From Bdellovibrionota bacterium (GTDB lineage: Bacteria > Bdellovibrionota_G > JALEGL01 > DATDPG01): a stretch of DNA of 64,000 nt. This document shows, piece after piece, positions 1 through 64,000 of this stretch. Positions within the stretch are counted from its first letter, which is position 1. Each line of letters starts with the position of its first letter. Location: positions 59,570 to 123,569 of the forward strand of contig DATDPG010000019.1 of assembly GCA_035292885.1 (NCBI GenBank). Reading direction: 5' to 3'. Both the position numbers and the translations under genes were made by a program. Below the pieces are notes generated by a model. It worked only from the letters and a program-made list of their open reading frames with translations. It did no database searches and was not told where the DNA came from.

Positions 1-503
1 TAGGGAAGGGAAGAGGCCATGATCGTCGTGTTGATCTGCAGCGGGATGCCGAACTCGTGCGCCCAGTGTGTCGCCTCGATGGTTCGGTCGAAAGCTCCCG
101 GGACCCCGCGGAACTCGTCATGCAGTTCGGCCCTCGGAAAATCGAGACTGAACGCTACCTGATCCAGGCCAGTTTTTTTAAGGTTTCGGATGAGTTCGCG
201 AGTAAGCGTGGGTGCCGCTGCCGGAATCGTTCCCATGCGCAGATCGCGCTTTTTCCCGTGGGCGATCAGCTCGAACAGGTCGGGACGCTTGACCGGATCG
301 CCGCCGCTCAACACCATGATCCGTGTTCCCATATCCGCCACTTGGTCCAGGAGATTTTTCCCTTCATCCGTGGTCAGTTCGTTTCGGGATCGGAGCGGCT
401 GCGCCATCGCCCGGCAATGTTTGCAGACGAGATCGCACGCCTGCGTGGTTTCCCAAATGGCGAGAAACGGAGCGACCGAAAAATCGAGCGGTGCGGGCAT
501 CAT
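1..503 (-). CDS. radical SAM protein, N-terminal part (runs off window start)
   Basis: Minus-strand translation from ATG at 503-501 reads MMPAPLDFSVAPFLAIWETTQACDLVCKHCRA..., containing the canonical CxxxCxxC radical SAM motif. The plus-strand ORF 57..527 is a shadow of this gene. An ATGA start/stop overlap links it to the upstream gene. Confidence 0.6.
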   Translation of the reverse strand, partial: MMPAPLDFSVAPFLAIWETTQACDLVCKHCRAMAQPLRSRNELTTDEGKNLLDQVADMGTRIMVLSGGDPVKRPDLFELIAHGKKRDLRMGTIPAAAPTLTRELIRNLKKTGLDQVAFSLDFPRAELHDEFRGVPGAFDRTIEATHWAHEFGIPLQINTTIMASSLP

Positions 504-1861
504 AAGCTGAACTTCACCTGCGTGTAGGCAAAGTAGGCCAGATCAAGGCCGATCACATGATCCATATAGGCTCCGGGGAAGAAGAGGCCGCCCAGAGCTT
601 CGAGATGAACATGATCGTTCACTTTCAGCGCCACGAGGAGATCGAGCTCTTCGCCCGCGTGAAGCCCGGTCTCGGTAGGGGGCGAGGCCTGACCGGCCAG
701 GGGCAATTCCGTCGCAATCGAGTAAAGCACGTCGTTCTGATCCACACGCCAAAACGTATGGAGATCCGATGTGAACGTCCATGCGGCGGTTGGTTTCCAA
801 GAGAGGCGAAAGACGCCGGATTGAACGTTTTGTCTTCCGAGAATATCCATGTACCCGAGCCATCGATGTGCGGTCGGGAAAAGTTGATGGAAGCGGGTGA
901 ACGTCGACGTCGACGAGTCGTCTCCGGAGGCGCGATTGTATTCCAAACCGACACGAAGCCCTTCGCGCACGGCGAACGTATAGCCGGTCTCAAGGTCCAA
1001 CATATACGCCCGCATGTCCTCGCCGCGGTGTTCGCCCACCTGGAACGCTCCTTCAAAGCGGCCGTCGACCAGGCCTACAACAAATTTTGTCCGCGCTCCC
1101 AGCGTGGCGAAGTTAAATGTGGTGGGGGAGCCTGCACGATCGTCACGGAGCCAGAGGGTGTAGAAATCCAGAGCCTTCATCGGCTCGGGAAGCCCGATGC
1201 CGGCGTACGCACCCGCGAAGTCCGAGCCGCCACCGATTCCCGAATCCGCAACATCGCTCTCTCCCAGTTTTGAATAAAATGCGTCGATCCAGTGAGCGTT
1301 CCGGTGAAAGCGAACCAGCGCCGCATCGAACGAGCGACCGACGTTCGAAAAGTCGACGTTTCCGATCACCACGGCATCGCCGTAGTTCATCTCTTGCCGG
1401 CCGACTTTAAGGAGGAGCTCGGGATTCATATCCCACTTCACGTAGGCTTGGTGAAGTGAGAGGTCCCGATCCTTTAAGGCGCCACTGGTCGACGTTCCGC
1501 CTGTGATCGTTCCGCCCCCGCCGATGCCGGCTTCCGTCTGTCCCCAAAAGCCTGAGAATTGCGGTTGGATGAATCCCTCAAGGGTGGCCATGGGGCGCAA
1601 CGTTACGTTCATTCGGATTCGCGATCCGATGAAACGTGATCCGTCATCGGTCGTGTTTGAAAAATCGGAATTCTCCCGGCCTTCATATCGAAAACGCGCT
1701 TCCCCGCCGAGTTCCCACTTGGGCGGTGCCGCGGGTTGCGGAGAAGGAGTGGGCGTCGGAGCCGCAACTTCCTCCAGTGGTTTCGTTTCTTGAGCGTGAA
1801 GACGTGCAGCGATGAACAGGAAAGCAACGAACACTGCGCTGTTGTTCATTCGACATCCCAA
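500..1861 (-). CDS. putative outer-membrane beta-barrel protein (porin-like), secreted
   Basis: N-terminal signal peptide (MNNSAVFVAFLFIAARLHA). Gly/Ser/Thr-rich segment and alternating amphipathic beta-strand pattern. C-terminal QVKFSL. Confidence 0.4.
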   Translation of the reverse strand: MGCRMNNSAVFVAFLFIAARLHAQETKPLEEVAAPTPTPSPQPAAPPKWELGGEARFRYEGRENSDFSNTTDDGSRFIGSRIRMNVTLRPMATLEGFIQPQFSGFWGQTEAGIGGGGTITGGTSTSGALKDRDLSLHQAYVKWDMNPELLLKVGRQEMNYGDAVVIGNVDFSNVGRSFDAALVRFHRNAHWIDAFYSKLGESDVADSGIGGGSDFAGAYAGIGLPEPMKALDFYTLWLRDDRAGSPTTFNFATLGARTKFVVGLVDGRFEGAFQVGEHRGEDMRAYMLDLETGYTFAVREGLRVGLEYNRASGDDSSTSTFTRFHQLFPTAHRWLGYMDILGRQNVQSGVFRLSWKPTAAWTFTSDLHTFWRVDQNDVLYSIATELPLAGQASPPTETGLHAGEELDLLVALKVNDHVHLEALGGLFFPGAYMDHVIGLDLAYFAYTQVKFSL

Positions 1862-2259
1862 GACAACGTGAGGAAATCGGCTTCCGTGACAATCCCGACC
1901 AAGCGTTTTTCGTGATTGATGACCGGCAGACAGCCGACTTTGGTGTCGAGCATCAAAGCGGCCACTTCACGCAGATCGGTCTCCGGTGTCGTGGTCAACA
2001 CTTTCTTCCGCATGATCTCTTTCACGATGACATGCGCAAAAATTTCCTCTTGCCGGTTCTTTGGAAGACGGGCCAAACTGGAAACGGCGGCTTTTAGAAG
2101 GTCCCGATGCGTGAGCATTCCGACGACGTGTCTGGACTGATCCACGACCGGAACATGGCGGATCCGCTGCCAGCGCATGAGGTCTTCGGCCAGATCGAGC
2201 TTGTCGTCCGGATGGACGAAGAAAACTTCGGAAGTCATGATGTCTTTGACTTTCTTCAT
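1846..2259 (-). CDS. CBS domain pair protein
   Basis: 137 aa with two CBS-type motifs (...VGMLTHRDLL..., ...LVGIVTEADFL...). Confidence 0.75.
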   Translation of the reverse strand: MKKVKDIMTSEVFFVHPDDKLDLAEDLMRWQRIRHVPVVDQSRHVVGMLTHRDLLKAAVSSLARLPKNRQEEIFAHVIVKEIMRKKVLTTTPETDLREVAALMLDTKVGCLPVINHEKRLVGIVTEADFLTLSWDVE

Positions 2260-2356
2260 ACGAGTTCCCCGGTATCATGATGTCTCGAGGGTCGGTGCGA
2301 AAGTATGACTTGGATCATGTTGAGAAGAGTGAATCGGACCGCGGAGACACAGGCGA

Positions 2357-3553
2357 ATGAAGCCCATACCCATTACTGAGACCCACGGGACACCGGCTTC
2401 AGAGCACGCCATTGATCCGTACCGCGTCTTTTTCCCATTGGGCGTGGTGGCCGGCCTGGTCGGAGTCGGAATCTGGCCCCTTTATGCGGTCGGGTGGATT
2501 TCGACGATTCCATCGTCCATCCACGTGGAGCTTCAGCTGCAGGGCTTCCTATTCGCGTTCGTGCTGGGTTTCTTGATGACCGCGCTTCCGAGATTTTCGC
2601 TCACGTGGCACGCGACGTGGCCGGAGCTCGCCTGGTTTTCCGGCCTGTTCTTGATCGGAAATGTGGCCACCGCGTTTGGATATTTTCCCATCGGCCGAGC
2701 GGCATATCTGATCAATATGATTTCGCTGGCGATCTACGCCATTCGCCGTTTTCGGAAACGGAAATCGGATCCGCCTCCTGAATTTGTATTTGTAGGCGCG
2801 GCTCTTTTGATCGGTTTGTTCGCCGCGACTCTTCGCGTGGCGGGACTGTTCGGCTTCATGGAGTCCGGCGCCGAAGTTTTCGGGCGCAGATTGATGTCCG
2901 AAGGCATGATGTTGATGCTCGTCCTGGGAATCGGAGGCAAGCTCGCTCCGATGTTTTTCGGTTTCGACGCCACCTCTCCGCTCATTTCGAAGATGGGGGA
3001 GGGCGTCCGTTTTACGCGGAAACATCTTGCCTATCTTGGGATCGCGCTGGTTCTTCTTTTTTCTTTTGTCGCGGAATACGCGGTCTCCGAAAAGATCGGC
3101 CTCTGGCTCCGGGCGATCGCGGCGACACTGATTTTCTTGGGAACCATGAAGCTCCATCGCCGGACAAAAACCAAAGGGGTCCTGGTGGGAGTGCTGAAAT
3201 TTTCGTCCTGGGCGGTCTGCTTGTCGCTCTGGGGTTCCGCCATTCATCCGCGATATCGCGTGGAGGTCTTGCACGTCATGTTTATCGGCGGATTTGGAAT
3301 GATGATTTTGGCGATCGCCACGCGCGTGATCCTGTCCCACGGAAATTATCCTCTGGATCTAGAGCGACGATCGAAGTCTTTGTTCTTCGCCGCGTTTCTT
3401 CTGTTCGGCGCGCTGATTTGTCGTGCGATCGCGCCGCTATTTGTGGACGCGTATTTCCCCCTCCTCGGATTGGCCGGAACCTTCTGGCTTTTCGGCCTCC
3501 TCCTTTGGGGCGCACTCTTTTCGACCCGCACGATCGTCGTTCGGAAAAAATAA
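2357..3553 (+). CDS. NnrS-family polytopic membrane protein
   Basis: 398 aa with about 12 predicted TM helices. N-terminal pattern RVFFPLGVV...IWPLY...HVELQLQGFLFAFVLGFLMTALPRF resembles the NnrS signature (H.HE..FGF...GFLLTA). Confidence 0.55.
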   Translation: MKPIPITETHGTPASEHAIDPYRVFFPLGVVAGLVGVGIWPLYAVGWISTIPSSIHVELQLQGFLFAFVLGFLMTALPRFSLTWHATWPELAWFSGLFLIGNVATAFGYFPIGRAAYLINMISLAIYAIRRFRKRKSDPPPEFVFVGAALLIGLFAATLRVAGLFGFMESGAEVFGRRLMSEGMMLMLVLGIGGKLAPMFFGFDATSPLISKMGEGVRFTRKHLAYLGIALVLLFSFVAEYAVSEKIGLWLRAIAATLIFLGTMKLHRRTKTKGVLVGVLKFSSWAVCLSLWGSAIHPRYRVEVLHVMFIGGFGMMILAIATRVILSHGNYPLDLERRSKSLFFAAFLLFGALICRAIAPLFVDAYFPLLGLAGTFWLFGLLLWGALFSTRTIVVRKK

Positions 3554-3556
3554 AAG

Positions 3557-3590
3557 GGAGGAAGAGGTTTCCCTCTCCCTCCCTTCGGAG
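3557..3590. terminator. bidirectional intrinsic terminator hairpin between convergent genes
   Basis: aagggaggaagagg-tttc-cctctccctccctt forms a 14-bp stem with one mismatch between the NnrS and hsp20 stops. Confidence 0.45.
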
Positions 3591-3605
3591 CATCAGTCAG
3601 TCAAG

Positions 3606-4115
3606 TTACTCAGCGGTTTTCAGATGGATGGTCTTCCGCTCAGTTTTGGCCGCGTCAGTCTTGGGGAGAAGAACCGACAAAACTCCTTTCTTAAATACGG
3701 CTTCCGCTTTATCGGCTTTCACCTCACAGGGAAGCGGAATCGAACGATAGAAAGATCCATAGGCTCTTTCAGCCCAGTAATAATCTTTCCGTTTCTCCTC
3801 GACCTCGGATTTCTTCTCGCCTTTGATGGTCAGCGTTTCGTTGGTGAGAGAAATCTCGATGTCCTTCTCGTCCACTCCCGGAAGTTCAGCCAACACCTGG
3901 ATATCCTTTTCGGTATCCTTGACGTCGATCTTCGGCGTGTAAGCCTCCACGCTCTCCGTCATGTAGCGGAATTGAGTTGGCATGAAGTCGCGATATAACT
4001 CGTCGAACATGCGGCTCATCAGGCGCGGCATAGCGAAGAACGGAGACTCTTCACCGAATCTCTTTCGAGGCGCTTGCGACTCTCGAAGAATCGGGATGAC
4101 ATTGGGTAGTGCCAT
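3606..4115 (-). CDS. Hsp20/alpha-crystallin small heat-shock protein
   Basis: 169 aa. Alpha-crystallin domain features (YTPKIDVKDTEKDIQVLAELPGVDEKDIEISL...GVLSVLLPK). Confidence 0.85.
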   Translation of the reverse strand: MALPNVIPILRESQAPRKRFGEESPFFAMPRLMSRMFDELYRDFMPTQFRYMTESVEAYTPKIDVKDTEKDIQVLAELPGVDEKDIEISLTNETLTIKGEKKSEVEEKRKDYYWAERAYGSFYRSIPLPCEVKADKAEAVFKKGVLSVLLPKTDAAKTERKTIHLKTAE

Positions 4116-4392
4116 TCAAGTCTCCTTTCTTTTCTTTGGTTGACGTTTGACAGCCCGTTACAACCCGCAAACTTTTTCTACGTCCGAAAAGAGAAAATTC
4201 ACTGACATGTGTCATGGTTTTTGATAAATATTAACATCAAATATGTGCCGTAATTTCAACGACGGCGGGCCGAATCGCAGGTAGCTGCACGAATCGCCAC
4301 GTCCTCCGTCCCTAGAACCGAAAAACCGTGAGACAAATCAGTTTTGTTTCTGGCGGGATGCGCAGAATGACTTCAATTACAAGGGAGGTCGT
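4116..4392. promoter_or_regulatory. AT-rich divergent promoter region (hsp20 / CBS gene)
   Basis: Local GC drop. Contains the imperfect inverted repeat ttgataaatattaacatcaa. No CIRCE element seen. An RBS (aagggagg) precedes the ATG at 4393. Confidence 0.3.
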
Positions 4393-4863
4393 ATGTCGAC
4401 GTATCGAGCTCGGGATATAATGAAGCGCGACGTCATGACCGTGCCGGAAGATATGACCGTTCGCGAACTCGCCACTTTTCTGATCGAAAACCAAATCAGC
4501 GGCGCCCCCGTGACCAATAAGAGGGGGAGGATCGTCGGCGTCGTATCGATGCGCGATATCGTTGGCGTGGACGTCGACCGGCCCGACTCGGTGTCCGGCT
4601 CGCGCAACCGCCCGGAATTTTACGACATGTCATGGGACAACATGAATTTGATCGACGAGGTTCCGCAGATGCACATTGAGCGGCAGGGCATGCTGGTCGG
4701 AGACGTCATGAATTCCGCGGTTTACAAGGTTCACCCCGACGCTCCGGTTCGAGACATCGCACAGACGATGCTCCAGGCGAAGATTCATCGGGTGATGGTC
4801 ATGAACGGCGGAGACCGTCTAGAGGGTATCGTCACGACGATGGATCTCCTACCTCTGATCTAG
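4393..4863 (+). CDS. CBS domain pair protein
   Basis: 156 aa with two CBS motifs (IVGVVSMRDIV, LEGIVTTMDLL). Confidence 0.75.
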   Translation: MSTYRARDIMKRDVMTVPEDMTVRELATFLIENQISGAPVTNKRGRIVGVVSMRDIVGVDVDRPDSVSGSRNRPEFYDMSWDNMNLIDEVPQMHIERQGMLVGDVMNSAVYKVHPDAPVRDIAQTMLQAKIHRVMVMNGGDRLEGIVTTMDLLPLI

Positions 4864-4953
4864 TTGATCACGCAAAAATAGCCTTGGGCTCCTGCCACCC
4901 AAGGCTATTTTTGTGTCAGCTTAGCCCGACTAGTTCCCCCTTGTATTACCGGA

Positions 4954-5430
4954 CTAGGCCGCTTCTTTTTCGGCGTTGTGGACCTGGAACTTATGCCACC
5001 GGACCGTGAGCACCGGGCACAGGGCGTTTCGCACCACCCTTTCGGCTACGCTGCCCATCACAAAGCGGTCGATTCCCGTTCGTCCGTGCGTTGACATCAC
5101 GATCCAGTCGGCTCCGGAGTCGTCCGCTTCGTCACAAATCATCTGCGGAACCGAACGATTCGTGGATACGACCACCGACGTCACCTTTACGGGCGCCTTT
5201 AACTCCTGAATGTACTTGTCCATTTCTTTCCGCGCCGTATCGTTTGTCTTTTGTTCCAGATTTCGTCCCGGCCAGAGCGAATCCTCGCCGTAGATCACCA
5301 AACCGCTCAAATCCCGGACGTGAACCAGGCGCAATTCGGCGTTAAAGGCTTTACATAACTCCATCGCTTGTTCGGCCGCTTCTTTTGAAGCATCGGAAAA
5401 ATCAATGGGTACCAAAATTTTCTGGATCAT
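4954..5430 (-). CDS. universal stress protein (UspA family)
   Basis: N-terminus KILVPIDFSDAS, ...DWIVMSTHGRTG...GSVAERVVRNALCPVLTV typical of USP. Confidence 0.8.
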   Translation of the reverse strand: MIQKILVPIDFSDASKEAAEQAMELCKAFNAELRLVHVRDLSGLVIYGEDSLWPGRNLEQKTNDTARKEMDKYIQELKAPVKVTSVVVSTNRSVPQMICDEADDSGADWIVMSTHGRTGIDRFVMGSVAERVVRNALCPVLTVRWHKFQVHNAEKEAA

Positions 5431-5875
5431 GGTCATGGGAGGCTCCTTTCTGTAGATTAAGTTTCTTTCCGAGCGCCGCCTGAACGAGGGCTACAAAATC
5501 GACCTCAGTGACGATTCCCACGAGCTTCCCGTTCTCAATTACCGGAAGGCAACCCACCTTCTCCTTAGCGATCAGTTCCGCGGCCATCTCGAGCGGCATA
5601 TCCGGACTTGCGGTTACGACATGGCTTCGCATCAGATCACGAACAGGAATGTGCGCGTTTAGATTCTTTTGATGATCGGGATGGGGATTCGCAAAACAAG
5701 AAATGGCCCCCCGCAATAGGTCCCGGTGAGTGACCAGGCCGACCAACCGACGATTGTCGTCGATGACGGGAATGTGGCGGATTCGATGCCATTTCATAAT
5801 CTCCTCCGCCATGTCGAGCGTTTGATTCTCGAGCAGTGTAAAGAGATTCGTGGTCATGATGTCGGAAACTTGCAT
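5402..5875 (-). CDS. CBS domain pair protein
   Basis: 157 aa with CBS motifs. Its 3' end overlaps the USP gene start. Confidence 0.75.
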   Translation of the reverse strand: MQVSDIMTTNLFTLLENQTLDMAEEIMKWHRIRHIPVIDDNRRLVGLVTHRDLLRGAISCFANPHPDHQKNLNAHIPVRDLMRSHVVTASPDMPLEMAAELIAKEKVGCLPVIENGKLVGIVTEVDFVALVQAALGKKLNLQKGASHDHDPENFGTH

Positions 5876-5983
5876 CGTATACCCAGAGATAGAATCCCGC
5901 TTCGGGCTCGGTATACTATGATCCCCATCATAGACGGATGACTGCAGCGCGTTAGAAAGAGAAATTCCTATAGGAGGTGTGAA

Positions 5984-6427
5984 ATGAGATGCAAAGATCT
6001 CATGAACGGCAACGTTCGTTTCTGCCGAGAATTAGACCCCATTCATCTCTGCGCAAAGCTGATGCGCGATCATAATATCGGTTTTGTCCCGGTTCTGGAT
6101 GTGAACGATCGGGCGGTTGGAGTGGTCACCGATCGGGACATTACGTGCCGCGTTGTGGCCGTACAAAAATCGTTCGCACTTCCGGTGCGCGAGATCATGA
6201 CGCGACATCTGTTATCGTGCGGCGCGGAAGACGAACTCGGGTACGCCGAGGCCAAGATGAGCCAGCAAAGAAAGTCGAGAATCCTCGTCATGAACGAGGA
6301 AGGCAAAGCGGTGGGCGTGATCAGTCTGTCCGATATCGCCCGTGCGGAGCCTCATCGGCGTTCCGGGCGCGTGCTGGAAGAAGTCACGCGCCGAGAGGGC
6401 AGTTCGCGCCCGGTCGTCGTGATCTGA
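5984..6427 (+). CDS. CBS domain pair protein
   Basis: 147 aa with CBS motifs (AVGVVTDRDI, AVGVISLSDIA). Confidence 0.75.
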   Translation: MRCKDLMNGNVRFCRELDPIHLCAKLMRDHNIGFVPVLDVNDRAVGVVTDRDITCRVVAVQKSFALPVREIMTRHLLSCGAEDELGYAEAKMSQQRKSRILVMNEEGKAVGVISLSDIARAEPHRRSGRVLEEVTRREGSSRPVVVI

Positions 6428-6489
6428 CAAGGCTATTGCGGCATCCCTTCGACATGGGCCCAAGCGCCCTTGCCGAGGGGATATCGATA

Positions 6490-8175
6490 TCAAGAAGGAC
6501 CCGAAAACTGGCTGACGAGCGTTTCTAGTTGCTCTGGTTTCATCTCGAGATGCAAGCTGACGCTATGTTTCCGCTGGTCGACGGGCTGGCAGACGACAAC
6601 TTTTCCTTTCAATAGAATCCGCTGAAACGTGTGAGGAAGGTGGATTCGAACGAAAACCGTTTCACCGGTCTCTACGAAACGTTCCGACTCTATGAACATT
6701 CCGCCATGTTTCATGTTCCTTTCGAATTCCACCCGAAGCGCGTCGGCGGTCATAAAAAAAACATCCAGGACAACAAGATCAGGTTCATTTCGTTCCTGTT
6801 GTTCGGACGGGTCGTGGTCTTGAAGGTGGTTTTGGATGTAATGATTCAGAGCGGCAATGCCGGATTGTGGAATCTCCGTGAACCGGAGCGCGGCGAATGT
6901 TTTTTTGTCTTTCGAGACCTCATAAAGAAGCCGGCCGACGCCACGAACCTGGGCGTATCCGGCGCCCAGGTGAACGACGACGGGATATTCCTGCCCACGC
7001 CGGGGGACCAACCCTTCCCACTTTACGAGCATTCCGCCGCAACTTAGCTCGCGAACTTCGAATTGAACCTTTGCCCGCTGGACCGTGTCGATGAGGTCCG
7101 TTTGGATCGCCGCCGTTTCCGTGGAAATGCGCGGATGCTTTCGGCGGTCGGCTTGGGCGAGCAAAGATTCCAGATTGGAAGAAGCGTTGGCGGCAGCCCT
7201 ATCGGCTTTGTCCGAAGTTCGAAACTCATTCAATTTAGCCGTCCATTCTGCATCCAGGACTCGTAAGCGATTTGTAAAACGCTCATGAAAATAACCGGTT
7301 ACTTCCGTAAGTTCCGTCAACGGCTGCTGGGAAAAGTGAACGTGAAATAAATGCCGCTCAAACTCGTCCACGGTTTTGAAACGCATCTCCAGTTCTTTGC
7401 CCAATGCACGATTGAAAAAGATCCGAAGAACGTTTTCATCATTTGAGCTTCGAACCAGATCTTTGCAGGGAAGGCGAGGGATCGAACCCTCCTCGATCGC
7501 GCGCGTTAGGTCAATTTTGCTGGTCCCTTCGAAGGGGCGTTGACCGAAGAAGAGATAGAACGCCAAGACGCCAAGCGAGTAGATGTCCGTTCCGGTGCTG
7601 GGTGCCGCACCTTTGAAAACCTCAGGGGGAAGAAAAGCGAGCTTTCCAAAGTGTCGGTGTGTGGCATCGGCAAAGCTTTCCTGCCCGGCGCTTCCAAAAT
7701 CGACGATGCGGATCGTGCCGTCCTGAGCGATCATCACGTTGTCCGACGATAAATCGCCATGGAACAGAACGGAATTCGAGTTCTCAAAGATGGACGTTCG
7801 GTGAAGATAACGGAGGGCCTGGCAACAATCTCGGATCAAATAAAGGGAAAGCGGCAGGGGCACTTTTTGTCCCGCCTGCTGATAATCGTCGATCAGTTGC
7901 TGAACGCTTCCGCCAAGCAAAAGCTCCATGACCAGGAAGTACGTGTCGTTTATCCGTCCTTGATCGAGAATGGGAAGGATGTTGGGATGGCGCAATTTCG
8001 AACCGATCCGAACTTCACGAATAAAGTCCGCCACGGCCTGAGGTTCATGAACTCGTTCGGCTTTCAGGCATTTAACCGCATACGGCTGTTGATCCTTTAC
8101 TCCAAGGTAAACATTGGAGAGCCCCCCTTCGCCGATCTTGTGGATTAGATGGTATCTGCCGAGACGAGGGGGCAT
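6490..8175 (-). CDS. Ser/Thr-kinase-like domain fused to two C-terminal PilZ-like domains
   Basis: N-terminal kinase fold (GEGGLSNVY, AVKCLK, VDFGSA) with an atypical catalytic loop HGDLSSDN. C-terminal RKHPRISTE...ELSCGGMLV and ERNMKHGGMFIE PilZ-type motifs. Confidence 0.65.
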   Translation of the reverse strand: MPPRLGRYHLIHKIGEGGLSNVYLGVKDQQPYAVKCLKAERVHEPQAVADFIREVRIGSKLRHPNILPILDQGRINDTYFLVMELLLGGSVQQLIDDYQQAGQKVPLPLSLYLIRDCCQALRYLHRTSIFENSNSVLFHGDLSSDNVMIAQDGTIRIVDFGSAGQESFADATHRHFGKLAFLPPEVFKGAAPSTGTDIYSLGVLAFYLFFGQRPFEGTSKIDLTRAIEEGSIPRLPCKDLVRSSNDENVLRIFFNRALGKELEMRFKTVDEFERHLFHVHFSQQPLTELTEVTGYFHERFTNRLRVLDAEWTAKLNEFRTSDKADRAAANASSNLESLLAQADRRKHPRISTETAAIQTDLIDTVQRAKVQFEVRELSCGGMLVKWEGLVPRRGQEYPVVVHLGAGYAQVRGVGRLLYEVSKDKKTFAALRFTEIPQSGIAALNHYIQNHLQDHDPSEQQERNEPDLVVLDVFFMTADALRVEFERNMKHGGMFIESERFVETGETVFVRIHLPHTFQRILLKGKVVVCQPVDQRKHSVSLHLEMKPEQLETLVSQFSGPS

Positions 8176-8220
8176 CTTCGATGCATTATACCCCCGCTTA
8201 AGACGGAGAGGATATCGTAC

Positions 8221-9888
8221 TTAAACGTAGTTCAGATACGTCGGCCGGTACTGTTTGGCCTGAACGAAGCTCGGAATATCGGACGGCTTCGGTTCTCGCG
8301 CAAGCTCCCGCCGATGAGCGATCTCCATAACGGCCCCTGCAATAGCCGCCGAGACTTCCCGGATTTTCGATAGAGGCGGATAAATCGATCCACGCTCCAG
8401 GTCCTCCTTCGATACGTGCTGCGCCAACGTCTTCGCCGAGGCGAAAAACATTTCATCCGTCACGAATCTTGCTCCGCTAAGAACGACGCCCAAGCCGACG
8501 CCGGGGAAAATGTACGCGTTGTTTCCCTGGCCGGGAGCGAAACGCTTGCCTTCGTACGTCACCGGATCGAACGGACTGCCGCTGGCGAAGATCGCCCTCC
8601 CTCGGGTGTGAACGTATGCTTCTTCGGCCGTACATTCCGCCTGGGAGGTCGGATTCGACAGAGCAAATACGACCGGCCGCTCGTTGAGCTTGGCCATTTC
8701 TTCCAATATCTCCTTGGTAAACTGCTTCGGATGACCCGATACGCCCACAAGCGCCGTCGGTCGCAATGAACGAACGGCCTGGAAAAGATCCGCCATCGGC
8801 GCGTGGGAATGTGCGTACGGACGTTTATGTTCCTGAAGATCTTTGCGAGAGCTTTCTACGAGTCCCTTGGAGTCGACGAACCAGCATCGTGATATCGCTT
8901 CCGGTTTGGCTAACCCGCCCTCCATAATCGCGCTGACGATCAAGTCGCCGATCCCGATGGCGGCTTCACCCGCTCCATGCATCAAAATTGTCTGGTCCGT
9001 CAGCTTTTTCTGCGTGATCTTCATGGCCGAATAAATTCCCGCCACGGTTACGGCGGCGGTTCCCTGAATGTCGTCGTTGAAGCAGCAAACCCGCTCCCGG
9101 TATTTGTTCAAAAGCCGGAAAGCGTTGTGATTGGCGAAGTCCTCGAATTGAAGAAGGGCCTTCGGGAAGATATCCTGGACCGCACTGACGAACTCTTCTA
9201 TGAGATCGTCGTATTCCTTCCCTTTCAATCTTGGCGCTTGCGTTCCCAAATAGAGCGGATCTTTCAAGAGTTCCTGATTGTTCGTGCCGACGTCCAGCGT
9301 GATCGGCAGCGATTGCCTGGGGTGGACGCCCGCGCACGCGGTGTAGAGGGCCAGTTTTCCCACCGGAATCCCCATGCCGTTGGCGCCCAGATCACCCAAA
9401 CCGAGGATTCGCTCGCCGTCCGTCACGACGATGACGCGAACATCCTTCTCCGGCCAATTTTTGAGAACTTGGCGGAAGCGGCTGCGTTCATGGCGGGTGA
9501 GGAACATGCCGCGCGACCGCCGGAAGATATGGCCGTACAGCTGGCAAGCCTTTCCCACGACGGGCGTGTAAATAACCGGCATCATCTCTTCGATGTGATC
9601 TTGAATGACGCGGTAGAAAAGGGTCTCGTTCCGGTCTTGGAGACCTCCCATATGAATGAATTTCTCGAGTTCATTCGGTTTTTTTCGGTAGTTTTCCAAG
9701 ACTCGAGCCACCTGTTCGTCTTGCGAACAGATCCGGGGAGGTAGAAGCCCCTCCAGGCCGAGTCTTCGCCGTTCATCGGCGGTGAATGCCGTGCCTTTGT
9801 TCAACCCCGGGTCGTGAAGCAGTTCGTCACCCGTATAGGCGACGCGAAGCGTGTGCTCATCCAGGGATCGATGTTTGCTCGATGACAT
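8221..9888 (-). CDS. NAD(P)-dependent malic enzyme
   Basis: 555 aa. Malic enzyme signatures (FNDDIQGTAAV, GAGEAAIGI, VFALSNPT). Confidence 0.9.
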   Translation of the reverse strand: MSSSKHRSLDEHTLRVAYTGDELLHDPGLNKGTAFTADERRRLGLEGLLPPRICSQDEQVARVLENYRKKPNELEKFIHMGGLQDRNETLFYRVIQDHIEEMMPVIYTPVVGKACQLYGHIFRRSRGMFLTRHERSRFRQVLKNWPEKDVRVIVVTDGERILGLGDLGANGMGIPVGKLALYTACAGVHPRQSLPITLDVGTNNQELLKDPLYLGTQAPRLKGKEYDDLIEEFVSAVQDIFPKALLQFEDFANHNAFRLLNKYRERVCCFNDDIQGTAAVTVAGIYSAMKITQKKLTDQTILMHGAGEAAIGIGDLIVSAIMEGGLAKPEAISRCWFVDSKGLVESSRKDLQEHKRPYAHSHAPMADLFQAVRSLRPTALVGVSGHPKQFTKEILEEMAKLNERPVVFALSNPTSQAECTAEEAYVHTRGRAIFASGSPFDPVTYEGKRFAPGQGNNAYIFPGVGLGVVLSGARFVTDEMFFASAKTLAQHVSKEDLERGSIYPPLSKIREVSAAIAGAVMEIAHRRELAREPKPSDIPSFVQAKQYRPTYLNYV

Positions 9889-9974
9889 GATTTTCTCCTT
9901 TTCCGGCGCGGCTTTAAGCGGCGCGATTCAGGGCATTTTCTACCGCGATTCGGCGCATGACAAGATGATTCGGA

Positions 9975-10421
9975 TCAGCGATTCGGAACGAGAAGAATCT
10001 CACCCGCGACATCGGAATCCAGCGCTAACGTCGTCTCGTCAATCTGTATAACGACGGACGGCCTGAGCTGTTTCAGTCGGAGTCGGGTCCCCGGAAGAAT
10101 GCCTAGGGAAGAGAGTTCATTGAGTCGCGTGGGATGACTCACTTGAAGCGCCGCGACTTCACCACATTGTCCGGGTTGCAGATCCAACAAGCGGGTCATG
10201 CCTCCTTCGCCGTTGATTCTTGGATGTTGGTGCGTTCCGAAAATGCGGCTCAGCCATCGCGCGGCGATCGATCGAGAGGGATCCGGAAATTCATAACCGC
10301 ACGTAGGACAGCGGATCAAGCCGCATTTTCCGGCAAACGGGCAGGCACACGTTTCCGCTTGCGGCGAGAACGCTTTGTTGCATAGAGGACAGCGAAGGGA
10401 AACTTCCGGTGTCAGAGCCAT
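9975..10421 (-). CDS. FeoA-domain protein with N-terminal Cys-rich zinc-ribbon-like segment
   Basis: C-terminal FeoA-like SH3 motif (MTRLLDLQPGQCGEVAALQ...GILPGTRLRLKQ). N-terminal CPLCNKAF...CACPFAGKCGLIRCPTCGYEF. Start chosen at MALTPEV to limit overlap with feoB; an upstream ATG at 10493 is possible. Confidence 0.55.
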   Translation of the reverse strand: MALTPEVSLRCPLCNKAFSPQAETCACPFAGKCGLIRCPTCGYEFPDPSRSIAARWLSRIFGTHQHPRINGEGGMTRLLDLQPGQCGEVAALQVSHPTRLNELSSLGILPGTRLRLKQLRPSVVIQIDETTLALDSDVAGEILLVPNR

Positions 10422-12463
10422 GCGGACCTCATGGCGAGATTGACCATTCCACCCACGAAAAACGCGAGAGGAAAAATCAGGGCCGTCATCCAAGCCGCTG
10501 TTTTGAGGCCATGTTCTTTAATCACCACAAAGAAGTTGGCGATACATGGAATGAAAAGCGTCATTGTCACCATCGCAACCACCACTTGAATCTCCGTTTC
10601 CGGCGCCACGCGCCCGGCCGCCAATCCCGGCCGGAATAGATCGTAAAGGCCGGCGGCGCCGTAATCCCGGCGGAGAAACCCGATCAAAAAAGCGTCCGTG
10701 GCTTTCGCCGGGAGATCGAGCCACCCGGTCACTAAGGGAGAAGCTGCTTGCTGCAGCCAACGAAGCGCGGAAAGGCGGTCCAGAAACCACAATATAAATG
10801 TGCCCAGAAAAAAGAGCGGGACGGCTTCGCGCAGATACCACTCGATTCGAGCGGCTGTTTTAATCAAGACGTTTGAGCCCAACGGTTTGCGCAAGGGGGG
10901 TATTTCGAGGATGAAATCGCTCCCGCGTCCCGGATAGAGTTTCCCGGCTAAAAAACCCACGACCATCATGACGGCGACGACGGTTCCCACCCACCAGAGC
11001 GTGGCCGCCAGGCTCAGCTGAGCGAGGAGCCCGAGGATGACGCCGAGCTGGGCCGAGCACGGAATGGCGAGCGCCAGGAGCAGCGTGACGATGATCCGTT
11101 CTTTTCGGCTGGTGAGCGTTCGTGTAGTGATCGTGGCCATGGTGTCGCATCCCAGGCCGAGAACCATCGGCATCACGGCTTGGCCGTTGAGGCCGAACAG
11201 ACGGAAAAATCGATGCAACAGAATTGCGAGCCTCGGCAGGTAGCCGCTGTCCTCCAAAATCGAAAACGCGATGAAGAAAAAACCGACGATCGGAAGGACG
11301 ATGGCGACAGAGTAGGAAAGCGCCATGGAAAAGAGGCCGTAGTCGCCGATCAAAAGGCCGGGACCCGTCCCGATCTCCACGCCTTTCGCGCCGATGAAAA
11401 AGGGTTCCCACGATGCCGGCAGAAGTACTCGGAGCGTCCAATCGAAAGCCGGCGTCAGAAATTTTGCGAAGACGGTGTTTTCAAGGAAATCCACCGCTTT
11501 TCCGGCTCCCAATACGCCGACGAATAGATAGATGCCATAAAGCACGGCGAGAGCCAGAGGGAAACCCCAAACCGAGTGTGTCGTTATTTCGCCCAATCGC
11601 GTGAGCCACGTCTGCGACTGTGTGATCTTTTGGCGACGGACGACGCTCAAGACGCGATCGACCCATTCAAACCGGCAACGTGCGACTTCCGCTAAAAGCC
11701 CGGGGCCGAGTTCTTCTCGCAATTGATTCGCGGTAGTCTCGGCCTCCCTCGCCCGGTCGTGGAGCCACGATTTCGCGCGGCCGGGCAACGAACCGTTTCC
11801 AATCAAAAGCAGCAGCGCTCGCCCCCGGCGCCCCGGCATTTCAGCCGGCATCAAGGACGCGATCCGGTGGAGCGCGGATTCAATCGCCGGCGGATACGAA
11901 AGACGGATTCGTCCGCGCTGGTAGCGAAGCTTGAGGTCCAATAGCTCTTCAAGTCCCTTATTCTGAGTAGCCACGGTACCCAGTACGTGAACGCCGAGTT
12001 CCTCGCGGAAAGCCTTGAAGTCGATTTCAAATCCGGCTGCGAGCGCCTCGTCCATCATGTTACATACAAGGACGGTGGGTGCCTCCAATTCAAGCAACTG
12101 AATCGTCAGGAAAAGAGCCCGCCGAAGGTTTTTAGCGTCGCAGACCTGAATGACTTCCAGGCCGGGGTGGTCCAATCGGTCGAGGAGCGCATCCCGAGCG
12201 ACGCGATCCGCGTCGGAAACGGCGAATAGACTGTTCGTTCCCGGCAGATCGAGGATTTTGGTATTCCGGCCTTTGAAAATACCCTGGAGAATTTCGACGG
12301 TCGTCCCCGGGTAATTCGACACATGGGCGTAATGGCCGGTCAGATGCCCGAATATCGCGCTCTTCCCTACGTTGGGATTTCCGACCAAGAGCGTCGAGGT
12401 CGTGGGCGTGGGCGCCGGTGCCTCCGCTATCGCGGCCCCGGCGCATTGCGAGTGGGCAATCAC
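10412..12463 (-). CDS. feoB: ferrous iron transporter FeoB
   Basis: 683 aa. N-terminal G-domain (LVGNPNVGKS, DLPGT) followed by a polytopic membrane domain. Confidence 0.9.
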   Translation of the reverse strand: MIAHSQCAGAAIAEAPAPTPTTSTLLVGNPNVGKSAIFGHLTGHYAHVSNYPGTTVEILQGIFKGRNTKILDLPGTNSLFAVSDADRVARDALLDRLDHPGLEVIQVCDAKNLRRALFLTIQLLELEAPTVLVCNMMDEALAAGFEIDFKAFREELGVHVLGTVATQNKGLEELLDLKLRYQRGRIRLSYPPAIESALHRIASLMPAEMPGRRGRALLLLIGNGSLPGRAKSWLHDRAREAETTANQLREELGPGLLAEVARCRFEWVDRVLSVVRRQKITQSQTWLTRLGEITTHSVWGFPLALAVLYGIYLFVGVLGAGKAVDFLENTVFAKFLTPAFDWTLRVLLPASWEPFFIGAKGVEIGTGPGLLIGDYGLFSMALSYSVAIVLPIVGFFFIAFSILEDSGYLPRLAILLHRFFRLFGLNGQAVMPMVLGLGCDTMATITTRTLTSRKERIIVTLLLALAIPCSAQLGVILGLLAQLSLAATLWWVGTVVAVMMVVGFLAGKLYPGRGSDFILEIPPLRKPLGSNVLIKTAARIEWYLREAVPLFFLGTFILWFLDRLSALRWLQQAASPLVTGWLDLPAKATDAFLIGFLRRDYGAAGLYDLFRPGLAAGRVAPETEIQVVVAMVTMTLFIPCIANFFVVIKEHGLKTAAWMTALIFPLAFFVGGMVNLAMRSAWL

Positions 12464-12624
12464 CTTTTGAATTCTGCTCGGGTTGGCTTAAGCAAAACAT
12501 GATATGGAACAGGGTCGGGCTTAGGGGTCGGGCGAATCTTTCGCGAAACGGCGGAGTCATGTAAAAGACTGCGCGCTAAGATCGTGAGGTTGTTGTCGTC
12601 AGAAATTCAATCAGGAGGATCAGA

Positions 12625-12975
12625 ATGAAATCGCTTGTTGTGGTTTTGGGTGTTCTTTTCGCGTCGAGTGCCATGGCGCAAGACAAACTCGCCTCGCAGA
12701 AGGCGTTGTTCGATAAGTATTGCAAGAAATGTCATGCCGAGGATGGGAGTGGGAAAAAGCCCACCGGTGAATGGCTGCCGGTCGTAAAGACGCTTAAATT
12801 GGAAAAGCCGGAAATGTTGAGCATCATCTCGGATGAAGCCAAGAAGAAGACGGACGACGACATCAAGAAAATGATCCTGGAAGGAAAAGACAAGATGAAG
12901 GCGACCAAAGCGACGCCGGAAGAGGCGATTGAACTGGTCGCATACGTTCGTCATTTGCAGGGCGGCACGAAGTAA
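12625..12975 (+). CDS. periplasmic monoheme class I cytochrome c
   Basis: Signal peptide, a single CKKCH motif, and an RBS (caggagg) upstream. Paralog of the gene at 45214..45588. Confidence 0.8.
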   Translation: MKSLVVVLGVLFASSAMAQDKLASQKALFDKYCKKCHAEDGSGKKPTGEWLPVVKTLKLEKPEMLSIISDEAKKKTDDDIKKMILEGKDKMKATKATPEEAIELVAYVRHLQGGTK

Positions 12976-13011
12976 CAAAGACCGTTTTTAGGCTGTTCAA
13001 AGCCGGTCAGT

Positions 13012-13374
13012 TTAGAGGCCGTTTGTGCCGTGGCAACCGGCGCAGGCGGCCTCGCCCTGTGTGCGGACGATTTCCTGTATCGCGTCCAGATCGATCCCGG
13101 CAAGCGAACTCTGATTACTCTGGTGGATGTTCTTCGGAAGGTGGCACCCGAAGCAATCTGAACGCTGCCACCCCGGCTGATGCTCTTCTTCCGTGAGAAT
13201 CAACGACTGCGGCGAGTTAATAATGTCTCCATAATTTTCGCCCGGACTGTCATGACCGCAGCCGCTCATGAGGACCGCGAGGAAGAAAAGGATGTACGTT
13301 GGGCGGGTCAAAAGGAGATTCCTTTCTTCGTATGGCAATCCCGGCAAAACTGAATCTGATGGCACGAACCGCAC
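13012..13374 (-). CDS. small diheme c-type cytochrome, probable lipoprotein
   Basis: Two CxxCH motifs (CFGCH, CAGCH) and a hydrophobic segment ending LMSGC (lipobox-like). Start uncertain; it overlaps the 3' end of the upstream heptaheme gene. Confidence 0.5.
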   Translation of the reverse strand: MRFVPSDSVLPGLPYEERNLLLTRPTYILFFLAVLMSGCGHDSPGENYGDIINSPQSLILTEEEHQPGWQRSDCFGCHLPKNIHQSNQSSLAGIDLDAIQEIVRTQGEAACAGCHGTNGL

Positions 13375-13937
13375 GAATGAGGATTCGCCCGCGCTTCGAC
13401 GGAATGGACGTAAAGGAACGTGCGCGGATGGACGGTCTGAAGGATCGAATCACGCTGCATGTGGCAATCGACACAGCTCGATCGATCGTGGCACGTGGCG
13501 CAGGAAAACTCGTCCAATCGGGCGAAGACGGCGTGCCGCTGCGTCCAATCGAGACGATGGTCCGCCGGGATTAGCGGCCGGACATCCTTGTGACAGAGAA
13601 AACATCTTTGGGTGGCCTGCGCGGCCATCTCCGGTTTGCGATGACAGTCATGGCACTTCCATACCGGGCCGGCTTCGCTCGTTATTACGAGCGGTTTTAG
13701 GGCGTCGCGCTGCGGATGACAGCTCAAGCAATGGAGATTCTTCTCCTGAATTACAGGCGCATGAACGGCGTGGTTAAACAAAATGGATGGATGAACGGTT
13801 TGCTTGGGTGTGACCTGGCGCCAGTCCCCGGTGCGGACGCATCCGCCGATGATCGTAACGGCGATCGGCGCGATCCAGAAAAAATGTTGGCGTAGTTTAG
13901 AAATAAACATAACGAGCCGAGACTCCCACGCGAACAT
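13308..13937 (-). CDS. heptaheme c-type cytochrome, probable periplasmic lipoprotein (OmaB-like)
   Basis: Seven CxxCH motifs in about 200 aa. Signal with IIGGC lipobox. Repeated SCxxCH..SSCxxCH pattern shared with the nonaheme gene at 49190..49849. Confidence 0.75.
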   Translation of the reverse strand: MFAWESRLVMFISKLRQHFFWIAPIAVTIIGGCVRTGDWRQVTPKQTVHPSILFNHAVHAPVIQEKNLHCLSCHPQRDALKPLVITSEAGPVWKCHDCHRKPEMAAQATQRCFLCHKDVRPLIPADHRLDWTQRHAVFARLDEFSCATCHDRSSCVDCHMQRDSILQTVHPRTFLYVHSVEARANPHSCGSCHQIQFCRDCHTKKGISF

Positions 13938-15126
13938 CCGCCGTTTGATCGATGTTCGAATTGATTTCGCCGTTTACGCCGAGCTCAAGTCCCCATCGCC
14001 ATGCGTACAAGCATCCCAGGCCGGTGTGAAGAGCGTAATCTTCCGACCCGGTCACCTTGTCATATCGAGCGACGGCGAAAGATCCTCTGGCCCGCCATCC
14101 GAGCGAGATCTGTTTTTCGAGCGAGCTCGTGAATCCTCCGGATCGTCCGCCGTAACTATCCTGAAAGAATGCTCGGACGGAGGCGATCCAGGGGCGAACC
14201 CCCTCGATCCATTGAAACCCGCCATCCACCATATGGCCGTCCTCGGATCGGGTGGTCAGAACTTCATAACGTTGAAAACTGTACCCCGCCTGAACCGAAA
14301 GTTTCGAAGAGACTCGGTACGCCGCTGCACCTCTCCCTTGCCATTCCTCCCCCTGGGAAAAGAGCGTAAAAATCCGGTCCTGCCATTCGAAATTATCGCG
14401 GGATTCGTTGTATCGGGCGAACTCTCCGGAGAGGAGCAAGGCATCCATGGGGAAGAGTTCAAGTCCTGCACGACCTGATCCGAAAAGGGTTTTGTCCGCC
14501 AGGTAATCGATCGAACCATATAATAGAGGCGTCCAAAAAAACGGGAGCGCTTGTTTGGCTCCGGCCACGATCCATTGCCGGTGGACTGTCTCCAGATCGT
14601 CTTCATACCGATACCCCATCGTCAGTGTGGTCGAGGAGAACGGTTGCAGCGTCAGGTCGGCGCCGATCAACGTGGATTCTTCGTCGAAATCGGAAATTTC
14701 AGGATGCCTTCGCAAGCCGCCGAAGAGACGTCCCGATATTCGTCTCCGGGTACCCAGAGAAACTTGCGCGCCGTCGAGAAGGATCAGCGACTCGAACGGG
14801 TTCGCCAGAAATCTCCCCGCCTGGGCGTTCATTCCCCATTCGGGCCGATTCCACGAAACACTCGCTTGGTAAAGATCGGCCTTGTTGTCCGGATTTATCA
14901 GATTGGACAAAATCTGGCCGTCCATTGAAAATTCCCCTTGCAGCGGGGAAATTGGGGCGCTCAGGCGAAGGCGATTCACCCACGGGAGTTCCCGGTCTCC
15001 GATCAGATTTTCCCGGATCTGATTATACGATCTGAGTTCGACGGTCGGACCGGCCCAAGAGAGTGTTGGAGCAAGAATGACCATCCATCCCAGCGTCCGA
15101 TACACCCCTCGAAAAAGAAATGGCAT
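13897..15126 (-). CDS. outer-membrane beta-barrel protein, candidate porin of a porin-cytochrome conduit
   Basis: 409 aa. Signal peptide. Alternating beta-strand pattern. C-terminal aromatic YVYF. Located immediately upstream of the heptaheme cytochrome gene. Confidence 0.55.
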   Translation of the reverse strand: MPFLFRGVYRTLGWMVILAPTLSWAGPTVELRSYNQIRENLIGDRELPWVNRLRLSAPISPLQGEFSMDGQILSNLINPDNKADLYQASVSWNRPEWGMNAQAGRFLANPFESLILLDGAQVSLGTRRRISGRLFGGLRRHPEISDFDEESTLIGADLTLQPFSSTTLTMGYRYEDDLETVHRQWIVAGAKQALPFFWTPLLYGSIDYLADKTLFGSGRAGLELFPMDALLLSGEFARYNESRDNFEWQDRIFTLFSQGEEWQGRGAAAYRVSSKLSVQAGYSFQRYEVLTTRSEDGHMVDGGFQWIEGVRPWIASVRAFFQDSYGGRSGGFTSSLEKQISLGWRARGSFAVARYDKVTGSEDYALHTGLGCLYAWRWGLELGVNGEINSNIDQTADVRVGVSARYVYF

Positions 15127-15215
15127 ATGGATATTTTAGTGTTCGTCTCCCGAAGAATAAGAACCATGATATGCATCATGCCGGGATAATTCCCGTCAAG
15201 GGCATGATCAAAGAA

Positions 15216-16301
15216 ATGCGCGCTCGGCATCCATTGGGGTTGTGGAGTCTTATTTTCACGTTGCTGAGTGTTTCCCCGGCGCTGGCGGAAAAGGAGAAAC
15301 CTAAGAGCGGCTGTATCGCCGAGGGATGCCATGCCGTTCTCATGAACGCGAAAGTCGTGCATTCGGCGATCGAGGATGGCGCATGCGACGGATGCCATAC
15401 ACCTTCGGAGGGGAGCAGTCCCGACCAGGCGGGTGCCAAACATAAATTCGAGAAGATCGACGTCGGCCAGGCCTGCGGAGATTGCCATGAGGCCGCGAAA
15501 GACAAATCGATTCACAAGCCGTACGGCGAAGCGAAGTGCACCGCTTGCCACAATCCGCACTCGTCCGACCAGCCGGCTTTGTTGCGGGAAGAGTCGCCGG
15601 CACTTTGCCAGCCATGCCACGAAAAGATCGCCGCAATTTCCTCGCGAGGTTCGAGCGATCATCTGGTGGCCGACGGAAAACTCGCCTGCCTGAGCTGTCA
15701 CGAAGGTCACCTGTCGAAAATACCGAAACTTCTCCGAAAATCGCCGAAAGAACTCTGCTTGGGATGTCACAACAAGGAAATCTCGACACCTCAGGGAACT
15801 CTGGTCGATATCGCCGGTAAGCTCACCGACAAAAAAGCGACCGTCCATGACCCCGTCGCCGATGGGTGCGTCTCTTGCCATAATCCGCATGGGAGCGAAC
15901 TCCCGCGGCTCCTCGTCCGTTCGTATCCGACGGCCTGGTACGGCAATCCATCGATTTCTGCGTACGGCCTCTGTTTTGAGTGCCATGAAGCGGCCGGTTT
16001 TGAAGCCAAGGAGACCGAGGAGGGGACGGCGTTTCGAAACGGCAAGAAAAATCTCCATGCGGTCCACATCTTGAACGATCCGCTGGGCCGCTCCTGTTCC
16101 GCCTGCCACGACGTGCATGCGGCGGCGGGAGAGCACCTCATTCCGTCGCAAGTTCCCTTTTTCGGTTTCTTGGTTCCCACGAATTTCAAGACGGCGGAGA
16201 ACGGCGGCAGCTGTTTCCCGGGTTGCCATGAAGCGAGAGCCTACGATCGCTTGGAGGCTGTGCCTCTATCTAAGCCGGACTCGGGACACCCGAAACCTTA
16301 A
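15216..16301 (+). CDS. secreted multiheme c-type cytochrome (9 CxxCH plus CX3CH and CX4CH variants)
   Basis: Signal peptide MRARHPLGLWSLIFTLLSVSPALA. Nine canonical CxxCH motifs plus CFPGCH and CIAEGCH. Divergent from the porin gene. Confidence 0.75.
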   Translation: MRARHPLGLWSLIFTLLSVSPALAEKEKPKSGCIAEGCHAVLMNAKVVHSAIEDGACDGCHTPSEGSSPDQAGAKHKFEKIDVGQACGDCHEAAKDKSIHKPYGEAKCTACHNPHSSDQPALLREESPALCQPCHEKIAAISSRGSSDHLVADGKLACLSCHEGHLSKIPKLLRKSPKELCLGCHNKEISTPQGTLVDIAGKLTDKKATVHDPVADGCVSCHNPHGSELPRLLVRSYPTAWYGNPSISAYGLCFECHEAAGFEAKETEEGTAFRNGKKNLHAVHILNDPLGRSCSACHDVHAAAGEHLIPSQVPFFGFLVPTNFKTAENGGSCFPGCHEARAYDRLEAVPLSKPDSGHPKP

Positions 16302-16406
16302 GAACCAAACGGCATCCGGTCAAAATAGTTTCCGTACGAGAACTGATACAAATCATGGTTCACAAGGAGGCGTTCTGTTCTCCTAATTCTAGTAACCGGA
16401 ATTCAT

Positions 16407-16910
16407 TTGGAACCGAACGGAAGATGGCTTTTGTATGCGTGTTGTTGCGTAGGGTCGGCACTGATCGTCTCCGGATGTCAGAGCGGGAGCGGTCAGCCGA
16501 TTCAATACAATCATAAAGTTCACGTGGAAGAGGCGGGAATGGATTGCGTGTCGTGCCACGTCAACGTCCAGAGCGGCGCCCGCGCCACGATTCCGAACAT
16601 CGACGTATGCCAGGATTGCCATTCCGAGGAGCCTTCGGCGGATAAAACGGAACTGAAGAAGTTATTCTCTTATACTTCGTCGAATAAAAAGATTCCTTGG
16701 CGGAAGGTTTACCGTGTGGACGCGCATATCTTTTTTTCGCATCGAAGGCACGCGGTTCTCGGGAACATTTTGTGTGAAACATGTCACGGAAAGGTTGGGG
16801 AGAAAATGACTCCGGTGACCGGACGGGCCGTGGCCATCACGATGAAAGGTTGCATGGATTGCCATGAGAAGAGGGGGGTAGCTAATGACTGCCTTCTTTG
16901 TCACCGGTGA
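16407..16910 (+). CDS. pentaheme c-type cytochrome lipoprotein (ActA/QrcA/NrfB-like)
   Basis: Five CxxCH motifs. Lipobox IVSGC. TTG start inferred. First gene of the CISM-type module. Confidence 0.7.
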   Translation: MEPNGRWLLYACCCVGSALIVSGCQSGSGQPIQYNHKVHVEEAGMDCVSCHVNVQSGARATIPNIDVCQDCHSEEPSADKTELKKLFSYTSSNKKIPWRKVYRVDAHIFFSHRRHAVLGNILCETCHGKVGEKMTPVTGRAVAITMKGCMDCHEKRGVANDCLLCHR

Positions 16911-16939
16911 GGCGGAGCGGACAGGAGACCTGAAACGAC

Positions 16940-19444
16940 ATGGCGAATATTGACCGAAGAAAATTCCTGAAGATCCTCGGCGCGAGCGCGACTGGAACGG
17001 CGCTGGGGGGTACGGCAACGGGCGCCATGGCCTGGCTTTGGAAGGTCCCGGACCACCTAATTGAAGAAGCGTTGCGTGGACCCGGGTTCGAGACGTTCAA
17101 GAATTCCGTCTGTCAATTGTGCCCGGCGGGTTGCGGCATACGGGTCCGACTGATCGATAACATCCCCGTCCGGATCGACGGGAATCCGACACACCCGATC
17201 AATCGTGGAGGCATCTGCCCGCAGGGCGCGGCCGGCCTCGATTTTCTGTTCCATCCCGATCGGATTCAGACGCCGCTCATCCGTGTGGGGCCGAGGGGGA
17301 AGGGGGAATTCAAAGCGATCGGTTGGGACGAGGCGCTGGGCAAATTGGCTGAACGTTTGGGAACCCTACGACAGAAAAGAACCCCCGAGCAGCTGGCCTG
17401 CTTCGTTTACGAAAAACGCGGGTTGATGCACGAAACGATCGGTCGATTCATGGACGGATTCGGATCGCGAAATTTGATCGCAACGGACGACGGGGAGCAC
17501 GATTATCTGCCCTATCAGCTCCTCTTCGGCTGGAAGAACCTGCCGGCGTACGACATCGAGAATGCGCGCTACCTGCTGAGTTTCGGCGCGAACATTCTGG
17601 ACGACGGCGTTTCTCCGCTGCACGCGATTCACGGATACCGGAAAATGAGGGAAGGCGCCGCCGGGGAACGGGGAAAGTTTGTTTTCGTGGATTCCCGGCA
17701 TTCCGTGACCGCCGCCAGCGCGGATGTTTATCTGCCGATCCTGCCCGGAACCCACGGAGCGTTTGCGCTTGCCGTGGCGTATGTGTTGATCAAAGAACGG
17801 CATCTCGATACGGCGTTTCTCCGCGACCACGTCGACGGCTTTGAGTCCTGGACCGACGACCGGGGGAATCGTCACGCGGGCTTCAAGGACTATGTCCTCG
17901 CGGACTTCTATCCCGAACGCGCCGCGAAGATCACCGGAGTTCCCGCGGAGAGAATCATCGACGTGGCCCGGAACTTCGGAAGAACGCGCCTGTCGTTGGC
18001 AGTCGTGGGAAATTTGGGCACCGATACGACCAACGGCCTCTGGAACGCGCTCGCGGTTCTCTCGCTGAACGTTCTCGTCGGGAATATCGAAACCAAGGGG
18101 GGCCTTCTTGTTCCGCGGGCGGCACCGTTTTCAAAACTCCCGGTCGTTCGTCCGGATGAAATCGCGAAGCGAGGGCTGAACAAACCTCTCCTCTTCGAAG
18201 CCGAGAATCGCCAGGCTCCCTTGGTTTCCGACTCCATGGGCCTCGCGTGCGAACGGATGGCCAAAGGCGAACCGTATTCCATCGATACGCTCTTGGTCTA
18301 TGGCACCAACCCTGCGTTTGACCACCCGTACGCGAAGAGTGTTCGCAAAGCGCTCGAGAAGATTCCGTTCATCGTCTCGTTTTCGGGAATTCGGGACGAG
18401 ACTGCGGAATATGCCGATCTGATCCTCCCCGATCATGCGTTTCTCGAAAAATGGTTCGATAGTGCCGACACGCCCGGCATCAAGTTCGCTCACGCGTCGG
18501 TCGGTTCCCCGGTAGTGAATCCCCTTTATCAAACCCGGCACACGGGAGATGTCCTGACGGAAGTTGCGGCGAAGCTGGGAGGGAGTGTGGCCCAGGCATT
18601 TCCACAATCGGATTTCCTTTCGGCCTTGCAGCAAAAGTTCAAGGGGATTTTCGCTTCCGGCGAGGGAACCGTCGTATCGGGCTCGTTCGAGGAATCGTGG
18701 GCGCAGTTCCTTAAAGAGCGGGGCTGGCAGAACCTCGTCTACGAGTCCTTCGAAGGTTTCTGGAAGGTATTGGCGGAGCGCGGCGGGTGGTGGGATCCGA
18801 CGCAGGATGTGATGTCTATCAAAGAAGCGATTCAGACGCGCACGGGGAAAATTATGCTCCGGCTCGACGAGCTTCAATCCAAAGCAAGTGAAGCGGCACG
18901 ATCCGTGGGTAAGGAAAATACCTCCCCTGAAGCCGCAAGCCGGATACTGGCTGCCTGGGGAATTCGAGAAACCGCTGACGCCGCCTTTCTTCCACACTAC
19001 GAGGAGCCCACGTTCACGGGCGAAGTAAAAGAGTTCCCGTACGTGTTGGTCACGTTCGGCTTGCTTTCAAATCGCAGAGGTTTCGGCTCATTTTCGCCGT
19101 TGCTCCAGGAAATGTTTGGTTATCCCGAGCGGATTTACTGGGATTCTTGGGTGGAATTGAATCCCCATACGGCGCACGAGCATCATCTTGTTTCGGAAGA
19201 CTGGGTGAAAATCTCGTCGCCGGCGGGGTCGCTTCGCGCGCGGGTTGTTTTCAATGAAGCGTTGGAGCCCCATACGGTGGCCGTACCGTTCGGCATGGGT
19301 CATACGTCCGGCGGGCGTTACGCCAAGGGCGTGGGTGTGAATCCCTATGAGATTCTGACGGAAGTGAGCGACGTCTTGCGGGGAAAGCCGGCGAAAGTCG
19401 CGACGCGCGTGAAAATTGAGAAATCCGAAAGGAAGGTCCGCTAA
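16940..19444 (+). CDS. TAT-exported molybdopterin-oxidoreductase-family large subunit (PsrA/ActB1/QrcB-like)
   Basis: Twin-arginine signal DRRKFLKILGASATG. N-terminal CQLCPAGCGI...GGICPQG [4Fe-4S] motif. 834 aa of MopB fold. RBS acaggag. Confidence 0.85.
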   Translation: MANIDRRKFLKILGASATGTALGGTATGAMAWLWKVPDHLIEEALRGPGFETFKNSVCQLCPAGCGIRVRLIDNIPVRIDGNPTHPINRGGICPQGAAGLDFLFHPDRIQTPLIRVGPRGKGEFKAIGWDEALGKLAERLGTLRQKRTPEQLACFVYEKRGLMHETIGRFMDGFGSRNLIATDDGEHDYLPYQLLFGWKNLPAYDIENARYLLSFGANILDDGVSPLHAIHGYRKMREGAAGERGKFVFVDSRHSVTAASADVYLPILPGTHGAFALAVAYVLIKERHLDTAFLRDHVDGFESWTDDRGNRHAGFKDYVLADFYPERAAKITGVPAERIIDVARNFGRTRLSLAVVGNLGTDTTNGLWNALAVLSLNVLVGNIETKGGLLVPRAAPFSKLPVVRPDEIAKRGLNKPLLFEAENRQAPLVSDSMGLACERMAKGEPYSIDTLLVYGTNPAFDHPYAKSVRKALEKIPFIVSFSGIRDETAEYADLILPDHAFLEKWFDSADTPGIKFAHASVGSPVVNPLYQTRHTGDVLTEVAAKLGGSVAQAFPQSDFLSALQQKFKGIFASGEGTVVSGSFEESWAQFLKERGWQNLVYESFEGFWKVLAERGGWWDPTQDVMSIKEAIQTRTGKIMLRLDELQSKASEAARSVGKENTSPEAASRILAAWGIRETADAAFLPHYEEPTFTGEVKEFPYVLVTFGLLSNRRGFGSFSPLLQEMFGYPERIYWDSWVELNPHTAHEHHLVSEDWVKISSPAGSLRARVVFNEALEPHTVAVPFGMGHTSGGRYAKGVGVNPYEILTEVSDVLRGKPAKVATRVKIEKSERKVR

Positions 19445-20131
19445 ATGCCGCGATGGGGAATGGTGATCGATCTCGATAAGTGCACCGGCTGCGGCGCTTG
19501 CGTGGCCGGGTGCAAAGTGGAGAACAATGTCGCCGTCGGCTCGGCTGAACTCGGGCGGGAAAACCGAGCCATGTTCTGGATGGAGATGGTGAAGTTCGTG
19601 GAAGGGGAACACTATCCCGATGTGCGGATTCGGTACGTGCCGCGGCCTTGCTTTCAATGCGACAACCCACCGTGCACCCGTGTTTGTCCCGTCCGCGCGA
19701 CGTATCTCTCCGATGAGGGGATTGTGGCCCAAATCTACGCCCGCTGCATCGGATGTCGCTATTGCCAAGCGGCCTGCCCGTACACCGTCAAGTCTTTCAA
19801 CTGGTACGAGCCGAAGTGGAGCCAAGAACGGTCCAGTTGCTTGAATCCCGATGTGTCTCAGCGGCCGAAAGGGGTCGTGGAGAAGTGCACGTTTTGTCAC
19901 CACCGCCTGCAGGTGGCGCGGGAGAAAGCACGGGCCGAAAACCGATCTCTCCGCGAGGAGGATTACAAAGTGGCTTGCCAGGACGCCTGTCCGGCCGGAG
20001 CGATATTGTTCGGAGACTTGGAAGACAAGTCGACGCAGGTGTTCAAGCTCAGCAAGAGTCCGCGTGCCCAACGTCTCATGGAAGATCTCGGAACCGAGCC
20101 GAAGGTCTTCTACCTTTCGAGGGGAGGATGA
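19445..20131 (+). CDS. 4x[4Fe-4S] ferredoxin-type electron-transfer subunit (PsrB/NrfC/ActB2-like)
   Basis: Four Cys clusters (CTGCGACVAGC, CFQCDNPPC, CIGCRYCQAAC, CTFCHHR). The start abuts the MopB stop. Confidence 0.85.
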   Translation: MPRWGMVIDLDKCTGCGACVAGCKVENNVAVGSAELGRENRAMFWMEMVKFVEGEHYPDVRIRYVPRPCFQCDNPPCTRVCPVRATYLSDEGIVAQIYARCIGCRYCQAACPYTVKSFNWYEPKWSQERSSCLNPDVSQRPKGVVEKCTFCHHRLQVAREKARAENRSLREEDYKVACQDACPAGAILFGDLEDKSTQVFKLSKSPRAQRLMEDLGTEPKVFYLSRGG

Positions 20132-20132
20132 C

Positions 20133-21485
20133 ATGAAAGCCCGGCCGGAAGATCTGGGAGCGGAGGAACATCTCCTCAAACCGCTTCATCGGGTTTCCCC
20201 GAAGCTTCTCGTTCTTTGCGGCCTGCTTTTCCTGGCGGTTCTCAACATGCTCTTCGCCTTCGCGGGACAGGTTTGGTTCGGTCTCGGTGTCACCGGAATG
20301 AATCAGCCGGTGACGTGGGGTTTCTATATCGTCAACTTCGTCTTCTTCATCGGGATCAGCCACGCGGGGACGCTCATTTCCGCGATCCTGCGCTTGTCAC
20401 AGGCTGAATGGAGGCGGCCCATCACGCGAATGGCGGAAGTCATTACGGCCCTCGTTCTTGCGATCGGCGGTATCCAGCCGATCATCGATCTGGGAAGGCC
20501 GGACCGGGTCTTCAATATCTTTACGTCGGGCAGACTCCAGTCGCCGCTTTTGTGGGATGTGACGTCGATATCGGCCTATTTTATGGCCAGCACGGTCTTT
20601 CTCTATTTGCCCCTCATTCCGGATATCGCGCTTCTTCGGGACCGGGGAGGAAAGCTTCGCTGGGCCTACGACCTGATGTCCTGGGGATATCGCGGGACGG
20701 AACGCCAGAAGCACGTGCTGGAACGAGCCATGACGATCATGATGATCATTGTCATCCCGATCGCCGTATCCGTTCATACGGTGATCTCCTACATCTTCGC
20801 CATGACGATTCAGCCGGGGTGGCACAGCACGATCTTCGGCCCTTATTTCGTGTGCGGGGCGATCTTTTCCGGAATCGCGGCGCTCTTGATCGTCATGATC
20901 GCCTTTCGGAAGGCCTATCACCTGGAGGACTACTTAAAACCCATTCACTTCTCCTACCTGGGACAACTTCTTTTGATCATGTCGCTCCTCTGGTTTTACT
21001 TCACGTTTTCGGAATACCTTACGGCCTTCTTCGGGAACGAACCGCAGGAACTTCGTGTCGTGAATTATAAATTTACGGGGGCATACTGGCCGCTCTTCTG
21101 GGGGATGATCGTCGCGAACTTCGTCATTCCGGTGGCTCTTTTGAGTTCACCCAAAATCCGAACCATCCCGAACATCTTGGTGGCGTCGATCTGCGTGGTG
21201 ATCGGAATGTGGCTGGAGCGATTAAACATCGTGGTTCCGTCGCTCGCGAATCCGAGGCTCCCATACGCGACGGGCTTCTATATTCCCTCGTACACCGAAT
21301 GGTCCCTTTTCTTAGGGATGGCGGCGCTTTTCGTCTTGATGTTCATCGGCTTCTCCAAGTTTTTCCCGCTCATCTCGGTTTGGGAAATTCAGGAAGGGAG
21401 GACGCACGGCGTGAAAGAGGTGACCGAAAGGGTCGAGAGCTACCTTCCTCCGATGGCGCTCGAAGGAAAGGGGCGGGATTCATGA
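20133..21485 (+). CDS. NrfD/PsrC-family polytopic membrane quinol-interacting subunit (ActC-like)
   Basis: 450 aa with about 10 TM helices. NrfD-like. RBS gaggggagg. Start placed 2 nt after the FeS-subunit stop; ORF 19851..21485 is an upstream extension of this gene. Confidence 0.85.
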   Translation: MKARPEDLGAEEHLLKPLHRVSPKLLVLCGLLFLAVLNMLFAFAGQVWFGLGVTGMNQPVTWGFYIVNFVFFIGISHAGTLISAILRLSQAEWRRPITRMAEVITALVLAIGGIQPIIDLGRPDRVFNIFTSGRLQSPLLWDVTSISAYFMASTVFLYLPLIPDIALLRDRGGKLRWAYDLMSWGYRGTERQKHVLERAMTIMMIIVIPIAVSVHTVISYIFAMTIQPGWHSTIFGPYFVCGAIFSGIAALLIVMIAFRKAYHLEDYLKPIHFSYLGQLLLIMSLLWFYFTFSEYLTAFFGNEPQELRVVNYKFTGAYWPLFWGMIVANFVIPVALLSSPKIRTIPNILVASICVVIGMWLERLNIVVPSLANPRLPYATGFYIPSYTEWSLFLGMAALFVLMFIGFSKFFPLISVWEIQEGRTHGVKEVTERVESYLPPMALEGKGRDS

Positions 21486-21715
21486 CGAAAAAGAAAATTC
21501 TTTTTTTCAGCCAGCTCGTCTCTCTGGCGGGGATCTGGGTCTTCGTCTTGGGAATCAGCGTCTGGATTCTCCATCTCATCCGGATGGCCAACAAGCTTCA
21601 TGACGCTCCGACGGCGTCCGTATCGATCAGCCTGGTGGCCATTCCCGTCTTTCTCACAGGCGCGAGCGTGCTGACATATGTCTTCGTCGGCATACAGAGA
21701 GGTGGAAAGGAATAA
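21482..21715 (+). CDS. small two-TM membrane protein, translationally coupled (ActD-like position)
   Basis: ATGA overlap with the NrfD stop. 77 aa with two hydrophobic helices. Confidence 0.45.
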   Translation: MTKKKILFFSQLVSLAGIWVFVLGISVWILHLIRMANKLHDAPTASVSISLVAIPVFLTGASVLTYVFVGIQRGGKE

Positions 21716-21719
21716 TGCG

Positions 21720-22931
21720 ATGAACGGGCGGATTCCGATGGCCGTGTTCACCGTCGTTTTGGGCGCATCCTTCATGCTCGGCGGCTTCGCTCGGAGTGAG
21801 GAGGAGAATTGGCTTCCATCGGAGCCGCTCAAGGGGCGAGTTGTCTTCGAGCAAAAGCACTGCCCGCAGTGCCATTCGATCGGAGGCGCGAAAGGCGGGG
21901 TCGGTCCCGATTTAGCCGAAGCGGGAACGTATTTTCACGGGAGCTTTCTCCAGCTCTCATCCATTTTATGGAACCACATTCCGGACATGCTGGTGGAATA
22001 CAAAACGCGAAATCTTTCTTGGCCGAGTTTCTCCGAGGACGAGGTCGGCTATCTGATTTCCTATCTGTACTATCTGCGATACTTGGGAAGCCCGGGCGAT
22101 GTCGCCAACGGCCAGCGCCTCCTCCAGACGAAAGGGTGCGTCGCCTGTCATGCCGTCGGGAAACAAAAAAAGGCGGGGGACGCGCCTCCGCTGGATCAGC
22201 TCAAGAAATATGTTTCGCCGCTCTACCTGGTGCAGGCGGTTTGGAATCACGGGCCCCGGATGCAGCGGATGATCGAACAAAAGGGAATCAAGCGGCCGAC
22301 ATTCGACGGTCAGGAAATCAGCGACATGAGCGCGTACATCCGCAACGTAAGCCGCTGGAACACCGAGGAGAAAGTGTATCTCTCCCCGGGCGATCCGAAG
22401 AACGGAGAACGGGTGTTTGAAAGCAAGGGGTGCGTCAAGTGTCACTCCGAACAAAGGGGGAGGAAGCGGGCGCCGTCGCTGGAGAAGTCGAGCCTGAATG
22501 AGAGCGCGGCGGGCATCGCGGCGCTGATGTGGAACCATGCGGATGTCATGATGAGTTCGATGAAAGAGGAGAAAATCAGCTGGCCGACGTTCGAAGGGCG
22601 CGAGATGCCCGATCTGGTCGCATACCTGTTCTTTCTGGATTTTCTGGAACCGCCGGGAAACGCCGCAAAGGGCAAGGAGCTATTCGGCCAGAAACAATGT
22701 TCCTACTGTCATTCGATCCACGGAGCCGGGGGTACCATCGGACCCGATCTCGCGGTCGTCGGTTCTCTTTCCTCCACCCGGTCGATCCTCCGGATGATGG
22801 TGAATCACGCGGAAAACATGTCGGAAGCCGTCCTGGGCGCCGGGAAAGCCTGGCCGGTTCTGGGCGGTGACGAGATGAATAACATCTTCGCGTACTTAAA
22901 AAGCGTCGAACGGAAAGAAAAAAAGAAATAG
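21720..22931 (+). CDS. tetraheme cytochrome c built of four class-I cytochrome c domains
   Basis: Signal peptide. Four CxxCH motifs, each followed by GPDL and a distal MWNH motif (candidate Met ligand). RBS ggaaagg. Paralog of the gene at 37130..38365. Confidence 0.75.
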   Translation: MNGRIPMAVFTVVLGASFMLGGFARSEEENWLPSEPLKGRVVFEQKHCPQCHSIGGAKGGVGPDLAEAGTYFHGSFLQLSSILWNHIPDMLVEYKTRNLSWPSFSEDEVGYLISYLYYLRYLGSPGDVANGQRLLQTKGCVACHAVGKQKKAGDAPPLDQLKKYVSPLYLVQAVWNHGPRMQRMIEQKGIKRPTFDGQEISDMSAYIRNVSRWNTEEKVYLSPGDPKNGERVFESKGCVKCHSEQRGRKRAPSLEKSSLNESAAGIAALMWNHADVMMSSMKEEKISWPTFEGREMPDLVAYLFFLDFLEPPGNAAKGKELFGQKQCSYCHSIHGAGGTIGPDLAVVGSLSSTRSILRMMVNHAENMSEAVLGAGKAWPVLGGDEMNNIFAYLKSVERKEKKK

Positions 22932-22945
22932 CCCCTATTAAATGG

Positions 22946-23512
22946 CTACCTTCGCAATTTAGACAGAAGGGAGGCCAGTGTTCGAGCTTCCCCGGCGCCA
23001 TACCGGCGGGTCAATTTCTTCAGGAGCGGGAGATCCAGCTTTTCACGCGAGACCTCCAATACCCCTCGCACGTCATCCATATCTTTAGGTCCCCCGGCGA
23101 AGATTTTCATCGCAATAAAATCCTCCGCCCCAATGATCCGTATGTGGCCTCCCATAAAGGCGGCCTCCAGAGCTCTGGACAGAGCTCCCGCTTCCATCCC
23201 TCGAATTCCCAACAACAAATCCACTCGGTTTTCGTAGGCATCCGCAAGCATGAGTACCGCCGTCACCGGGTCATCGACATCTCCTTTACTCAATTCCACA
23301 AGAAAACCCGCCCGATGCATCTCCTTTTCAAGTTCAGGCAAGTCGCCTGATGGCAGCGAAATGACTACATCCGCGTCTTGGCTGGCGCGAACCAGACCAT
23401 GGAAAGCGGCAGCAATCGCACCCACCACGGCATACGGAATCTTCAAATGATTCAAGATGTCGACCGCGTCCAAGAGGAGCAGCGTGGATTGTCCAGGTCC
23501 CGTTGTCTTCAT
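22946..23512 (-). CDS. pol-beta-superfamily nucleotidyltransferase-fold protein (uncharacterised)
   Basis: AVVGAIAAAFHGLVRASQDADVVI fits the G[SG]...DxD NTase motif. 188 aa. Confidence 0.4.
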   Translation of the reverse strand: MKTTGPGQSTLLLLDAVDILNHLKIPYAVVGAIAAAFHGLVRASQDADVVISLPSGDLPELEKEMHRAGFLVELSKGDVDDPVTAVLMLADAYENRVDLLLGIRGMEAGALSRALEAAFMGGHIRIIGAEDFIAMKIFAGGPKDMDDVRGVLEVSREKLDLPLLKKLTRRYGAGEARTLASLLSKLRR

Positions 23513-23691
23513 GGAAATCGATCTCGCTCTGCCTTTCGGTTAGAGCGAAAGGACTTCCCGATCCTGTGGATCTCCATCACAAGACGGGAATGTTCCGCAT
23601 AGGCGATCAGGCGCTGCTCCGGCGACATACGCCGGGCACTTTCGATAAGCTTTCGCCGCATCCGTTCGCCGAGTCTGGATCTCTTTTTCAC
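23509..23691 (-). CDS. small basic hypothetical protein upstream of the NTase gene
   Basis: 60-aa ORF abutting the NTase start. No recognisable motif. Confidence 0.2.
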   Translation of the reverse strand: MKKRSRLGERMRRKLIESARRMSPEQRLIAYAEHSRLVMEIHRIGKSFRSNRKAERDRFP

Positions 23692-23835
23692 ACGATGAGC
23701 ATATATCCAATTCGGAAAGGGCGGATAACTTTTCAGCGTAATTCTAGTCCTGGAACTACCTGAGTTCTGAAATCACGAGATCGGCGTCGTATACGGCGCC
23801 GGAGGAGATGGCGGAGGGACTTCCGCCGGGGTATG

Positions 23836-25218
23836 TCAGTCGCCGACCTCGCACTCCTGGAGGCTCCATGCGGGAAGCGAAGAATTACTTTCCTTGCCGA
23901 TCGACCGAAGCCTATAAAGGACGTCGCTCACCTGGACGACCTCGTATCCCCTGTAGTCCCAGCCCATCCGGCAGCGGGAATCTCCCGGGCATGTCATCCA
24001 TTCGGCGCAGCCGCCTTCGGGATCTCTCCTGTAGCATTCCGGGTGAGGACGCATCAACGGACATTGGTAGTCTCCGCTCAAACCGACCTTGGTCTCGAGG
24101 CATCCGTCCCAATTGGGATCGCCACCAAAAGCCTGAGTATCGTACGTTGGGGAAGAGGAGTAGTTGTTCGTATACGTCCCCGGGTTGAATGTGACTTTCG
24201 CGGTGTAACCCAACGCGTGGGTGGTTTGGCATTCAACGACGTCCGGTTTGCAGTTCTTGTCCATGCCATTGCCAAAAACATCCGGAGCCGTGGAATAGAC
24301 CGTCGGATCGTCGTCCTTGCAGTCGGTTCCCCCCGAAGTCATGTTCGCCTCTCCGTCTCCATCGTTATCCGCGTTGGTCGGATCGGTCAGCGGCTGCGTT
24401 GTCACCTCCTCGTAATCGGTCCGGCCGTCGCGATCCGTGTCTTTCGCCAAAGGGTCGGTCCTATAGGTGTGGACTTCCACGCCGTCATGAAGTCCGTCCC
24501 CATCCGTGTCGACGGACGCCGGGTCGGTTCCATAGGTCGACTCTTCGGGATCGCTCAGACCGTCGCCGTCCGAATCCGGGGGGCCGTACAAAAATCCACC
24601 TTCGAGGACGGACGAGCAACCGTCGGGATTTGCAGCCACAACATCCACCTTGCACGTGCCGGCACAGACGTGGTCTAGGCTTGGGACCGCTACGCCGATC
24701 GTCGAGTGGCTTACGGTCCCCTCGTACCTTGCTCGTTCGCCGCCGATGGAAACGATGGCCGAACCAGCTAAATCGACCACAAAATTTTCCCCCGATACAT
24801 CGACGTGCGTGTCCATCCTTCCGGAATTTGGAGTTAATGCCGTAATTTTCGGACGGGTCGTGCAGAGGGTCGCTCGCGTGTATGTGAAAGCATCAAAAAA
24901 ATCAGCCTTCCGCCCCTGAGCGTCGACCAAGGACACATCGACGGCTCCGACACTGTCACCGGCCGGCACCTGGACTTCAATCGCCGAGTCTTCGGCATGC
25001 AGGATCGCCGCCTCTCTTGAGGCGAAAAGAACCTTGCGAACCTCCCCGAAGCCCTTCCCGAGGATGGTGACCACCGATCCGCCTTCCCCCGAACCGGGCT
25101 CAATTCCAAGAAACGTCACGCTTTGCTGGAAGGACGTTGTTTCGCCATCGGGAGATGAACAGAAACAAAGCAAGAGACAGAGGGGGGCTACCCCAGCGAT
25201 CAGGTTCGGCTTCCGCAT
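23836..25218 (-). CDS. cell-surface lipoprotein with IPT/TIG-like domains, TSP3-type Ca-binding repeats and a Cys-rich metal-binding-like motif
   Basis: Signal plus Cys lipobox. Repeated DxDxDGxxDxxE motifs (DSDGDGLSDPEE, DTDGDGLHDGVE, DTDRDGRTDYEE, DNDGDGEANMTS). GTDCKDDDPTVY...NGMDKNC. Confidence 0.6.
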   Translation of the reverse strand: MRKPNLIAGVAPLCLLLCFCSSPDGETTSFQQSVTFLGIEPGSGEGGSVVTILGKGFGEVRKVLFASREAAILHAEDSAIEVQVPAGDSVGAVDVSLVDAQGRKADFFDAFTYTRATLCTTRPKITALTPNSGRMDTHVDVSGENFVVDLAGSAIVSIGGERARYEGTVSHSTIGVAVPSLDHVCAGTCKVDVVAANPDGCSSVLEGGFLYGPPDSDGDGLSDPEESTYGTDPASVDTDGDGLHDGVEVHTYRTDPLAKDTDRDGRTDYEEVTTQPLTDPTNADNDGDGEANMTSGGTDCKDDDPTVYSTAPDVFGNGMDKNCKPDVVECQTTHALGYTAKVTFNPGTYTNNYSSSPTYDTQAFGGDPNWDGCLETKVGLSGDYQCPLMRPHPECYRRDPEGGCAEWMTCPGDSRCRMGWDYRGYEVVQVSDVLYRLRSIGKESNSSLPAWSLQECEVGD

Positions 25219-25497
25219 GTCAGTCTTTGCTTAAAGGGAACCCCCTTTGTTTCAGCTGCTACGATCCACCGACGACAGGTTTGTTGTATCCCCATACCTT
25301 CTCCGGGGGCCAATGCAGCAACCGGTGTGCCAGGTATATATTATGTTGGAAGTTTAAGAAGTTACGTAAAATCGTTCGTCAAAAGGCCGCAAAGTTTGAA
25401 TGAAGTTCTGCGCTGCTTGGGCAGAATGTCGGCGACGAACGTTGCGTTATCCAAGGCACGTAGCAATCGGCTTCACACACTCTTATAGTTCACGACG

Positions 25498-26397
25498 GTG
25501 TTGATCGTTTCGATACTGACTGGGGTAGCGATATCGGCTGCCGCCCCCGCTTCCACCAAGGTCGCGTTTTTGGCCGATCATGGGTACAGCGAAACAACCG
25601 ATGCCGTTTTCCGGATGGTTCGAAACGAAGGCGCTTCCCTGCTCGTGATTCAAGGCGATCTCGACTACAAGAGCGACGCCCAACAATGGGAGGAAATGAT
25701 CAACAGGACGTTGGGAGAGAATTTTCCGGTCCTCGTGGCTCCCGGCGACGAGGAATTTAAGCGCTGGAAAGACTACCAAACTGTCTTCCGCCGCCGCCTC
25801 GAACGAGCCAAAGAAGTTTCATGCGAGGGTGACCCTGGAATCCGTTCCACGTGCACGTTCCGCAATCTTCGGGTTCTGTTGCTCGGGGTGGGGTTGACCG
25901 GCGACGACTATTCTTCCTACATCCGCAATCCGGCTATCCATGGGAAGGAACCGTGGAAAATCTGCTCCTGGCATCTTAACCAGCGCCTCCTTCAGATCGA
26001 GAAGAAACCGGACGAAGCCGGATGGGACGCCTATGAAGCCTGCCGTGAGATCGGCGCGATCGTGGCAAACGGCCACGCGCACGTCTATGCCCGGACACAT
26101 CTATTGTCGAAAATGAATCCGCCGACCATCCTCTCGAAGGAACCGGTTCTTACGATCGCGCCCGGTCAGACGTTTCTCTTCATCAGCGGCATCGGCGGAA
26201 AATCAATCCGAAAGCAAAAGGACACCCTGGCCGCCAACCCCTGGTGGGCTACTGTTTATACCCGAAAACAACATGCCGATTTCGGTGCGCTCTTTTGTTC
26301 GTTCGGCGCCCAAGAGAAAAAGCCCAAAGGAGACTGCTACTTCAAAGACATTCAAGGCCGAGTCGTAGACCGTTTCGAGCTTCTCAGTCTTTTGTAG
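25498..26397 (+). CDS. calcineurin-like metallophosphoesterase
   Basis: GDLDY, GDEE and ANGHAHVY motifs. GTG start inferred. Confidence 0.5.
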   Translation: MLIVSILTGVAISAAAPASTKVAFLADHGYSETTDAVFRMVRNEGASLLVIQGDLDYKSDAQQWEEMINRTLGENFPVLVAPGDEEFKRWKDYQTVFRRRLERAKEVSCEGDPGIRSTCTFRNLRVLLLGVGLTGDDYSSYIRNPAIHGKEPWKICSWHLNQRLLQIEKKPDEAGWDAYEACREIGAIVANGHAHVYARTHLLSKMNPPTILSKEPVLTIAPGQTFLFISGIGGKSIRKQKDTLAANPWWATVYTRKQHADFGALFCSFGAQEKKPKGDCYFKDIQGRVVDRFELLSLL

Positions 26398-26427
26398 CGT
26401 AGCTCCGGGTCGGATACGATCCCAGGC

Positions 26428-28017
26428 GTGAAGCGTTCGGCCCAGGTCGTTCAACCGGTACCGCCTTCTGGGGAGGTGGGGCGGGAGTATCCGGGCTTAT
26501 ACGAAGAACTCGACCAGCTGCGACGAAAGCGGTTGACGCTGGTGGCTACCGTCGGCGCGTTGATGTGCCTCACGATTCAAGTGATCAACTTCTGGACCCA
26601 AGCCGGCCCGCGGATCTATCCGCGGATGGAACCGGAGATCCTCGATCGGGCCACACTGCTCTTTCACGCCGCTTCGTTTCTTTCAGCCGCTTTCCTGTTT
26701 CGAATTCGTTCGCTTCAGACACAGACGGTTCTCGCTCTCGATCTCCTCTTGTTTGGGTTGAACATTCTCGCTCGATCCCTTGCGACGATCTGCATCGTTG
26801 AAACGGGCGATCATTTTCCGGGAATCGAGGGTATTTCCCTTGCGGTGATTTTGCATGGGGTATTCGTTCCGACCGGTATCACGATACCGATTGTGCTCGG
26901 CGCCTTGGCCACGATCTCCTTCCCGTTGGCCCAAATCGCGGGTTTACACTGGTTCGACTCGATCGCCGCACATTGGCAACAAGTAAGTGGGGCGGAGCCG
27001 TTTGCGTTCTTGCTTACTTTGAACACGCTTACGATCGCCTTTTTCGCCTTTCTCGGCGTTCTGGCCAACCGCGTTTTTTACGGCCTCGCCCGGGACGCCT
27101 ACCGCGCCAAACAGCTTGGGAATTATCTCATTGAAGGGGAACTCGGTTCGGGCGGGATGGGAAAAATTTTGATCGGACGGCATCGTCTGATGCGCCGGCC
27201 GACGGCGATCAAAGTTTTGCGGGCCGAGTTTTTGGGCGGGCCGGAAGCCTTGGCTCGTTTCGAGCGCGAAGTCGAACTGGCGTCAAAGCTTACGCATCCC
27301 AACACAATCGCCATATATGATTTCGGACGTTCGGCCGACGGAACCTTTTACTACGCCATGGAAATGCTCAAGGGGTTAAACCTCCAGGAACTCGTGGATC
27401 AATACGGTCCTCTTCCCTCGCCGCGGGCCGTGCATATCGTAAAGCAAATTTGCGGATCGCTGGCGGAAGCGCATTCGATGGGTGTCGTCCATCGCGACAT
27501 TAAACCGAGCAATATTTTTCTCACGCAGCGCGGAGGTCTGGACGACTTCGTCAAAGTCATCGATTTCGGTTTGGCCAAACAGGTCGCCACGCCCGACGTG
27601 CCGGGTGAGGGCCTTACGGAGGCCGGGCGTCTGTTCGGCACGCCGCATTTTATGGCGCCGGAGACGGCATACGGAGCCGATCGAGCGAGTCCTCAGTCCG
27701 ATATCTACAGCCTGGGCGCGGTCGCTTATTGGCTTGTAACCGGAAAGCGGCTCTTCGACGGCACTCCGGCGGAAATATTGGCCGCGCATGTGAAGACGGT
27801 ACCGAAGCCGCCTTCAAAAGTTTCAGAGGTTCAGATTCCGGCCTCACTCGAACAGACGATACTTACCTGCCTAAAGAAAAAACCGGAGGAGCGACACAAA
27901 TCGGCGATGGAAATCTTCACCGCGCTGGACGGCATCGAAGGGACATCACGTTGGTCAAACGCACAAGCGAGAGAGTGGTGGGAGATCCACCATCCGGGTC
28001 TGTTCACGCATCTTTGA
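26428..28017 (+). CDS. Ser/Thr protein kinase with N-terminal polytopic membrane domain
   Basis: About 230 aa of N-terminal TM helices, then a canonical Hanks kinase (GSGGMGKI, AIKVL, HRDIKPSN, DFGLAK, GTPHFMAPE). GTG start. Confidence 0.8.
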   Translation: MKRSAQVVQPVPPSGEVGREYPGLYEELDQLRRKRLTLVATVGALMCLTIQVINFWTQAGPRIYPRMEPEILDRATLLFHAASFLSAAFLFRIRSLQTQTVLALDLLLFGLNILARSLATICIVETGDHFPGIEGISLAVILHGVFVPTGITIPIVLGALATISFPLAQIAGLHWFDSIAAHWQQVSGAEPFAFLLTLNTLTIAFFAFLGVLANRVFYGLARDAYRAKQLGNYLIEGELGSGGMGKILIGRHRLMRRPTAIKVLRAEFLGGPEALARFEREVELASKLTHPNTIAIYDFGRSADGTFYYAMEMLKGLNLQELVDQYGPLPSPRAVHIVKQICGSLAEAHSMGVVHRDIKPSNIFLTQRGGLDDFVKVIDFGLAKQVATPDVPGEGLTEAGRLFGTPHFMAPETAYGADRASPQSDIYSLGAVAYWLVTGKRLFDGTPAEILAAHVKTVPKPPSKVSEVQIPASLEQTILTCLKKKPEERHKSAMEIFTALDGIEGTSRWSNAQAREWWEIHHPGLFTHL

Positions 28018-30256
28018 GTAATTCTTTGAGAGCAGATCGTTCTTCGTCCGAGGCAAAGAGCGTGGCTCCGGTCTTTAGAAGGTCGGAAACGACATGGTCG
28101 ATCGGTCGAACGGTTTTTCGCTTTTGTTCATCGCTCAGATCGCCGATAAACGGCCACAGTCCCTTTTTCAGATCGGCGGGAAGGACCTGCTCCAGATATT
28201 CGAGGGCGAAGCTCCTGAGCTTTTCGTTCTCGAGAAGAATTCCATAATAGGCCGCCCGAACCGCCTCGGGCTCCAGCACCAGCGCCAACATACGGAAGGT
28301 ATGCTCGATCCCGAGCTCCCCTCGGCGTCCCACCCGTTCGGACACGAGATCATCCTCTTCCGGCTCGGTTTCATCCAAAAGCCGGTGCAGTTCCCAGACC
28401 GGCTTTCCACGGCTGACTTCCCCTTTCAAGGCTTCCCACACACCCGTCTTCCAATTTGTCTCCGACACCGGAAGGCCATGCTTTCGGCGGTTGGCTAAAG
28501 CGATCGCCGAACGATATCGAACTTCGAACCGTGAGTCTCCCAGAGCCACGACAAGCGCCTCATCCGCTTTGGCGATCGGAACTTTCGCCAGGACACGGGG
28601 GATTCTCCTGCGGATGACGAAATCGTTGTTTTCGTCCCGGAGAATCCCCGCCAACACGTGGAATCCGCCAGCCCCGACTCGAACCAAAGCGTGCGTGACA
28701 AGATCCTGAAGATCTTTTTGTGCCAGGAGACGGACGAGAGTCTCCGCATGGCTTTCATTCCAGTCCGTTTTCTCCATCAGCGCTTTTCGAACCTCGGTGG
28801 GATTTTTGGATTGAATCCGTTCCAATGTCGTGCTCTTCGTTGGCGTGACCGGCGCTTGAGAGACTTTGGCTGCACCCGAGGGTGGAAGGAGACCTCGGGC
28901 CTCCAAGTCGGCGGCTATACCCAGCCGGCTGAAGGTCGCCGTCAAAAGCCCTCTCCCCTCAAATCGGGCATCCGCCAGCATTCGTTCCGGTTCCGCCTTA
29001 TCCCGCAGCTGTTGAACGAGCGTCTCAAAATACTTCCTTCCGATTTGCCGGCTCAGCCCCAAGAAACCGAGGGCTGAGACTCCCACAAGAATCGAAAGGT
29101 ATTTGGAGGGAAGGCCTCCCAAGGTGATGCATAGAAAAATGAGTCCCGATCCGGCCCCTTCGGCAGCCGCGTCGACCAAAGAATCAATGAAGGTCTTCGT
29201 TTTTCGCCGGACCTGCGTGGGAAGAGGGATGTACACAACTTCGACGGCCGACCGAAAAATGGATTTCCGGATCGAATTGTCCGCGCCGCGCGCCAACGTG
29301 GCCGCTATTAATCCGGGCAAGAGAAAAAGCCCGGTGGAGCCGGCCAGCAAAACCATCGGCAGAACTGCGAACGTGGTCCCGACACCCGTCCTCGCCAAAA
29401 GCGGCGCTGTAACAACGACCTGAAGAAGAAGAGAAATAAGGCCGGTCCAACCGTAGAAGCTCCCGAAAAACCCGGCCAGCTGTTCCCTCGACTGCAAGGA
29501 AGCTCGAACTTGTTCCTTGAATTGATAGTCGAGGAGCGTGCTCGCTAACGTTGCCGCGAAAACGATTGAAGCCAACGTCCGCAGATGCTCGTTCCGCCAT
29601 ACGAGATGCAAGCTCTCACGCGTACTGGTCCGTTCGCCCTCCTTTTCCTTAGGGTCCATGTCCTTTCGCGCCGGAAGCAGGACTTGCAGAAGCAAAAAGA
29701 GGCCGACAAGCCCAATTAACGCCGGGATCATTTGAACGAGGCCGATCTGTTTGATCAGCGGCTTGATGGACGTACCCAGAGTGAGGGCGCCGATGGTCCC
29801 TCCGGCGCTGATTAACGCAAACAAACGCTTGGCGCGGCGAATCGGAAAAAATTCCGCCGTGACCACCCAGAAGCCGGAGGTCAAGACGAATGCGCCCAGC
29901 GCCGTCCAGAGGTAAAAGACAACCACGGCGGAAGCATTTTGCGTCGCAACCGGCCAAAGTGCGAGAAGGCCCATCGCGAATAGAAACACCGCGTAACGAA
30001 GGACACGTTGAGCTCCGTACCGGGCCATAAGTTTGGAAAACGTCCCAATCGTTGGCAACGCCAGAACCACGACGGCGGTCGTGATATACGGGAGCGTCTT
30101 GACGTCGAATGTGCCAAGGTAGAGGGCCTCACGAAGGGAGCGCCCGAGAATCATCATTCCGACGACGAAAAACGCGCCGAGAAAACAGAGAGCAACCGTA
30201 GGGAACTCGCCCGGCCTTATGTCAAGCCAACTTGTGAGCCGCTGGGCGGGTTTCAT
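28004..30256 (-). CDS. TLC/MFS-like 12-TM transporter fused to C-terminal HEAT-repeat domain
   Basis: N-terminal 430 aa polytopic domain (GRSLREALYLGTFDVKTLPYITTAVVV resembles ATP:ADP antiporter-family openings). C-terminal 300 aa of repeated alpha-helical HEAT-like units (ALVRVGAGG...LAKVP...ALVVALGDSRFEVRYRSAIALAN). Confidence 0.55.
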   Translation of the reverse strand: MKPAQRLTSWLDIRPGEFPTVALCFLGAFFVVGMMILGRSLREALYLGTFDVKTLPYITTAVVVLALPTIGTFSKLMARYGAQRVLRYAVFLFAMGLLALWPVATQNASAVVVFYLWTALGAFVLTSGFWVVTAEFFPIRRAKRLFALISAGGTIGALTLGTSIKPLIKQIGLVQMIPALIGLVGLFLLLQVLLPARKDMDPKEKEGERTSTRESLHLVWRNEHLRTLASIVFAATLASTLLDYQFKEQVRASLQSREQLAGFFGSFYGWTGLISLLLQVVVTAPLLARTGVGTTFAVLPMVLLAGSTGLFLLPGLIAATLARGADNSIRKSIFRSAVEVVYIPLPTQVRRKTKTFIDSLVDAAAEGAGSGLIFLCITLGGLPSKYLSILVGVSALGFLGLSRQIGRKYFETLVQQLRDKAEPERMLADARFEGRGLLTATFSRLGIAADLEARGLLPPSGAAKVSQAPVTPTKSTTLERIQSKNPTEVRKALMEKTDWNESHAETLVRLLAQKDLQDLVTHALVRVGAGGFHVLAGILRDENNDFVIRRRIPRVLAKVPIAKADEALVVALGDSRFEVRYRSAIALANRRKHGLPVSETNWKTGVWEALKGEVSRGKPVWELHRLLDETEPEEDDLVSERVGRRGELGIEHTFRMLALVLEPEAVRAAYYGILLENEKLRSFALEYLEQVLPADLKKGLWPFIGDLSDEQKRKTVRPIDHVVSDLLKTGATLFASDEERSALKELLKDA

Positions 30257-30269
30257 TCAGAGGTGTTTA

Positions 30270-31850
30270 CTACGCCGCCTCGGCGAAGTCGACCGGCTGG
30301 CGATGAAGCGACCACCACTCCCTCGCCTGATTCTGCGTCCAGAGTCTGTTGGGTTCACAGGTTTCAAGCGCACCGAGGAACTCGTCCATATTTTGAAAGC
30401 GATCTTCGGGCTTCTTGGCCAGACACCGAAGAACGAACCGGTCCAACGCTTCGGGAATGGCGATCTCGGAGAGTTCGGAAGGTGGTTTAGGGTCGGTCTT
30501 GGCGTGATCGACGAGAAGCTCGACGTTGGACGACGCGGCAAAAAGCGGCTGTCCCGTGAGCAACCAGAAGGTCACCGCTCCCAGATTATAGATATCGGCA
30601 CGATGATCCACTTTCGATGAGCCGTACACCATCTCCGGCGCGATGTACCGAGGGGTCCCGAAAATCACTCCGGTCTTCGTCAAGTGGGAGGCTCCGTCAA
30701 TTTTCATCTCTTTGGCCAGACCGAAATCCAGAACCTTTACGAAATCGTAAATGCCACCCCGTTCCGTCAGAAAAATATTCGCCGGCTTGATATCGCGGTG
30801 AATGATGTCCTTGTTGTGAGCTTCACCGAGCGAGCCGGCGACCTGACGGAGAATATGAATGGTACGAGCGGCCGGCAGGGGACCGTATTTCTCGACGATC
30901 TCCTGAAGGTTTAGGCCGTCCAGGAACTCCATCACGTAAAAAAATTTGTTGTCGTCCGTCCGTCCGAAATCATAAATTGAAATCGTATTGGGATGACTGA
31001 GTGTCGAGGCCAGTTGAACCTCCCGTTCGAAACGTTGGATCGCCGCTCCGGAATCGTCGTCGCCCGGCACAAGCATCTTTAATGCGGTCGGCCGGTGCAT
31101 CATGGCGTGATGGGCGATATAGACCTTTCCCATGCCGCCGCTCCCGATCTCTTTTTCCAGGATGTAATTGCCGACTTGCTTCGCTTGATGGAGGTCCTTT
31201 CGCATGTTGTAAAGCGTCTTTGTGACCAGAGCCGAGACAAGACCATATATCGCGATTTGAATCGCTTGCGCCGGTGTGGCTCCGACCATCGCGTCGTATC
31301 CTCCACGCGTCTCCCAAAAGGTTTGGACGGAAGGGAACCAGAGATAGGACAAGAATCGCATGACGACGAAACCGAGTGTTGCCCAAACGCCCATGCTGAT
31401 CTGGCAACTCAAGAGACAGGGAACAAATGCCGCGTGTACGAAAAGTATCAATGAAATCGGAAAAAGTGGAGCCTCGGCCGGAAATGCGATGGCCCCAACC
31501 CACGTAGCCAGCAAAAGGTTGAAATGGAATACAACGTTATCGATCGTGCGGAGGGTCCCCGCTCGCCAATCCTTCAAGGAACGTAGAAAAAGCAGTGCTC
31601 CGGCAAAAGAAGCGGCATGAATCCATTTGGAAATCAGAACCCAATTCGGCGCGATCACACTTTCCCATTGAACCGGGCCCCACAAGTATTTTGTAATAAC
31701 CCAGCCGATCACACTGAGCGTCAGGCCCAAATAGGAGACGAGAATCAGGCGCTGATGAAGAAGCCCGCACCTCTCCTTCTGAAACGAGTCGCTCGTCTGG
31801 GCGGGCGACGGTTCCTTTTTCTTACAGCAAAGGGGCATCGTGATCGGCAT
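30270..31850 (-). CDS. Ser/Thr protein kinase with N-terminal polytopic membrane domain (paralog of 26428..28017)
   Basis: Same architecture and extensive identity with the other kinase (GSGGMGKVY, HRDIKPANIFL, DFGLAKE, GTPRYIAPE, and an AQAREWW C-terminus shared by both). Confidence 0.8.
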   Translation of the reverse strand: MPITMPLCCKKKEPSPAQTSDSFQKERCGLLHQRLILVSYLGLTLSVIGWVITKYLWGPVQWESVIAPNWVLISKWIHAASFAGALLFLRSLKDWRAGTLRTIDNVVFHFNLLLATWVGAIAFPAEAPLFPISLILFVHAAFVPCLLSCQISMGVWATLGFVVMRFLSYLWFPSVQTFWETRGGYDAMVGATPAQAIQIAIYGLVSALVTKTLYNMRKDLHQAKQVGNYILEKEIGSGGMGKVYIAHHAMMHRPTALKMLVPGDDDSGAAIQRFEREVQLASTLSHPNTISIYDFGRTDDNKFFYVMEFLDGLNLQEIVEKYGPLPAARTIHILRQVAGSLGEAHNKDIIHRDIKPANIFLTERGGIYDFVKVLDFGLAKEMKIDGASHLTKTGVIFGTPRYIAPEMVYGSSKVDHRADIYNLGAVTFWLLTGQPLFAASSNVELLVDHAKTDPKPPSELSEIAIPEALDRFVLRCLAKKPEDRFQNMDEFLGALETCEPNRLWTQNQAREWWSLHRQPVDFAEAA

Positions 31851-31927
31851 ACGCTCGCATCTCCCGGTGGGGCCTATCTAGCGATGATAATGATCATTGT
31901 CCAGGAGGTCCCCGTATCTCCTTTATA

Positions 31928-33238
31928 TTGATTCAGTCCGGAGGAAGGTCTAAAAATTACAAATTGATTCCAAGGGCTTACACGGTTCTTTTGGGGATCC
32001 TCTGCACGATGACGCCTGCGGTCGCGGAAACCGTACCCGCGCCGATCTCCGGAACAGAACCGGAAACCCCGGTCGTCATCCAGGAAAAGGAACCTCGCTG
32101 GCCCAAAATCCTCGCTTTTCCCTTGGATCTTCCACCGACGGTTGTTCGCGGCGTCGGTCTCCCTTTCTCCATGTTCGCGAATTGGGCCGAGGAGACGAAC
32201 CTGCCCCTTCGGGCGCTGGAGTTTTTTTCCAACGATGACCGAACGGCGTATTGGTACCCGACCTTTCGAATCGGCGGTAAGGGAGGCGCATTTTTCGGCG
32301 CCGGAGGAAAGCACCGAGACCTTTTCGGGAGGGGATACAGCGGTTCGGCGCTCGCGAATGTTTCGTTAGGCCTCGATCTCGATGCCAAACTTTCCTTCAC
32401 GCATCCTCATCTCGGAAACAGCGATGTCGCCGGAGGTTTGGCCGCAACGTATTACCGGCGGCAACTGGAGGAATACTACGGCATCGGCAACGATTCCCGG
32501 GCGGAAGATTCCCGGAAATTCGAAGGGCGTCTTTTATATTTGTCCGCGCCGCTTGGCGGACAATGGGGTCGTCATTTCAATTGGGACGCGGCGGCGAAGT
32601 ACGCGGTTCTTGAGCAAGATGAGGCTTTCCCTGGAGATTTAAGCGGCAATTTTCCGTCCAACGAACTCTTCGGATTGGGCGAGTCGATCTCGGGGGGAGA
32701 CTTCGGCTTTGGTCTTCGTTGGGACGACCGGGATTTTAAAGGAGCGCCCGGGAAAGGGACGGTGATCAAGGGTTCGTTCAACGGCTTTGTTGGAGAGAAC
32801 GATTTTCGTTTTATTCGGACCAAAGCGGCGTTCAGCCGTTTTCTGACGCTCCGAAAACGAGGGCGAACGCTCGGTTTCGGCGGACGGTTTGAGTGGGCGG
32901 CTACGCCCGGGGGCGGCGAAATTCCGTTCACTTTCGTTCCATACTTGGGCGGAAGCGGAAATTTTCGCGCCTACGACGATTTTCGGTTCCGAGACAACGC
33001 GCTGTTTATGCTGATTAGCGAGTACCGTTATCCGCTCTGGCGGTACGCCGACATGGCGCTCTTTTTTGAAAGCGGCCGTGTCGCGGGCAGCCCGAGAGAT
33101 CTAAGTTTCCACGATCTGCACTACTCGTACGGCGCTGAAATTCGTTTTCGGACGCTCGACATCGCCTTTTTTCAAATTCTCATCGCTCACGGGGAGGACG
33201 GGTTCCGCGCGACGATGTCTCTGAACCAAAGTCTATGA
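31928..33238 (+). CDS. Omp85/BamA-superfamily-like outer-membrane beta-barrel protein
   Basis: Signal peptide. C-terminal LGGSGNFRAYDDFRFRDNALFMLISEYRYPL...GAEIRFRT resembles Bac_surface_Ag barrel strands. Confidence 0.45.
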   Translation: MIQSGGRSKNYKLIPRAYTVLLGILCTMTPAVAETVPAPISGTEPETPVVIQEKEPRWPKILAFPLDLPPTVVRGVGLPFSMFANWAEETNLPLRALEFFSNDDRTAYWYPTFRIGGKGGAFFGAGGKHRDLFGRGYSGSALANVSLGLDLDAKLSFTHPHLGNSDVAGGLAATYYRRQLEEYYGIGNDSRAEDSRKFEGRLLYLSAPLGGQWGRHFNWDAAAKYAVLEQDEAFPGDLSGNFPSNELFGLGESISGGDFGFGLRWDDRDFKGAPGKGTVIKGSFNGFVGENDFRFIRTKAAFSRFLTLRKRGRTLGFGGRFEWAATPGGGEIPFTFVPYLGGSGNFRAYDDFRFRDNALFMLISEYRYPLWRYADMALFFESGRVAGSPRDLSFHDLHYSYGAEIRFRTLDIAFFQILIAHGEDGFRATMSLNQSL

Positions 33239-34989
33239 ACGCACCCTTTTTTCGCACGGTCCTGATCGTTTTATCCGTCACGGGTTGCACGCATCATTCG
33301 CCTGCGCCGATTCTCACGCAGCACCAAATCGCCGACGATCGGAAGCCGATCGCCCCGGTCAAGGAGCGAACCGACTTGAAATATGGCGAAGTCGCCGATC
33401 GAAACACGTTCGAGCGACTTGCACGGGTCGCGGACGTTCGAACCTACCTAACGGGCGTAGGAAATAGCCTGGGCGGTGACTGGGGCCCCGAAGCCCTCAA
33501 CGCGAACTCGTTCGACGAAGTCGCCGACTCCAGCTGGTTTACGAATCGGAATGCACGCCAGGAGGTCGCTCTCGATATTCTTCGAGACGGCCCGCCGCCG
33601 GCGATTCACCTGTCGACCGTAGGGCCACTCGCCATTATCAGCGGCAAGGGATCGGGGGATATTCCGGGATTCATCGTGGCGGACCCAAACAACCAGCGGT
33701 TCCTTCTGAAGTTCGATTCGAGCGAATATTGCGGCCTATCGACGTCGACCGACGTCATCTCCAGCCGTTTCTTGTATGCCGCCGGTTACAATACTCGGGA
33801 AACACGGATCGAGCATATCGATCCGGCTCGATTCGTTCTCGATCCGAAAGCAAAAACCAAAGACCGCTTCGGGAAGAAGGTTCCGATGGATCAGGAGGCG
33901 TTTGCTCGCCTGATCGCCCGGCTTCCCGGCTGCCGGAAAGACGGAAAAGTTCGAACGATGGCCAGTCGCTTTTTGGAAGGGAAACCTGCCGGCCCGTTCT
34001 CCTATCAGGGTCGACGCGCCGACGACCCCAATGACAGGCTTCCCCATCAACACCGGCGGGAGTTGCGCGGTCTCGTGGTTCTGGCGTCATGGATCAACAA
34101 CACCGACTTTCAGGATTACAACACGCTCGACATGTTCAAGGAGGCGGGCGATGGGAATGGGCATCTCGTCCATTACTTGCTCGACTTCGGCGGATCCTTC
34201 GGCCACGGGACGCTCCACCCGAAACAAAATTACCAGGGCCATATTCATTTTATTGATTTCGAGGAAGCAGGATTAAATCTTCTGACGTTCGGACTTCGCG
34301 ATCCCGTCTGGGCGCAAGATTTCCCAATTCGGTATCGGTCGATCGGAAACTTTCGGGCCGACAACTTCGACCCATCGGAGTGGCGGCCGAGCAATCCCCA
34401 TCCGGCCCAGCAACAAATGACCGAACGAGACGGATTCTGGGGGGCGAAGCTGGTGGCCTCTTTTTCCGATGAACAGATCCGCACCGCCGTCCGGGCCGCC
34501 GAGCTTCCCGAAGATGGGGCCGAAGAGGAGATGGTTCGAATTCTAAAAAGTCGGAGGGACACGATCGCGAAGTACTGGTTTTCAAAGGTCGGAGCTCTCG
34601 ATCGTTTTGTCATCGAAGGGGACGTCCCCACCGTCCGATTTGTAGACTGGAACCAGGCGGGGCTCTGGCGGCCGACGCAGGCTGTGTCGTATCGCTGGCA
34701 TCTTCGAGGGAGGAAAATCTATCGTAGCGGTACGACACTCAAACCTCGGATCGAATTATTCGCAACGAAGGAGGCATTCGAAACTTGGCAGAAACAGATC
34801 CGTAAGAGCGCCGATCGTTACCTGCGACTGAACATCACGCCGATGATCGAAGATCCCGTCAGCCTGCCGTACGAGAAAGTTGCAACAACCGCTCGCGCGG
34901 CGGGCCACTCGACCGAGGCGAGCATTTTCCTCCATGATGACGGTCGATTCTATTGGGTTGGAACCGATCGAAAGCGATCGTCGAACTAA
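33235..34989 (+). CDS. large lipoprotein of unknown function, translationally coupled to the Omp85-like gene
   Basis: ATGA overlap. Signal ending VTGC. 584 aa. Contains WINNTDFQDYN and LLDFGGSFG segments. Confidence 0.45.
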   Translation: MNAPFFRTVLIVLSVTGCTHHSPAPILTQHQIADDRKPIAPVKERTDLKYGEVADRNTFERLARVADVRTYLTGVGNSLGGDWGPEALNANSFDEVADSSWFTNRNARQEVALDILRDGPPPAIHLSTVGPLAIISGKGSGDIPGFIVADPNNQRFLLKFDSSEYCGLSTSTDVISSRFLYAAGYNTRETRIEHIDPARFVLDPKAKTKDRFGKKVPMDQEAFARLIARLPGCRKDGKVRTMASRFLEGKPAGPFSYQGRRADDPNDRLPHQHRRELRGLVVLASWINNTDFQDYNTLDMFKEAGDGNGHLVHYLLDFGGSFGHGTLHPKQNYQGHIHFIDFEEAGLNLLTFGLRDPVWAQDFPIRYRSIGNFRADNFDPSEWRPSNPHPAQQQMTERDGFWGAKLVASFSDEQIRTAVRAAELPEDGAEEEMVRILKSRRDTIAKYWFSKVGALDRFVIEGDVPTVRFVDWNQAGLWRPTQAVSYRWHLRGRKIYRSGTTLKPRIELFATKEAFETWQKQIRKSADRYLRLNITPMIEDPVSLPYEKVATTARAAGHSTEASIFLHDDGRFYWVGTDRKRSSN

Positions 34990-35075
34990 GTCAGGCGCCA
35001 CGTAAGCTGCTGGAATTACTTACGATTTAAATACCTTAAAAGTCAGCCGCATAAATCGTAAAATAGAAATACTCC

Positions 35076-35861
35076 TTGTTCCGCCATTCCAATACGGGTC
35101 GTATTCTGCTGTTTTTGACAGTCCTGATCTCCATCACTTCGGCGCAGGCGGCGGAAGATTTTTCACCGGGATCCTTTGAACTGCCGCCCCATCCTCGTTT
35201 TACGGCATTCAGACAGAGCCTATTGGCCGAACAAGCAGCCCTCATCGCCGGAACAACCTTCGCCGCATCGTTTCTGGCGTATCGCCTGGTGGATACACCG
35301 CTCGGGGTCGACGGAAGCGCCGGCGCTTTAGGACCCGCCAGTCAATGGATCTCGGATATCGGCAACTATCTTCCGTTTGCGCTGCCGGTCGGGTTTTTTG
35401 CCGCGGGCCAGTTTTTCGAAAAGGGAAGTCTGGAGAGGTCCGAGGCATTTAAGACGGCCCAGGAGTTGGCCGAAGCGATCGCCCTAACCTACGGAACGAC
35501 GATAGGACTCAAGTACGCCGTGGGCCGAACGAGACCGAACGGTCAGGATGATGCATCGTTCCCCTCCGGTCACGCGTCGATGGCCTTTGCTGCGGCCGGC
35601 GTCCTCGCGCAACGATTTCCTTGGTACGTTGGCGTCCCCTCCGTGGCGTTCGCCAGCGCAGTTGGGTTCACCCGGTTGGACCTGGGCAAACACTACCTCT
35701 CCGATGTCGCTGTCGGAGCAGGATTGGGTCTCTTCTTCGCCACCACGGTTCACCTCTACCATTCCAATTTGTCTTTTATGGCCCATAAGCCATCGCAGCA
35801 GACGGTTGTCCCGATGGTGGCAAAAAACATTTTAGGTCTCAGCTTCACGGGGACCTTTTAG
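35076..35861 (+). CDS. PAP2-superfamily phosphatase, secreted/membrane
   Basis: KYAVGRTRP, PSGH and HYLSDV motifs (the KxxxxxxRP / PSGH / SRxxxxxHxxxD tripartite PAP2 signature). Confidence 0.75.
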   Translation: MFRHSNTGRILLFLTVLISITSAQAAEDFSPGSFELPPHPRFTAFRQSLLAEQAALIAGTTFAASFLAYRLVDTPLGVDGSAGALGPASQWISDIGNYLPFALPVGFFAAGQFFEKGSLERSEAFKTAQELAEAIALTYGTTIGLKYAVGRTRPNGQDDASFPSGHASMAFAAAGVLAQRFPWYVGVPSVAFASAVGFTRLDLGKHYLSDVAVGAGLGLFFATTVHLYHSNLSFMAHKPSQQTVVPMVAKNILGLSFTGTF

Positions 35862-35955
35862 TCTTCGATTTGGAAATCGGCCGACGTCGCTGCTGACTCA
35901 GGTGATCAAGTAAACCCGCTTGATTTTAGCGGTTTATGTGGTATAACGCCTTGCG

Positions 35956-37113
35956 TTGGTATCCACAAAAAAAATCATCTTTTTCTTATTCGCTTTGATA
36001 ACCTTTGCACCCCCCTCCCAGGCGGAGGGGCCGGTCCTGGGTATCGGCGATGTCTTAAATCTTCTTACCGAGCTGCGTAGGTTCCATCAGAATTGCATTC
36101 CGGACGATGGCAGAGAGGTTTCCGAGGATACCCACGCGTTTTTAAATGAATGGAACAACCTCTCCACTCTGCCGTTCAACGCAATCGACTACCCGGCTCT
36201 GGCCGCAAAGATGGGGCCGAGTCTCTTACGAATGGGGAAGCTTCTCCACAGATACACCTATGGCGGGTCCTATGACGAACTGAATCCCGGTCATTCACGG
36301 GAGTTCGGCAACGGTACAAGGAGTCGCAATTTCAGGGGACGCCGCAATCATGAACTCAGAGATCCGGAGAATTGCGGCCCGCCGGTCGTCGACAGAATTC
36401 TCGCTGAGAAACAATGGGACAGAGTCCCCGGTTTCGACCCCAGCGTTTGGCGGCAACGTAATTCATTGGTAACGCAAGCCAGATCGCTCCTTCAACCGAG
36501 TCTAATCGTAACGGCGACGACAGCAGCGGCTGTCGCTGCGCTCTCTAGTCTCGCTTTACGTCAACCATCCGCTCTCCTCTCTCAAGCGAGTTCACCAATA
36601 ATTATGCCCAGGCTAACGGACCAGATCGTTCCAGACGCCGAGATACGACGTGACCCACCAGAAGTGTTCCTCGCTCTTTGCAGCGCTATCACATCGAATG
36701 GCCGGTGCGAACCGGAGCTCGATATAAACTGGCAAAAGCTTTACGTGTTGTATGCCTCGCGGGCGATCAACGACTTTTCCGAAGTGGTGACGAAGGAAAT
36801 CGAATTCCGGGAGAAAATCCTACAAGGTTACCGACCGACTCTCGCCCAACTGCTGGAGATGTACGCGCGCCGAGATGTTCTGGGTCAGATCAAGATCTGC
36901 GACGGAAACATCGAGAGCTGTTTGCCTCCTGAAAAGGGTTTTCATTATCAAAAGGCCGCACAGATTCTTCAATGTCTTGATAACGATGCGGAAGGCTGTC
37001 GTGAACTTCCGGAAGGCTTCGGGAAGCTCAGCCGGGGCTACGTTGATAAAGCGATCAAACGACAGTTCGGAATAAGACCTTTTCCATCTCGCCTTCCTCC
37101 GAAGTGGAGCTAA
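35956..37113 (+). CDS. hypothetical secreted protein
   Basis: TTG start in an AT-rich patch. Signal peptide. No recognisable domain. Confidence 0.4.
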   Translation: MVSTKKIIFFLFALITFAPPSQAEGPVLGIGDVLNLLTELRRFHQNCIPDDGREVSEDTHAFLNEWNNLSTLPFNAIDYPALAAKMGPSLLRMGKLLHRYTYGGSYDELNPGHSREFGNGTRSRNFRGRRNHELRDPENCGPPVVDRILAEKQWDRVPGFDPSVWRQRNSLVTQARSLLQPSLIVTATTAAAVAALSSLALRQPSALLSQASSPIIMPRLTDQIVPDAEIRRDPPEVFLALCSAITSNGRCEPELDINWQKLYVLYASRAINDFSEVVTKEIEFREKILQGYRPTLAQLLEMYARRDVLGQIKICDGNIESCLPPEKGFHYQKAAQILQCLDNDAEGCRELPEGFGKLSRGYVDKAIKRQFGIRPFPSRLPPKWS

Positions 37114-37129
37114 ACAACAGAATATGCGT

Positions 37130-38365
37130 CTACGGTAAGTGCTTCGCATTCGGACTCGCCGGAGCCAGGCTCGTCAGAAACGCATAGAGATCCGCCATCT
37201 CCCGGCCCGTCAGTTTGGGCCACTTCAAGTGTTGCTCGGTATGCTTCTCTTGCATCTCGGTGGAGTGGTTCCACATCGCCGCGACCATGCCCATGGGGGA
37301 GTTCAATTTGCTGATGGCGGCGAAATCTTTCGCCGCGTTTCGTCCCTTGCCGTTTAAGGAGTGGCACGTCAGGCATTCTCGGTCCCTAACGAGATTCTCC
37401 CCTGTGGCGGGGCTCCCCGGTGCGTCCTCCAGTTTCATGCTGTAGAGATACGCGATGACGTGCGCCATCTCCCCCTCCTTGAAATCCGGGAACGTGAGTT
37501 TCTTTTCTTTCATCATCTCCCACATGGCGGGGCCGTGATTCCACATCTTGGCCGCGATCTCGGTCACGGGATAGTTGAAATCGACCTCAGCGAAATCGGG
37601 CGCCGTGGTTGGTGGTTTGGCACGGAACGAATGGCAATGCATGCACCCTTTTTCGGTCAAGAGTTCCTTCCCCTTTGAGGGATCGCCGAGGTCATAGTCG
37701 CTGGCCGGGAAGACGGTCGGGGCCATATACGAACGGATTCCGGCGGCCAGGGCGTCCATCTCGTCCTCTTCGATGACGGGCCGATCGATCTTGTACTTCT
37801 CAAAAAGCGCCAGCATTTTCGGGCCATGGTTCCACATCGCTTCCGCCAGTCGGATGGGGGAGATGTATTCCTTTTTCGCGCTGATGTCGGGAGCGATTCG
37901 GGCGCCTTCCCCTCCAAATTGATGACAAGAGAAGCATCCCTTTTCCTTCAGCACCTTTCTTCCCATCGATTCCCTCACCGGTTCCGCCATGTACCGGATG
38001 AAAGAGAGATAGCGAACCAGCTCGGACATCTCCTTCGGCGTGAACTTCGGAAAGGCATACCCTTTGGTCTCGATCTTCTTCGCCATTCTCGGAAGGTGAT
38101 TCCACATGACGGAAGAAAGCTCGAGGTATGTACCGTAAAACTTGCGGTTGCCCAGGTCGGGACCGCCGCGGCCCCCCCTCCCGTACACGGAATGGCACTG
38201 CGCGCATCCCTTCTGATGGAAGACTTCCCGACCCGGCCACGGTGAGGCCGAAGTGGCTGCTTCCTGCGCCCGAAGGGCGAAAATGGAGCCGGATGACATC
38301 AGGAGATACGCGAGAATGAATTGCAGGAGGCGGATGCAGTTTCTCCGGGTAGTGGACATAGTCAC
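37130..38365 (-). CDS. tetraheme cytochrome c of four class-I domains (paralog of 21720..22931)
   Basis: Signal peptide. Four CxxCH motifs, each with a GPD and a downstream MWNH motif. Confidence 0.75.
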   Translation of the reverse strand: MTMSTTRRNCIRLLQFILAYLLMSSGSIFALRAQEAATSASPWPGREVFHQKGCAQCHSVYGRGGRGGPDLGNRKFYGTYLELSSVMWNHLPRMAKKIETKGYAFPKFTPKEMSELVRYLSFIRYMAEPVRESMGRKVLKEKGCFSCHQFGGEGARIAPDISAKKEYISPIRLAEAMWNHGPKMLALFEKYKIDRPVIEEDEMDALAAGIRSYMAPTVFPASDYDLGDPSKGKELLTEKGCMHCHSFRAKPPTTAPDFAEVDFNYPVTEIAAKMWNHGPAMWEMMKEKKLTFPDFKEGEMAHVIAYLYSMKLEDAPGSPATGENLVRDRECLTCHSLNGKGRNAAKDFAAISKLNSPMGMVAAMWNHSTEMQEKHTEQHLKWPKLTGREMADLYAFLTSLAPASPNAKHLP

Positions 38366-38516
38366 CTCGTCGTTTCTTGTGAGATTAAAGCCCTGCTCCG
38401 TTTATCTCATGCATGACAAGAGGGTGAACGGCTGTATATGATTTAGATCAGCTGCCGGCGGACAACCGTCTGGAGAGCAATCGACGTTGCGCTCGTGGGG
38501 TCGGCCACGAGACAAG

Positions 38517-38768
38517 CTACTTTGCGGTGCCTTTCTTCCGAAAGATTCGAATAGGAGTTCCCAGCTTGTATAGCTCGCCCACTTTGCAGATGTCTTCGCA
38601 TTGGACGGAGATGCTCGCGCCCACGACTTTTTCGACGTCCGGGATTTCCTCCCATTCCTCCTCCAGGCCGCTGATTTCGGTCGCGACGCGGTCGAGTGTT
38701 GCGTCCGGAACGAGCTTTCCGAAGTGTTTCGTCAAAACCGTTCGGATTTTATCGGCGTCCCGGGGCAT
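38517..38768 (-). CDS. small hypothetical protein
   Basis: 83-aa ORF between the cytochrome and vapC genes. No motif. Confidence 0.2.
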   Translation of the reverse strand: MPRDADKIRTVLTKHFGKLVPDATLDRVATEISGLEEEWEEIPDVEKVVGASISVQCEDICKVGELYKLGTPIRIFRKKGTAK

Positions 38769-38828
38769 AGAATCTCTCCTTCGCTTTCCATTCTCACCGT
38801 TGTTTGCGTATTTTAAATATGACCAGGA

Positions 38829-39257
38829 TCATTCTTTGAAGGGATTGAGGATTCGCAAGTCCTCTACGTGAAAACCATGCTGCAGGTCTTCGGTATAGAG
38901 CGCGTCACAATTCGAGGCCAGTGCCTGAGCCACAATGGCCGCATCCCAGAAAGACCAGCGATAACGATGCCGAAGGCGACACGCGTGGACGAAGATTTCC
39001 TGAGTTGTCACGACCGGGTCCCATGAAAAGTAACTACGACAGACATCGACGGCATCCTCGAAGGAAAGAGGTTTCGGGATCTTGGTCGCGACCGTGACGA
39101 GAAATTCCTGCAACACCTGCAGGCTCGTCGCAGCCGATTGGTTTTCCCAATGGGCCTTTACGAGATCCGAAGATCGATTTGATTTACCGGAATCACTTCG
39201 ATCATACGCATAGACGAGAATATTCGTGTCAAAGAAAGCGCGCCTATTTTCGGACAT
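38829..39257 (-). CDS. vapC: PIN-domain toxin (VapC)
   Basis: FFDTNILVY N-terminus and conserved acidic residues of the PIN fold. 142 aa. Confidence 0.7.
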   Translation of the reverse strand: MSENRRAFFDTNILVYAYDRSDSGKSNRSSDLVKAHWENQSAATSLQVLQEFLVTVATKIPKPLSFEDAVDVCRSYFSWDPVVTTQEIFVHACRLRHRYRWSFWDAAIVAQALASNCDALYTEDLQHGFHVEDLRILNPFKE

Positions 39258-39489
39258 GCAGGGCGTCCCTCGACCAGGTCACCTTTCCCACTTCATACAG
39301 GCCCTTCGCCATTCTTCGCATTTCCTTGCGAAACGCACGTTGATGAAGCGATTTCCGCGAAATGAGTTCGTGGGCGTATTTGGCAAGAAGCCTGGAGACA
39401 GACTGGTTGGCTTCGGCCGCGGCGATTCGGAGCTTTCGCAACAACGGGCGGGGGAGGGTCAACGTGATGTTTTCGAGATCTCTCTTCAT
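39244..39489 (-). CDS. vapB: ribbon-helix-helix antitoxin (VapB/CopG-like)
   Basis: MKRDLENITLTLPRPLLRKLRIAAAEANQSVSRLL RHH pattern. Overlaps the vapC start. Confidence 0.55.
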   Translation of the reverse strand: MKRDLENITLTLPRPLLRKLRIAAAEANQSVSRLLAKYAHELISRKSLHQRAFRKEMRRMAKGLYEVGKVTWSRDALHVRK

Positions 39490-39551
39490 TACACTATTAT
39501 CGTGTAACACGATTATCGTGTCAATGCCTCGACCGGGTGGTGCCAAGACAG

Positions 39552-40793
39552 TTACTTGCGCGGCGGAGGAAGCGAACGGATTTTGAGAGCCAGAGCGATG
39601 ACCAACAACGTGAGGAATATTGTGCTGATTCCGAGGCCGACTCGGCGGGTTTTGTTTTCGCGGAGAGCGGCTTTCCCCAAAGCGATGGCTTGATCCACAG
39701 CTTTTCGTCCCTCCGTGATCTTCGCCTCCACCCCCGGCATGGAAAAGGAGTGAATCTCGGTTCGTGCCTGAATCAACGCCTGCCGGGCATTTTGCATGCT
39801 GTCCTCGGCTTCGGTGACGTCCATTCCCTTGTCCCTCGCTTCTTCGATAATCTTCGAAGCTTCGGCCGAATAATTCTTCAAAGAGCCGATCATCTTGGAG
39901 AACGCCATGGCCACGGCGGCGCCTTTATCCCCCTCTTTGTGGCACTTGGCGCAGATCGCGCCTTGCTGCGTCCCGATCCGGTCATCTGAGATGTGAACGA
40001 TCAGATGATTGCCGTGGCAGGAAATGCATTCGCCGTAGGGATCCTTCTGCAGGGCTTTCGCCATGGGACTCTTGAGAAACAGCTCGGCGTTGTGGACGTG
40101 GCAGGAGCCGCAAATATGGGCGATGGATTTCAGTCCCGGCGGTGTGGCGCCGTGGTTGCCGTGACAATCGTTGCAGGCGGGAGCGCCCCGGACATCTCCT
40201 TTTTCAAGCAGAGCTTTCCCATGCACACTTTTCGCGTACTCGGCATAGACGGTCGTCGAGATCTTGTACGGCTTCATATATTCGGGGTCGGCGTGGCAAT
40301 GGGCGCACATCGTCGGCAGGTTCACCGCGTAAACCGGAGACTTCGCGTCGTTGACTTTCCGGATGTTGTGCACGCTGTGGCAGCTGACGCATTCGGCGAC
40401 TTTGGTGTCCCCCTGTTTCAGTTTCTTGCCGTGCTGGCTGGTCAGGTAGAGCTCATACTGATCGACCCGAAGCATCGGGTTGTATTTCTTCATGAAGACC
40501 GGGTTGCTGTGGCATTTCGCGCAAAGTTTCGGAATGTCCGCCCTCTTCGGCGCCCCTTTGAAGCCTTTCTTCGGGTCCATTGAGATATCTTGGTCGTCCG
40601 AGGTCGGATCTCCGCCGTGGCATTCGTTGCACCCGATTCCCGCCGTGGCGTGCACGTCATCCTTCCAGCGGGTGGAGGGCTCATCTTCCATCGACTGATG
40701 GCAGATAAGGCATTGGCCGCCGGGCAGCGCAGCAGCTTCTTCGGCGTATGCCGACGAAAGTACGTTCAGCAGAATGAATAAAATCCAACTCAT
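39552..40793 (-). CDS. membrane-anchored nonaheme c-type cytochrome (cytochrome c subunit of bc-type complex)
   Basis: Signal MSWILFILLNVLSSAYA. Nine CxxCH motifs. C-terminal TM helix (GLGISTIFLTLLVIALAL). The start overlaps the cytochrome b stop. Confidence 0.75.
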   Translation of the reverse strand: MSWILFILLNVLSSAYAEEAAALPGGQCLICHQSMEDEPSTRWKDDVHATAGIGCNECHGGDPTSDDQDISMDPKKGFKGAPKRADIPKLCAKCHSNPVFMKKYNPMLRVDQYELYLTSQHGKKLKQGDTKVAECVSCHSVHNIRKVNDAKSPVYAVNLPTMCAHCHADPEYMKPYKISTTVYAEYAKSVHGKALLEKGDVRGAPACNDCHGNHGATPPGLKSIAHICGSCHVHNAELFLKSPMAKALQKDPYGECISCHGNHLIVHISDDRIGTQQGAICAKCHKEGDKGAAVAMAFSKMIGSLKNYSAEASKIIEEARDKGMDVTEAEDSMQNARQALIQARTEIHSFSMPGVEAKITEGRKAVDQAIALGKAALRENKTRRVGLGISTIFLTLLVIALALKIRSLPPPRK

Positions 40794-41881
40794 GCGAGTA
40801 CGTGTCCGGCGATGGTCATTCCTATAAAAAAAAGCAATAGCGCCATCCCGATGCCGCGGAGAATCTTTGTGGTCGATTTCTTTTTTCCGCAGTCGATCCA
40901 TGGAATAAGCAGCCAAAACACGCCGATCCCGCCGAAGATCATGTGTCCGACCAGCTCCCCGTCAATCGGCCCCACCTTGGCGGGCAAGAACTTGAGCGTC
41001 TGGAACATGAAAAGGAAATACCACTCCGGTTTGATTCCGGCCGGGGCGGAGGCGAAAGGATCGGCTTTCCTTCCCAGTTCCCAGGGGAAGAAGACCGCCA
41101 GGATCGCCAAAATATCGAGAATGATAAACCAAAGTAAAACGTCCCGGAGAAAGAAGTGCGGGAAAAACGGGATACTCTTCCGGTTTTCCGGGTGGCGTTT
41201 CCAATCTTCGGGCTCGTGCATTCCCTGGATCTGCACGAACAGCAAATGAATACCCAGAACGGAAGTGAAGATCGCCGGGAGGAGGGCGACATGCAAAGCG
41301 AAGAAGCGGGTCAGCGTAGAGCCGGTGACTTCTTCTCCGCCGCGGAGAACATGCATGAGGGTTTTCCCGATGTACGGCACGACGCCGATCATGTCGGTGC
41401 CGACCTTGGTGGCGAAGAAGGAAAGTTCGTTCCACGGCAGCAGGTAACCCGAAAACCCGAACGTCATGACGATTCCCAGAAGGGCGAGCCCCGTGACCCA
41501 GCTGAGTTCGCGGGGTTTCCTGTAAGCTCCCATGAAAAAGACGCTGAACATGTGGATGATGACGGCCAGGACCATCAAATTGGCCGACCAGCTGTGGATC
41601 GACCGGATCAGCCAGCCGAAAGGCACTTTCGATGTGATAAATTGAACGCTCTCGAAGGCCGCGTCGGCGCTCGCCTTGTAATAGAACATCAGGAGAATGC
41701 CGGTGGAGAGTTGGACGATGAAGAGAAAGAGGGAAACTCCGCCGAAGTAATACCAGATCGCGGTCTTTCCCATCGGCACTTCTTTGTGCCGCCCCCACTC
41801 AATCAGCTGTGCGATGGGATATCGGTCGGACAGCCATTCGATCGCGAGAGCGGCCCTACGCTTTAAGTGAGATGTAAACAT
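40790..41881 (-). CDS. cytochrome b (fused b6/subunit IV type)
   Basis: Conserved His-containing helices (WSANLMVLAVIIHMF, FFALHVALLPA). PEWYFL motif. Confidence 0.8.
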   Translation of the reverse strand: MFTSHLKRRAALAIEWLSDRYPIAQLIEWGRHKEVPMGKTAIWYYFGGVSLFLFIVQLSTGILLMFYYKASADAAFESVQFITSKVPFGWLIRSIHSWSANLMVLAVIIHMFSVFFMGAYRKPRELSWVTGLALLGIVMTFGFSGYLLPWNELSFFATKVGTDMIGVVPYIGKTLMHVLRGGEEVTGSTLTRFFALHVALLPAIFTSVLGIHLLFVQIQGMHEPEDWKRHPENRKSIPFFPHFFLRDVLLWFIILDILAILAVFFPWELGRKADPFASAPAGIKPEWYFLFMFQTLKFLPAKVGPIDGELVGHMIFGGIGVFWLLIPWIDCGKKKSTTKILRGIGMALLLFFIGMTIAGHVLA

Positions 41882-42308
41882 CTTCTCCCTGAACGTGGAC
41901 TTCGTACGTGTCGAGCGGGTGAGGCGGCGGGCCGGCCACATTGTTTCCGTTCAAATCGTATTGACCGTTGTGACAAGCGCACCAAATGCGCTCCATGTCG
42001 GGCCGGTACTGGACGATGCAGTCGAGGTGCGTGCATTTTCCCGTGAACGCGGCGAAACTGCCGTCCTTCTTGCGGACCAGCAGCGCCGGTTTGTTTCCGA
42101 ACTTGCAGATTTTCCCGCTGTTCGGGGGAATCTCGGAGACCGCAGCGACTTTCGCCGAAGAGACTTTGGCTTCGGTCTCCGCGACAGGAGTGAGGTAGCG
42201 AACGATCGGATAAAAGACGGACCCCACCCAGGCGAAACCGCTGGCCCCTAAAAGGGTGTTCAAGAATCCGCGTCGGGAGGTTTCGGTCGAGCTTCGAATC
42301 GGTTTCAT
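41856..42308 (-). CDS. Rieske [2Fe-2S] protein, TAT-exported
   Basis: SRRGFLNTLLGA twin-arginine signal. CTHLDC and CACHNGQY Rieske boxes. Confidence 0.85.
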   Translation of the reverse strand: MKPIRSSTETSRRGFLNTLLGASGFAWVGSVFYPIVRYLTPVAETEAKVSSAKVAAVSEIPPNSGKICKFGNKPALLVRKKDGSFAAFTGKCTHLDCIVQYRPDMERIWCACHNGQYDLNGNNVAGPPPHPLDTYEVHVQGEDVYISLKA

Positions 42309-42596
42309 TGAATTACAGTAACGAGATTTCGCCCCAAGAAAATGGAGGAGATTTTAGAGTGTTCCCTTGCTTCAATCCAGTTTTGAGGTCGACGAAGCGG
42401 AGTTTCGCAGGATCGGAAAGGTCGACCATGATCCAAATCAGCTTGAAATTACGACGAACGGTTGATTTTTAACCACCGGTCTCGGAGCGCGGGGTTATTT
42501 CTCCAGACCTCAAAGATCATCCTTCGGTATCCTTCGAGCCAAAGAATAATCTGTTCAGGCGTGAGTTTGGGTGTTCGTCCCCAGTCATGAGTTGTT

Positions 42597-43094
42597 TTAG
42601 GCACTTTCTTGCCCTGTAAGTTTTCTCAATTCCGCTGCGTCGAAAAGGTCCTTGTCTCTGCCGGCTCTGTCCTTCATTTCAATCAGGTCCATTTTGCCGA
42701 TCACTCTAATTTTAATTCCAAAGGCATCGACCAACAATTGCCTGCCCGCAAGTTCCTGAAATGGCTTGGGTTCTTGTGAAAAGACATCGATGACTTCAAA
42801 TGGATTTCCCGGGTGAATGAAAGAGAAAACCATCATTCCCTTTTCCTCTATCCATTCTTTGCGTTTATGCGCATCGGCGAAATCTTTTGCATCAACCGGC
42901 AGGCGGGGCTTGAAACCAAGATGCGAGACCATTTCTACAAATGCCAGGACATTTTTGCGCTCAAGGTGCACGATGAGATCAAGATCCACGGTCGCTCGTT
43001 GGACCTGATGAAAATTCACGGCGAATCCGCCTGCGACGAGATACTCGATTTTTCTTCGGTCAAGCTCAATGAAAAGTTCTTTGTACGGAACCAT
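42597..43094 (-). CDS. nucleotidyltransferase-fold protein (uncharacterised), inserted inside respiratory gene cluster
   Basis: YLVAGGFAVNFHQVQRATVDLDLIV NTase-type motif. 165 aa. Confidence 0.4.
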   Translation of the reverse strand: MVPYKELFIELDRRKIEYLVAGGFAVNFHQVQRATVDLDLIVHLERKNVLAFVEMVSHLGFKPRLPVDAKDFADAHKRKEWIEEKGMMVFSFIHPGNPFEVIDVFSQEPKPFQELAGRQLLVDAFGIKIRVIGKMDLIEMKDRAGRDKDLFDAAELRKLTGQESA

Positions 43095-43236
43095 CGTTCG
43101 ATACTGTAACGAATCTGGGTAGAAATTCCCATTCGTCGCCTTGGGAGGATGGCGAAGGCCTCATCGGCGTGTAAAACCGATCGGACGGCGTCCCGCGGAA
43201 TCAAAGACTTTCCAAGATTCTCTCTCTAAGTATGGG

Positions 43237-45168
43237 TTAAGGGTTGGGGCGATCGAGTTCGCGCGGATGATCCCGTTCCATTTCATGGCGGGTCACTTTG
43301 CCCGTGAGCCACGTTACGTTCATCGGATATTCATCCGGATGGAATATCACGAAGAAGAGGTGCCACACGAGAATGGCCAGCGTCGCCAGCCACGCCTCAA
43401 AATAGTGAATCAACTCCGCCAGCGGGATGCCCCAAACGGGAAGGAATCTTGAAAACAGTTCTGGAAACCAGAGCGCAAAGCCCGTGACCGACATCACGAT
43501 CGTTCCCCAAATGAGCGCCCAATATTCCGCCTTGTGAATGTACGTGTACCGGCCGAGCTTCGGTGCCGTGGCTGCGCGCGCCCGGACGAGTTTAACGTAA
43601 TAAAAGATGTTGGCCGATAAATCCCGGACATCCGTGAGACGCGGAAGAAGCTCCCGAATCTCCTTTCGGCCCTGACGTGTGAAGATCGAATGGAAAATGT
43701 GAAGGACTCCCGCGCTTAACATGATCACCGCGCTGGTACGATGGATGACGCCGCGAGCGTGTTCACCCAAATGAACCCAATCCAAAATCACCGTCCAGCC
43801 GGCGCGAGAAAAATGAAGCGCGAAGCCGGTGATGACAAGCGTCGTAAAGCTCACCAGGAGCAGGCCGTGAGCCACGAGCTGAATCGTTGTGAATCGGGTG
43901 TAGACGACTTCTTCCCGGTGTGAGCGGATCTTTTTCACGACGGCCGCTGCATAAATGAGCAAGTTATGAAGAAGCATCAGGCCGATCGTGCTGACAATCA
44001 TCCAGAGATAGAGAATGCGAACCCAGTAGAGAATGGGGCTGGCTGTCGGAGAGGTGTCCAAGTGCACGGGAACGCGGCTGAACGCCTGCGTTGCATCGGG
44101 GTGGCACTTGCCGCAGGTCTTGGCCAGGTTGTCCGGATGAATCGAGGAGCGGGTATCGGAAGAGGGGAGAATCCGGTGCGTTTCATGGCAGCTGGAACAG
44201 TTTGCGACGGTGACCGAGCCGCGCCGGACGGCCATGCCATGATAACTCTGCATGTACGTTGAAAGCCGTTGAATTGAAAATCCGTATCGCTGGGCCAGAG
44301 TAAGATCGGAATGACAGTGGCCGCACGTCTTCGTTGTCAGCTGTGCAGGCGACACAGGCGATTCAGGCGATTTCGTGTCGACGATGGCGTGTTCGCCGTG
44401 GCAGTCCGTGCAGGCGGGGGCGTCCGTAATCCCGCGAGCGACGGCCTGTCCGTGCACGGAGACCTTATAATCTTCTAAGATATCGCTGTGGCATCTTCCA
44501 CATGTTGCGGGAATTTGTTTCTTCGAAACCGCGGACATCATTTCACGTCCCGGCTGGATCGTGTGATAGCCGTGACAGTCGGTACAGACGGCGGCTTTCA
44601 GATTACCAGCCGCAATGGCACGACCGTGGACGCTGTTTTTATACGCGCCGACAGGGTCGGACACGGGGATGTCGTATTTCTTGGCGAGTTTGATGTCGGC
44701 GTGACACTTGGCGCACAAAGCGGGGACGTTGGCTTTGCTGTGTCTCGCGGTTTCGCTGGTGAACGGCTGAATCAAATGCGCGTCGCCGTGGCAATCGACA
44801 CAAGAAGGCGCATCTGAAATCCCATTGTTCTTTGCAGTGCCGTGCGTGCTGCCGCGGTACTCCTTTTCGGCATCTTCATGACAGCTTCCGCAATTTACTT
44901 TTTGTGGAGCTTCCTCATGCTCGCCGAAGGGCCCGCCGGCGTGGCAGTCGGTGCAGGCTAGTTCGCCGTGGACGGAAGCCTTGAAAACTTTGGGATCCAC
45001 GACGTCATGGCAATCAACACACTTTTTCGGATCGATTCGGTTCGCGGCAAAAACCGACGAAATCGCAAACATTGCGCAGCCGACGAATGCCAAGCCCGAT
45101 TTTGTAAAGGGAACCCCGGTCGGTTTCAAAAATTGGACACTCATCCGATGAAAACGCCCGCCAAGCAT
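43237..45168 (-). CDS. 11-heme c-type cytochrome fused to a C-terminal b-type di-heme membrane domain (CbcL-like quinol oxidoreductase)
   Basis: Eleven CxxCH motifs in the N-terminal 380 aa. C-terminal 260 aa with about 5 TM helices and conserved His (HydC/FdnI-like). A possible alternative start at 45144 (MSVQFLK) gives a signal peptide. Confidence 0.75.
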   Translation of the reverse strand: MLGGRFHRMSVQFLKPTGVPFTKSGLAFVGCAMFAISSVFAANRIDPKKCVDCHDVVDPKVFKASVHGELACTDCHAGGPFGEHEEAPQKVNCGSCHEDAEKEYRGSTHGTAKNNGISDAPSCVDCHGDAHLIQPFTSETARHSKANVPALCAKCHADIKLAKKYDIPVSDPVGAYKNSVHGRAIAAGNLKAAVCTDCHGYHTIQPGREMMSAVSKKQIPATCGRCHSDILEDYKVSVHGQAVARGITDAPACTDCHGEHAIVDTKSPESPVSPAQLTTKTCGHCHSDLTLAQRYGFSIQRLSTYMQSYHGMAVRRGSVTVANCSSCHETHRILPSSDTRSSIHPDNLAKTCGKCHPDATQAFSRVPVHLDTSPTASPILYWVRILYLWMIVSTIGLMLLHNLLIYAAAVVKKIRSHREEVVYTRFTTIQLVAHGLLLVSFTTLVITGFALHFSRAGWTVILDWVHLGEHARGVIHRTSAVIMLSAGVLHIFHSIFTRQGRKEIRELLPRLTDVRDLSANIFYYVKLVRARAATAPKLGRYTYIHKAEYWALIWGTIVMSVTGFALWFPELFSRFLPVWGIPLAELIHYFEAWLATLAILVWHLFFVIFHPDEYPMNVTWLTGKVTRHEMERDHPRELDRPNP

Positions 45169-45213
45169 ATCTCAGCTTGGCGGGCGCCGAAACATGAACT
45201 CATTCTGAGCCTG

Positions 45214-45588
45214 TTATTTCGCCTTTGACTGCAGGTCTCGCGTGTATTCCGTCAACGCCGTAATGTCGGCGTCCGACAGTCCTTCCAACTTCTTCATCTT
45301 CCCTTTGCCCTCTTTCATCGACTTCTTAATGTCGTCGTCGGTGATTTTCTTGGCTTCGGGGGAAAGGATGCTGAGCCCTTCCGGCTTTTCGAGCTTCAGG
45401 GTTTTAGCTACCGGCATCCAGGAGCCGTCCGCCTTCTTTCCGCCGCCGTCTTCCGCGTGGCATTTCTTGCAATGCTTGTCGTACAGCGCCTTTTTCGCGG
45501 CGTCATCCGCCGCGAATGCGGACGCGGCAAACATCAAAGCGGGCACAACCAGGATTCCGATCAGTCCAATCAACGTCTTCTTCAACAT
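45214..45588 (-). CDS. periplasmic monoheme class I cytochrome c (paralog of 12625..12975)
   Basis: RBS ggagg 7 nt upstream of the ATG at 45588. Signal peptide. CKKCH. Near-identical core (LYDKHCKKCHAEDG.GKK...KTLKLEKPE) with the first copy. Confidence 0.8.
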   Translation of the reverse strand: MLKKTLIGLIGILVVPALMFAASAFAADDAAKKALYDKHCKKCHAEDGGGKKADGSWMPVAKTLKLEKPEGLSILSPEAKKITDDDIKKSMKEGKGKMKKLEGLSDADITALTEYTRDLQSKAK

Positions 45589-45644
45589 AGGCTTCCTCCA
45601 GTGTTTCTTTTTAGATGATGCCAAATTTACGAACATGATTCGGA

Positions 45645-45686
45645 TCAATGAAATGAAAAGAGGGCCGGCCCGTATGGGCCGGCCCC
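45645..45686 (-). terminator. intrinsic terminator after the outer-membrane cytochrome gene
   Basis: gggccggccc-gtat-gggccggccc GC hairpin followed on the minus strand by a T-rich run. Confidence 0.5.
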
Positions 45687-45719
45687 GTCAATCGCTCTGG
45701 ACGGTTCAAACTCTCGCGC

Positions 45720-48700
45720 TTAACGCAACGTCGCGTTCGGAACCGCCACGCCGGTGATTACCTTATACGTCCCTTGGAGGACGCCGACCTCGTATCCGGC
45801 GTTATGGACGCCCATGCTGCCGTCTCGAACCACCAGATTGTGGTTCCAGATCGCCCGGCGGATCTTGTCGGATCGGGCCCACTTGAAGGCCCCGCCGGCG
45901 GGATAGACGCTAACGCCGGGGTTGCAGTCCGCGGCGTTCGTGCAGGCCGTAGTAAGGTCGTTGTCGCACTTGCCGGCAATGTACGCCCCGCACGTGCTGA
46001 GGCACTTGTCGTGCGTCGGCGTCGGATCCAAAGGATCGACCGTACCACACGAGATGGTCGTATCTTCTTTGCACCGGTTCTTGCTCGAACCCGAGGTATT
46101 GCACGGACGCGCATCCGCGCCTGCACCGTTGAAGTTCGAGTAACCCAGAGCGTCCGGAACGATGCAGTCGTTGTCCGTGGAACACTCGATCTCATCCGTA
46201 CTCCCGGCGGTGGACCTCGGTTTTGCGATGGTGCACTTGTTGGTCGCAGTGACACAGGGGCCGAAGTACATCGTCCCCGTCGTCGCAATTTTGCAGTCCT
46301 CGTCCTTGGAGCAACTATAGGCCGAACGTTGATCACACTTTCCGGCTGTGATCGTCCCGCACGGTCCGTAGTTCGTCGCTGATACGGTCGTCACATTCAC
46401 CTTCTTCAGGTTGCATCCGGCATCCGAAGTGCAGAATTGAGCGTCGGCCACAATCGTAGTACTTGCTGCCGAGCAAGTCTTGACCGCGTCGCAACTCGTG
46501 TCACCAGCCGCCGTGCAACTGATGTAGGGCGCCAGCGTACACTTCTTGTTTGCGTTGCAGTCACCCGCGTCCAGTGTAGTGACACTGCACGTTCCCAGGT
46601 TCACGTCGTCGTACGCTTTGATGGCGTCCGACAAGAGGAGCGCAAGCCCCGTGACTTCGTCCTGGATCCCCTCGATCGTCCCATCGCCGTCGTAATCGCC
46701 GCGAGCCTCACGGTTAATCTCCGTGAGATCCGTGTGACATGGCGTGCACGCGCTGATGTTCGCGAGCTCACCCGCTTCACCGGCTACGGTCTCCTCTTCC
46801 TCGGCACCGACTAGATGGCCGACGCCGTGACCGCTCATAATGTTGAAAGAGTGACCGCCCAAGTGGCGGAACCCATCCTCCGTCGCATCCGGCCCCTCGG
46901 CCATGTGGCACGTGAGGCACTTCCGGTTCTCCGTCGGCAATGTCGGGTCACCCGAAACATCCGCCAGAATAAATCCCGGCTCGGAATGGAACGAATTCCC
47001 CGTTGTGAAGACATCGTCGATTCCGTTTTTGTCGAGGTCGAGAAGAGCCCCCTTTCCTTCGAGAACGGGAGCCTGCGGATTGTAGTGGACCTGTCGCGTG
47101 TAATAGTCCGCGTTTTGCTCCAACGTCTCGCAGAGCGTATCTGAAACGCCGTCGCGATTCGTGTCGCACGAAAACTCTCCGAAACTGTAGAGGCCGTCGT
47201 GGCACTTGTAACAAACGGCCGCCTTCCCGGCATCCACTGTCGATTCGTCGATGATCATCTCGAGCTCTCCGTGCATTCGAAGCTGGTCCTCGTTTGTCGC
47301 GTCGTGCGGGTCATGACACCCAGCGCACCCGATACCGACGAAAGCCTCCTGTTCCGTGATCGGCGTGAGGGCTTCCTCGCCCCCCTCCACATAATTGATG
47401 AAGCCCTTGGAGGTATGGCAGCGTGTACAGGCTGCGTTCGTGAGCCATGAAACCTGATAGCTGGCGGAGCCGTGCGAGACGCCGGTCATGTTGTGCGAGG
47501 AGTTGATCCATTCGGCCTCTTGCGTATGACACTGGCCGCAGATACCGGTCTGAGAAGCGGAGACACCGATCTTCGTGGCGTCGCCGTTGTGTCCCGAACC
47601 CGGGCCATGGCAATTCTCACACTGAACACCGCTTAGAGCGGCCACGGAAGGCGCATCCGCCAAGAAATCGGCGTATGTGCCCGGCTGGGTGGAAACGTCA
47701 AAGCCGGTCGAGGCCACGGCCTCGTCAAATCCGCCGTTTGCGGCGGACGTATTGTAACCGACCGTTTCAAAGCCCCACAGATAGGGCTCGGGTGCCAGCG
47801 ATGACATGGCCAGATACGAATTTTCGTAGAGCTTTGAGTGATTTGTTCCCTGCCACTCGCCGACTTTGTCCGGCATCGCCGAACCGTCATGGCATCCGGC
47901 GCACTCGGGCCTCGCCGCGTCGCCGGTGATACTTCCGATGCCTACATACGTCCCGGCATACATCCGGAACGAACCCACGATCGTGCAATGATCCACGCCG
48001 CCGTCCGAGGTGTATTTACAATTGGGCGCGACACGGCCGCACGCCCGTACACCATCCGCATCGGGTCCCACAGCCGATTCATCGACCGTCGCCGTGTAGG
48101 CCACCGTGTAATACCCCTCGACATCCGGCGTGAACTTGGGGAGCTGAAGCGCTGAGGCTACGGTTCCGGAATCGGCAAAAACGGCTGCAGATCCATCCGG
48201 GGGTGTCAGCGTCCAAGACCAGTCATCGTTGATGGGCTTGGCGCGCCTCGTGGTCGGCGTGCTCGTCGAAGGCAACGAACCGTTACACGCTGTCGAAGTG
48301 GATGTGTACTCCAATATGACCGAACTGTTCGGTCCCTGCAGGTAGAGGGGAACATTCAGCGGAACGGTCCAAAGACCGCTCGACCGCTGAATCTCGGCAC
48401 CGGCGTCCTGAACATAGACCACCTGTGTCGTGCTGTCGCTGTTCCCGGCACCGTCGTCCACCGTCAACCTGAAATAGAGTTTCGTATCTTCGATCGAAAC
48501 AGGGAGCGGTTGCCACTTGTACTCATCACTTTGTCCGCCGTGCGCGGCGTTCTCCTCAGCTTCCCTCAAACCGACGGTCAGAAAATCCTTAAGCGCGGGA
48601 GCGGTGAACGGAAGAGTTGAGGACGTGCTCCCGGCCGTCGCGGTCGCGAAGGGGCCGGAGACCTGCTGCCAGCTGTAGTTCACGACACTTCCGCGGCTGT

Positions 48701-49163
48701 TTTCGCCGGAGAGAATTCCACCCGCGTCTTCCAAATCGATGGCCAGTTCATCCGTTCCGAATCGTGTGCGTGTGGTGATGGTGGAACCGGAACCGTTCGT
48801 GATGACCGCAAGAATCGTCTTGGCCGTGACGCTGACCGTGTCGGTGCTTTCGGCATCGTGGAGAGAGAGTTTCAACACGTACGTGCCGGCCGCGTCCGCG
48901 ACAAAGCTGGTCGCGATTTCGGAACCGCCCGTCAGAGCGGCGGAAGAACCGTCGGGTTTCGATTCAAGCGTCCATATAATATTGCCGACGACCGTGCTTC
49001 CGGAACCGTCCAAATTCACGGTGTCGCCGATCAGGACCTTCTGGTCCTCGCCTGCGTTAGCGGCGGCGGTCCCTTCCGGATCGTCGTCGCATGCCGAAAC
49101 ACTGATCGCCACGGCGGCAGCCGCGAGAAGATTGATCATCCAAAGTCCCTTCGTGCTTTTCAT
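45720..49163 (-). CDS. 1147-aa cell-surface multiheme (8 CxxCH) lipoprotein cytochrome with PKD/Ig-like N-terminal domains and Cys-rich C-terminal region (OmcB-like position)
   Basis: RBS gagggagag. Signal with lipobox ISVSAC. Eight CxxCH motifs between roughly residues 420 and 830. C-terminal region with dozens of Cys. Last gene of the porin-cytochrome operon. Confidence 0.7.
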   Translation of the reverse strand: MKSTKGLWMINLLAAAAVAISVSACDDDPEGTAAANAGEDQKVLIGDTVNLDGSGSTVVGNIIWTLESKPDGSSAALTGGSEIATSFVADAAGTYVLKLSLHDAESTDTVSVTAKTILAVITNGSGSTITTRTRFGTDELAIDLEDAGGILSGENSRGSVVNYSWQQVSGPFATATAGSTSSTLPFTAPALKDFLTVGLREAEENAAHGGQSDEYKWQPLPVSIEDTKLYFRLTVDDGAGNSDSTTQVVYVQDAGAEIQRSSGLWTVPLNVPLYLQGPNSSVILEYTSTSTACNGSLPSTSTPTTRRAKPINDDWSWTLTPPDGSAAVFADSGTVASALQLPKFTPDVEGYYTVAYTATVDESAVGPDADGVRACGRVAPNCKYTSDGGVDHCTIVGSFRMYAGTYVGIGSITGDAARPECAGCHDGSAMPDKVGEWQGTNHSKLYENSYLAMSSLAPEPYLWGFETVGYNTSAANGGFDEAVASTGFDVSTQPGTYADFLADAPSVAALSGVQCENCHGPGSGHNGDATKIGVSASQTGICGQCHTQEAEWINSSHNMTGVSHGSASYQVSWLTNAACTRCHTSKGFINYVEGGEEALTPITEQEAFVGIGCAGCHDPHDATNEDQLRMHGELEMIIDESTVDAGKAAVCYKCHDGLYSFGEFSCDTNRDGVSDTLCETLEQNADYYTRQVHYNPQAPVLEGKGALLDLDKNGIDDVFTTGNSFHSEPGFILADVSGDPTLPTENRKCLTCHMAEGPDATEDGFRHLGGHSFNIMSGHGVGHLVGAEEEETVAGEAGELANISACTPCHTDLTEINREARGDYDGDGTIEGIQDEVTGLALLLSDAIKAYDDVNLGTCSVTTLDAGDCNANKKCTLAPYISCTAAGDTSCDAVKTCSAASTTIVADAQFCTSDAGCNLKKVNVTTVSATNYGPCGTITAGKCDQRSAYSCSKDEDCKIATTGTMYFGPCVTATNKCTIAKPRSTAGSTDEIECSTDNDCIVPDALGYSNFNGAGADARPCNTSGSSKNRCKEDTTISCGTVDPLDPTPTHDKCLSTCGAYIAGKCDNDLTTACTNAADCNPGVSVYPAGGAFKWARSDKIRRAIWNHNLVVRDGSMGVHNAGYEVGVLQGTYKVITGVAVPNATLR

Positions 49164-49189
49164 GTTTTCTCTCCCTCTCATGAAAGTTC

Positions 49190-49849
49190 TTACTGCGTAT
49201 GACATATGATGCAAGCCTGTCCATTGTCCGGATGCCGAAGCGGCGTATGGCAGCCCCGGCAATCCGCGTTAGGTAGATGGTTGACGTTGCTCGGTCGCCT
49301 CGGCGTGGCCATGTGAGCCGAGCTCGTTTGGTGGCACACCACGCACCTCTGTGCCCCATACGATTCCAGCGGGTAATGACAGTTCAGGCAGTGCCGATTT
49401 TGGGACGCCCCGAACCCGGCCATGTGATCGATCGGCTTCGTTTCCATATGGCACCGCTGGCAGAAGTCGGTCCGGTGGCACGTCATGCACTGCGATCGGT
49501 CGAAGCCCACCTGGAGCGCATGGCCGCGGAGGCGGAAGAATTGGTTGTGATTCGCCGGCGGCGTGATCTGGTGGCATTCCGAGCAGCTGGACTGCGTGTG
49601 GCAGAGGTTGCAGCTGTTCTTCGTGTCGAACCTAAACCGCTGCACCAGCGCGCCGTGCTCATGCTTGAACGTCAAATCGTGCCAGGCCGGTTTCGTGTCT
49701 TTGGTCATCCCGCCTTCGTGACATTCCGAACAGTCGCTGTCTCGCGCAACATCCGGGTGCTCCCACGTTGTGCCTTCGTCGCACCCTTTGTTGCCGAGAA
49801 AAAATGGGACCGCGAGCATTATTGTTAAAACAGACAACGATCGTCTGAT
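49190..49849 (-). CDS. nonaheme periplasmic c-type cytochrome (OmaB-like; paralog of the heptaheme 13308..13937)
   Basis: Nine CxxCH motifs. Shares the SCxxCH..SSCxxCH and FCxRCH patterns with the heptaheme gene. The 5' end is uncertain because the ORF extension runs into the 119-bp palindrome. Confidence 0.7.
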   Translation of the reverse strand: MRRSLSVLTIMLAVPFFLGNKGCDEGTTWEHPDVARDSDCSECHEGGMTKDTKPAWHDLTFKHEHGALVQRFRFDTKNSCNLCHTQSSCSECHQITPPANHNQFFRLRGHALQVGFDRSQCMTCHRTDFCQRCHMETKPIDHMAGFGASQNRHCLNCHYPLESYGAQRCVVCHQTSSAHMATPRRPSNVNHLPNADCRGCHTPLRHPDNGQACIICHTQ

Positions 49850-49851
49850 GG

Positions 49852-49970
49852 GGTGCCAAGAAAATACGTTCGGGCTCCGGTCCCGACGGTACCCCCCAAG
49901 TCCATGCTCGAGACTGCGCGTGGACTTGGGTGTCCCCGTCGGGCCACCCGAACGTATTTTCTTGGCACCC
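49852..49970. repeat. 119-bp near-perfect palindrome between porin and nonaheme cytochrome genes
   Basis: Arms gggtgccaagaaaatacgttcggg (49852-49875) and cccgaacgtattttcttggcaccc (49947-49970) are exact reverse complements. Nested inner arms cccgacgg/ccgtcggg and aagtcca/tggactt. Starts 1 nt after the porin stop. Confidence 0.7.
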
Positions 49971-49971
49971 T

Positions 49972-51312
49972 TCAAAAGTTCCAAGCGACCCTCACATCCA
50001 ACGTATGGAAATTGTCCAGGTCACTGGTTTCAAATTCGTACCCGAGCCGCCCCTCAAAGTCTTTGAGAAACTTCACGGTTCCCCGCGCATAGTACGTTTG
50101 GACGTTGTCCGATTCGTTCCCGGCTAAAAGGTTATATCGATAGAGGTAGAAAGCTGTTCCGGCCGTCAGCCGCAGCTTCCGCTTCAACAGGTCTTGGGCG
50201 ATGGAGAAAGATGTCCCGTACGTATCGTTCTGAAGTTCGTTGTCCTGTCCCAAATAGTAATCGCCGGTTAACGAAAGGCTCATGCCGTCGAGCGGCCATT
50301 CGATCGTTGACCCCGTCAAAAAGAACCGCTGAAAACCGTGATTGAACGCACTGGCGACCTGCTCTTCAATCAAAATACGGAATGCATACCCCGCATCCAG
50401 GGCAAAATGCTCGCCGATCCCCTTCATCCCGGTGAAGGCCATTTCGTAATACGGTTTGTATTCCCCGGCGAACGAATACGGATCCAGATCGATCACGCGG
50501 ACACCGTACGACTCGAGGAGACTGAAGAAGTGAAACTGGAGAGAAAGGTTCTGTTCGATGAATCGGTACCGGGTGTCGAGGGCCAAGTCCCGGACTTGAT
50601 CCAAGAACGATGTAAACCTCGAGGAAATCATGAGCCCCGGCTGGGCGTCCCACCAAACGCTCAGGCCGAAGAGATCATCTTCGATGTCACCGACGTTCGC
50701 CCGGAAGCCGGTGAAGTCATCCTTCAAATGAACGTAATCGAAACGGGCCCGAACCACCTTGACCGGATCGATCTCAAACGCTCCGCCGGCGACAAAATCG
50801 CCGCTGTCGGAACCGGTTTCCGTTTCGTAGAAATGGACCGGAACGCCGCCGTACGACATCAGCTTGAACCCTTTGGCTTCCCGCCACTGAAGGGAGAGGC
50901 CGTCGAAGTACAGCGACTCGAATTCCTGCCGGAACTGCCGTCCCGCGCGAAGCCGATCGAATACGCCGAGGTTGTTGGCGTCGAGGTAGGCGTGGTAGAT
51001 CCGCCCCGCGGCGCCGGTGTTGAAGGAGTCGTACACGCCATTGAACGTGGAATCCGAACTGTCGCCGTCCAGGTCGAAAATCCCGCCGGCCTGCAGGGAA
51101 ACCGCCACGCGGTCGTTCAAAGGCTCGCCCATGTTGAGCGAAAGAAGCGTTTCAAGATCCTGATCGCTGGTATCGGCGGTGGCGCGCAGTTTGTAACGGG
51201 TGCTGATGGAACCGAAAATATTGGAGTCTTCCGCGATCGCCGCATCGCAATAGACATACGCCCCAAAAAGGAGAAGCGTACATCCCAACCGACGGCGGCG
51301 AGAGGCGAGCAT
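49972..51312 (-). CDS. outer-membrane beta-barrel protein, candidate porin of the second porin-cytochrome conduit
   Basis: Signal MLASRRRRLGCTLLLFGAYVYCDAAIA. 446 aa. Amphipathic beta pattern. C-terminal VRVAWNF. Confidence 0.55.
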   Translation of the reverse strand: MLASRRRRLGCTLLLFGAYVYCDAAIAEDSNIFGSISTRYKLRATADTSDQDLETLLSLNMGEPLNDRVAVSLQAGGIFDLDGDSSDSTFNGVYDSFNTGAAGRIYHAYLDANNLGVFDRLRAGRQFRQEFESLYFDGLSLQWREAKGFKLMSYGGVPVHFYETETGSDSGDFVAGGAFEIDPVKVVRARFDYVHLKDDFTGFRANVGDIEDDLFGLSVWWDAQPGLMISSRFTSFLDQVRDLALDTRYRFIEQNLSLQFHFFSLLESYGVRVIDLDPYSFAGEYKPYYEMAFTGMKGIGEHFALDAGYAFRILIEEQVASAFNHGFQRFFLTGSTIEWPLDGMSLSLTGDYYLGQDNELQNDTYGTSFSIAQDLLKRKLRLTAGTAFYLYRYNLLAGNESDNVQTYYARGTVKFLKDFEGRLGYEFETSDLDNFHTLDVRVAWNF

Positions 51313-51973
51313 GATAAATCAACCTACAATGTGAATCGTCCCCATACGGATTCCATGACGTAAATCAAGTTGCTGAATATTTCTCAACTTCTTGATGATT
51401 CCAAGAATAATCTCACAATCAACGCGGGCAGCCGCAAAGGATCCAGAATTTCCTCTCTTGGCGGTTTCGACGAAATCCCGCGTGATGGCGGCAGGGAGCG
51501 GGTGGATTTTCGATACAGGCGGGCGAACCGCCGAGCGGGCAATCTTCGCGCAAAGCTGTGGAAAAAGGGTCTTCCGGCCGCATCAGCTGAAGAACGCCGT
51601 TGAAGGCGAAACCGTGCGTCGCCAAAACAACGACCTTTCCTTCTTTTTCGGCCATGCGGGTTCCCGGTTTCTCGAAAACTCATTATCACCGATCATCACG
51701 CCGAAGAATAGGACTGAAATCAGGATTGGAACGCTTGGACCGCCGACCAAAGGGCGAACCCGAAAAAAAGCGCCGCGGCCACCCATCGGACCCACTTCAT
51801 TTTGATCTTTTCGGCCATTCGGTCGCCCAAATAGACGGCCAGACCGCCAGCTCCGACGACCGGGCGGAATTCGTGCGTAGGAACGTCAACTCGTCCGATT
51901 TTCTCAAATCCGTACTCATTTGAGAGGCGTCGAAGGCTCTCATTGTGCTACTCTCCACTCGACGACGAATCCC

Positions 51974-52660
51974 ATGGGCCAGAACGAACGACGAATCCAC
52001 ACACGGCTTCAGCTGAGCGAGGAGGTCCGGGCCTCCACTCCCAAAGGCTTTCTGACAGGCTACCTCCGAGATGTCTCCAAAGGGGGCGCGGGAGTCGTCT
52101 TCGAAGAGAGCGTCGGGGATGTCGGGGAAACGATCGAGATTTTTCTCCCCTTCCCCGGCGGCGTGGAGATCGCCGTGATGGCGGAGATTGTCCGAATCCA
52201 AGAAACCCAGGGCGGTCTCTTGCACGGCCTCTGCTTCAGCCTCGTTGAACCTTCGATGCAGGAAAAACTTCTGACGCTCGTCGAGACCCTCCTCGCCGGA
52301 TCGGGGGGAAAGCGACGGGAGCACCCGCGCGTCTCCAAGAGAATTCCGATCCGCTACGGGAACCAGGCGGAGTTTCAAGCCGGCCTCCAAACGATCTCCA
52401 TGGGTGGGTTGTCGATGATGATCGACACTCCCGTGGTTCTCTTCCAAGAGGTCGAAGTCTCCATTCCGGACGTCAGCGGTCGCGAACTTCTCATCCTCCC
52501 CGCCCGGGTGATCTACCAGCACAACCTCGAGAAAAGTGGAAAGAAGCAGTATGAGGTCGGTCTTCAGTTCCGTGAACTGACGGGTCCGCAGAAGGCCTGC
52601 CTCGCCGAACTCCTCCGCTACGTGATGGATACACCGGCCGACGCCACAGGTTCCAAGTGA
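51974..52660 (+). CDS. tandem PilZ-domain protein (putative c-di-GMP receptor)
   Basis: RRIHTRLQL...DVSKGGAGV and RREHPRVSKRIP...TISMGGLSM motifs. Confidence 0.6.
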   Translation: MGQNERRIHTRLQLSEEVRASTPKGFLTGYLRDVSKGGAGVVFEESVGDVGETIEIFLPFPGGVEIAVMAEIVRIQETQGGLLHGLCFSLVEPSMQEKLLTLVETLLAGSGGKRREHPRVSKRIPIRYGNQAEFQAGLQTISMGGLSMMIDTPVVLFQEVEVSIPDVSGRELLILPARVIYQHNLEKSGKKQYEVGLQFRELTGPQKACLAELLRYVMDTPADATGSK

Positions 52661-52960
52661 CTCCGTAAGCCATTTTGCGACGGCGTCCGCCTGGCCTCAC
52701 CGGGCCAAGCTTCGAACTCGGGAATTTCTAACGACCCTATACATGATGAAGATCATGTACAGACTCTCCCGACGAGAGTGTTATTGCGCGCAGGTTTAGT
52801 AGCTTCGGAGGCGTACGTCGGCTTGGGAGAAGCTGATCCACAAGATTGACTTTGAGACCCAAGAGGCATACGCCTTCGCGCGATCCGTGTGGAACGCCGA
52901 TGGCGGCCCGCACGATATTTTTCAATAAAACTCAATATTTGATTTTGGAGGAACGTACAA

Positions 52961-54211
52961 ATGCCAGAGCTCAATCCGTTTAAAATTGCTCAGCAACAGT
53001 TCGATGAGGCGGCCGAAAAGCTCGGCCTCGACAGCGCTACGCGAGAACTTCTCCGGTGGCCGATGACCGAAACGATCGTCAGCATCCCCGTCCGGATGGA
53101 CGACGGAACGACGAAAGTGTTTCGGGGGTATCGCGTTCAATACAACGGGTCCCGTGGGCCGACAAAAGGCGGCCTTCGGTGGCATCCGGAAGAGACGATC
53201 GACACCGTGCGAGCCCTGGCGGCATGGATGACCTGGAAGACCGCGTGCGTCGATATTCCTCTCGGCGGCGCAAAAGGCGGCGTTACCTGCAATCCGAAGG
53301 CGATGTCGACGAATGAAAAAGAGCGTCTGGCGCGCGGCTATATCCGCGCCGTCTCTCGTCAGCTGGGCGTCATGAAGGATGTTCCGGCGCCCGACGTCTA
53401 CACGACGCCGCAAATCATGGGTTGGATGATGGATGAGTTCGAGACGATCGTCGGCGAGCATCATCCGGGCGTCATCACCGGGAAACCGTTGCCGTTAGGC
53501 GGCTCCGAAGGTCGCGGCGATGCAACGGCTCGCGGCGGAATTTATTGCGTCCGCGAAGCGGCCAAGAAAATCGGCCTCGATCCAGCCAAGGCGACTTACG
53601 CCATCCAGGGATTCGGCAACGCCGGCCAATTTGCGGCGACGTTGCATAAGGAAGTCCTCGGCGGCGGCCGGCTGCTCGCGGCCAGCGACTCCCGCGGCGG
53701 CGTCACGAGCCCGGACGGCATGAATCCGGAGGCTCTGGTGAAGTTCAAGAATGAAACCGGCAGTGTCGTCGGATTCCCGAATACGAAGCCGATTTCGAAC
53801 GAGGAACTTCTGGTCATGAAATGCGATGTCCTCTATCCGTCGGCGCTGGAGAATGTCATCACGAGTCAAAACGCCGCGAACATCAAGGCGAAGATCGTTT
53901 GCGAGCTGGCGAACGGCCCGACGACGCCGGAAGCGGACACGATTCTGTTCAAGAATAATGTGTTCGTTCTCCCGGACTTCATGGCCAATGCCGGAGGCGT
54001 GACGGTCTCTTATTTTGAGCAGGTCCAGAATACGTACAACTATTACTGGCCGATCCAAGACGTCCATCAGCAGTTGGATCGAAAGATGACCGACGCGTTC
54101 AACGCGGTGTACGAGACCTCGCAGAAGAAAAAAGTCCACATGAGGCTGGCTGCATATATGGTGGCCGTGGCGCGCGTGGCGGAGGCCTGCAAGCTGCGCG
54201 GCTGGGTCTAA
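52961..54211 (+). CDS. gdhA: glutamate dehydrogenase (Glu/Leu/Phe/Val dehydrogenase family)
   Basis: KGGLRWHP, DIPLGGAKGG and GFGNAG signatures. RBS ggagg. Confidence 0.9.
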   Translation: MPELNPFKIAQQQFDEAAEKLGLDSATRELLRWPMTETIVSIPVRMDDGTTKVFRGYRVQYNGSRGPTKGGLRWHPEETIDTVRALAAWMTWKTACVDIPLGGAKGGVTCNPKAMSTNEKERLARGYIRAVSRQLGVMKDVPAPDVYTTPQIMGWMMDEFETIVGEHHPGVITGKPLPLGGSEGRGDATARGGIYCVREAAKKIGLDPAKATYAIQGFGNAGQFAATLHKEVLGGGRLLAASDSRGGVTSPDGMNPEALVKFKNETGSVVGFPNTKPISNEELLVMKCDVLYPSALENVITSQNAANIKAKIVCELANGPTTPEADTILFKNNVFVLPDFMANAGGVTVSYFEQVQNTYNYYWPIQDVHQQLDRKMTDAFNAVYETSQKKKVHMRLAAYMVAVARVAEACKLRGWV

Positions 54212-54214
54212 TTA

Positions 54215-54381
54215 AGCGTCCCGAGCCCGACATATCTTGATAGTCGGCCGCCGCTGCATCCCGGTTGGCTGCGTTGCTCCCCCTCGACGTACAGCTTTGC
54301 AAGTACGCCGTCGTCGTCGCGCCTTGCCAACCGGGCGCATCGGCGTCCTTTGTTATCAATCTATCTCGGGCTCGGGACGCT
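54215..54381. mobile_element. 167-bp MITE-like palindromic element, copy A
   Basis: Terminal inverted repeats agcgtcccgagcccga / tcgggctcgggacgct. Internally an imperfect long hairpin. About 94% identical to the reverse complement of the element at 63140..63306. Begins 3 nt after the gdhA stop. Confidence 0.6.
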
Positions 54382-54442
54382 AGCGTTCCATAAGGGAACA
54401 CGGCGTTCTTTGCGGCGCCGGGTGGAATGTTATCATGCCGAT

Positions 54443-56827
54443 ATGCCCACCCGGCGCCGTCGTTTATCTCCTTCGAAATCGGCTCGTAAACGGCCTCCTC
54501 AGACTGAATCGAGTCGAGTCATTCAGCGCTATCTGCGCCGGTATCCGGGGCTCCGCGCCCGAATCATTCAGAATTTTCTCGTCCGCCTTCATTCCCAAGG
54601 GATCGTTTCGGTGGACGAAGTCTACCGGATTGCACTCGGGAAATCGGCGCTTCGGCAGCAGATCAAACACCGAGTCGCCATGAACATCGATACGGCCGTT
54701 CAATGGACGCGGACGGAACGGAACGCCGTATGGAAAACCGTTTTGTCGTACGCCGAGCGGCACTTTTCTCCGGAAGAAATTCACGATCTGGTCGGCGTGA
54801 CGGTCAAACGGGAAGAAGCGCAGAATCTTCAAGACATCGCCGGTCTTCCGGGAATTTCCTTCGAAATTCTTAAACGCAGGGTCGCGGATTTCTGCAAGCT
54901 TCCGCGGACCATCATTTCCCTGCCGCCTTCCGATCTGGTGGCGACCCGCGTCGCCCTCATGCGGCAGTTTGTCAGCGATCACATTGATTTTCTTACGGTC
55001 GCACGAAACTACGTCCAGGTGCGGGACCTGGACGTCGTCGCCCAGCGAATCATCGGTCCGAGGGAAGGAATGGGGCGGATCGGCGGGAAAGCGGCCGGCC
55101 TGCTTCTGGCCGACAAGATTTTACGCCAGCATTACCAGAACGCGGGAAGAGAGCCTCTGATGCCGCTCAAGACACCCGACTCATATTATTTGCGGTCCGA
55201 TTTGAACGACGAGTTCGTCCGCCGGAACGGCCTCATGGAATACGCGAGCCAGAAATACAAATCGCAGGAGGCGATCGAAGCCGATTACCCCCTGCTCCGG
55301 GAGCTTTTTCACGCCGGTTCATTCCCTCCCGAAGTCGTCTCCCGCATTCGAAAATTGCTGGAGAAACTCGGACCCACGCCGTTGATCGTCCGTTCCTCCA
55401 GTTTGTTGGAAGACAGCCTCGGCGCCGCGTTTTCCGGGAAATACCGGAGCATCTTTCTGGCGAATCAGGGCTCCCTTTCCAATCGACTGATTCGCTTTTT
55501 GAGCGCCGTAAAGGAGGTTTACGCGGGCGTGCTCTCGGCCGATCCACTGGTCTACCGGCGGGAGCGGGATCTAATCGACTACGACGAATTCATGGCGATT
55601 CTGATTCAACCGGTCGTGGGAAGGACGTATCGGCACTATTATTTTCCACTTTTCGCCGGCGTGGCGTTTTCGCGAAACGATTACTACCGGTGGGACCGCC
55701 GAATTCGCCGCGAGGACGGCTTGGTCCGCCTCGTCGCGGGGCTCGGCACACGCGCCGTGGACCGTGTCAGCGCGGAGTATCCGAGAATGATCGCCCTCAC
55801 GGTCCCGTCGCTCCGTCCCCAAGGGGACGTGGACGAGATCTGTCGCCAGTCTCAGCGCCGCGTGGATGTCGTGAATCTTAGAACGAACAGATTTGAAACA
55901 CTCAATTTTACCGACGCGATCGAGGCGGAACCCCCGCCGAATTTCGATCTGGTGGCTTCCATTGTAGAAGAGGAAGCCTTGCGACCGATCGTCGGAAATT
56001 TCGTGGATACCTCCCGACAATCGATCTGCCTGACGTTTGACAAATTGATTGAATCGACGCCGTTCGCGCCTCACATGCGTGAGGTGTTAAGCGTCTTGGA
56101 AAAGGGCTACGGATGCCCGGTGGACATCGAGTTCGCCAGCGATGGAAAAGATTTTTATCTGCTTCAATGCCGGCCGTTGGCGCAGAAAATCGAAGCTAGC
56201 CGTGTGCGCGTTCCGACGGACGTCGAGCCGAAGCGGGTTCTGTTCAACGCCCAGCGTGACGTGATGAACGGCATCGTGCGAAATATTGAATACATTGTTT
56301 ATGTTCCGGCCGAAGCGTACGACGACGTCTCTGATCTGACGACGAAACAGATGATCGGCCGCGTGGTGGGGCAGCTGAACCAGAAACTGCACGGCTCCAG
56401 ATTCATCTTGCTCGGTCCGGGACGCTGGGGATCCAACGACATCAATCTGGGCGTGCGCGTGAATTACGCCGACATTCGAAACAGCCGCGCTCTCATCGAG
56501 GTGGCTCATGAGAAGGACGGTTACGTTCCCGAAGTTTCGTTCGGCACACACTTCTTTCAAGATCTTGTGGAATCCGGAATCAGTTACCTGCCGCTCTATC
56601 CGGATGAGCCGGGCGGAATCTTCAATGCGGATTTTCTTCTGAATTCACCGAACCGCTTGCCGAAACTGTTGCCCAACCACAAGAGTTTTGCCCCGATAGT
56701 GCGGGCCATTCATGTCCCTGAAGTGGCGGAAGGCGAGTACGCCCATTTGCTGATGGACGGCGAGAATGAATTGGCGCTCTGTTATCTGGGCCCGATGCAG
56801 AGGGAAGAGGCGTCGACGCAGGCGTAG
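54443..56827 (+). CDS. PEP/pyruvate-binding (PPDK_N / PpsA N-terminal ATP-grasp-like) domain protein with N-terminal unknown domain
   Basis: GGKAAGLLLAD...LIVRSSSLLEDSLGAAFSGKYRSIFL matches the nucleotide-binding domain of PEP synthase/PPDK. No phospho-His swivel domain seen. Start set at the first ATG downstream of the MITE. Confidence 0.6.
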   Translation: MPTRRRRLSPSKSARKRPPQTESSRVIQRYLRRYPGLRARIIQNFLVRLHSQGIVSVDEVYRIALGKSALRQQIKHRVAMNIDTAVQWTRTERNAVWKTVLSYAERHFSPEEIHDLVGVTVKREEAQNLQDIAGLPGISFEILKRRVADFCKLPRTIISLPPSDLVATRVALMRQFVSDHIDFLTVARNYVQVRDLDVVAQRIIGPREGMGRIGGKAAGLLLADKILRQHYQNAGREPLMPLKTPDSYYLRSDLNDEFVRRNGLMEYASQKYKSQEAIEADYPLLRELFHAGSFPPEVVSRIRKLLEKLGPTPLIVRSSSLLEDSLGAAFSGKYRSIFLANQGSLSNRLIRFLSAVKEVYAGVLSADPLVYRRERDLIDYDEFMAILIQPVVGRTYRHYYFPLFAGVAFSRNDYYRWDRRIRREDGLVRLVAGLGTRAVDRVSAEYPRMIALTVPSLRPQGDVDEICRQSQRRVDVVNLRTNRFETLNFTDAIEAEPPPNFDLVASIVEEEALRPIVGNFVDTSRQSICLTFDKLIESTPFAPHMREVLSVLEKGYGCPVDIEFASDGKDFYLLQCRPLAQKIEASRVRVPTDVEPKRVLFNAQRDVMNGIVRNIEYIVYVPAEAYDDVSDLTTKQMIGRVVGQLNQKLHGSRFILLGPGRWGSNDINLGVRVNYADIRNSRALIEVAHEKDGYVPEVSFGTHFFQDLVESGISYLPLYPDEPGGIFNADFLLNSPNRLPKLLPNHKSFAPIVRAIHVPEVAEGEYAHLLMDGENELALCYLGPMQREEASTQA

Positions 56828-56836
56828 CGGCAAGCG
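56732..56836. repeat. direct repeat copy 1 (3' end of the PEP-binding-domain gene)
   Basis: About 105 bp (ggcgagtacgcccatttgctgatggacggcgagaatgaattggcgctctg...) repeated at 57486..57590 with about 7 mismatches. Confidence 0.7.
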
Positions 56837-56861
56837 TGGAGTTCGCGATCGGGAAACCCGG

Positions 56862-57143
56862 TCAGCTGATTTTTTCTTTCTCCGCCATCCGCCCGCTTAC
56901 AAACTTGTAAAGTACGCTTGAAATCAGCGTCTGATAAGGTATCCCTTCTTCCGCCGCCTTCACCCGAAGCCGCTCCAGCACCTGAGACGGAATTCTTATA
57001 TTCACCCTCTTGTCTTTGGCGAGCGTAGCGCGGGCGTATTTTTGGTATTTAGATTTTTCCCTTCTCAGTGAACGAACGGAACGCCATTCGTCTCGATCAT
57101 AAGAATCAAGAATCTCCTTCTCCTCTATATTTGGATGCTTCAT
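56862..57143 (-). CDS. brnA: BrnA-like RHH antitoxin
   Basis: ...RVNIRIPSQVLERLRVKAAEEGIPYQTLISSVLYKFV typical of BrnA/CopG antitoxins. Confidence 0.65.
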   Translation of the reverse strand: MKHPNIEEKEILDSYDRDEWRSVRSLRREKSKYQKYARATLAKDKRVNIRIPSQVLERLRVKAAEEGIPYQTLISSVLYKFVSGRMAEKEKIS

Positions 57144-57421
57144 TTGCGTCCCTTTCGTATATATATTCGGGTAGCCTTACGACTCGGAATGATGGTTTTA
57201 AACACGATTTCTGCGCCCTTTTCTTCAAAGGGGACCAAACATGCGTAACCGTTGATATCGAGGACGAAAATTCGCTGAAAAGGGTACTTCGCCTTATTGG
57301 GATGTTCCAAGATATCGAGAACACCTCCTCTTTCAATGACCAAAACCGCTTCCTCGAAGGAAATTTCTCGTTGGCTCTTAAGGCTCGCATTCTTCCCCGG
57401 ATCCCACGTAAAAACCTTCAC
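57140..57421 (-). CDS. brnT: BrnT-like (DUF497) ribonuclease toxin
   Basis: MKVFTWDPGKNASLKSQREISFEEA matches the BrnT N-terminal signature. GTG start. 4-nt overlap with brnA. Confidence 0.65.
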   Translation of the reverse strand: MKVFTWDPGKNASLKSQREISFEEAVLVIERGGVLDILEHPNKAKYPFQRIFVLDINGYACLVPFEEKGAEIVFKTIIPSRKATRIYIRKGRK

Positions 57422-57485
57422 TGTTGCTAATTGTAAGACAATGTGTGCCTAACGTCAACAACACTCTGGGCTAGTCGTCGCAGCC

Positions 57486-57590
57486 GGCGAGTACGCCCAT
57501 TTGCTGATGGACGGCGAGAATGAATTGGCGCTCTGATATCTGGGCCCTGTGCAGAGGGAAGAGACGTCGACGCAGGCCTAGCTGCAGGCT
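57486..57590. repeat. direct repeat copy 2 (degenerate duplicate of gene 3' end, downstream of brnTA)
   Basis: See copy 1. Reading frame broken by a stop (gcgctctgatat). Confidence 0.7.
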
Positions 57591-57651
57591 TGGACTGATT
57601 CAGATCATAGTAATTGTGCGTGCCGGCAATCATGATCCAGAATAGGAAATT

Positions 57652-58734
57652 ATGACCCAAATCCGAGCCTGGAAGTTCCAAAAAGCGGGGGAGCCGTTTT
57701 CGTTTGCGGAATCCGCCATGCCCAAACCGGCGCCGGGAGAAGTGTTGGTGCGAGTCGCGGGTTGCGGGGTTTGCCACACGGATCTCGGATACGTCTACGA
57801 CTCCGTTCGGACCGTCAAACCCCTTCCGCTGACGCTCGGTCACGAAATCAGCGGATTCGTGGAGGAGGTCGGCGCCGGGGCAAAAGAATGGATGGGAAAA
57901 GCGGTGATTATTCCGGCCATCCTTCCCTGCGGCGAATGTGATCTTTGCAAGAAGGGGAGACGATCGATCTGTCGGCGGCAGAAAATGCCTGGGAACCATA
58001 TCGACGGTGGTTTCGCAAGTCACATTGTTGTTCCCTCCCGTTTTCTGTGCGCCGTGCACGTTCGAAACGAAAATGAACATTTCGGCGATTCCGGCGTCAC
58101 GCTGAAGGAGCTCTCCGTCGTGGCGGATGCCGTTACCACGCCGTACATGGCGATTAAAAGGAGCGGCTTGGCAAAGGGCGATTTGGCGATCTTCGTCGGT
58201 GTCGGCGGAATTGGGGGTTTTGGTGTTCAGCTCGCCGCCGCTTTGGGCGCAACGGTTGTGGCCGTCGACATCTCGGACAAACGTCTTCAATTCATGAAGG
58301 AACATGGCGCCGAGGCCATTTTCAATTCGAAAGAGATCAACGGAAAGGAACTCCGAAGGGCGATCGGCGCGTTCGCGGCCGAACGAAAACTTCCGTCGTA
58401 CGAATGGAAGATTTTTGAAACCTCGGGGAGCGCCGCCGGGCAAGAACTAGCGTTTGGGCTCTTGACCTTCGGCGCTCATTTGGCCGTCGTCGGTTATACG
58501 ATGGAACAACCCGCCCTGCGCTTAAGCAATTTGATGGCGTATGACGCCCAAGCTTCGGGAAATTGGGGATGTGATCCGGTCTATTACCGGGAGGTGCTGG
58601 ATCTGGTAAAGAGCGGAAAGATCAAGCTTGCGCCGTTCGTGGAGCTGCACCCATTGAACCAGATCAACGAGATTTTCAACTGGGCGCACCACAAGAAACT
58701 GGAACGGCGCGCCGTTCTGATACCGGAAAAATAA
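57652..58734 (+). CDS. had: Zn-dependent MDR alcohol dehydrogenase, candidate 6-hydroxycyclohex-1-ene-1-carbonyl-CoA dehydrogenase
   Basis: GCGVCHTDLGY zinc-ADH motif. GVGGIGGFGVQ Rossmann fold. 360 aa. Gene order matches the Thauera had-oah-dch-bcrCBAD cluster. Confidence 0.55.
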   Translation: MTQIRAWKFQKAGEPFSFAESAMPKPAPGEVLVRVAGCGVCHTDLGYVYDSVRTVKPLPLTLGHEISGFVEEVGAGAKEWMGKAVIIPAILPCGECDLCKKGRRSICRRQKMPGNHIDGGFASHIVVPSRFLCAVHVRNENEHFGDSGVTLKELSVVADAVTTPYMAIKRSGLAKGDLAIFVGVGGIGGFGVQLAAALGATVVAVDISDKRLQFMKEHGAEAIFNSKEINGKELRRAIGAFAAERKLPSYEWKIFETSGSAAGQELAFGLLTFGAHLAVVGYTMEQPALRLSNLMAYDAQASGNWGCDPVYYREVLDLVKSGKIKLAPFVELHPLNQINEIFNWAHHKKLERRAVLIPEK

Positions 58735-58744
58735 AGGAGGACCG

Positions 58745-59845
58745 ATGTCGCCGTTTAAAGATCATGATTTGGTTCCGAATCCGAAGTTCACGCAGATCCT
58801 TTACGAATTAAAGCCGTGTCGGAACCCGAAAGGGTCGTCCGTTGCCGACCTTTTCAACGCGTGGATCACGCTGAACAATCCGGAGCAGTTCAATTCGTAC
58901 ACGACGCAGATGGTGAAAGAGACCATTTTGGCGTTTCGGACCGCGTCGAATCAGCGCAATGTGGTCGCGGTCGTCTTGACGGGCGCGGGCGAAAAAGCCT
59001 TCTGTACGGGGGGGAACACGAAGGAATACGCGGAGTACTACGCGGGCCAGCCGGACGAATATCGCCAATACATGAGGCTGTTCAACGACATGGTGACGAC
59101 GATTCTCCAGTGCGACAAGCCGGTGATCTGCCGGGTCAACGGCATGCGGATCGCCGGAGGCCAGGAAGTCGGCATGGCGTGTGACTTCTCGATCGCGAGC
59201 GACCGCGCAGTTTTCGGACAGGCCGGACCGAAGCACGGCTCCGTTCCGGACGGCGGCTCGACGGATTTCTTGCCTCTTTTCGTCGGCGTGGAGCGGGCGA
59301 TGGAAAGTTGCACGCTCTGCGAGACCTGGAGCGCCTATCAGGCGTATCGGCTCGGATTGATCACCGACGTCGTTCCGGTGCTGAAACGGAATGGAACGTT
59401 TATTTCGAACCCGGCGGTCATTACGGGCCGCTGGATCGATGAGGCCGGAAAGATCGTCTACGGCCAATTCAAGACGGGAGAGGACCGATCGAGCGCCGAA
59501 AAGATCGTTCGCGAATGCAAGGTGGATCTGTCGGCGCTCGATCGTGCGGTCGAAAGTATGTGCACGTCCCTTCTAATGACGATGCCGGGGTGCCTCTCCA
59601 AGACGCTCAGCTCCGTTCGAAAGCATAAGCTGGAACATTGGGACCGGAACCGAGAGACCAACCGCGACTGGCTCGGCCTGAACATGATGACCGAAGCGAA
59701 GGTCGGGTTCCGGGCGTTCAACGAAGGAACGAAGGAAAACCGCGAGGCCGATTTTATCGAGCTGCGCCGGAGACTTGCCCGCGGCGAGCGATGGAGCGAC
59801 ACGTTGGTCGAGGCGGTCCTCCCGTCGAAGAAGGAGAAGATTTAG
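58745..59845 (+). CDS. oah: crotonase-fold enzyme, candidate 6-oxocyclohex-1-ene-1-carbonyl-CoA hydrolase
   Basis: 366-aa enoyl-CoA hydratase/MenB-like (VLTGAGEKAFCTGGN, GGQEVGMACD), the size expected for Oah. Confidence 0.45.
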   Translation: MSPFKDHDLVPNPKFTQILYELKPCRNPKGSSVADLFNAWITLNNPEQFNSYTTQMVKETILAFRTASNQRNVVAVVLTGAGEKAFCTGGNTKEYAEYYAGQPDEYRQYMRLFNDMVTTILQCDKPVICRVNGMRIAGGQEVGMACDFSIASDRAVFGQAGPKHGSVPDGGSTDFLPLFVGVERAMESCTLCETWSAYQAYRLGLITDVVPVLKRNGTFISNPAVITGRWIDEAGKIVYGQFKTGEDRSSAEKIVRECKVDLSALDRAVESMCTSLLMTMPGCLSKTLSSVRKHKLEHWDRNRETNRDWLGLNMMTEAKVGFRAFNEGTKENREADFIELRRRLARGERWSDTLVEAVLPSKKEKI

Positions 59846-60616
59846 ATGGTCCCCTTCAAGAAGATCAAAGTCGACAAACTCTACGACGGCCAGGTTTGGT
59901 GGATTACGTTGAATGTTCCCAAGGGTAACGTTCTGGACCGGGAGATGATGTTGGAGATCGAAGACTCCGCGAGATCGGCCCGCATTCCGTCGGTGAAGGC
60001 GCTTGTTTTCGAGGGGGCGGGGGATCATTTCTCGTTCGGCGCCAGCGTGGCCGAACACACCAAAGAAGCGGCGCCGAGCATGCTGGCGGCGTTCCATCAA
60101 CTCTTCCGAACGTTGATCGATTCATCGAAACCTCTGGTTGCCGTCGTACGGGGTCAATGTCTCGGAGGAGGAATGGAATTGGCGACGTTTTGCCACTGGG
60201 TGTTCGCTTCCGAAAACGCCATGTTCGGCCAGCCCGAGATTCAGCTCGGCGTTTTTCCGCCGGTCGCATCGATCGTGCTTCCAGCCAAGGTCGGCCAGGC
60301 GGCCGCGGACGATCTCATCCTGACGGGTCGGTCGATTCCGGCGCGCGAAGCCAAGGAAATCGGCCTCATCACTTCCGTTTCCGGCGATCCAAAGGCGGAA
60401 GCGACGAACCTGCTCGACAAACAGATTCTCCCCAAGAGCGGTGCGGCGCTGGAATTCACCGTAAAAGCGAGCCGGTATGAATTTCATGAAGCCTTCCGCC
60501 GTGGAATCGAGCGGCTGGAGAAGACGTATGTTCGTGAATTGATGGAAACCGCCGACGCCAACGAGGGAATCGCATCCTTCCTGGAGAAACGGAAACCGGC
60601 CTGGAAAAATCGATGA
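59846..60616 (+). CDS. dch: enoyl-CoA hydratase, candidate cyclohexa-1,5-diene-1-carbonyl-CoA hydratase
   Basis: 256-aa crotonase (FEGAGDHFSFGA, GGGMELA). Confidence 0.5.
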   Translation: MVPFKKIKVDKLYDGQVWWITLNVPKGNVLDREMMLEIEDSARSARIPSVKALVFEGAGDHFSFGASVAEHTKEAAPSMLAAFHQLFRTLIDSSKPLVAVVRGQCLGGGMELATFCHWVFASENAMFGQPEIQLGVFPPVASIVLPAKVGQAAADDLILTGRSIPAREAKEIGLITSVSGDPKAEATNLLDKQILPKSGAALEFTVKASRYEFHEAFRRGIERLEKTYVRELMETADANEGIASFLEKRKPAWKNR

Positions 60617-60623
60617 GGAATTC

Positions 60624-60695
60624 GGGGGACACACGACTGGACCCAAACTCCAATTGCTTCTCAAGAAGCCAATTCGGGTCCATACATGTGTCCCC
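60624..60695. repeat. 72-bp imperfect nested palindrome between dch and bcrC
   Basis: gggggacacac...gtgtcccc outer stem with an inner ccaattg...caattcgg stem. Confidence 0.4.
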
Positions 60696-60706
60696 TTAAT
60701 TAAGAG

Positions 60707-61870
60707 ATGACCGTCGAGCAGATCATCGGGCGCTGTCAGGTGCTCTACGACGATCTGGAATTCAAATACGTCCGAGAATGGAAATCGAAAAAAGCCGGGC
60801 GCAAAGCGGTGGGTTACATGCCGATCTATATCCCCCGGGAGCTGGTGCGGGCGGCCGGTATTCTTCCCGTCGGCCTGATGGGCGGGGGGGACCAGCTGGA
60901 AATCATCCGCGGAGATTCGTACTTTCAGTCATACATCTGCCACATTCCGCGAAGCACGATCGAACTGGGTCTCCTCAAGAGATTCGATGACCTCGATGGT
61001 TTGATCTTTCCGAGCACGTGCGACGTCATCCGAAACCTGTCGGGGATGTGGAAGCTTCTGTTTCCCGACCGGTACGTGAAATATTTTGATGTTCCGCAGA
61101 ATTTCGACCGAAATACGGCGGGAACGTATTACCGCCACGAGCTTCAGACGCTGCAAACGGATTTCGAACGGTTGTCCGGACAAGAGATTTCGGCGGAAGG
61201 ACTTCGAAAGGCGATCCGGCTCTATAACGAGAACCGGCGCTTGATTCGGGAGCTGTACGATCTTCGCTGCGAGCGGCCCTGGCTCGTTCCAACGACCGAG
61301 AGCTACCTGCTCCTTCGAGCGGGAAATCTCCTGGACGTCGAAGAGCACAATCGAATGCTGGCGGACTACCTCCGAGCCGTCATTCGCGTCGACCGCCGTC
61401 CTCTGGACAACAGCCGGGTCGTGATCCGGGGCGTTTTCTGCGAGCAGCCGCCGCTCAACCTGATCAAGACCTTGGAACGTTCGGGCTGTTACATCGTGGA
61501 AGACGATTTCGTCCTGGTCTCCCGCTGGATTCGAGGAGACATCCCCACCGAGGGGGACCCGCTCGAGAATCTGGTTCGCGCCTTTTTGGAGGACAGCGTG
61601 GAAACCGCCGTTCGGTACGACAGCGCGGACGAAAAAGGAACCCGATTGATCGAAATCGTCCGAAAGCGAAAAGCGGACGGCGTGATTTTTTGTGCGCCCA
61701 GTTTCTGCGATCCGGCACTTCTGGACCAGCCGATGTTGACGGCGGCTCTGGAAAAAGAGGAGATTCCTTATACGCACTTCAAGTTCGCCGAGAACACCGG
61801 GCAGTTTCAGGTCATCCGGGAGCAGGCCGGAACCTTTTCGGACTCCGTGAAACTTTGGGGGACCCTATGA
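60707..61870 (+). CDS. bcrC: benzoyl-CoA reductase / 2-hydroxyacyl-CoA dehydratase family subunit (BcrC/BadD-like)
   Basis: 387-aa HGD-D family. Positioned before the BcrB-like and activase-type genes. Confidence 0.6.
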   Translation: MTVEQIIGRCQVLYDDLEFKYVREWKSKKAGRKAVGYMPIYIPRELVRAAGILPVGLMGGGDQLEIIRGDSYFQSYICHIPRSTIELGLLKRFDDLDGLIFPSTCDVIRNLSGMWKLLFPDRYVKYFDVPQNFDRNTAGTYYRHELQTLQTDFERLSGQEISAEGLRKAIRLYNENRRLIRELYDLRCERPWLVPTTESYLLLRAGNLLDVEEHNRMLADYLRAVIRVDRRPLDNSRVVIRGVFCEQPPLNLIKTLERSGCYIVEDDFVLVSRWIRGDIPTEGDPLENLVRAFLEDSVETAVRYDSADEKGTRLIEIVRKRKADGVIFCAPSFCDPALLDQPMLTAALEKEEIPYTHFKFAENTGQFQVIREQAGTFSDSVKLWGTL

Positions 61871-63141
61871 GCGGAAAAATTCAAAAAGAACAGAGCATGG
61901 TCGTTCAAAAAGAAATGATCGCCGACTATTACAGCCGTCTTTCCCGGGCGCACGACGAAGGGAAGAAGGTCGTCTACACGTTTGTCCCCGGAAATTTGAT
62001 TGAATTGATCGACGCGCTCGGATTTTTGCCCGGTCTACCCGAGATCAACGCTCTTCAATCGGGGATGCGCGGCAAGTCGGCGGGGTACATCGCCGAGGCG
62101 GAAAAGGCGGGACATTCGGAAGATGTCTGCACGTACGTCAAGTGCGACATCGGGATGAAAAAATCGGGAAACATCGGTCCGACCGGCGAGAAAATTCCCG
62201 AACCGGATCTGTTGCTCCTGTCGTACACCGGCTGCTTCACCTTCATGAAATGGTTCGAGCTTCTCCGGAAGGAATACAACTGCCCGGTGGCGATGCTCCA
62301 CGTTCCCTACCAAGCGGACGGCGTCATCACCGACAACATGCGCAACTACGTCGTCGACCAGTTAAAAAACAACATTATCCCGACCATGGAAAAGGTGGTC
62401 GGTCGAAAGCTCGATCTGGACGAATTGTCGGCCCGCATGGCTCGCTCGGCGAAGGCGGAAGACGATTTGGTAAGCGTGTTCCAGTCGGCCAAGAAACGGC
62501 CGTCGCCGATCGACGCGTATTTCGGGGGCGTCTATTATATCGGGCCGATCTTCACGGCGTTCCGGGGCAGCGAAGCGTGCCAGACCTATTACCGCGTTCT
62601 CCGCGGTGAAGTGGAAGAGCGGATCGAGGAGCACAAAGGGCCGGTGACGCCCGAAGGGGACATTTCGCAGGAAAAATACCGTCTCGTCGTAGAGGGGCCT
62701 CCCAATTGGACCAACTTCCGGGAGTTCTGGAAGATGTTTTACGATGAGGGGGCGGTCGTTGTCGCCTCGACCTATACGAAAGTCGGGGGCGTCTACGACC
62801 GAGGCTTCCGGCACGATCCGAATCGTCCGCTCGAATCGCTCGCCGAGTACTGTCTCGGCTGTTACACGAACTTGAATCTCCCGTCGCGGATTTCGATGCT
62901 GGAAAAATATGTGAAGGAGTACGACGCGGACGGCTTTCTCATCAATTCGGTCAAGAGCTGCAATTCCTTCTCGGCCGGACAGCTTTTGATTTTGAGGGAA
63001 CTCGAAGCCCGCACGGGAAAGGCGGGAGCGTTCATCGAGACGGACCTCGTCGACCCCCGGTACTTCTCGGCGTCGAACGTGAAGACTCGACTTGAGTCGT
63101 ACTTTCGAATGATCGACATGAAAAGGGCAAGGGCAGCCTAG
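61867..63141 (+). CDS. bcrB: benzoyl-CoA reductase / 2-hydroxyacyl-CoA dehydratase family subunit (BcrB/BadE-like)
   Basis: 424 aa. ATGA overlap with the preceding gene. Confidence 0.6.
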   Translation: MSGKIQKEQSMVVQKEMIADYYSRLSRAHDEGKKVVYTFVPGNLIELIDALGFLPGLPEINALQSGMRGKSAGYIAEAEKAGHSEDVCTYVKCDIGMKKSGNIGPTGEKIPEPDLLLLSYTGCFTFMKWFELLRKEYNCPVAMLHVPYQADGVITDNMRNYVVDQLKNNIIPTMEKVVGRKLDLDELSARMARSAKAEDDLVSVFQSAKKRPSPIDAYFGGVYYIGPIFTAFRGSEACQTYYRVLRGEVEERIEEHKGPVTPEGDISQEKYRLVVEGPPNWTNFREFWKMFYDEGAVVVASTYTKVGGVYDRGFRHDPNRPLESLAEYCLGCYTNLNLPSRISMLEKYVKEYDADGFLINSVKSCNSFSAGQLLILRELEARTGKAGAFIETDLVDPRYFSASNVKTRLESYFRMIDMKRARAA

Positions 63142-63306
63142 TGTCCCGAGCCCGAAATAGATTGATAACAAAGGTCGCCGATGCGCCCGGATGGCAAGGC
63201 GCGACGACGAAGGCGTACTTGCAAAGCTGTACGTCGAGGAGGAGCAACGCAGCCAGCCGGGATGCAGCGGAGGCCGTCTATCAAGATATGTCGGGCTCGG
63301 GGCACT
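63140..63306. mobile_element. 167-bp MITE-like palindromic element, copy B (inverted relative to copy A), inserted between bcrB and bcrA
   Basis: TIRs gtgtcccgagcccga / tcgggctcggggcac. Internal sequence about 94% identical to the reverse complement of 54215..54381. Confidence 0.6.
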
Positions 63307-63308
63307 AA

Positions 63309-64000
63309 GGTGGAGTGCTTTATCGGAATTGACTTGGGATCGACCACCACAAAAGCGGTCATCATCGATCGAAACCGGAATATTTTGGGCAGTGGAATTA
63401 CGAACAGCCGGAGTAATTATGACGTCGCCTGCAAGATCGCCCGCGAGGAGGCGTTCACAAACGCCCGCTTCTCTCTGATTCGCGGTAAGGCAAAGCAGCG
63501 GGGCTTGCTGAATTCGGAGGGAGAGAAGGCCCTGGTCCGACTCGGAAACGAATTTTTCGTCCAAGACTTTTTGATCCAGTTGTGGAACCTTCGCGATTTA
63601 GCCACGGAACGGCTTCGGAACGAGCGCTATGCAACTTCCCGATTGACACTGCAAAAAATTCTCAGAGAAATATTTGAAGATATTGAAGAAAAGGCGATGA
63701 AAGACGTCGGGGGAGGGGGGAGACGAAAATCGGACTTTTTCCGAGATCTGGCCGGAGCCTATTATCAAGAATCGGCGGAACGTTACGCCCGGGAGGGAAA
63801 AATCCCCTTCGAGCTGCTGATGAGCGTGTTCGACGGCGTGATTTTTCTTGTCGAGAATTCGATGGAGGAAAAAGGATTCGCTGAAATCATGAAAGGTCTC
63901 TTCGACCGGGTCGGCTTCGGCATCTTCCCGAAGGAACGGGAAACCGATTGGCGGGAGTTGATCGAGGCAACGGCCTCCACGCCTTTCAATGAAGCGGGAA
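63309..64000 (+). CDS. bcrA: BadF/BadG/BcrA/BcrD-type ATPase (benzoyl-CoA reductase alpha-like / activase), partial
   Basis: GTG start. VECFIGIDLGSTTTKAVIID acetate/sugar-kinase-fold ATPase signature of the BcrA/HgdC family. Runs off the window end. Confidence 0.6.

Follow-up and report, generated by a model that had tools for sequence, protein, structure and literature searches.

Does a kinase whose catalytic loop reads HGDLSSDN still phosphorylate proteins, and do the PilZ domains fused to it place it under the control of c-di-GMP? The question is raised by a gene in a 64-kb window of DNA from a Bdellovibrionota bacterium (the window being the whole stretch analysed, 64,000 nucleotides). 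Its 561-aa product is a 100% match to an NCBI entry, "protein kinase [Bdellovibrionota bacterium]", and consists of a kinase domain, a helical linker and two PilZ-family domains (Table 1). The linker contains a long helix (residues 298-321) with an invariant tryptophan, W311, followed by a low-complexity stretch, and the Pfam PilZ match falls in two stretches (E=2.6e-10; 41 bits against a cutoff of 22.5).

Table 1. Positions in the 64-kb window of the kinase-PilZ gene, its domains and motifs, and a second PilZ gene.
Feature	Position	Strand	Basis or remark
Whole gene, 561-aa kinase-PilZ-xPilZ protein	6490..8175	(-)	ATG start; ORF call, Pfam
Hanks-type Ser/Thr kinase domain, residues 8-276	7348..8154	(-)	Pfam, StkP/PknB alignment, conservation, AF2
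Family-specific insert IFENSNSVL, residues 129-137, ~8 residues	7765..7791	(-)	Gap relative to StkP
Catalytic loop HGDLSSDN, residues 139-146	7738..7761	(-)	Non-RD, without catalytic-loop Lys
P+1 loop and APE region FGKLAFLPPE, residues 176-185	7621..7650	(-)	
Helical linker, residues 289-335	7171..7311	(-)	Conservation, AF2
PilZ-1, residues 336-452, probable c-di-GMP site	6820..7170	(-)	Profile, Foldseek, motifs
RxxxR of PilZ-1 (RKHPR, residues 345-349, within RRKHPR)	7129-7143	(-)	
ELSCGG second motif of PilZ-1	7033-7050	(-)	
PilZ-2, residues 466-556, divergent xPilZ	6508..6780	(-)	Profile, AF2
NMKHGG of PilZ-2, motif Ser replaced by Lys	6700-6717	(-)	
Stand-alone tandem-PilZ protein, 228 aa from ATG	51974..52660	(+)	Pfam E=5.6e-26, two stretches

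The N-terminal domain belongs to the Hanks-type kinases. This is evident from its whole-domain Pfam score, with a Pkinase (PF00069) match at residues 8-226 (E=1.5e-36; 126.6 bits against a cutoff of 31.7), and from an intact catalytic triad composed of the VAIK Lys, the HRD Asp and the DFG Asp. Alignment to Streptococcus pneumoniae StkP confirmed the GxGxxS, AVK and DFG motifs of the original prediction, which correspond to the G-loop GEGGLSNV, K35 and residues 159-161 (D159). Also kept are the alphaC Glu E54, D141, the catalytic-loop Asn N146, a PPE motif at residues 183-185, the alphaF Asp D197 and the alphaH/I Arg R265. Across 20 orthologues sharing 32-48% identity, K35, E54, H139, G140, D141, N146, D159, G161, D197 and R265 are invariant; E185, the APE Glu, is present here but falls outside the invariant set. 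In the AF2 model, pLDDT for the domain is mostly above 85. A family-specific insert between helix alphaE and the catalytic loop has pLDDT below 50, and its residues F130, S133 and L137 are nearly invariant in the orthologue alignment. Judged from its sequence, the 561-aa protein is a bacterial Hanks-type Ser/Thr protein kinase of a non-RD, Lys-less subgroup, with predicted activity.

The catalytic loop departs from the canonical HRDxKxxN pattern. In a phmmer search against the PDB, HGDLSSDN aligns column by column with HRDLKPQN of StkP, which rules out a misread and bears out the claim that the Arg and Lys of HRDLKPxN have been lost: Arg is replaced by Gly, Lys by Ser and Pro by Ser, and the catalytic Asp141 and Asn146 are retained. 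The loop takes the form HGDx[S/A]xxN in all 24 family members, which come from uncultured Bdellovibrionota at 32-48% identity, and its His, Gly, Asp and Asn never vary; this conservation, in a kinase whose catalytic apparatus is otherwise intact, indicates that the loop is under selection. Moreover, two other kinases of the same window carry canonical HRDIKPxN, so HGDLSSDN is no genome-wide artefact, and the same loop type is found in many unrelated Bdellovibrionales kinases. By comparison across these proteins, then, HGDLSSDN is a variant that is conserved within the family and recurs outside it, rather than damage confined to one gene, and the non-RD, Lys-less loop leaves the kinase inside the Hanks-type superfamily. 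Descent of the loop from a common clade of HGDLSP kinases was considered and rejected, since the kinase domain of the family scores 115-130 bits against canonical HRDxK kinases and 40-70 bits against other HGDLSPxN kinases, a comparison biased in that the HRDxK set was picked by similarity to the query. This pattern suggests either an independent origin of the family's loop or deep divergence. A literature search on the motifs HGDLSP, HRDVSP, ExSxxG and QxSxxG returned nothing relevant.

A second unusual residue lies in the P+1 loop. Lys178 occupies the position of the Thr or Ser of the "GT/GS" motif of canonical kinases and is shared by 22 of 24 family members. Of the kinases without a catalytic-loop Lys in a first sample, all but P0005 had Lys or Arg at this position. 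However, an independent set from a GTDB scan had Thr there in all six readable loops of other HGDLSPxN kinases, and relocation of the Lys to the P+1 loop was therefore rejected as a general compensation. Lys178 is best described as a trait of the family, and compensation by it remains a weak idea.

Loss of the catalytic-loop Lys (K168 of PKA) normally lowers activity. Together with the missing HRD Arg, the 8-residue insert ahead of the loop and an activation segment that is poorly modelled by AF2, it lends some weight to a pseudokinase scaffold, in which the altered loop would abolish phosphotransfer and leave nucleotide-dependent conformational signalling alone. This reading is nevertheless improbable. 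The same loop type recurs in many other kinases, and an HGDLxxxN loop is present in the active RIO, Bud32 and APH enzymes. In addition, Asn146, D197 and R265 are invariant and an APE-like motif is present. Under the criterion of a recent bSTK atlas, a pseudokinase has lost the VAIK-Lys, the HRD-Asp or the DFG-Asp (bioRxiv 10.1101/2025.01.12.632604), and all three are present and invariant in the 20 orthologues.

The likeness to RIO, Bud32 and APH, which share the HGDLxxxN loop with its Gly after His, its missing Lys and its retained Asp and Asn, raises the further idea that the protein is no protein kinase but hydrolyses ATP or phosphorylates small molecules by similar chemistry. Residues ~130-165 do match APH, RIO1, Bud32, Fructosamin_kin and Choline_kinase locally in Pfam and NCBIfam. 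These matches span only 30-40 residues around the catalytic loop, however, and all fall below cutoff (RIO1, 13 bits against 22) save APH, which lies just above it (25.1 bits against 23.2, residues 130-164 only). The domain as a whole differs from these enzymes in being a full-length Hanks-type protein kinase, scoring as Pkinase and aligning end to end with StkP, PknB and PAK1 in the PDB, including the protein-substrate elements APE, alphaF and alphaH/I, which makes this idea very improbable.

The original prediction held that both C-terminal domains bind c-di-GMP. Both have the PilZ fold, and the binding motifs are confined to PilZ-1, which has RxxxR and a near-canonical ELSCGG. PilZ-1 is modelled as a canonical six-stranded barrel with a C-terminal helix (pLDDT ~90, AF2). 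Its profile finds the Alg44 PilZ domain (7e-5) and YcgR (0.02) in the PDB, and Foldseek matches its model to c-di-GMP-bound YcgR, MotI, Alg44 and MapZ. In common with Alg44, YcgR, MotI and MapZ, PilZ-1 has the fold, RxxxR and, in its second motif, the Ser and Gly. Both Arg of RxxxR, R345 and R349, are invariant in the 20 orthologues, and H347 and P348 nearly so. Residues 342-345 have pLDDT below 50 and are predicted to be disordered; contact with a ligand is the simplest explanation for the conservation of RRxHPR within such a linker. The profile for the Myxococcus paralogous PilZ-like domain, TIGR02266, reached only 28.2 bits against a cutoff of 68.7.

PilZ-1 differs from those four receptors at the first position of the second motif, [D/N]hSxxG. 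The hydrophobic residue, Ser and Gly are present, but the D/N position is Glu in this protein, and among the 20 orthologues it is Glu in 14 and Gln in 6; additionally, the motif Ser is Gly in 3 of the 20. Among generic PilZ matches to RxxxR...xhSxxG, this position was D in 74, N in 71, E in 6 and Q in 3, and Glu and Gln together account for only 9 of ~166 other PilZ domains, so the second motif of PilZ-1 is off consensus family-wide. Substitution at this position alone is no bar to binding, since PA2989, whose residue there is Ser, still binds c-di-GMP (bioRxiv 10.1101/814665). PilZ-1 is a probable c-di-GMP-sensing domain.

PilZ-2 is of a different type. It lacks RxxxR in the alignment, its second motif reads NMKHGG, and in AF2 a helix replaces strand 2 (residues 142-151 of the C-terminal model). 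A change of beta2 to a helix is the defining feature of the XAC1133/PA2960 type of xPilZ domain (bioRxiv 10.1101/814665), and the PilZ-2 profile finds the Xanthomonas type IV fimbriae assembly PilZ proteins of XAC1133/XC1028 similarity in the PDB (4f48/3dsg/3cnr/7lkq; E=4.5e-5). PilZ-2 is probably a protein-protein docking domain of this non-binding type. XAC1133-type proteins differ in being stand-alone polypeptides of ~115 aa that bind PilB and the EAL domain of FimX, whereas PilZ-2 closes off a kinase polypeptide at its C-terminus. The scanned ORFs of the 64-kb window include no pilus genes. The tandem is also unlike that of YcgR-like receptors, which are organized as xPilZ-PilZ with RxxxR in the linker between the two domains. 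Here the order is reversed and RxxxR precedes both.

Fusion of a kinase to a PilZ domain is as such not new, being already known from Myxococcus xanthus Pkn1 (PMC8316039). Like Pkn1, the 561-aa protein is soluble, begins with a Hanks-type kinase and ends in a PilZ-family domain (PMC8316039, PMC8844925, bioRxiv 10.1101/814665), and it comes from a predatory, formerly "delta-proteobacterial" lineage. Compared by its published description, Pkn1 differs in having one PilZ domain, reported to be without c-di-GMP-binding motifs (PMC8844925), against two here, the first with intact RxxxR. Nothing named Pkn1 (MXAN_1467) or Myxococcus appeared among the best 120 homologues. A Hanks kinase is fused to PilZ also in the metagenomic proteins P0058 and P0045, in which a single PilZ domain is N-terminal, a cyclic-nucleotide-binding domain lies between it and the kinase, and the loop reads HQDIKxxN with its Lys kept; the PilZ motifs of P0058 are canonical (REWPR, NRSEGG). 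The fusion type is known, and the gene described here represents a rare form of it.

These comparisons bear on an alternative in which the kinase is active, neither PilZ domain binds a nucleotide and the tandem acts purely as an adaptor for protein-protein contacts or as a means of localisation. An adaptor role has been predicted for Pkn1, whose PilZ domain lacks binding motifs, and shown for the PilZ domain of XAC1133; PilZ-2 is clearly of the non-binding type, and PlpA has the motifs and is nonetheless reported not to bind (PMC8316039). Such a purely adaptor tandem is possible, though on balance unlikely. An invariant RRxHPR in a predicted disordered linker, at 32-48% identity, is hard to explain without a ligand. 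Furthermore, binding by PA2989 tolerates a changed D/N position, and Glu and Gln would offer the same hydrogen-bonding chemistry as Asp and Asn.

In the preferred reading, to which we give close to, though short of, an even chance, the non-RD kinase is active, and c-di-GMP bound at the linker before PilZ-1 determines its activity or its targeting. The protein would be a soluble, cytoplasmic Hanks-type Ser/Thr kinase, most likely catalytically competent, with an active site that is wired differently. The HRD Arg is replaced by Gly and the Arg of the bacterial alphaC "RF" motif by Asp. Because both basic residues for reading a phosphorylated activation loop are missing, phosphorylation of that loop is not expected to switch the kinase on. 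Control may instead come from the C-terminal PilZ module. RRxHPR lies in the flexible linker between the C-terminal helix of the kinase and the PilZ-1 barrel; by analogy with YcgR, PlzD and Alg44, it could clamp c-di-GMP together with the [E/Q]LSxGG of the barrel and so lock the PilZ module into one position with respect to the kinase. PilZ-2 might bring in a substrate or partner, or bind back onto the kinase itself. Of the two options first proposed for the protein, a c-di-GMP-gated kinase and a pseudokinase scaffold, gating thus fits the evidence for PilZ-1 but not for the non-binding PilZ-2, and the scaffold is disfavoured by the invariant catalytic residues.

The neighbourhood of the gene varies among orthologues. 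No genes for c-di-GMP enzymes, phosphatases or FHA proteins were found in the 64-kb window, and a promoter and terminator scan gave nothing above the shuffled background. Orthologue neighbourhoods were inspected at five loci by called genes and at ten by tblastn. In 2 of 10 loci a class A PBP lies directly upstream of the orthologue, and 2 of 10 have an HD_5 (HD-GYP-type) gene and a HEAT-like gene close by; the 64-kb window contains neither the PBP nor the pair. A conserved operon was rejected, as the orthologue loci inspected share no partner. The predicted stand-alone tandem-PilZ protein is indeed encoded elsewhere in the window, with motifs RIHTR/DVSKGG and REHPR/TISMGG. It is not linked to the kinase gene, and its relation to the kinase C-terminus as a paralogue was rejected, BLASTP giving E=0.003 over ~50 residues at the RxxxR segment.

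Known targets of c-di-GMP include histidine kinases, transcription factors, flagellar brakes and polysaccharide synthases. A literature search combining c-di-GMP, Hanks-type and PilZ found no demonstrated c-di-GMP control of a Hanks-type Ser/Thr kinase. The 3',3'-cGAMP dinucleotide is also made by Bdellovibrio and Myxococcus, and the family-wide Glu or Gln at the base-reading position leaves room for a ligand other than c-di-GMP, for example 3',3'-cGAMP. It is a distinctly doubtful proposition that the family is the first example of direct gating of a Hanks-type Ser/Thr kinase by a cyclic dinucleotide, c-di-GMP or possibly another, with the kinase working by a rewired active site that is non-RD, has no catalytic-loop Lys and has a Lys moved to P+1. 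If c-di-GMP binding fails, the protein would simply be another uncharacterised bacterial kinase with adaptor domains. As predicted from sequence, it is a reasonable candidate for a second-messenger-controlled kinase, and the family provides a compact, soluble, single-polypeptide test case for c-di-GMP control of a Hanks-type kinase. HGDLSxxN would, moreover, be a conserved, recurrent working configuration in Bdellovibrionota kinases, which is relevant to automatic pseudokinase calls.

The kinase–PilZ gene (6490..8175, minus strand) is a 561-codon open reading frame starting with ATG; coordinates throughout its analysis were checked by re-translation. In Pfam, residues 8–226 match the protein kinase family (E=1.5e-36, 126.6 bits, cutoff 31.7) and two further stretches match PilZ (E=2.6e-10, 41 bits, cutoff 22.5); no transmembrane segment is predicted in the model of the protein. 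In a phmmer search of PDB sequences, the kinases StkP, PknB, PknA, PAK1 and MARK align end to end with the N-terminal 270–290 residues, and HRDLKPQN of StkP falls exactly opposite HGDLSSDN (residues 139–146), with Arg replaced by Gly, Lys by Ser and Pro by Ser. Because this alignment is exact, the loop is no misread, and the original prediction that HRDLKPxN had been replaced with loss of Arg and Lys was borne out. The alignment to Hanks kinases that it proposed as a check found the canonical HRD/Lys absent and every other catalytic residue listed present, including the glycine loop (GEGGLSNV), AVK (K35) and DFG (159–161), which it had described as kept, together with the alphaC Glu E54, an APE-like PPE (183–185), the alphaF Asp D197 and the alphaH/I Arg R265. 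A family-specific insert of approximately eight residues, IFENSNSVL (129–137), lies ahead of the loop and is modeled with low confidence.

The protein is identical to a database entry from a MAG, "protein kinase [Bdellovibrionota bacterium]," and its Pkinase+PilZ architecture is common to 20 full-length relatives (529–580 aa, 32–48% identity), in whose alignment H139, G140, D141, N146, K35, E54, D159, G161, D197 and R265 are invariant. The loop reads HGD[LVIF][S/A]xxN in all 20 and in four representatives added later, HRDxKxxN in about 90% of the 100 kinases that rank next in similarity and HRDIKPxN in two further kinases of the window. The HGD loop is thus under purifying selection along with a catalytic apparatus that is complete in other respects; the altered loop is a trait, not a lesion. 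In bacterial kinases, the alphaC "RF" arginine touches the phosphorylated activation loop (bioRxiv 10.1101/2025.01.12.632604); the query has Asp at this position (aDFiRE). With the HRD Arg also lost, both activation-loop phosphate readers are missing, and for this reason the enzyme would not be expected to be switched by activation-loop phosphorylation.

The loop is less unusual than first sight suggests. Scanning one genome per GTDB species for L[FY]HGD[LI]S[PS]xN recovered seven full-length family loci, all in Bdellovibrionota-type MAGs, and approximately 15 non-family kinases with HGD[LI]S[PS]xN, mostly short Bdellovibrionales proteins (330–450 aa), the rest coming from Mycobacteriales, Holophagae, Parachlamydiales, Lachnospiraceae and Bifidobacterium. 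Many short kinases with this loop, mostly from Bdellovibrionales (loci L017 and L019–L032), lack PilZ, keep the canonical P+1 Thr and have no close overall similarity to the PilZ-fused family. The query kinase domain scores 115–130 bits against canonical-loop kinases and 40–70 bits against other HGD[LI]S[PS]xN kinases, a comparison biased by the choice of the two sets; since it is closer to the former, the loop probably arose more than once or its lineages diverged long ago. At the P+1 position, which is Thr/Ser in canonical kinases (GT/GS-xx-Y-x-x-P-E), 22 of 24 family members have Lys (FGKLAFLPPE; K178). All three non-family kinases without a catalytic-loop Lys in a first sample had "GK" there, suggesting a relocated lysine; as a general rule, this was ruled out by Thr in 6/6 readable P+1 loops of an independent HGDLSPxN set. 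Lys178 is thus a family trait, possibly compensating for loss of the catalytic-loop Lys.

The two PilZ domains are only distantly related (hhalign E=1.2e-4), and each was excised from the family alignment and its profile searched separately against PDB sequences. PilZ-1 (residues 336–452) matches the c-di-GMP-binding PilZ of Alg44 (E=7e-5) and YcgR (E=0.02), its ELSxGG aligning with DLSAGG of Alg44. Its RxxxR stands in the context RRxHPR, with R345 and R349 invariant, H347 and P348 nearly so, and the segment predicted disordered (pLDDT <50 at 342–345). Its second motif is [E/Q][LI][S/G]xGG, with Glu in 14 and Gln in six of 20 members and never Asp or Asn; generic PilZ matches with RxxxR...xhSxxG have D 74, N 71, E 6 and Q 3 at that position. 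The substitution is not disqualifying, because PA2989 has Ser there and still binds c-di-GMP (Galperin and Chou, bioRxiv 10.1101/814665). The sole matches of PilZ-2 (466–556) are Xanthomonas "type IV fimbriae assembly protein" PilZ structures (4f48, 3dsg, 3cnr, 7lkq; E=4.5e-5); it lacks RxxxR, and its second motif is N-h-[K/R/S/Q]-H-G-G. In an AlphaFold2 model of residues 336–561 (pLDDT 85.3), a helix occupies the position of PilZ-2 strand 2, and Foldseek matches the model to YcgR, MotI, PlzA, Alg44, MapZ, MrkH and XAC1133 in the PDB. The order, canonical-like PilZ followed by xPilZ, is the reverse of that in YcgR-like proteins. Thus, of the two c-di-GMP-binding domains originally predicted, both stand as PilZ stretches, but only PilZ-1 looks able to bind the nucleotide.

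Beyond the observed architecture, folds, motifs and conservation of the protein, the mechanism we favor is held tentatively, at somewhat under even confidence. The protein would be an active non-RD Ser/Thr kinase controlled by its C-terminal module, not by activation-loop phosphorylation. The RRxHPR linker and [E/Q]LSxGG face of PilZ-1 would clamp c-di-GMP, as in YcgR, PlzD and Alg44, and so fix the PilZ module relative to the kinase C-terminal helix (298–321, with invariant W311); PilZ-2 may supply a protein-docking surface. That the PilZ module serves purely as an adaptor is less likely, though more likely than the remaining readings. RIO (HGDLSEYN), Bud32 (HGDLTTSN) and APH(3') (HGDLGDSN) enzymes, which all turn over ATP, likewise have an HGDLxxxN loop. 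Weak local matches of RIO, Bud32 and APH profiles at residues ~130–165 agree with this, and an ATPase or small-molecule kinase, which these matches would favor, is nonetheless very improbable. A pseudokinase, the other option originally raised, is improbable as well: the bacterial Ser/Thr kinase atlas defines pseudokinases by loss of the VAIK-Lys, HRD-Asp or DFG-Asp (bioRxiv 10.1101/2025.01.12.632604), and the query keeps all three. By that definition it is not a pseudokinase, and its loop is a conserved, recurrent variant that does not indicate inactivity.

A gap of 45 bp separates the kinase gene from a malic enzyme gene upstream of it. On its other side the kinase gene converges on a CBS-domain gene of a compact CBS/Usp/Hsp20 cluster (3606–6427). 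A perfect TATAAT stands in the 45-bp gap, 9 nt upstream of the ATG, and the mRNA could be near-leaderless; no complete -35/-10 pair turned up in a promoter scan. Among 40 long ORFs scanned in the window, none encodes GGDEF, EAL, HD-GYP, PP2C or FHA. Neighboring genes differ at every ortholog locus examined, the only recurring ones being a class A penicillin-binding protein gene directly upstream (2/10 loci; in L001 it overlaps the start of the kinase gene) and a pair encoding HD_5 (HD-GYP-type) and a 579-aa HEAT-like protein (2/10 loci), neither present in the window. The stand-alone tandem PilZ originally noted is confirmed by Pfam (two stretches, E=5.6e-26). Elsewhere, the window has a multiheme/molybdopterin respiratory repertoire unexpected in a Bdellovibrionota-labeled MAG.

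Features of the window and partial-synteny segments around orthologs
Feature	Coordinates	Strand	Remark
Hsp20	3606-4115	-	stress/sensor cluster adjoining kinase
CBS pair	4393-4863	+	same cluster
Usp	4954-5436	-	same cluster
CBS pair	5402-5875	-	same cluster
CBS pair	5984-6427	+	same cluster
TATAAT	8185-8190	-	
Malic enzyme	8221-9888	-	
Respiratory genes	15120-22931; 37130-49262		many multiheme cytochromes c; molybdopterin oxidoreductase, NrfD-like, cytochrome b
Paralogous kinase	26428-28017	+	~527 aa; HRDIKPxN; long hydrophobic N-terminal half
TLC/MFS-type transporter	28004-30256	-	750 aa; between the paralogous kinases
Paralogous kinase	30270-31850	-	as the other paralog
Multiheme protein	45720-49262	-	1180 aa; PKD-like domain
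Stand-alone tandem PilZ	51974-52660	+	first domain RIHTR, DVSKGG (canonical); second REHPR but TISMGG (Thr at D/N position); flanked by unannotated 446-aa protein and glutamate dehydrogenase genes
Synteny, L002	14544-17731		
Synteny, L034	9282-12511		
Synteny, L001	5513-8008		
Synteny, L034	3774-5795		

The kinase–PilZ–xPilZ family is small. A full HMMER search of 1.84 billion representatives with the tandem-PilZ profile gave 1798 matches at E<=0.001, of which only 12 passed E<=1e-30; some ten of these 12 are kinase fusions of 530–580 aa. The weaker matches comprise tandem PilZ proteins of the ordinary kind and proteins in which PilZ is fused to a receiver, Hsp70-like, DUF4388 or NTF2-like domain. 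The same search returned giant proteins of 2000–5200 aa (P0126, P0129, P0133, P0138, P0145 and others) with 9–19 repeat matches to profile positions ~24–64 of the PilZ-1 region. Looking for kinase–PilZ fusions, as had been suggested, yielded two other layouts besides this family, one in the literature and one among database matches. The fusion as a type is already known from Myxococcus xanthus Pkn1, which was the first Hanks kinase to be described in a bacterium and carries its PilZ, reported to lack c-di-GMP motifs, at the C-terminus (PMC8316039; PMC8844925; bioRxiv 10.1101/814665). The metagenomic proteins P0058 and P0045 differ in running from an N-terminal PilZ through a cNMP-binding domain to a kinase with the loop HQDIKxxN; the PilZ of P0058 has canonical REWPR and NRSEGG (RxxxR, NxSxxG). 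A literature search combining c-di-GMP, Hanks-type and PilZ turned up no demonstrated case of a c-di-GMP-regulated Hanks kinase. The original observation was correct and its interpretation half right. What is new is the specific combination: a small family from uncultured Bdellovibrionota joins a non-RD kinase without the catalytic-loop Lys to a PilZ whose RxxxR is intact and an xPilZ of the XAC1133 type. For testing by experiment whether c-di-GMP can control a Hanks kinase, this protein is a good and inexpensive case.

Follow-up and report, generated by a model that had tools for sequence, protein, structure and literature searches.

ACIII complexes have been solved from R. marinus (6F0K), F. 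johnsoniae (6BTM), Roseiflexus (6LOD) and Chloroflexus (8K9E), and these structures served as references here, together with PsrABC (2VPZ) and ArrAB (6CZ7) for the Psr/Phs/Arr reductases. QrcABCD is the menaquinone reductase of sulfate reducers; its MopB-like subunit QrcB has been reported to be without redox cofactors (PMC13059093). Several ACIII-like gene clusters appear in genome papers. In the candidate phylum MBNT15, the cluster called 'ACIII-like (2)' (cluster 4) combines ActABCD with an ActE-like protein carrying four haems (PMC9386147), and the actAB1B2CDE clusters of Nitrospirales have a split ActB and no ActF/G (PMC12342949). The actAB1B2CDEF clusters of iron oxidisers include an ActB1 with the motif CX2CX3CX27C, the same as in the locus treated here, but, unlike it, they keep ActF and a monohaem ActE (PMC4643136).

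We analysed a 64-kb stretch of DNA, hereafter the window. Between positions 16407 and 22931 of its + strand, six genes with intact reading frames are present in the order given by the original prediction: a pentahaem cytochrome c, a MopB-family subunit, a ferredoxin subunit, an NrfD membrane subunit, a two-helix membrane protein and a tetrahaem cytochrome c. Successive genes overlap or are separated by 1-29 nt, so a single operon is likely, and the region looks like one tightly packed six-gene unit. Directly upstream of it lie FeoAB and a porin-cytochrome-like cluster. A second NrfD protein (ActF) was found neither in the window by tblastn, as had been anticipated, nor after the operon in related loci, and the window holds no evidence for a sulfate-reducing host. 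Judging from sequence comparison, the six genes probably encode a six-subunit respiratory membrane complex that belongs to the ACIII lineage and represents a distinct subtype of it.

Operons of this type are found widely among uncultured bacteria: the full set of six proteins recurs in 48 independent MAG loci spread over many phyla, which excludes a chance arrangement, and NrfD identity across these loci is 62-82%. Neighbouring genes code for multihaem cytochromes or cytochrome b complexes; FixO of the cbb3 oxidase is a neighbour in 5 cases. In at least four Deferrimicrobiaceae loci (L045, L047, L048 and L053) the same six genes are accompanied by counter-oriented FeS/NrfD operons, which are also mentioned for MBNT15 (PMC9386147). 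The suggestion that the module could be a novel variant was overstated: ActF-less actAB1B2CDE clusters had already been described (PMC12342949), and the architecture is remarked, at annotation level, in the genome papers on both MBNT15 and Nitrospirales. The passages of PMC9386147, PMC12342949 and PMC4643136 that deal with these clusters do not describe four points presented below: the state of the cofactor site, the changes in the quinol site, the lack of a [3Fe-4S] signature, and the fusions of the small subunit with the tetrahaem cytochrome.

The first gene (16407..16910, +) encodes an ActA-like cytochrome of 167 aa with 5 CXXCH motifs, a TTG start and the lipobox VSGC, and hence a predicted lipoprotein. 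Its sole PDB matches are ActA chains (E 3e-21 to 7e-17), namely 8k9e_A (2.9e-21), 6lod_A, 6f0k_A and 6btm_A, and its NCBIfam QrcA score is 94.9 bits, against a cut-off of 180. Nearly all related loci have a 5-haem homologue in front of MopB; the lipobox is present only in the query and its closest relatives, while most relatives have an N-terminal hydrophobic helix in its place.

The ActB2-like ferredoxin subunit (19445..20131, +; 228 aa) matches residues 797-1024 of 6f0k_B, the C-terminal domain of ActB (E 1.3e-58), and is encoded separately from the MopB subunit (16940..19444), which bears out the claim of a split ActB. It contains 16 cluster cysteines, all invariant in 63 sequences, and its group III reads CIGCRYC versus CIGTRYC in R. 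marinus ActB (6f0k_B); it thus lacks a [3Fe-4S] signature, and its motifs are those of a putatively all-[4Fe-4S], four-cluster protein. The NCBIfam QrcC score is 306, against a cut-off of 400. The protein has no signal peptide and would be exported together with MopB via the TAT system.

The NrfD subunit (20133..21485, +; 450 aa, Pfam NrfD) is of the ActC type. It matches 6f0k_C at 4.2e-73 and other ActC chains at 1e-71 to 1e-65, ActF chains only at 1e-12 or weaker, and its NCBIfam QrcD score is 39 bits for a cut-off of 570. With the matches of the pentahaem and ferredoxin proteins, the ActC matches support the original assignment of the locus to the ACIII/Qrc/Psr-like CISM modules. When the residue list of R. 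marinus ActC (PMC5928083) is followed, 19 of the 20 proton-pathway residues are identical (14/14 in the N-side channel, 5/6 in the P-side channel), and W82, I86, F89, P136, L166, D169, S245 and H247 are also kept. The quinol-site triad His139/Asp169/Asp253, which is more than 95% conserved in 521 ActC sequences (PMC8076601), is reduced to Asp169 alone. The His139 position is Asp in 55/55 sequences of the family, and Asp is also found at this TMH2 quinone-site position in QrcD, DsrP, HybB and NhcC (PMC8076601); the Asp253 position is Ile in the query and Ile, Val or Leu in the family. By its low QrcD score, the subunit is ActC/DsrP-like rather than QrcD-like.

The gene at the ActD position (21482..21715, +) encodes a protein of 77 aa with two hydrophobic helices. 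ActD has, besides its two TM helices, a beta-sheet domain in the cytoplasm and a conserved Glu within the membrane, whereas the 77-aa protein has neither the cytoplasmic domain nor the Glu and shows no detectable similarity to ActD, nor any PDB match at E<=10. Its charge distribution is N-in/C-in, with no acidic residue in TM2. Only 53 representatives were found among 1.84 billion proteins; they are strongly conserved (Q..S...IW, AIP.F, LTYVF.GL), and two of them bear an NrfD C-terminus. In related loci, the small gene and the tetrahaem gene travel as a pair. The two are fused in P0252 (477 aa), where the small protein is N-terminal to a cytochrome c with 4 CXXCH, and in P0280 (445 aa) the small subunit is again the N-terminal part of a fusion, with a longer C-terminal part containing 5 CXXCH. 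The 77-aa protein is likely an anchor or dock for the tetrahaem cytochrome.

The secreted tetrahaem cytochrome (21720..22931, +) occupies the ActE position; its start is most likely the ATG at 21720, just past the stop of the small gene, rather than the alternative at 21678. It is composed of four class-I domains (Pfam Cytochrom_C, 1.5e-30), each with one of its 4 CXXCH motifs and a WNH-x3-M motif. The four domains were correctly foreseen, but a strict MWNH was not found: the variants are LWNH, VWNH, MWNH and MVNH. Two residues of this motif are candidate axial ligands, the His and the Met four positions after it, and both are invariant or nearly so. Among the best 60 of 132 profile matches there are only generic class-I cytochromes (c555, CcoP, QcrC, NorC) and no ActE; these generic proteins are His/Met cytochromes. 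No close counterpart in the PDB was found for the fold of the four-domain array as modelled by AF2 (pLDDT 85, pTM 0.82). The unlinked paralogue that had been noticed at 37130..38365 on the - strand is a true homologue (35% identity over 391 aa, E 8e-90, 4 CXXCH), and in many related loci a second tetrahaem copy adjoins the module.

We propose that quinol or quinone would be bound by the ActC-type NrfD subunit at the periplasmic face, in a protein with conserved proton half-channels, and that electrons would be exchanged between the quinone site and whichever [4Fe-4S] cluster of the B2 ferredoxin lies closest to it. The five haems of the ActA-like cytochrome, itself anchored in the membrane, would then relay them to the four-haem class-I cytochrome c, which the two-helix subunit would hold at the complex. 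MopB, like QrcB and ActB1, would serve as a scaffold and catalyse no Mo chemistry, probably still carrying an FS0 cluster as the last member of the FeS chain. Most likely, the net reaction would be a proton-coupled (mena)quinol:cytochrome c oxidoreduction, possibly reversible, with electrons delivered to a periplasmic cytochrome network comprising the neighbouring porin-cytochrome conduit and oxidases elsewhere. The cofactors in this scheme are assigned from motifs, and we infer their occupancy, the subunit contacts, the direction of electron flow and the proton coupling.

As to the direction of electron flow, we lean slightly towards quinol to cytochrome c. The presence of all 16 cysteines, the Asp at the His139 position and the best matches to Qrc models resemble what is seen in low-potential or quinone-reducing NrfD complexes, and so count against quinol oxidation. 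The complex could instead work as a Qrc-like cytochrome c:menaquinone reductase, reducing the quinone pool at the expense of periplasmic cytochromes; these might in turn be supplied by Fe(II) or another extracellular donor via the porin-cytochrome system next to the operon, or by the oxidation of H2 or formate. We regard this reading as rather unlikely. Several observations agree with it: subunits A, B and C score best in NCBIfam against Qrc models, the degeneration of MopB parallels that of QrcB, the TMH2 Asp is shared with QrcD, HybB and NhcC (PMC8076601), the ferredoxin appears all-[4Fe-4S], FeoAB and the porin-cytochrome-like cluster lie directly upstream, and for iron oxidisers a cluster resembling ACIII has been put forward (PMC4643136). 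However, the query misses all four Qrc equivalog cut-offs, that of QrcD by the wide gap given above, whereas L075 and L056, which are true Qrc loci, reach them; the partner is a class-I cytochrome, whose relatives are usually high-potential, so that flow to menaquinone would be uphill; and FixO/cbb3 genes adjoin the module in some loci.

The preferred scheme, with quinol as donor, assigns MopB a structural role, and the subunit (16940..19444, +; 834 aa) is indeed of a pseudo-catalytic, ActB1/QrcB-like type. It has the twin-arginine motif DRRKFLK at its N-terminus and the Pfam domains Molybdop_Fe4S4, Molybdopterin and Molydop_binding, and its conservation is the lowest of all subunits (the median identity with the query protein is 40%, vs 69% for NrfD and 64% for FeS). 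Among solved structures it is closest to ArrA (4.6e-66, full length) and PsrA (7.5e-44) rather than to ActB (1.4e-17). This kinship, together with the retention of all four MopB domains, of the TAT signal and of FS0, would fit a MopB that still functions with Mo/W-bisPGD by means of an unusual ligand (e.g. Asp/Glu), the operon then encoding a cytochrome-linked reductase or oxidase of the Psr/Arr type. The original prediction did not decide between a cofactor-less MopB and a true Mo enzyme; it proposed an alignment of the ligand residues as the check, and in that alignment the intact catalytic residues of PsrA/PhsA were not found. The FS0 motif CX2CX3CX27C is kept and is invariant across the clade, but where ArrA has SSVCAEAHK and PsrA SLCTAP, with their Mo-ligand Cys, MopB has a 3-residue deletion and no Cys; members of the clade differ in their loop residues (E, D, S, G, T, R and others) and share no conserved ligand, even if D/E occupies the ligand column in the subclade nearest to the query. 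CP[KR]G has become CPQG, so the Lys/Arg after the fourth FS0 Cys, which links FS0 and the pterin, is lost, with H/Q/L/M/V in its place across the clade. The Asp of the PGTD motif, H281 and R358 are missing exactly as in cofactor-free QrcB, and MopB is degenerate at the same key positions as QrcB references that pass the NCBIfam cut-offs. Its own QrcB score is 320 (cut-off 440), and its PhsA (267/694) and ArrA (247/1600) scores are far under theirs. Among 81 columns conserved in true Mo enzymes, 51 are retained, versus 49 in QrcB, so that pterin binding without a protein ligand is, strictly speaking, still conceivable.

The relatives that keep SSIC[AS]DG and CPKG are encoded in plain three-gene Psr-like operons, one of them with a TorD-type chaperone, and in these operons there is no adjacent ActA-like pentahaem gene and no trailing cytochrome gene; the NrfD subunits of the nearest of them share the motifs DLGRPDR and SPLLWDV with that of the query. 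Unlike the Cys-bearing relative L007, the query operon includes no TorD-like chaperone gene. L007 also has a separate fused-ActB/ActA cluster on the other strand. With the Mo-ligand Cys loop and the post-FS0 Lys/Arg missing, and with QrcB-like degeneration, a standard Psr/Phs/Arr reductase is rejected, and an active Mo/W enzyme with an atypical ligand seems highly improbable; from its residues, MopB is predicted to have no catalytic site. That the operon is a decaying or non-functional CISM remnant, as the degenerate site of its largest subunit might suggest, is hardly credible given six intact frames, a gene set kept in 48 loci of many phyla, the high NrfD identity and invariant cofactor motifs.

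In comparison with Psr/Phs/Arr, the complex shares the TAT signal, FS0, split A/B/C subunits and an all-[4Fe-4S] type of ferredoxin, but it has lost the Mo-ligand Cys, the post-FS0 Lys/Arg and other conserved positions, and it has added cytochrome subunits and a small membrane protein. With QrcABCD it has in common the multihaem, MopB-like, FeS and NrfD proteins as separate subunits, the Asp at the TMH2 quinone-site position and, with QrcB, the FS0 motif and the same degenerate columns, without Mo ligand or Lys/Arg; in contrast to Qrc, its NrfD is ActC-type and two subunits, the 77-aa protein and the tetrahaem cytochrome, are extra. With ACIII it shares a pentahaem ActA, a MopB-like domain plus four-cluster ferredoxin module, a periplasmic, TAT-exported peripheral arm, the ActC proton half-channel residues with most of the quinol pocket, and, after ActC, a two-helix protein followed by a c-type cytochrome. 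It differs from ACIII in that B1 and B2 are separate genes rather than a fused ActB, in its FS0 cysteine motif, R. marinus B1 being without prosthetic group (PMC5928083), in its 16-Cys ferredoxin, the canonical B2 having one [3Fe-4S] and three [4Fe-4S] clusters, in the changes of ActC His139 to Asp and Asp253 to Ile, in the missing ActF, and in the secreted tetrahaem protein that replaces monohaem ActE. Since ActB is split, ActF and the [3Fe-4S] signature are absent, Asp stands at the His139 position and the Qrc cut-offs are not reached, the complex is neither canonical ACIII nor Qrc.

The module at 16407-22931 consists, by ORF listing and haem counting, of six genes in the same direction (+ strand). 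The first encodes a pentahaem protein of 167 aa with a lipobox (VSGC) and five CXXCH motifs; it is followed by a MopB protein (16940-19444; 834 aa) carrying a twin-arginine motif (DRRKFLK) and three MopB Pfam domains, a ferredoxin-type FeS protein without signal peptide (19445-20131; 228 aa), an NrfD-family protein (20133-21485; 450 aa), a small protein of 77 aa with two hydrophobic helices (21482-21715), and a cytochrome with four CXXCH motifs and a Pfam Cytochrom_C match (21720-22931), here called the tetrahaem protein. The six genes look like one transcription unit because their stop and start codons overlap or are 1-29 nt apart. For the tetrahaem gene a start at 21720 is more plausible than one at 21678. 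Scans for promoters, terminators and sigma-54 sites around the operon gave nothing above chance. The exact MopB sequence is recorded as a protein of a Bdellovibrionota MAG.

The original prediction placed the module among the complexes related to alternative complex III (ACIII), to Qrc (the menaquinone reductase of sulfate reducers) and to Psr, and the subunit matches to ActC, B2 and ActA agree with it. Comparison with solved structures relates the NrfD subunit to ActC from four ACIII complexes (E 4e-73 to 7e-65) and only weakly to ActF, the ferredoxin to the C-terminal B2 domain of ActB (1.3e-58), and the pentahaem protein to ActA chains alone. The best matches of the MopB subunit are instead the arsenate reductase ArrA, over its full length (4.6e-66), and Thermus PsrA (7.5e-44), with ActB far behind (1.4e-17). 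The top NCBIfam models for the pentahaem, MopB and FeS subunits are QrcA, QrcB and QrcC, all under their cut-offs, and the NrfD subunit reaches 39 bits against a QrcD cut-off of 570. Two Desulfobacterota loci used as controls pass all four Qrc cut-offs, so that the failure of the module at all four is informative and a bona fide Qrc is ruled out.

Unlike canonical ACIII, the module encodes B1 and B2 as separate genes, and a second NrfD gene (ActF) was found neither within the 64-kb window nor behind the operon in relatives; the split ActB and the absence of ActF had both been noted from the sequence alone and are upheld. All 16 cluster cysteines of the ferredoxin are present and invariant across 63 sequences, and its third cysteine group reads CIGCRYC, as against CIGTRYC in R. 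marinus ActB, so that the module ferredoxin lacks the [3Fe-4S] signature. When the residues listed for R. marinus ActC are mapped onto the query NrfD, those of the half-channels are identical at 14 of 14 positions on the N-side and 5 of 6 on the P-side, and most of the quinol-pocket residues are retained. Only Asp169 remains of the charged triad His139/Asp169/Asp253: the position of His139 is occupied by Asp in 55/55 family members and that of Asp253 is hydrophobic. Calisto and Pereira report His at the former position for ActC in >95% of 521 sequences, and Asp in QrcD, DsrP, HybB, W. succinogenes PsrC and others (PMC8076601). The motifs DLGRPDR and SPLLWDV are common to the query NrfD and to the NrfD of Psr-like relatives whose MopB subunit keeps the ligand Cys.

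The MopB subunit is the least conserved of the module, with a median identity of 40% versus 69% for NrfD and 64% for FeS. Aligned pairwise with ArrA (SSVCAEAHK) and PsrA (SLCTAP), the query (IATDDGEHDY) has a gap where each of them has the Cys that coordinates Mo. In an alignment of 117 homologues with ArrA, PsrA and one Fdh, the ligand loop is three residues shorter in 44/44 closest sequences and the ligand column varies (E, D, S, G, T and others). The query clade has Q, H, L, M or V in place of the Lys/Arg that follows the fourth Cys of the FS0 [4Fe-4S] motif (CP[KR]G); all four FS0 cysteines (CX2CX3CX27C) are invariant. SSIC[AS]DG and CPKG are retained in more distant MopB homologues. Two such Cys-bearing relatives were inspected: they lie in plain MopB-FeS-NrfD operons that include neither an ActA-like gene nor a trailing cytochrome gene, and one is accompanied by a TorD-type chaperone gene. 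Out of 81 columns identical across ArrA, PsrA and the Cys-bearing clade, the query clade retains 51 and the QrcB controls 49; the same key positions are lost in both, namely the ligand Cys with the Ser before it, the PGTD Asp, H281 and R358. The alignment of Mo-ligand residues that had been proposed as a check thus found the ligand Cys absent, with losses as in QrcB. QrcB is described as lacking redox cofactors (PMC13059093), and the B1 part of R. marinus as lacking prosthetic groups (PMC5928083). We conclude that the MopB subunit is a non-catalytic scaffold, which probably still binds FS0. NCBIfam scores below the cut-offs, together with the ligand loop and the residue at the Lys/Arg position, rule out a standard Psr/Phs/Arr reductase. 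A rough neighbour-joining tree (identity distances, midpoint root, partial reference sequences), used as a hint only, groups the query clade with Lys-retaining relatives and not with QrcB or fused ActB, which hints that the Mo site may have been lost independently in the query clade.

In a sister MopB group (P0076, P0118, P0052; loci L084 at 2946-8910, L083 and L008), CPKG is retained and a G-C-[ED] loop places a Cys close to the ligand position; even so, an ActA-like pentahaem gene comes in front. In L084, genes for FeS, NrfD and two monohaem cytochromes come after the MopB gene, and the small subunit and the tetrahaem are absent. The group may consist of cytochrome-wired enzymes still binding Mo, or represent another variant of the ACIII type.

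Conservation of the 77-aa protein is strong (Q..S...IW, AIP.F, LTYVF.GL), and from the positive residues at its two ends it is predicted to form an N-in/C-in hairpin, as ActD does; compared with ActD, however, it has neither the cytoplasmic domain nor the membrane Glu. A phmmer search of the PDB was empty even at E<=10, and an exhaustive search of 1.84 billion representatives returned only 53 relatives. Four of the proteins found are longer chimeras, and none is of ActD length; homology to ActD is thus unsupported. In two of the chimeras the small protein is N-terminal to a multihaem cytochrome, with 4 CXXCH in the remainder of P0252 (477 aa) and 5 CXXCH in the similar part of P0280 (445 aa), and in the other two (P0268 and P0283, of 177 and 187 aa), which may be incomplete gene calls, it continues from an NrfD C-terminus. 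Moreover, in a subset of Ignavibacteria and Bacteroidota the small gene and the tetrahaem gene are relocated jointly to the operon front. The fusions and this joint relocation together argue that the small protein may dock the tetrahaem onto the membrane arm. In the canonical ACIII of Ignavibacterium album, ActD is fused to ActE (PMC3362086).

The tetrahaem protein, which in the query and its relatives alike begins with a cleavable Sec-type signal, is composed of four class-I domains, each with a CXXCH followed by WNH-x3-M on a helix about 35-40 residues further on, and belongs to a family of >1000 unnamed members. The paralogue predicted at 37130-38365 (-) is indeed present (35% identity, E 8e-90); an exact-sequence look-up gave no record for it, probably because another start was called. 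The AF2 model of the tetrahaem is confident (pLDDT 85); in a Foldseek comparison no PDB structure matched it at E<=0.001, and the only similarity was of single domains to cytochrome c. Profile matches are to generic class-I cytochromes only (c555, CcoP, QcrC, NorC) and ActE is absent among the best 60 of 132, so that homology to ActE is rejected. The candidate axial ligands are the His of WNH and the Met four residues after it. The matched cytochromes are His/Met cytochromes, and in Aquifex c555 the Met ligand lies on an extra helix; by this analogy Met as the sixth haem ligand would fit.

A pattern scan of species-representative genomes retrieved 74 loci, all in MAGs, from Krumholzibacteria, Ignavibacteria, Bacteroidota, KSB1, Calditrichota, Thermodesulfovibrionia, Deferrimicrobiaceae (Deferrimicrobia), Zixibacteria, Acidobacteria and others; all six proteins are found in 48 loci, and a second tetrahaem copy adjoins the module in many. 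Pfam annotation of 117 ORFs around related loci counted 20 multihaem cytochromes, 9 cytochromes b, 5 FixO of cbb3 oxidase, 9-10 sigma-54 response regulators and 7 histidine kinases. No sigma-54 consensus site precedes the act-like operon of the window, yet several related loci have activator/kinase pairs upstream of the module. The window has a single perfect match to the -24/-12 consensus (TGGCACACCGGTTGCT, 25317-25332, -), about 100 nt upstream of a gene for a TIG/TSP3-repeat protein (23836-25218, -).

Directly upstream of the operon lies a porin-cytochrome-like cluster (13012-16301) with a DmsE/MtrA-like multihaem cytochrome (15120-16301, +; 9 CXXCH plus CX3CH and CX4CH), a divergent predicted outer-membrane barrel of 409 aa ending in YVYF (13897-15126, -), and lipoproteins with 7 haems (13308-13937, -) and 2 haems (13012-13374, -). 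DmsE-like cytochromes also adjoin the module in some loci of Acidobacteria and Deferrimicrobiaceae (L071, L047, L062, L063). Just upstream of the cluster are a monohaem class-I cytochrome c of 116 aa (12625-12975, +) and the ferrous-iron transport genes feoB (10412-12463, -) and feoA (9975-10493, -). A second respiratory island (39552-49984, -) includes a multihaem cytochrome (39552-40916), a cytochrome b (40790-41941), a Rieske protein (41856-42308), a CbcL-like fusion of multihaem c and cytochrome b561 (43237-45168), a multihaem protein of 1180 aa with a PKD domain (45720-49262) and a c7-like cytochrome (49190-49984), all on the - strand; in the related locus L001 the same set stands immediately beside the module. 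Directly downstream of the operon, on the opposite strand, a DUF6036 nucleotidyltransferase-like gene (22946-23512, -) is overlapped at its start by an ORF of 60 aa (23509-23691, -), a layout reminiscent of a toxin-antitoxin pair. The 64 kb also contain three Ser/Thr protein kinase genes (6490-8175, 26428-28017 and 30270-31850), one of which has a PilZ-like match in the record of locus L004, a TLC/MFS-type transporter (28004-30256, -), an alginate-export-family outer-membrane protein (500-1861, -) and an NnrS-family haem-copper membrane protein (2357-3553, +), a family frequently linked to NO or denitrification stress.

From the homologies, motif status, gene linkage and fusions we infer the following working steps. 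Quinol would bind at the P-side site of the ActC-like subunit, beside the proximal B2 cluster, where the Tyr between two Cys ligands (CRYC) is conserved; the equivalent Tyr is essential in QrcC (PMC13059093). Electrons would branch to the ActA haems and then to the tetrahaem docked via the small subunit, the remaining clusters and FS0 would form a side branch into the pseudo-enzyme, and the conserved half-channels would couple the reaction to proton movement. We lean towards quinol oxidation as the direction, given that the subunits are orthologous to ActC, ActA and B2, that the partner is a class-I cytochrome and that cbb3 genes occasionally lie nearby. The reverse, quinone reduction as in Qrc, to which the Qrc-like features of the module and the iron-related neighbour genes would point, is rather unlikely against this orthology and cytochrome partner. 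In a wider reading that we consider doubtful, the family would be a surviving intermediate from Psr/Arr to ACIII, with Mo loss independent of QrcB and ActB1. It would translocate protons with one NrfD subunit, and an FeS branch of five clusters, with FS0 inside the pseudo-enzyme as its end, would be a functional second electron entry or exit; the complex would then link the quinone pool with two different periplasmic partners. That the MopB subunit is a genuine Mo enzyme is very improbable, its Mo ligand loop being shortened and variable and the Lys/Arg of CP[KR]G gone.

Excerpts of earlier reports describe a split ActB with the same FS0 motif in iron oxidisers (PMC4643136) and an ActF-less actAB1B2CDE in Nitrospirales (PMC12342949); among our retrieved loci, the same module is carried by the Deferrimicrobiaceae relatives of MBNT15, a candidate phylum whose "ACIII-like (2)" cluster with a four-haem ActE-like protein appears in part of another (PMC9386147). 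Because of these reports, as far as their excerpts go, the architecture is previously noticed yet uncharacterised. In the same portions of these genome-paper descriptions its residue-level picture appears not yet drawn, namely a QrcB-type degeneration in which FS0 is retained, the lack of the [3Fe-4S] signature, the pairing of a proton channel of ActC type with a quinol site of Asp type, and the fusions of the small subunit. The module is widespread in uncultured phyla, often beside multihaem cytochromes and cytochrome b complexes, and its direction of electron flow, once known, would alter metabolic reconstructions of metal-cycling and microaerobic MAGs. Conversion of a molybdoenzyme scaffold into a quinone-cytochrome electron-transfer machine has been studied in two cases, ACIII and Qrc, and the way in which their NrfD subunits link electron transfer with proton movement is still debated. 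In this family the proton-pathway residues of ActC occur together with only one NrfD, ActF being absent, an Asp quinone site of the Psr/Qrc kind, a ferredoxin with the motifs of [4Fe-4S] clusters only and an FS0 motif; it is thus a natural minimal system in which to test the ACIII features that coupling depends on.

Follow-up and report, generated by a model that had tools for sequence, protein, structure and literature searches.

Two membrane-embedded protein kinases lie beside a relative of the nucleotide transporters in a gene neighbourhood that recurs in other bacterial phyla

The stretch of DNA analysed here (the window) comprises 64,000 nucleotides of contig DATDPG010000019.1 from a Bdellovibrionota metagenome-assembled genome (GCA_035292885.1), and contains two paralogous kinase genes, K1 and K2, that flank a gene for a transporter, T, with further genes on either side (Table 1). 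The observation made in a first-pass annotation of the sequence, that two membrane kinases with about 230 residues of N-terminal membrane helices and a shared C-terminal tail flank a TLC/MFS-HEAT transporter, holds: all three open reading frames lie where they had been placed, and encode proteins of 529 (K1), 750 (T) and 526 aa (K2).

Table 1. Positions of the genes and domains at the locus, numbered from the first nucleotide of the window
Feature	Coordinates	Strand	Description
Metallophosphoesterase	25498..26397	+	Possible accessory gene; 299-aa calcineurin-like protein with a signal-peptide-like N-terminus, immediately upstream of K1
K1	26428..28017	+	Hanks Ser/Thr kinase with an N-terminal six-helix membrane domain; converges on T with a 14-nt overlap
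K1 membrane domain	26428..27123	+	Six helices, residues 1-232
K1 tail	27952..27990	+	C-terminal tail, WSNAQAREWWEIH
T	28004..30256	-	NTT/TLC-family transporter fused to C-terminal HEAT repeats (NTT-HEAT clade, by domain content)
T membrane domain	29027..30256	-	Residues ~1-410, about 11-12 hydrophobic helices
T HEAT-like domain	28007..28819	-	C-terminal repeats, residues ~480-749
K2	30270..31850	-	Hanks Ser/Thr kinase with an N-terminal six-helix membrane domain; stop codon 13 nt upstream of the T start on the same strand
K2 membrane domain	31170..31850	-	Six helices, residues 1-227
K2 catalytic domain	30393..31166	-	Residues 229-486
K2 tail	30303..30341	-	C-terminal tail, WTQNQAREWWSLH
OMP436	31928..33238	+	Putative Omp85-like outer-membrane protein; divergent from K2 across a 77-bp gap
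LP584	33235..34989	+	Exported lipoprotein with a predicted atypical protein-kinase-like fold and a C-terminal beta-sandwich; start overlaps the OMP436 stop by 4 nt
PAP2	35076..35861	+	PAP2-family phosphatase; recurring neighbour

Both kinases exceed the Pfam Pkinase (PF00069) cut-off of 31.7 bits by a wide margin, K1 over residues 235-491 (147.3 bits, E 7e-43) and K2 with 158.3 bits (E 3e-46), whereas nothing in Pfam matches their first ~225 residues. K1 and K2 align end to end at 42% identity over 496 aa (E 2e-139), but their membrane domains alone are only ~22% identical; the KTM HMM, for this membrane domain, scores 184 bits in K1 and 257 bits in K2. The catalytic motifs (a GSGGMG glycine-rich loop, the VAIK lysine as (A/L)(I/L)K, the alphaC glutamate in FEREV, HRDIKP(S/A)N, DFGLAK and APE) are intact in K1, K2 and the 13 relatives that we examined. 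The tail is likewise real, although the sequence AQAREWW that the first-pass annotation ascribed to both kinases is present in K1 only, K2 having NQAREWW; the family motif is W-x5-A-x2-W-W-x-[LI]-H, with W504, A509, W512, W513 and H516 invariant in 18 sequences. Because 9 kinases with no T nearby also carry this tail, we rejected it as a specific signature of docking to T.

T matches the nucleotide-transporter family TLC (PF03219, TC 2.A.12) with 61.7 bits against a cut-off of 21, over residues 102-313 only, and also matches MFS_1, but it scores only 56.9 bits against the cut-off of 387.2 for the NTP/NDP exchange transporters of NCBIfam TIGR00769, and is thus a distant relative rather than a canonical exchanger. 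A profile built from the T family hits the solved NTT structures 9j3n_A (E 2e-21) and 9j3j_A (E 3e-18), and full-length homologues are 47-53% identical to T. The HEAT repeats fall below threshold in T itself (HEAT_2, E 0.013) but are clear at the family level, with E 8e-7 to 6e-5 in 50%-identical homologues and with profile positions 497-635 hitting alphaRep/HEAT chains down to E 7.5e-19.

The Omp85-like barrel and the kinase-fold lipoprotein encoded just outside the initial coordinates, to which T is also linked, show that the module was initially drawn too small. OMP436 itself has no Pfam hit, but jackhmmer links it to proteins that lie next to LP homologues in three of the loci retrieved in our searches (numbered here with the prefix L), L169, L172 and L174, all of which have precomputed hits to Omp85 (PF01103). 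For LP584, a sequence search of the PDB and Pfam gave nothing usable apart from weak HipA_2 hits in 3 of 40 family members, and only fold comparison identified it as kinase-like, with the conserved lysine, the catalytic Asp/Asn loop and the metal-binding DFG aspartate of the HipA / PI4K-II / CtkA / Fam20 / CotH group. The PAP2 protein (Pfam E 8e-14) looks from its sequence like a membrane-embedded, lipid-phosphatase type; a 45%-identical PAP2 follows T in L083, and a PAP2 gene precedes the Omp85-LP pair in L173. The metallophosphoesterase falls just below the Pfam threshold (Metallophos E 8e-4, 20.3 bits against a cut-off of 21.5), but a 299-aa gene with a similarly weak Metallophos match holds the same position upstream of the kinase in the closest related contig, and a Metallophos gene also lies inside the cluster of L173, to which jackhmmer did not link the protein from the window. 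No PP2C phosphatase or FHA gene was seen among the ORFs scanned around the cluster, which do not represent a complete annotation of the window, and a scan for promoters and terminators performed no better than on shuffled sequence.

To determine whether kinase and transporter belong together, we asked whether they are syntenic in other genomes and whether the membrane domain is a generic anchor, the two conditions under which the first-pass interpretation would have failed, and both were contradicted. Family kinases lie next to T in 7 of 10 distinct loci examined, in Gemmatimonadota genomes and in several metagenome contigs: L081 and L082 have the order K-K-T-OMP-LP, L083 has orthologues of K1 (55% identical) and K2 divergent from T, L089 has the kinase and T adjacent, L169 has K-T-OMP-LP, and the contig of the closest relative has Metallophos-K-T-OMP-LP. 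In addition, nineteen of the top kinase homologues come from contigs identical in size to those carrying top T homologues, and distant family members pair with distant T homologues (L090, L104). A metagenome scan with kinase residues 1-297 returned mostly distant kinases. As a negative control we used 80 loci (1.28 Mb) returned by a scan of genome contigs with the full-length kinase alignment, which had selected generic catalytic motifs; around these other Hanks kinases there was no KTM domain and no real T. Although Hanks kinases are numerous in these genomes, a chance adjacency of unrelated genes is therefore refuted, given that the arrangement occurs in seven distinct loci from at least two phyla and again in a distant subfamily. 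However, the association is facultative: three of the ten family-kinase loci (L088, L168, L170) lack T within the flanks retrieved, and some T homologues have no kinase (L086, a close homologue, and L172-L174).

The membrane domain forms six helices according to both hydropathy and the AF2 model (residues 16-56, 68-91, 97-122, 129-142, 147-171 and 185-226; pLDDT 90.7), with short loops and a last helix that is continuous with a cytoplasmic helix leading into the catalytic domain. It is found almost only on these kinases among 1.84 billion representative proteins, its profile matches about 100 clusters at 50% identity, and its predicted fold resembles the six-helix domains of membrane adenylyl cyclases and of the diguanylate cyclase ImcA, but Foldseek against the PDB gave nothing significant. 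It remains possible, though we consider it unlikely, that the domain is only an anchor and dimerisation device that places the kinase at the membrane next to T while regulation comes from elsewhere, such as autophosphorylation or cytoplasmic cues: the extracytoplasmic loops are very short in the model, no ligand site can be identified from sequence, and the cyclase domains were themselves regarded as anchors for decades (PMC12414865). Against this, the domain has invariant polar and special residues inside the bundle (R34, P144, Q150, W179) and a conserved HAAFxP motif, stays recognisable despite the divergence of the paralogues, and can be replaced in L121 by a sensor of a bona fide type, a Cache-like domain; moreover, regulation by lipids or partners has been reported for its structural relatives.

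T is the inner-membrane hub of a cluster, made of an Omp85-like barrel, an exported kinase-fold lipoprotein and T and often with PAP2 or Metallophos genes nearby, that is found across phyla, and the regulator beside it appears to be swappable. In L172 (Nitrospira) and L173 (Zixibacteria), NTT-HEAT is followed by a cNMP-binding protein, as described in PMC5381601, whereas in L121 it is followed by a kinase of the same clade as K1 and K2 that has a periplasmic Cache-like sensor and the WW tail. We thus suggest, as a reading about as likely as not, that the kinases are the signal-input layer of a conserved functional module, in which a cue perceived in or at the membrane, such as a lipid or a partner membrane protein, would set kinase activity, which in turn would set the activity of T, most simply through phosphorylation of its cytoplasmic linker or HEAT domain. 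The two tandem kinases, whose 'proximal' and 'distal' versions form separate orthologous groups, probably work as a pair, possibly as a heterodimer. Our analyses establish the gene order, domain content, intact catalytic motifs, conservation, synteny and fold similarity, but phosphotransfer by the kinases, sensing by the membrane domain, pairing, nucleotide transport by T and the phosphorylation of T are inferred, there being no direct evidence of phosphorylation or of any contact between kinase and transporter. The first-pass interpretation of a kinase-regulated transporter with an intramembrane sensing domain is thus supported only in part.

A less favoured possibility is that the kinases belong to the same system but act on another target, such as a transcription factor controlling the divergent OMP-LP operon or another envelope protein, or that they respond to a product of the OMP/LP/PAP2 pathway, with T merely a co-regulated neighbour. 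Hanks kinases often have several substrates, orphan family kinases lie next to unrelated membrane or lipid genes (an MscS-like channel in L168 and an alkaline ceramidase in L170), and the conserved Ser/Thr-rich motif after the last helix of T (RDLLSATFTRLD) is also present in the kinase-less T of L086, so that no kinase-specific phosphosite was found. However, the kinase-T pair recurs without OMP or LP within 20 kb (L121), the tightest and most constant adjacency is to T (25-125 nt in L081, L082 and L169, in addition to the short gap here), and in other lineages a different regulator holds the same position relative to T.

What T would transport leads to two further readings, both tentative. 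In the first, T imports external nucleotides, as all characterised NTTs do (PMC5381601), the barrel, the exported nucleotide-binding kinase-fold protein, PAP2 and the metallophosphoesterase capture or trim nucleotides in the periplasm, and the kinases tune uptake to need. Some periplasmic phosphoesterases and PAP2-type acid phosphatases process nucleotides, and the Bdellovibrionota include predators, but the cluster occurs mainly in free-living phyla (Gemmatimonadota, Nitrospira, Zixibacteria), LP keeps all catalytic residues of an active kinase rather than only a binding pocket, and the PAP2 of the window is apparently of the lipid-phosphatase type. In the second, which is unlikely but not excluded, T would run in reverse relative to its parasite relatives, exchanging cytoplasmic ATP for periplasmic ADP across the inner membrane to power the exported kinase, which would act on an envelope substrate together with its Omp85-like partner while PAP2 or Metallophos enzymes reverse or trim the product. 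Because exporting ATP is costly, the transporter would be gated through its HEAT domain by cNMP-binding proteins in some phyla and by pairs of six-helix Hanks kinases here, and the whole would represent a dedicated ATP supply line and phosphorylation system in the periplasm, a compartment generally assumed to lack ATP.

NTT-HEAT fusions are widespread in free-living bacteria, and their role has been open since they were described in 2017. The exchange of regulators next to T marks it as a gated device, and its linkage across phyla to an exported kinase-fold protein and a barrel suggests that the transported nucleotide may be used outside the cytoplasm. The locus also defines an unannotated bacterial kinase family, whose putative sensor module resembles the membrane domains of adenylyl cyclases; because the receptor function of those domains is under active debate, a bacterial kinase version would be a new and tractable model for how such bundles signal.

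T shares with the NTT-HEAT fusion proteins described by Major, Embley and Williams (2017, PMC5381601) the N-terminal NTT/TLC domain, the C-terminal HEAT repeats and the occurrence in free-living bacteria, and related loci have the downstream cNMP-binding gene that these authors describe, but their paper mentions neither kinases nor an Omp85-like or exported-kinase neighbourhood, and here the regulatory slot is filled by two membrane Hanks kinases. Its membrane domain is homologous to those of the characterised nucleotide transporters (Npt1/Tlc of Chlamydia and Rickettsia, plastid NTT1), but the similarity is distant, and T differs in its HEAT domain and free-living host. The membrane domains of K1 and K2 resemble in predicted fold those of class III adenylyl cyclases (AC5, AC9 and M. 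tuberculosis Rv1625c/Cya) and of ImcA, but the output domain is a Hanks kinase rather than a cyclase, and there is no detectable sequence similarity (5-9% identity) to demonstrate homology. Similarly, the kinases share the canonical Hanks catalytic domain of PknB/PrkC-type receptor kinases, the PknB kinase domain being their best NCBIfam match, but have the reverse topology, with the membrane domain first and the kinase last, and no PASTA or other extracellular domain. Finally, LP584 compares with secreted or extracytoplasmic atypical kinases (H. pylori CtkA, Fam20C, CotH) and with the HipA / PI4K-II fold, but is a lipoprotein or signal-peptide protein of diderm bacteria that is paired with an Omp85-like barrel and has an extra C-terminal beta-sandwich.

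Three genes lie at the locus, as the first-pass annotation had observed: two paralogous kinases, K1 and K2, flank a transporter, T, and their observation holds. K2's stop codon is 13 nt upstream of T's start on the same strand, whereas K1 converges on T, with the 3' ends of the two genes overlapping by 14 nt. Coordinates of these and all other features are collected in the table.

Positions of the genes and gene clusters discussed in the window and in loci carrying relatives of its genes (L numbers)
Sequence	Position	Strand	Feature
Window	6490-8175	-	Hanks kinase fused to a C-terminal PilZ (c-di-GMP-binding) domain, 561 aa
Window	16940-22931 and 37130-45168		Respiratory genes flanking the cluster
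Window	26428-28017	+	K1, membrane kinase, 529 aa
Window	28004-30256	-	T, transporter, 750 aa
Window	30270-31850	-	K2, membrane kinase, 526 aa
Window	31928-33238	+	OMP436, Omp85-like barrel
Window	33235-34989	+	LP584, exported lipoprotein with a predicted atypical protein-kinase fold
Window	35076-35861	+	PAP2 phosphatase
Window	35956-37113	+	ORF with a signal-peptide-like N-terminus, 385 aa
L081	12274-18552		Tandem OMP-LP-OMP-LP downstream of T
L089	2196-4503		T homologue split into two overlapping ORFs
L121; L168	11052-13541; 7098-8819		MscS-type mechanosensitive channel genes next to kinases of this clade
L170; L171	11624-13546; 8316-10475		Orphan six-helix kinase converging on an alkaline ceramidase gene
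L172	3242-6071		Mutator-type transposase and group II intron reverse transcriptase
L173	10976-15292		Two TLC-family genes in tandem

Pfam Pkinase matches residues ~230-490 of both kinases (E 7e-43 for K1 and 3e-46 for K2), but nothing in Pfam or NCBIfam covers the first ~225 residues. The two proteins align over their whole length at 42% identity, although their membrane domains are only ~22% identical, and every catalytic motif (Gly loop, VAIK Lys, alphaC Glu, HRDIKPxN, DFG and APE) is intact in both and in 13 relatives. The shared C-terminal tail reported in the first-pass annotation is real, but the string AQAREWW is exact only for K1, K2 having NQAREWW: the family motif is W-x5-A-x2-WW-x-[LI]-H, with five invariant positions in 18 sequences. 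Because this tail also occurs in kinases from other phyla that have neither the membrane domain nor a T gene nearby, it marks a wider kinase clade and is not a T-specific feature.

The topology is unusual, as had been claimed, and the membrane domain is not a generic anchor. Full-length relatives (45-52% identity, ~95% coverage) are common in metagenomes, those with a source name being nearly all from Gemmatimonadota, and conserved positions include R34, P144 (in an HAAFxP motif), Q150 and W179. A profile of the domain searched against 1.84 billion representative proteins found only 102 matches, and, apart from fragments, almost all are 480-590 aa, the length of a kinase fusion. An AlphaFold model built on 24 sequences is confident (pLDDT 90.7, pTM 0.84) and predicts six long helices with very short outer loops, the sixth running on into the kinase. 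The predicted fold resembles the six-helix domains of membrane adenylyl cyclases and of ImcA, but this rests on a single method: Foldseek also ranks ImcA first, but without significance (E 0.15), and we therefore treat it as a fold resemblance and not as proven homology. Those six-helix domains have recently been reported to be lipid receptors (PMC11606603; PMC12505454), and in ImcA the domain is required for activity and for interaction with a partner membrane protein (PMC10904736). A lipid connection for the membrane domain may be hinted at by an orphan six-helix kinase that converges on an alkaline ceramidase gene (L170, L171).

T matches Pfam TLC (61.7 bits) and MFS_1, but falls far below NCBIfam's cut-off for canonical NTP/NDP exchangers. 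A profile of 26 family members hits two solved NTT structures, 9j3n and 9j3j (E 2e-21 and 3e-18), and its C-terminal third hits HEAT-type repeat proteins, with E down to 7.5e-19; HEAT_2 is below threshold in T itself (E 0.013) but significant in 50%-identical homologues. T thus has the architecture of the NTT-HEAT fusion proteins described by Major et al. 2017 (PMC5381601), who resolved the fusions as a single clade, widespread in free-living bacteria, of unknown function, and often followed by or fused to a cNMP-binding domain. The word "kinase" does not occur in that paper, and we found no later work on the function of these proteins.

The first-pass annotation would have been contradicted had the kinase and transporter genes been syntenic in no other genome, but they recur together. 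Starting from T homologues, we found K-K-T-OMP-LP-OMP-LP, all on one strand and with the OMP-LP pair duplicated in tandem, on a 65-kb metagenome contig (L081), and K-K-T-OMP-LP in a complete Gemmatimonadota genome (L082); the nearest relative of K2 has orthologues of both K1 (55% identity) and K2 (52%) divergent from T, followed by a PAP2 gene (L083). Starting from kinases, L169 has K-T-OMP-LP and L089 has K-T, although the T homologue in L089 is split into two overlapping ORFs (a frameshift, a pseudogene or an assembly error), whereas L088, L168 and L170 are orphans with no T nearby. Starting from the lipoprotein, the closest relative's contig (59 kb) has Metallophos-K-T-OMP-LP, which is the window's layout without K2. 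Nineteen contig sizes are shared between the 120 best kinase hits and the 120 best T hits, many of these contigs being only 5-16 kb long, and, as a control, 80 loci (1.28 Mb) around other Hanks kinases contain no membrane-domain match and no real T. The sample of loci is small, however, and part of it was reached through T, which biases the adjacency count. A more distant subfamily with the same six-helix plus kinase plus tail architecture also sits next to distant T homologues (L090, L104). Nor is the pair of kinases a recent duplication: a rough neighbour-joining tree separates a K1 clade, a K2 clade, and distinct T-proximal and T-distal clades in Gemmatimonadota-type loci, so that where two kinases occur they are stable and distinct paralogues. 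However, the association is not obligate, since one close T homologue has no kinase (L086) and three family kinases have no T. A further kinase, a Hanks-PilZ fusion, is encoded elsewhere in the window, and a 564-aa Pkinase+PilZ gene also lies ~9 kb from T in the related contigs L083 and L084.

The module is larger than first described. Across a 77-bp gap from K2, on the other strand, lie OMP436, LP584 and a PAP2 phosphatase gene, the start of LP584 overlapping the OMP436 stop by 4 nt; the two appear translationally coupled. LP584 is an unannotated exported lipoprotein with a predicted atypical protein-kinase fold (CtkA / Fam20C / CotH / HipA-like) and conserved catalytic residues, and its family has more than 1,400 hits and no Pfam model. 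All four loci reached from LP relatives have an Omp85-family gene immediately upstream (one gene from LP in every case) and a TLC-family transporter one or two genes from LP: Omp85-LP-TLC/HEAT-cNMP_binding in Nitrospira (L172), PAP2-Omp85-LP-Metallophos-TLC-TLC/HEAT-cNMP_binding in Zixibacteria (L173), Omp85-LP-TLC in a 5.7-Mb genome (L174), and the 59-kb contig. The transposase and reverse transcriptase genes of L172 lie directly upstream of its cluster, and the tandem TLC-family genes of L173 comprise a 437-aa one without HEAT and a 949-aa one with HEAT, a response-regulator gene following the cNMP-binding gene. T is therefore the hub: it pairs with OMP and LP across phyla, and the adjacent regulator varies, being a cNMP-binding protein in some lineages and six-helix Hanks kinases here. 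In L121, which has no OMP or LP within 20 kb, it is a kinase of the same clade whose six-helix domain is replaced by a periplasmic Cache-like domain (dCache_1 E 6e-7, below the Pfam cut-off). MscS-type channel genes lie next to kinases of this clade in two unrelated loci, L121 and L168, of which one has T and the other does not. In the window, the ORF directly after the PAP2 gene has no Pfam match and no homologue in the related loci examined, and the flanking respiratory genes encode a molybdopterin oxidoreductase with an NrfD-like subunit, several multi-haem c-type cytochromes and a cytochrome b561 fusion, unusual content for a Bdellovibrionota-labelled MAG.

The proposal that this is a kinase-regulated transporter module with an intramembrane sensing domain is thus supported only in part. 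The analysis itself establishes two active-looking membrane kinases in tight, conserved adjacency to a distant NTT relative with a HEAT domain, a specific and conserved six-helix domain with a predicted cyclase-like fold, and the replacement of the kinases by other signalling proteins at the same position in other lineages. Kinase activity, sensing, transport and phosphorylation of T are, by contrast, inferences: in this view, the kinases are the signal-input layer of the transporter, and a membrane-borne cue (a lipid, or contact with a membrane partner that could be T itself) would change kinase activity, which would change T activity by phosphorylation of its cytoplasmic linker or HEAT domain, with the two paralogues acting as a pair by analogy with dimeric cyclases. 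We consider a functional link between the kinases and T likely, but direct regulation of T by phosphorylation at best about as likely as not. NTTs are typically counter-exchangers, so in a respiring free-living cell T could exchange ATP out for ADP in, which would fuel the exported kinase, much as ATP import into the secretory pathway supplies Fam20C. We regard this as possible but unlikely, the main alternative being nucleotide import and scavenging.

In the literature searched, the six-helix kinase family and its resemblance to cyclase membrane domains, its linkage to NTT-HEAT, and the OMP / exported-kinase / NTT-HEAT cluster all appear undescribed, and there is a minority chance that the wider system is something categorically new. 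Taken singly, however, each part belongs to a known kind: a Hanks kinase, an NTT-HEAT protein, an Omp85-like barrel and a predicted atypical kinase fold.
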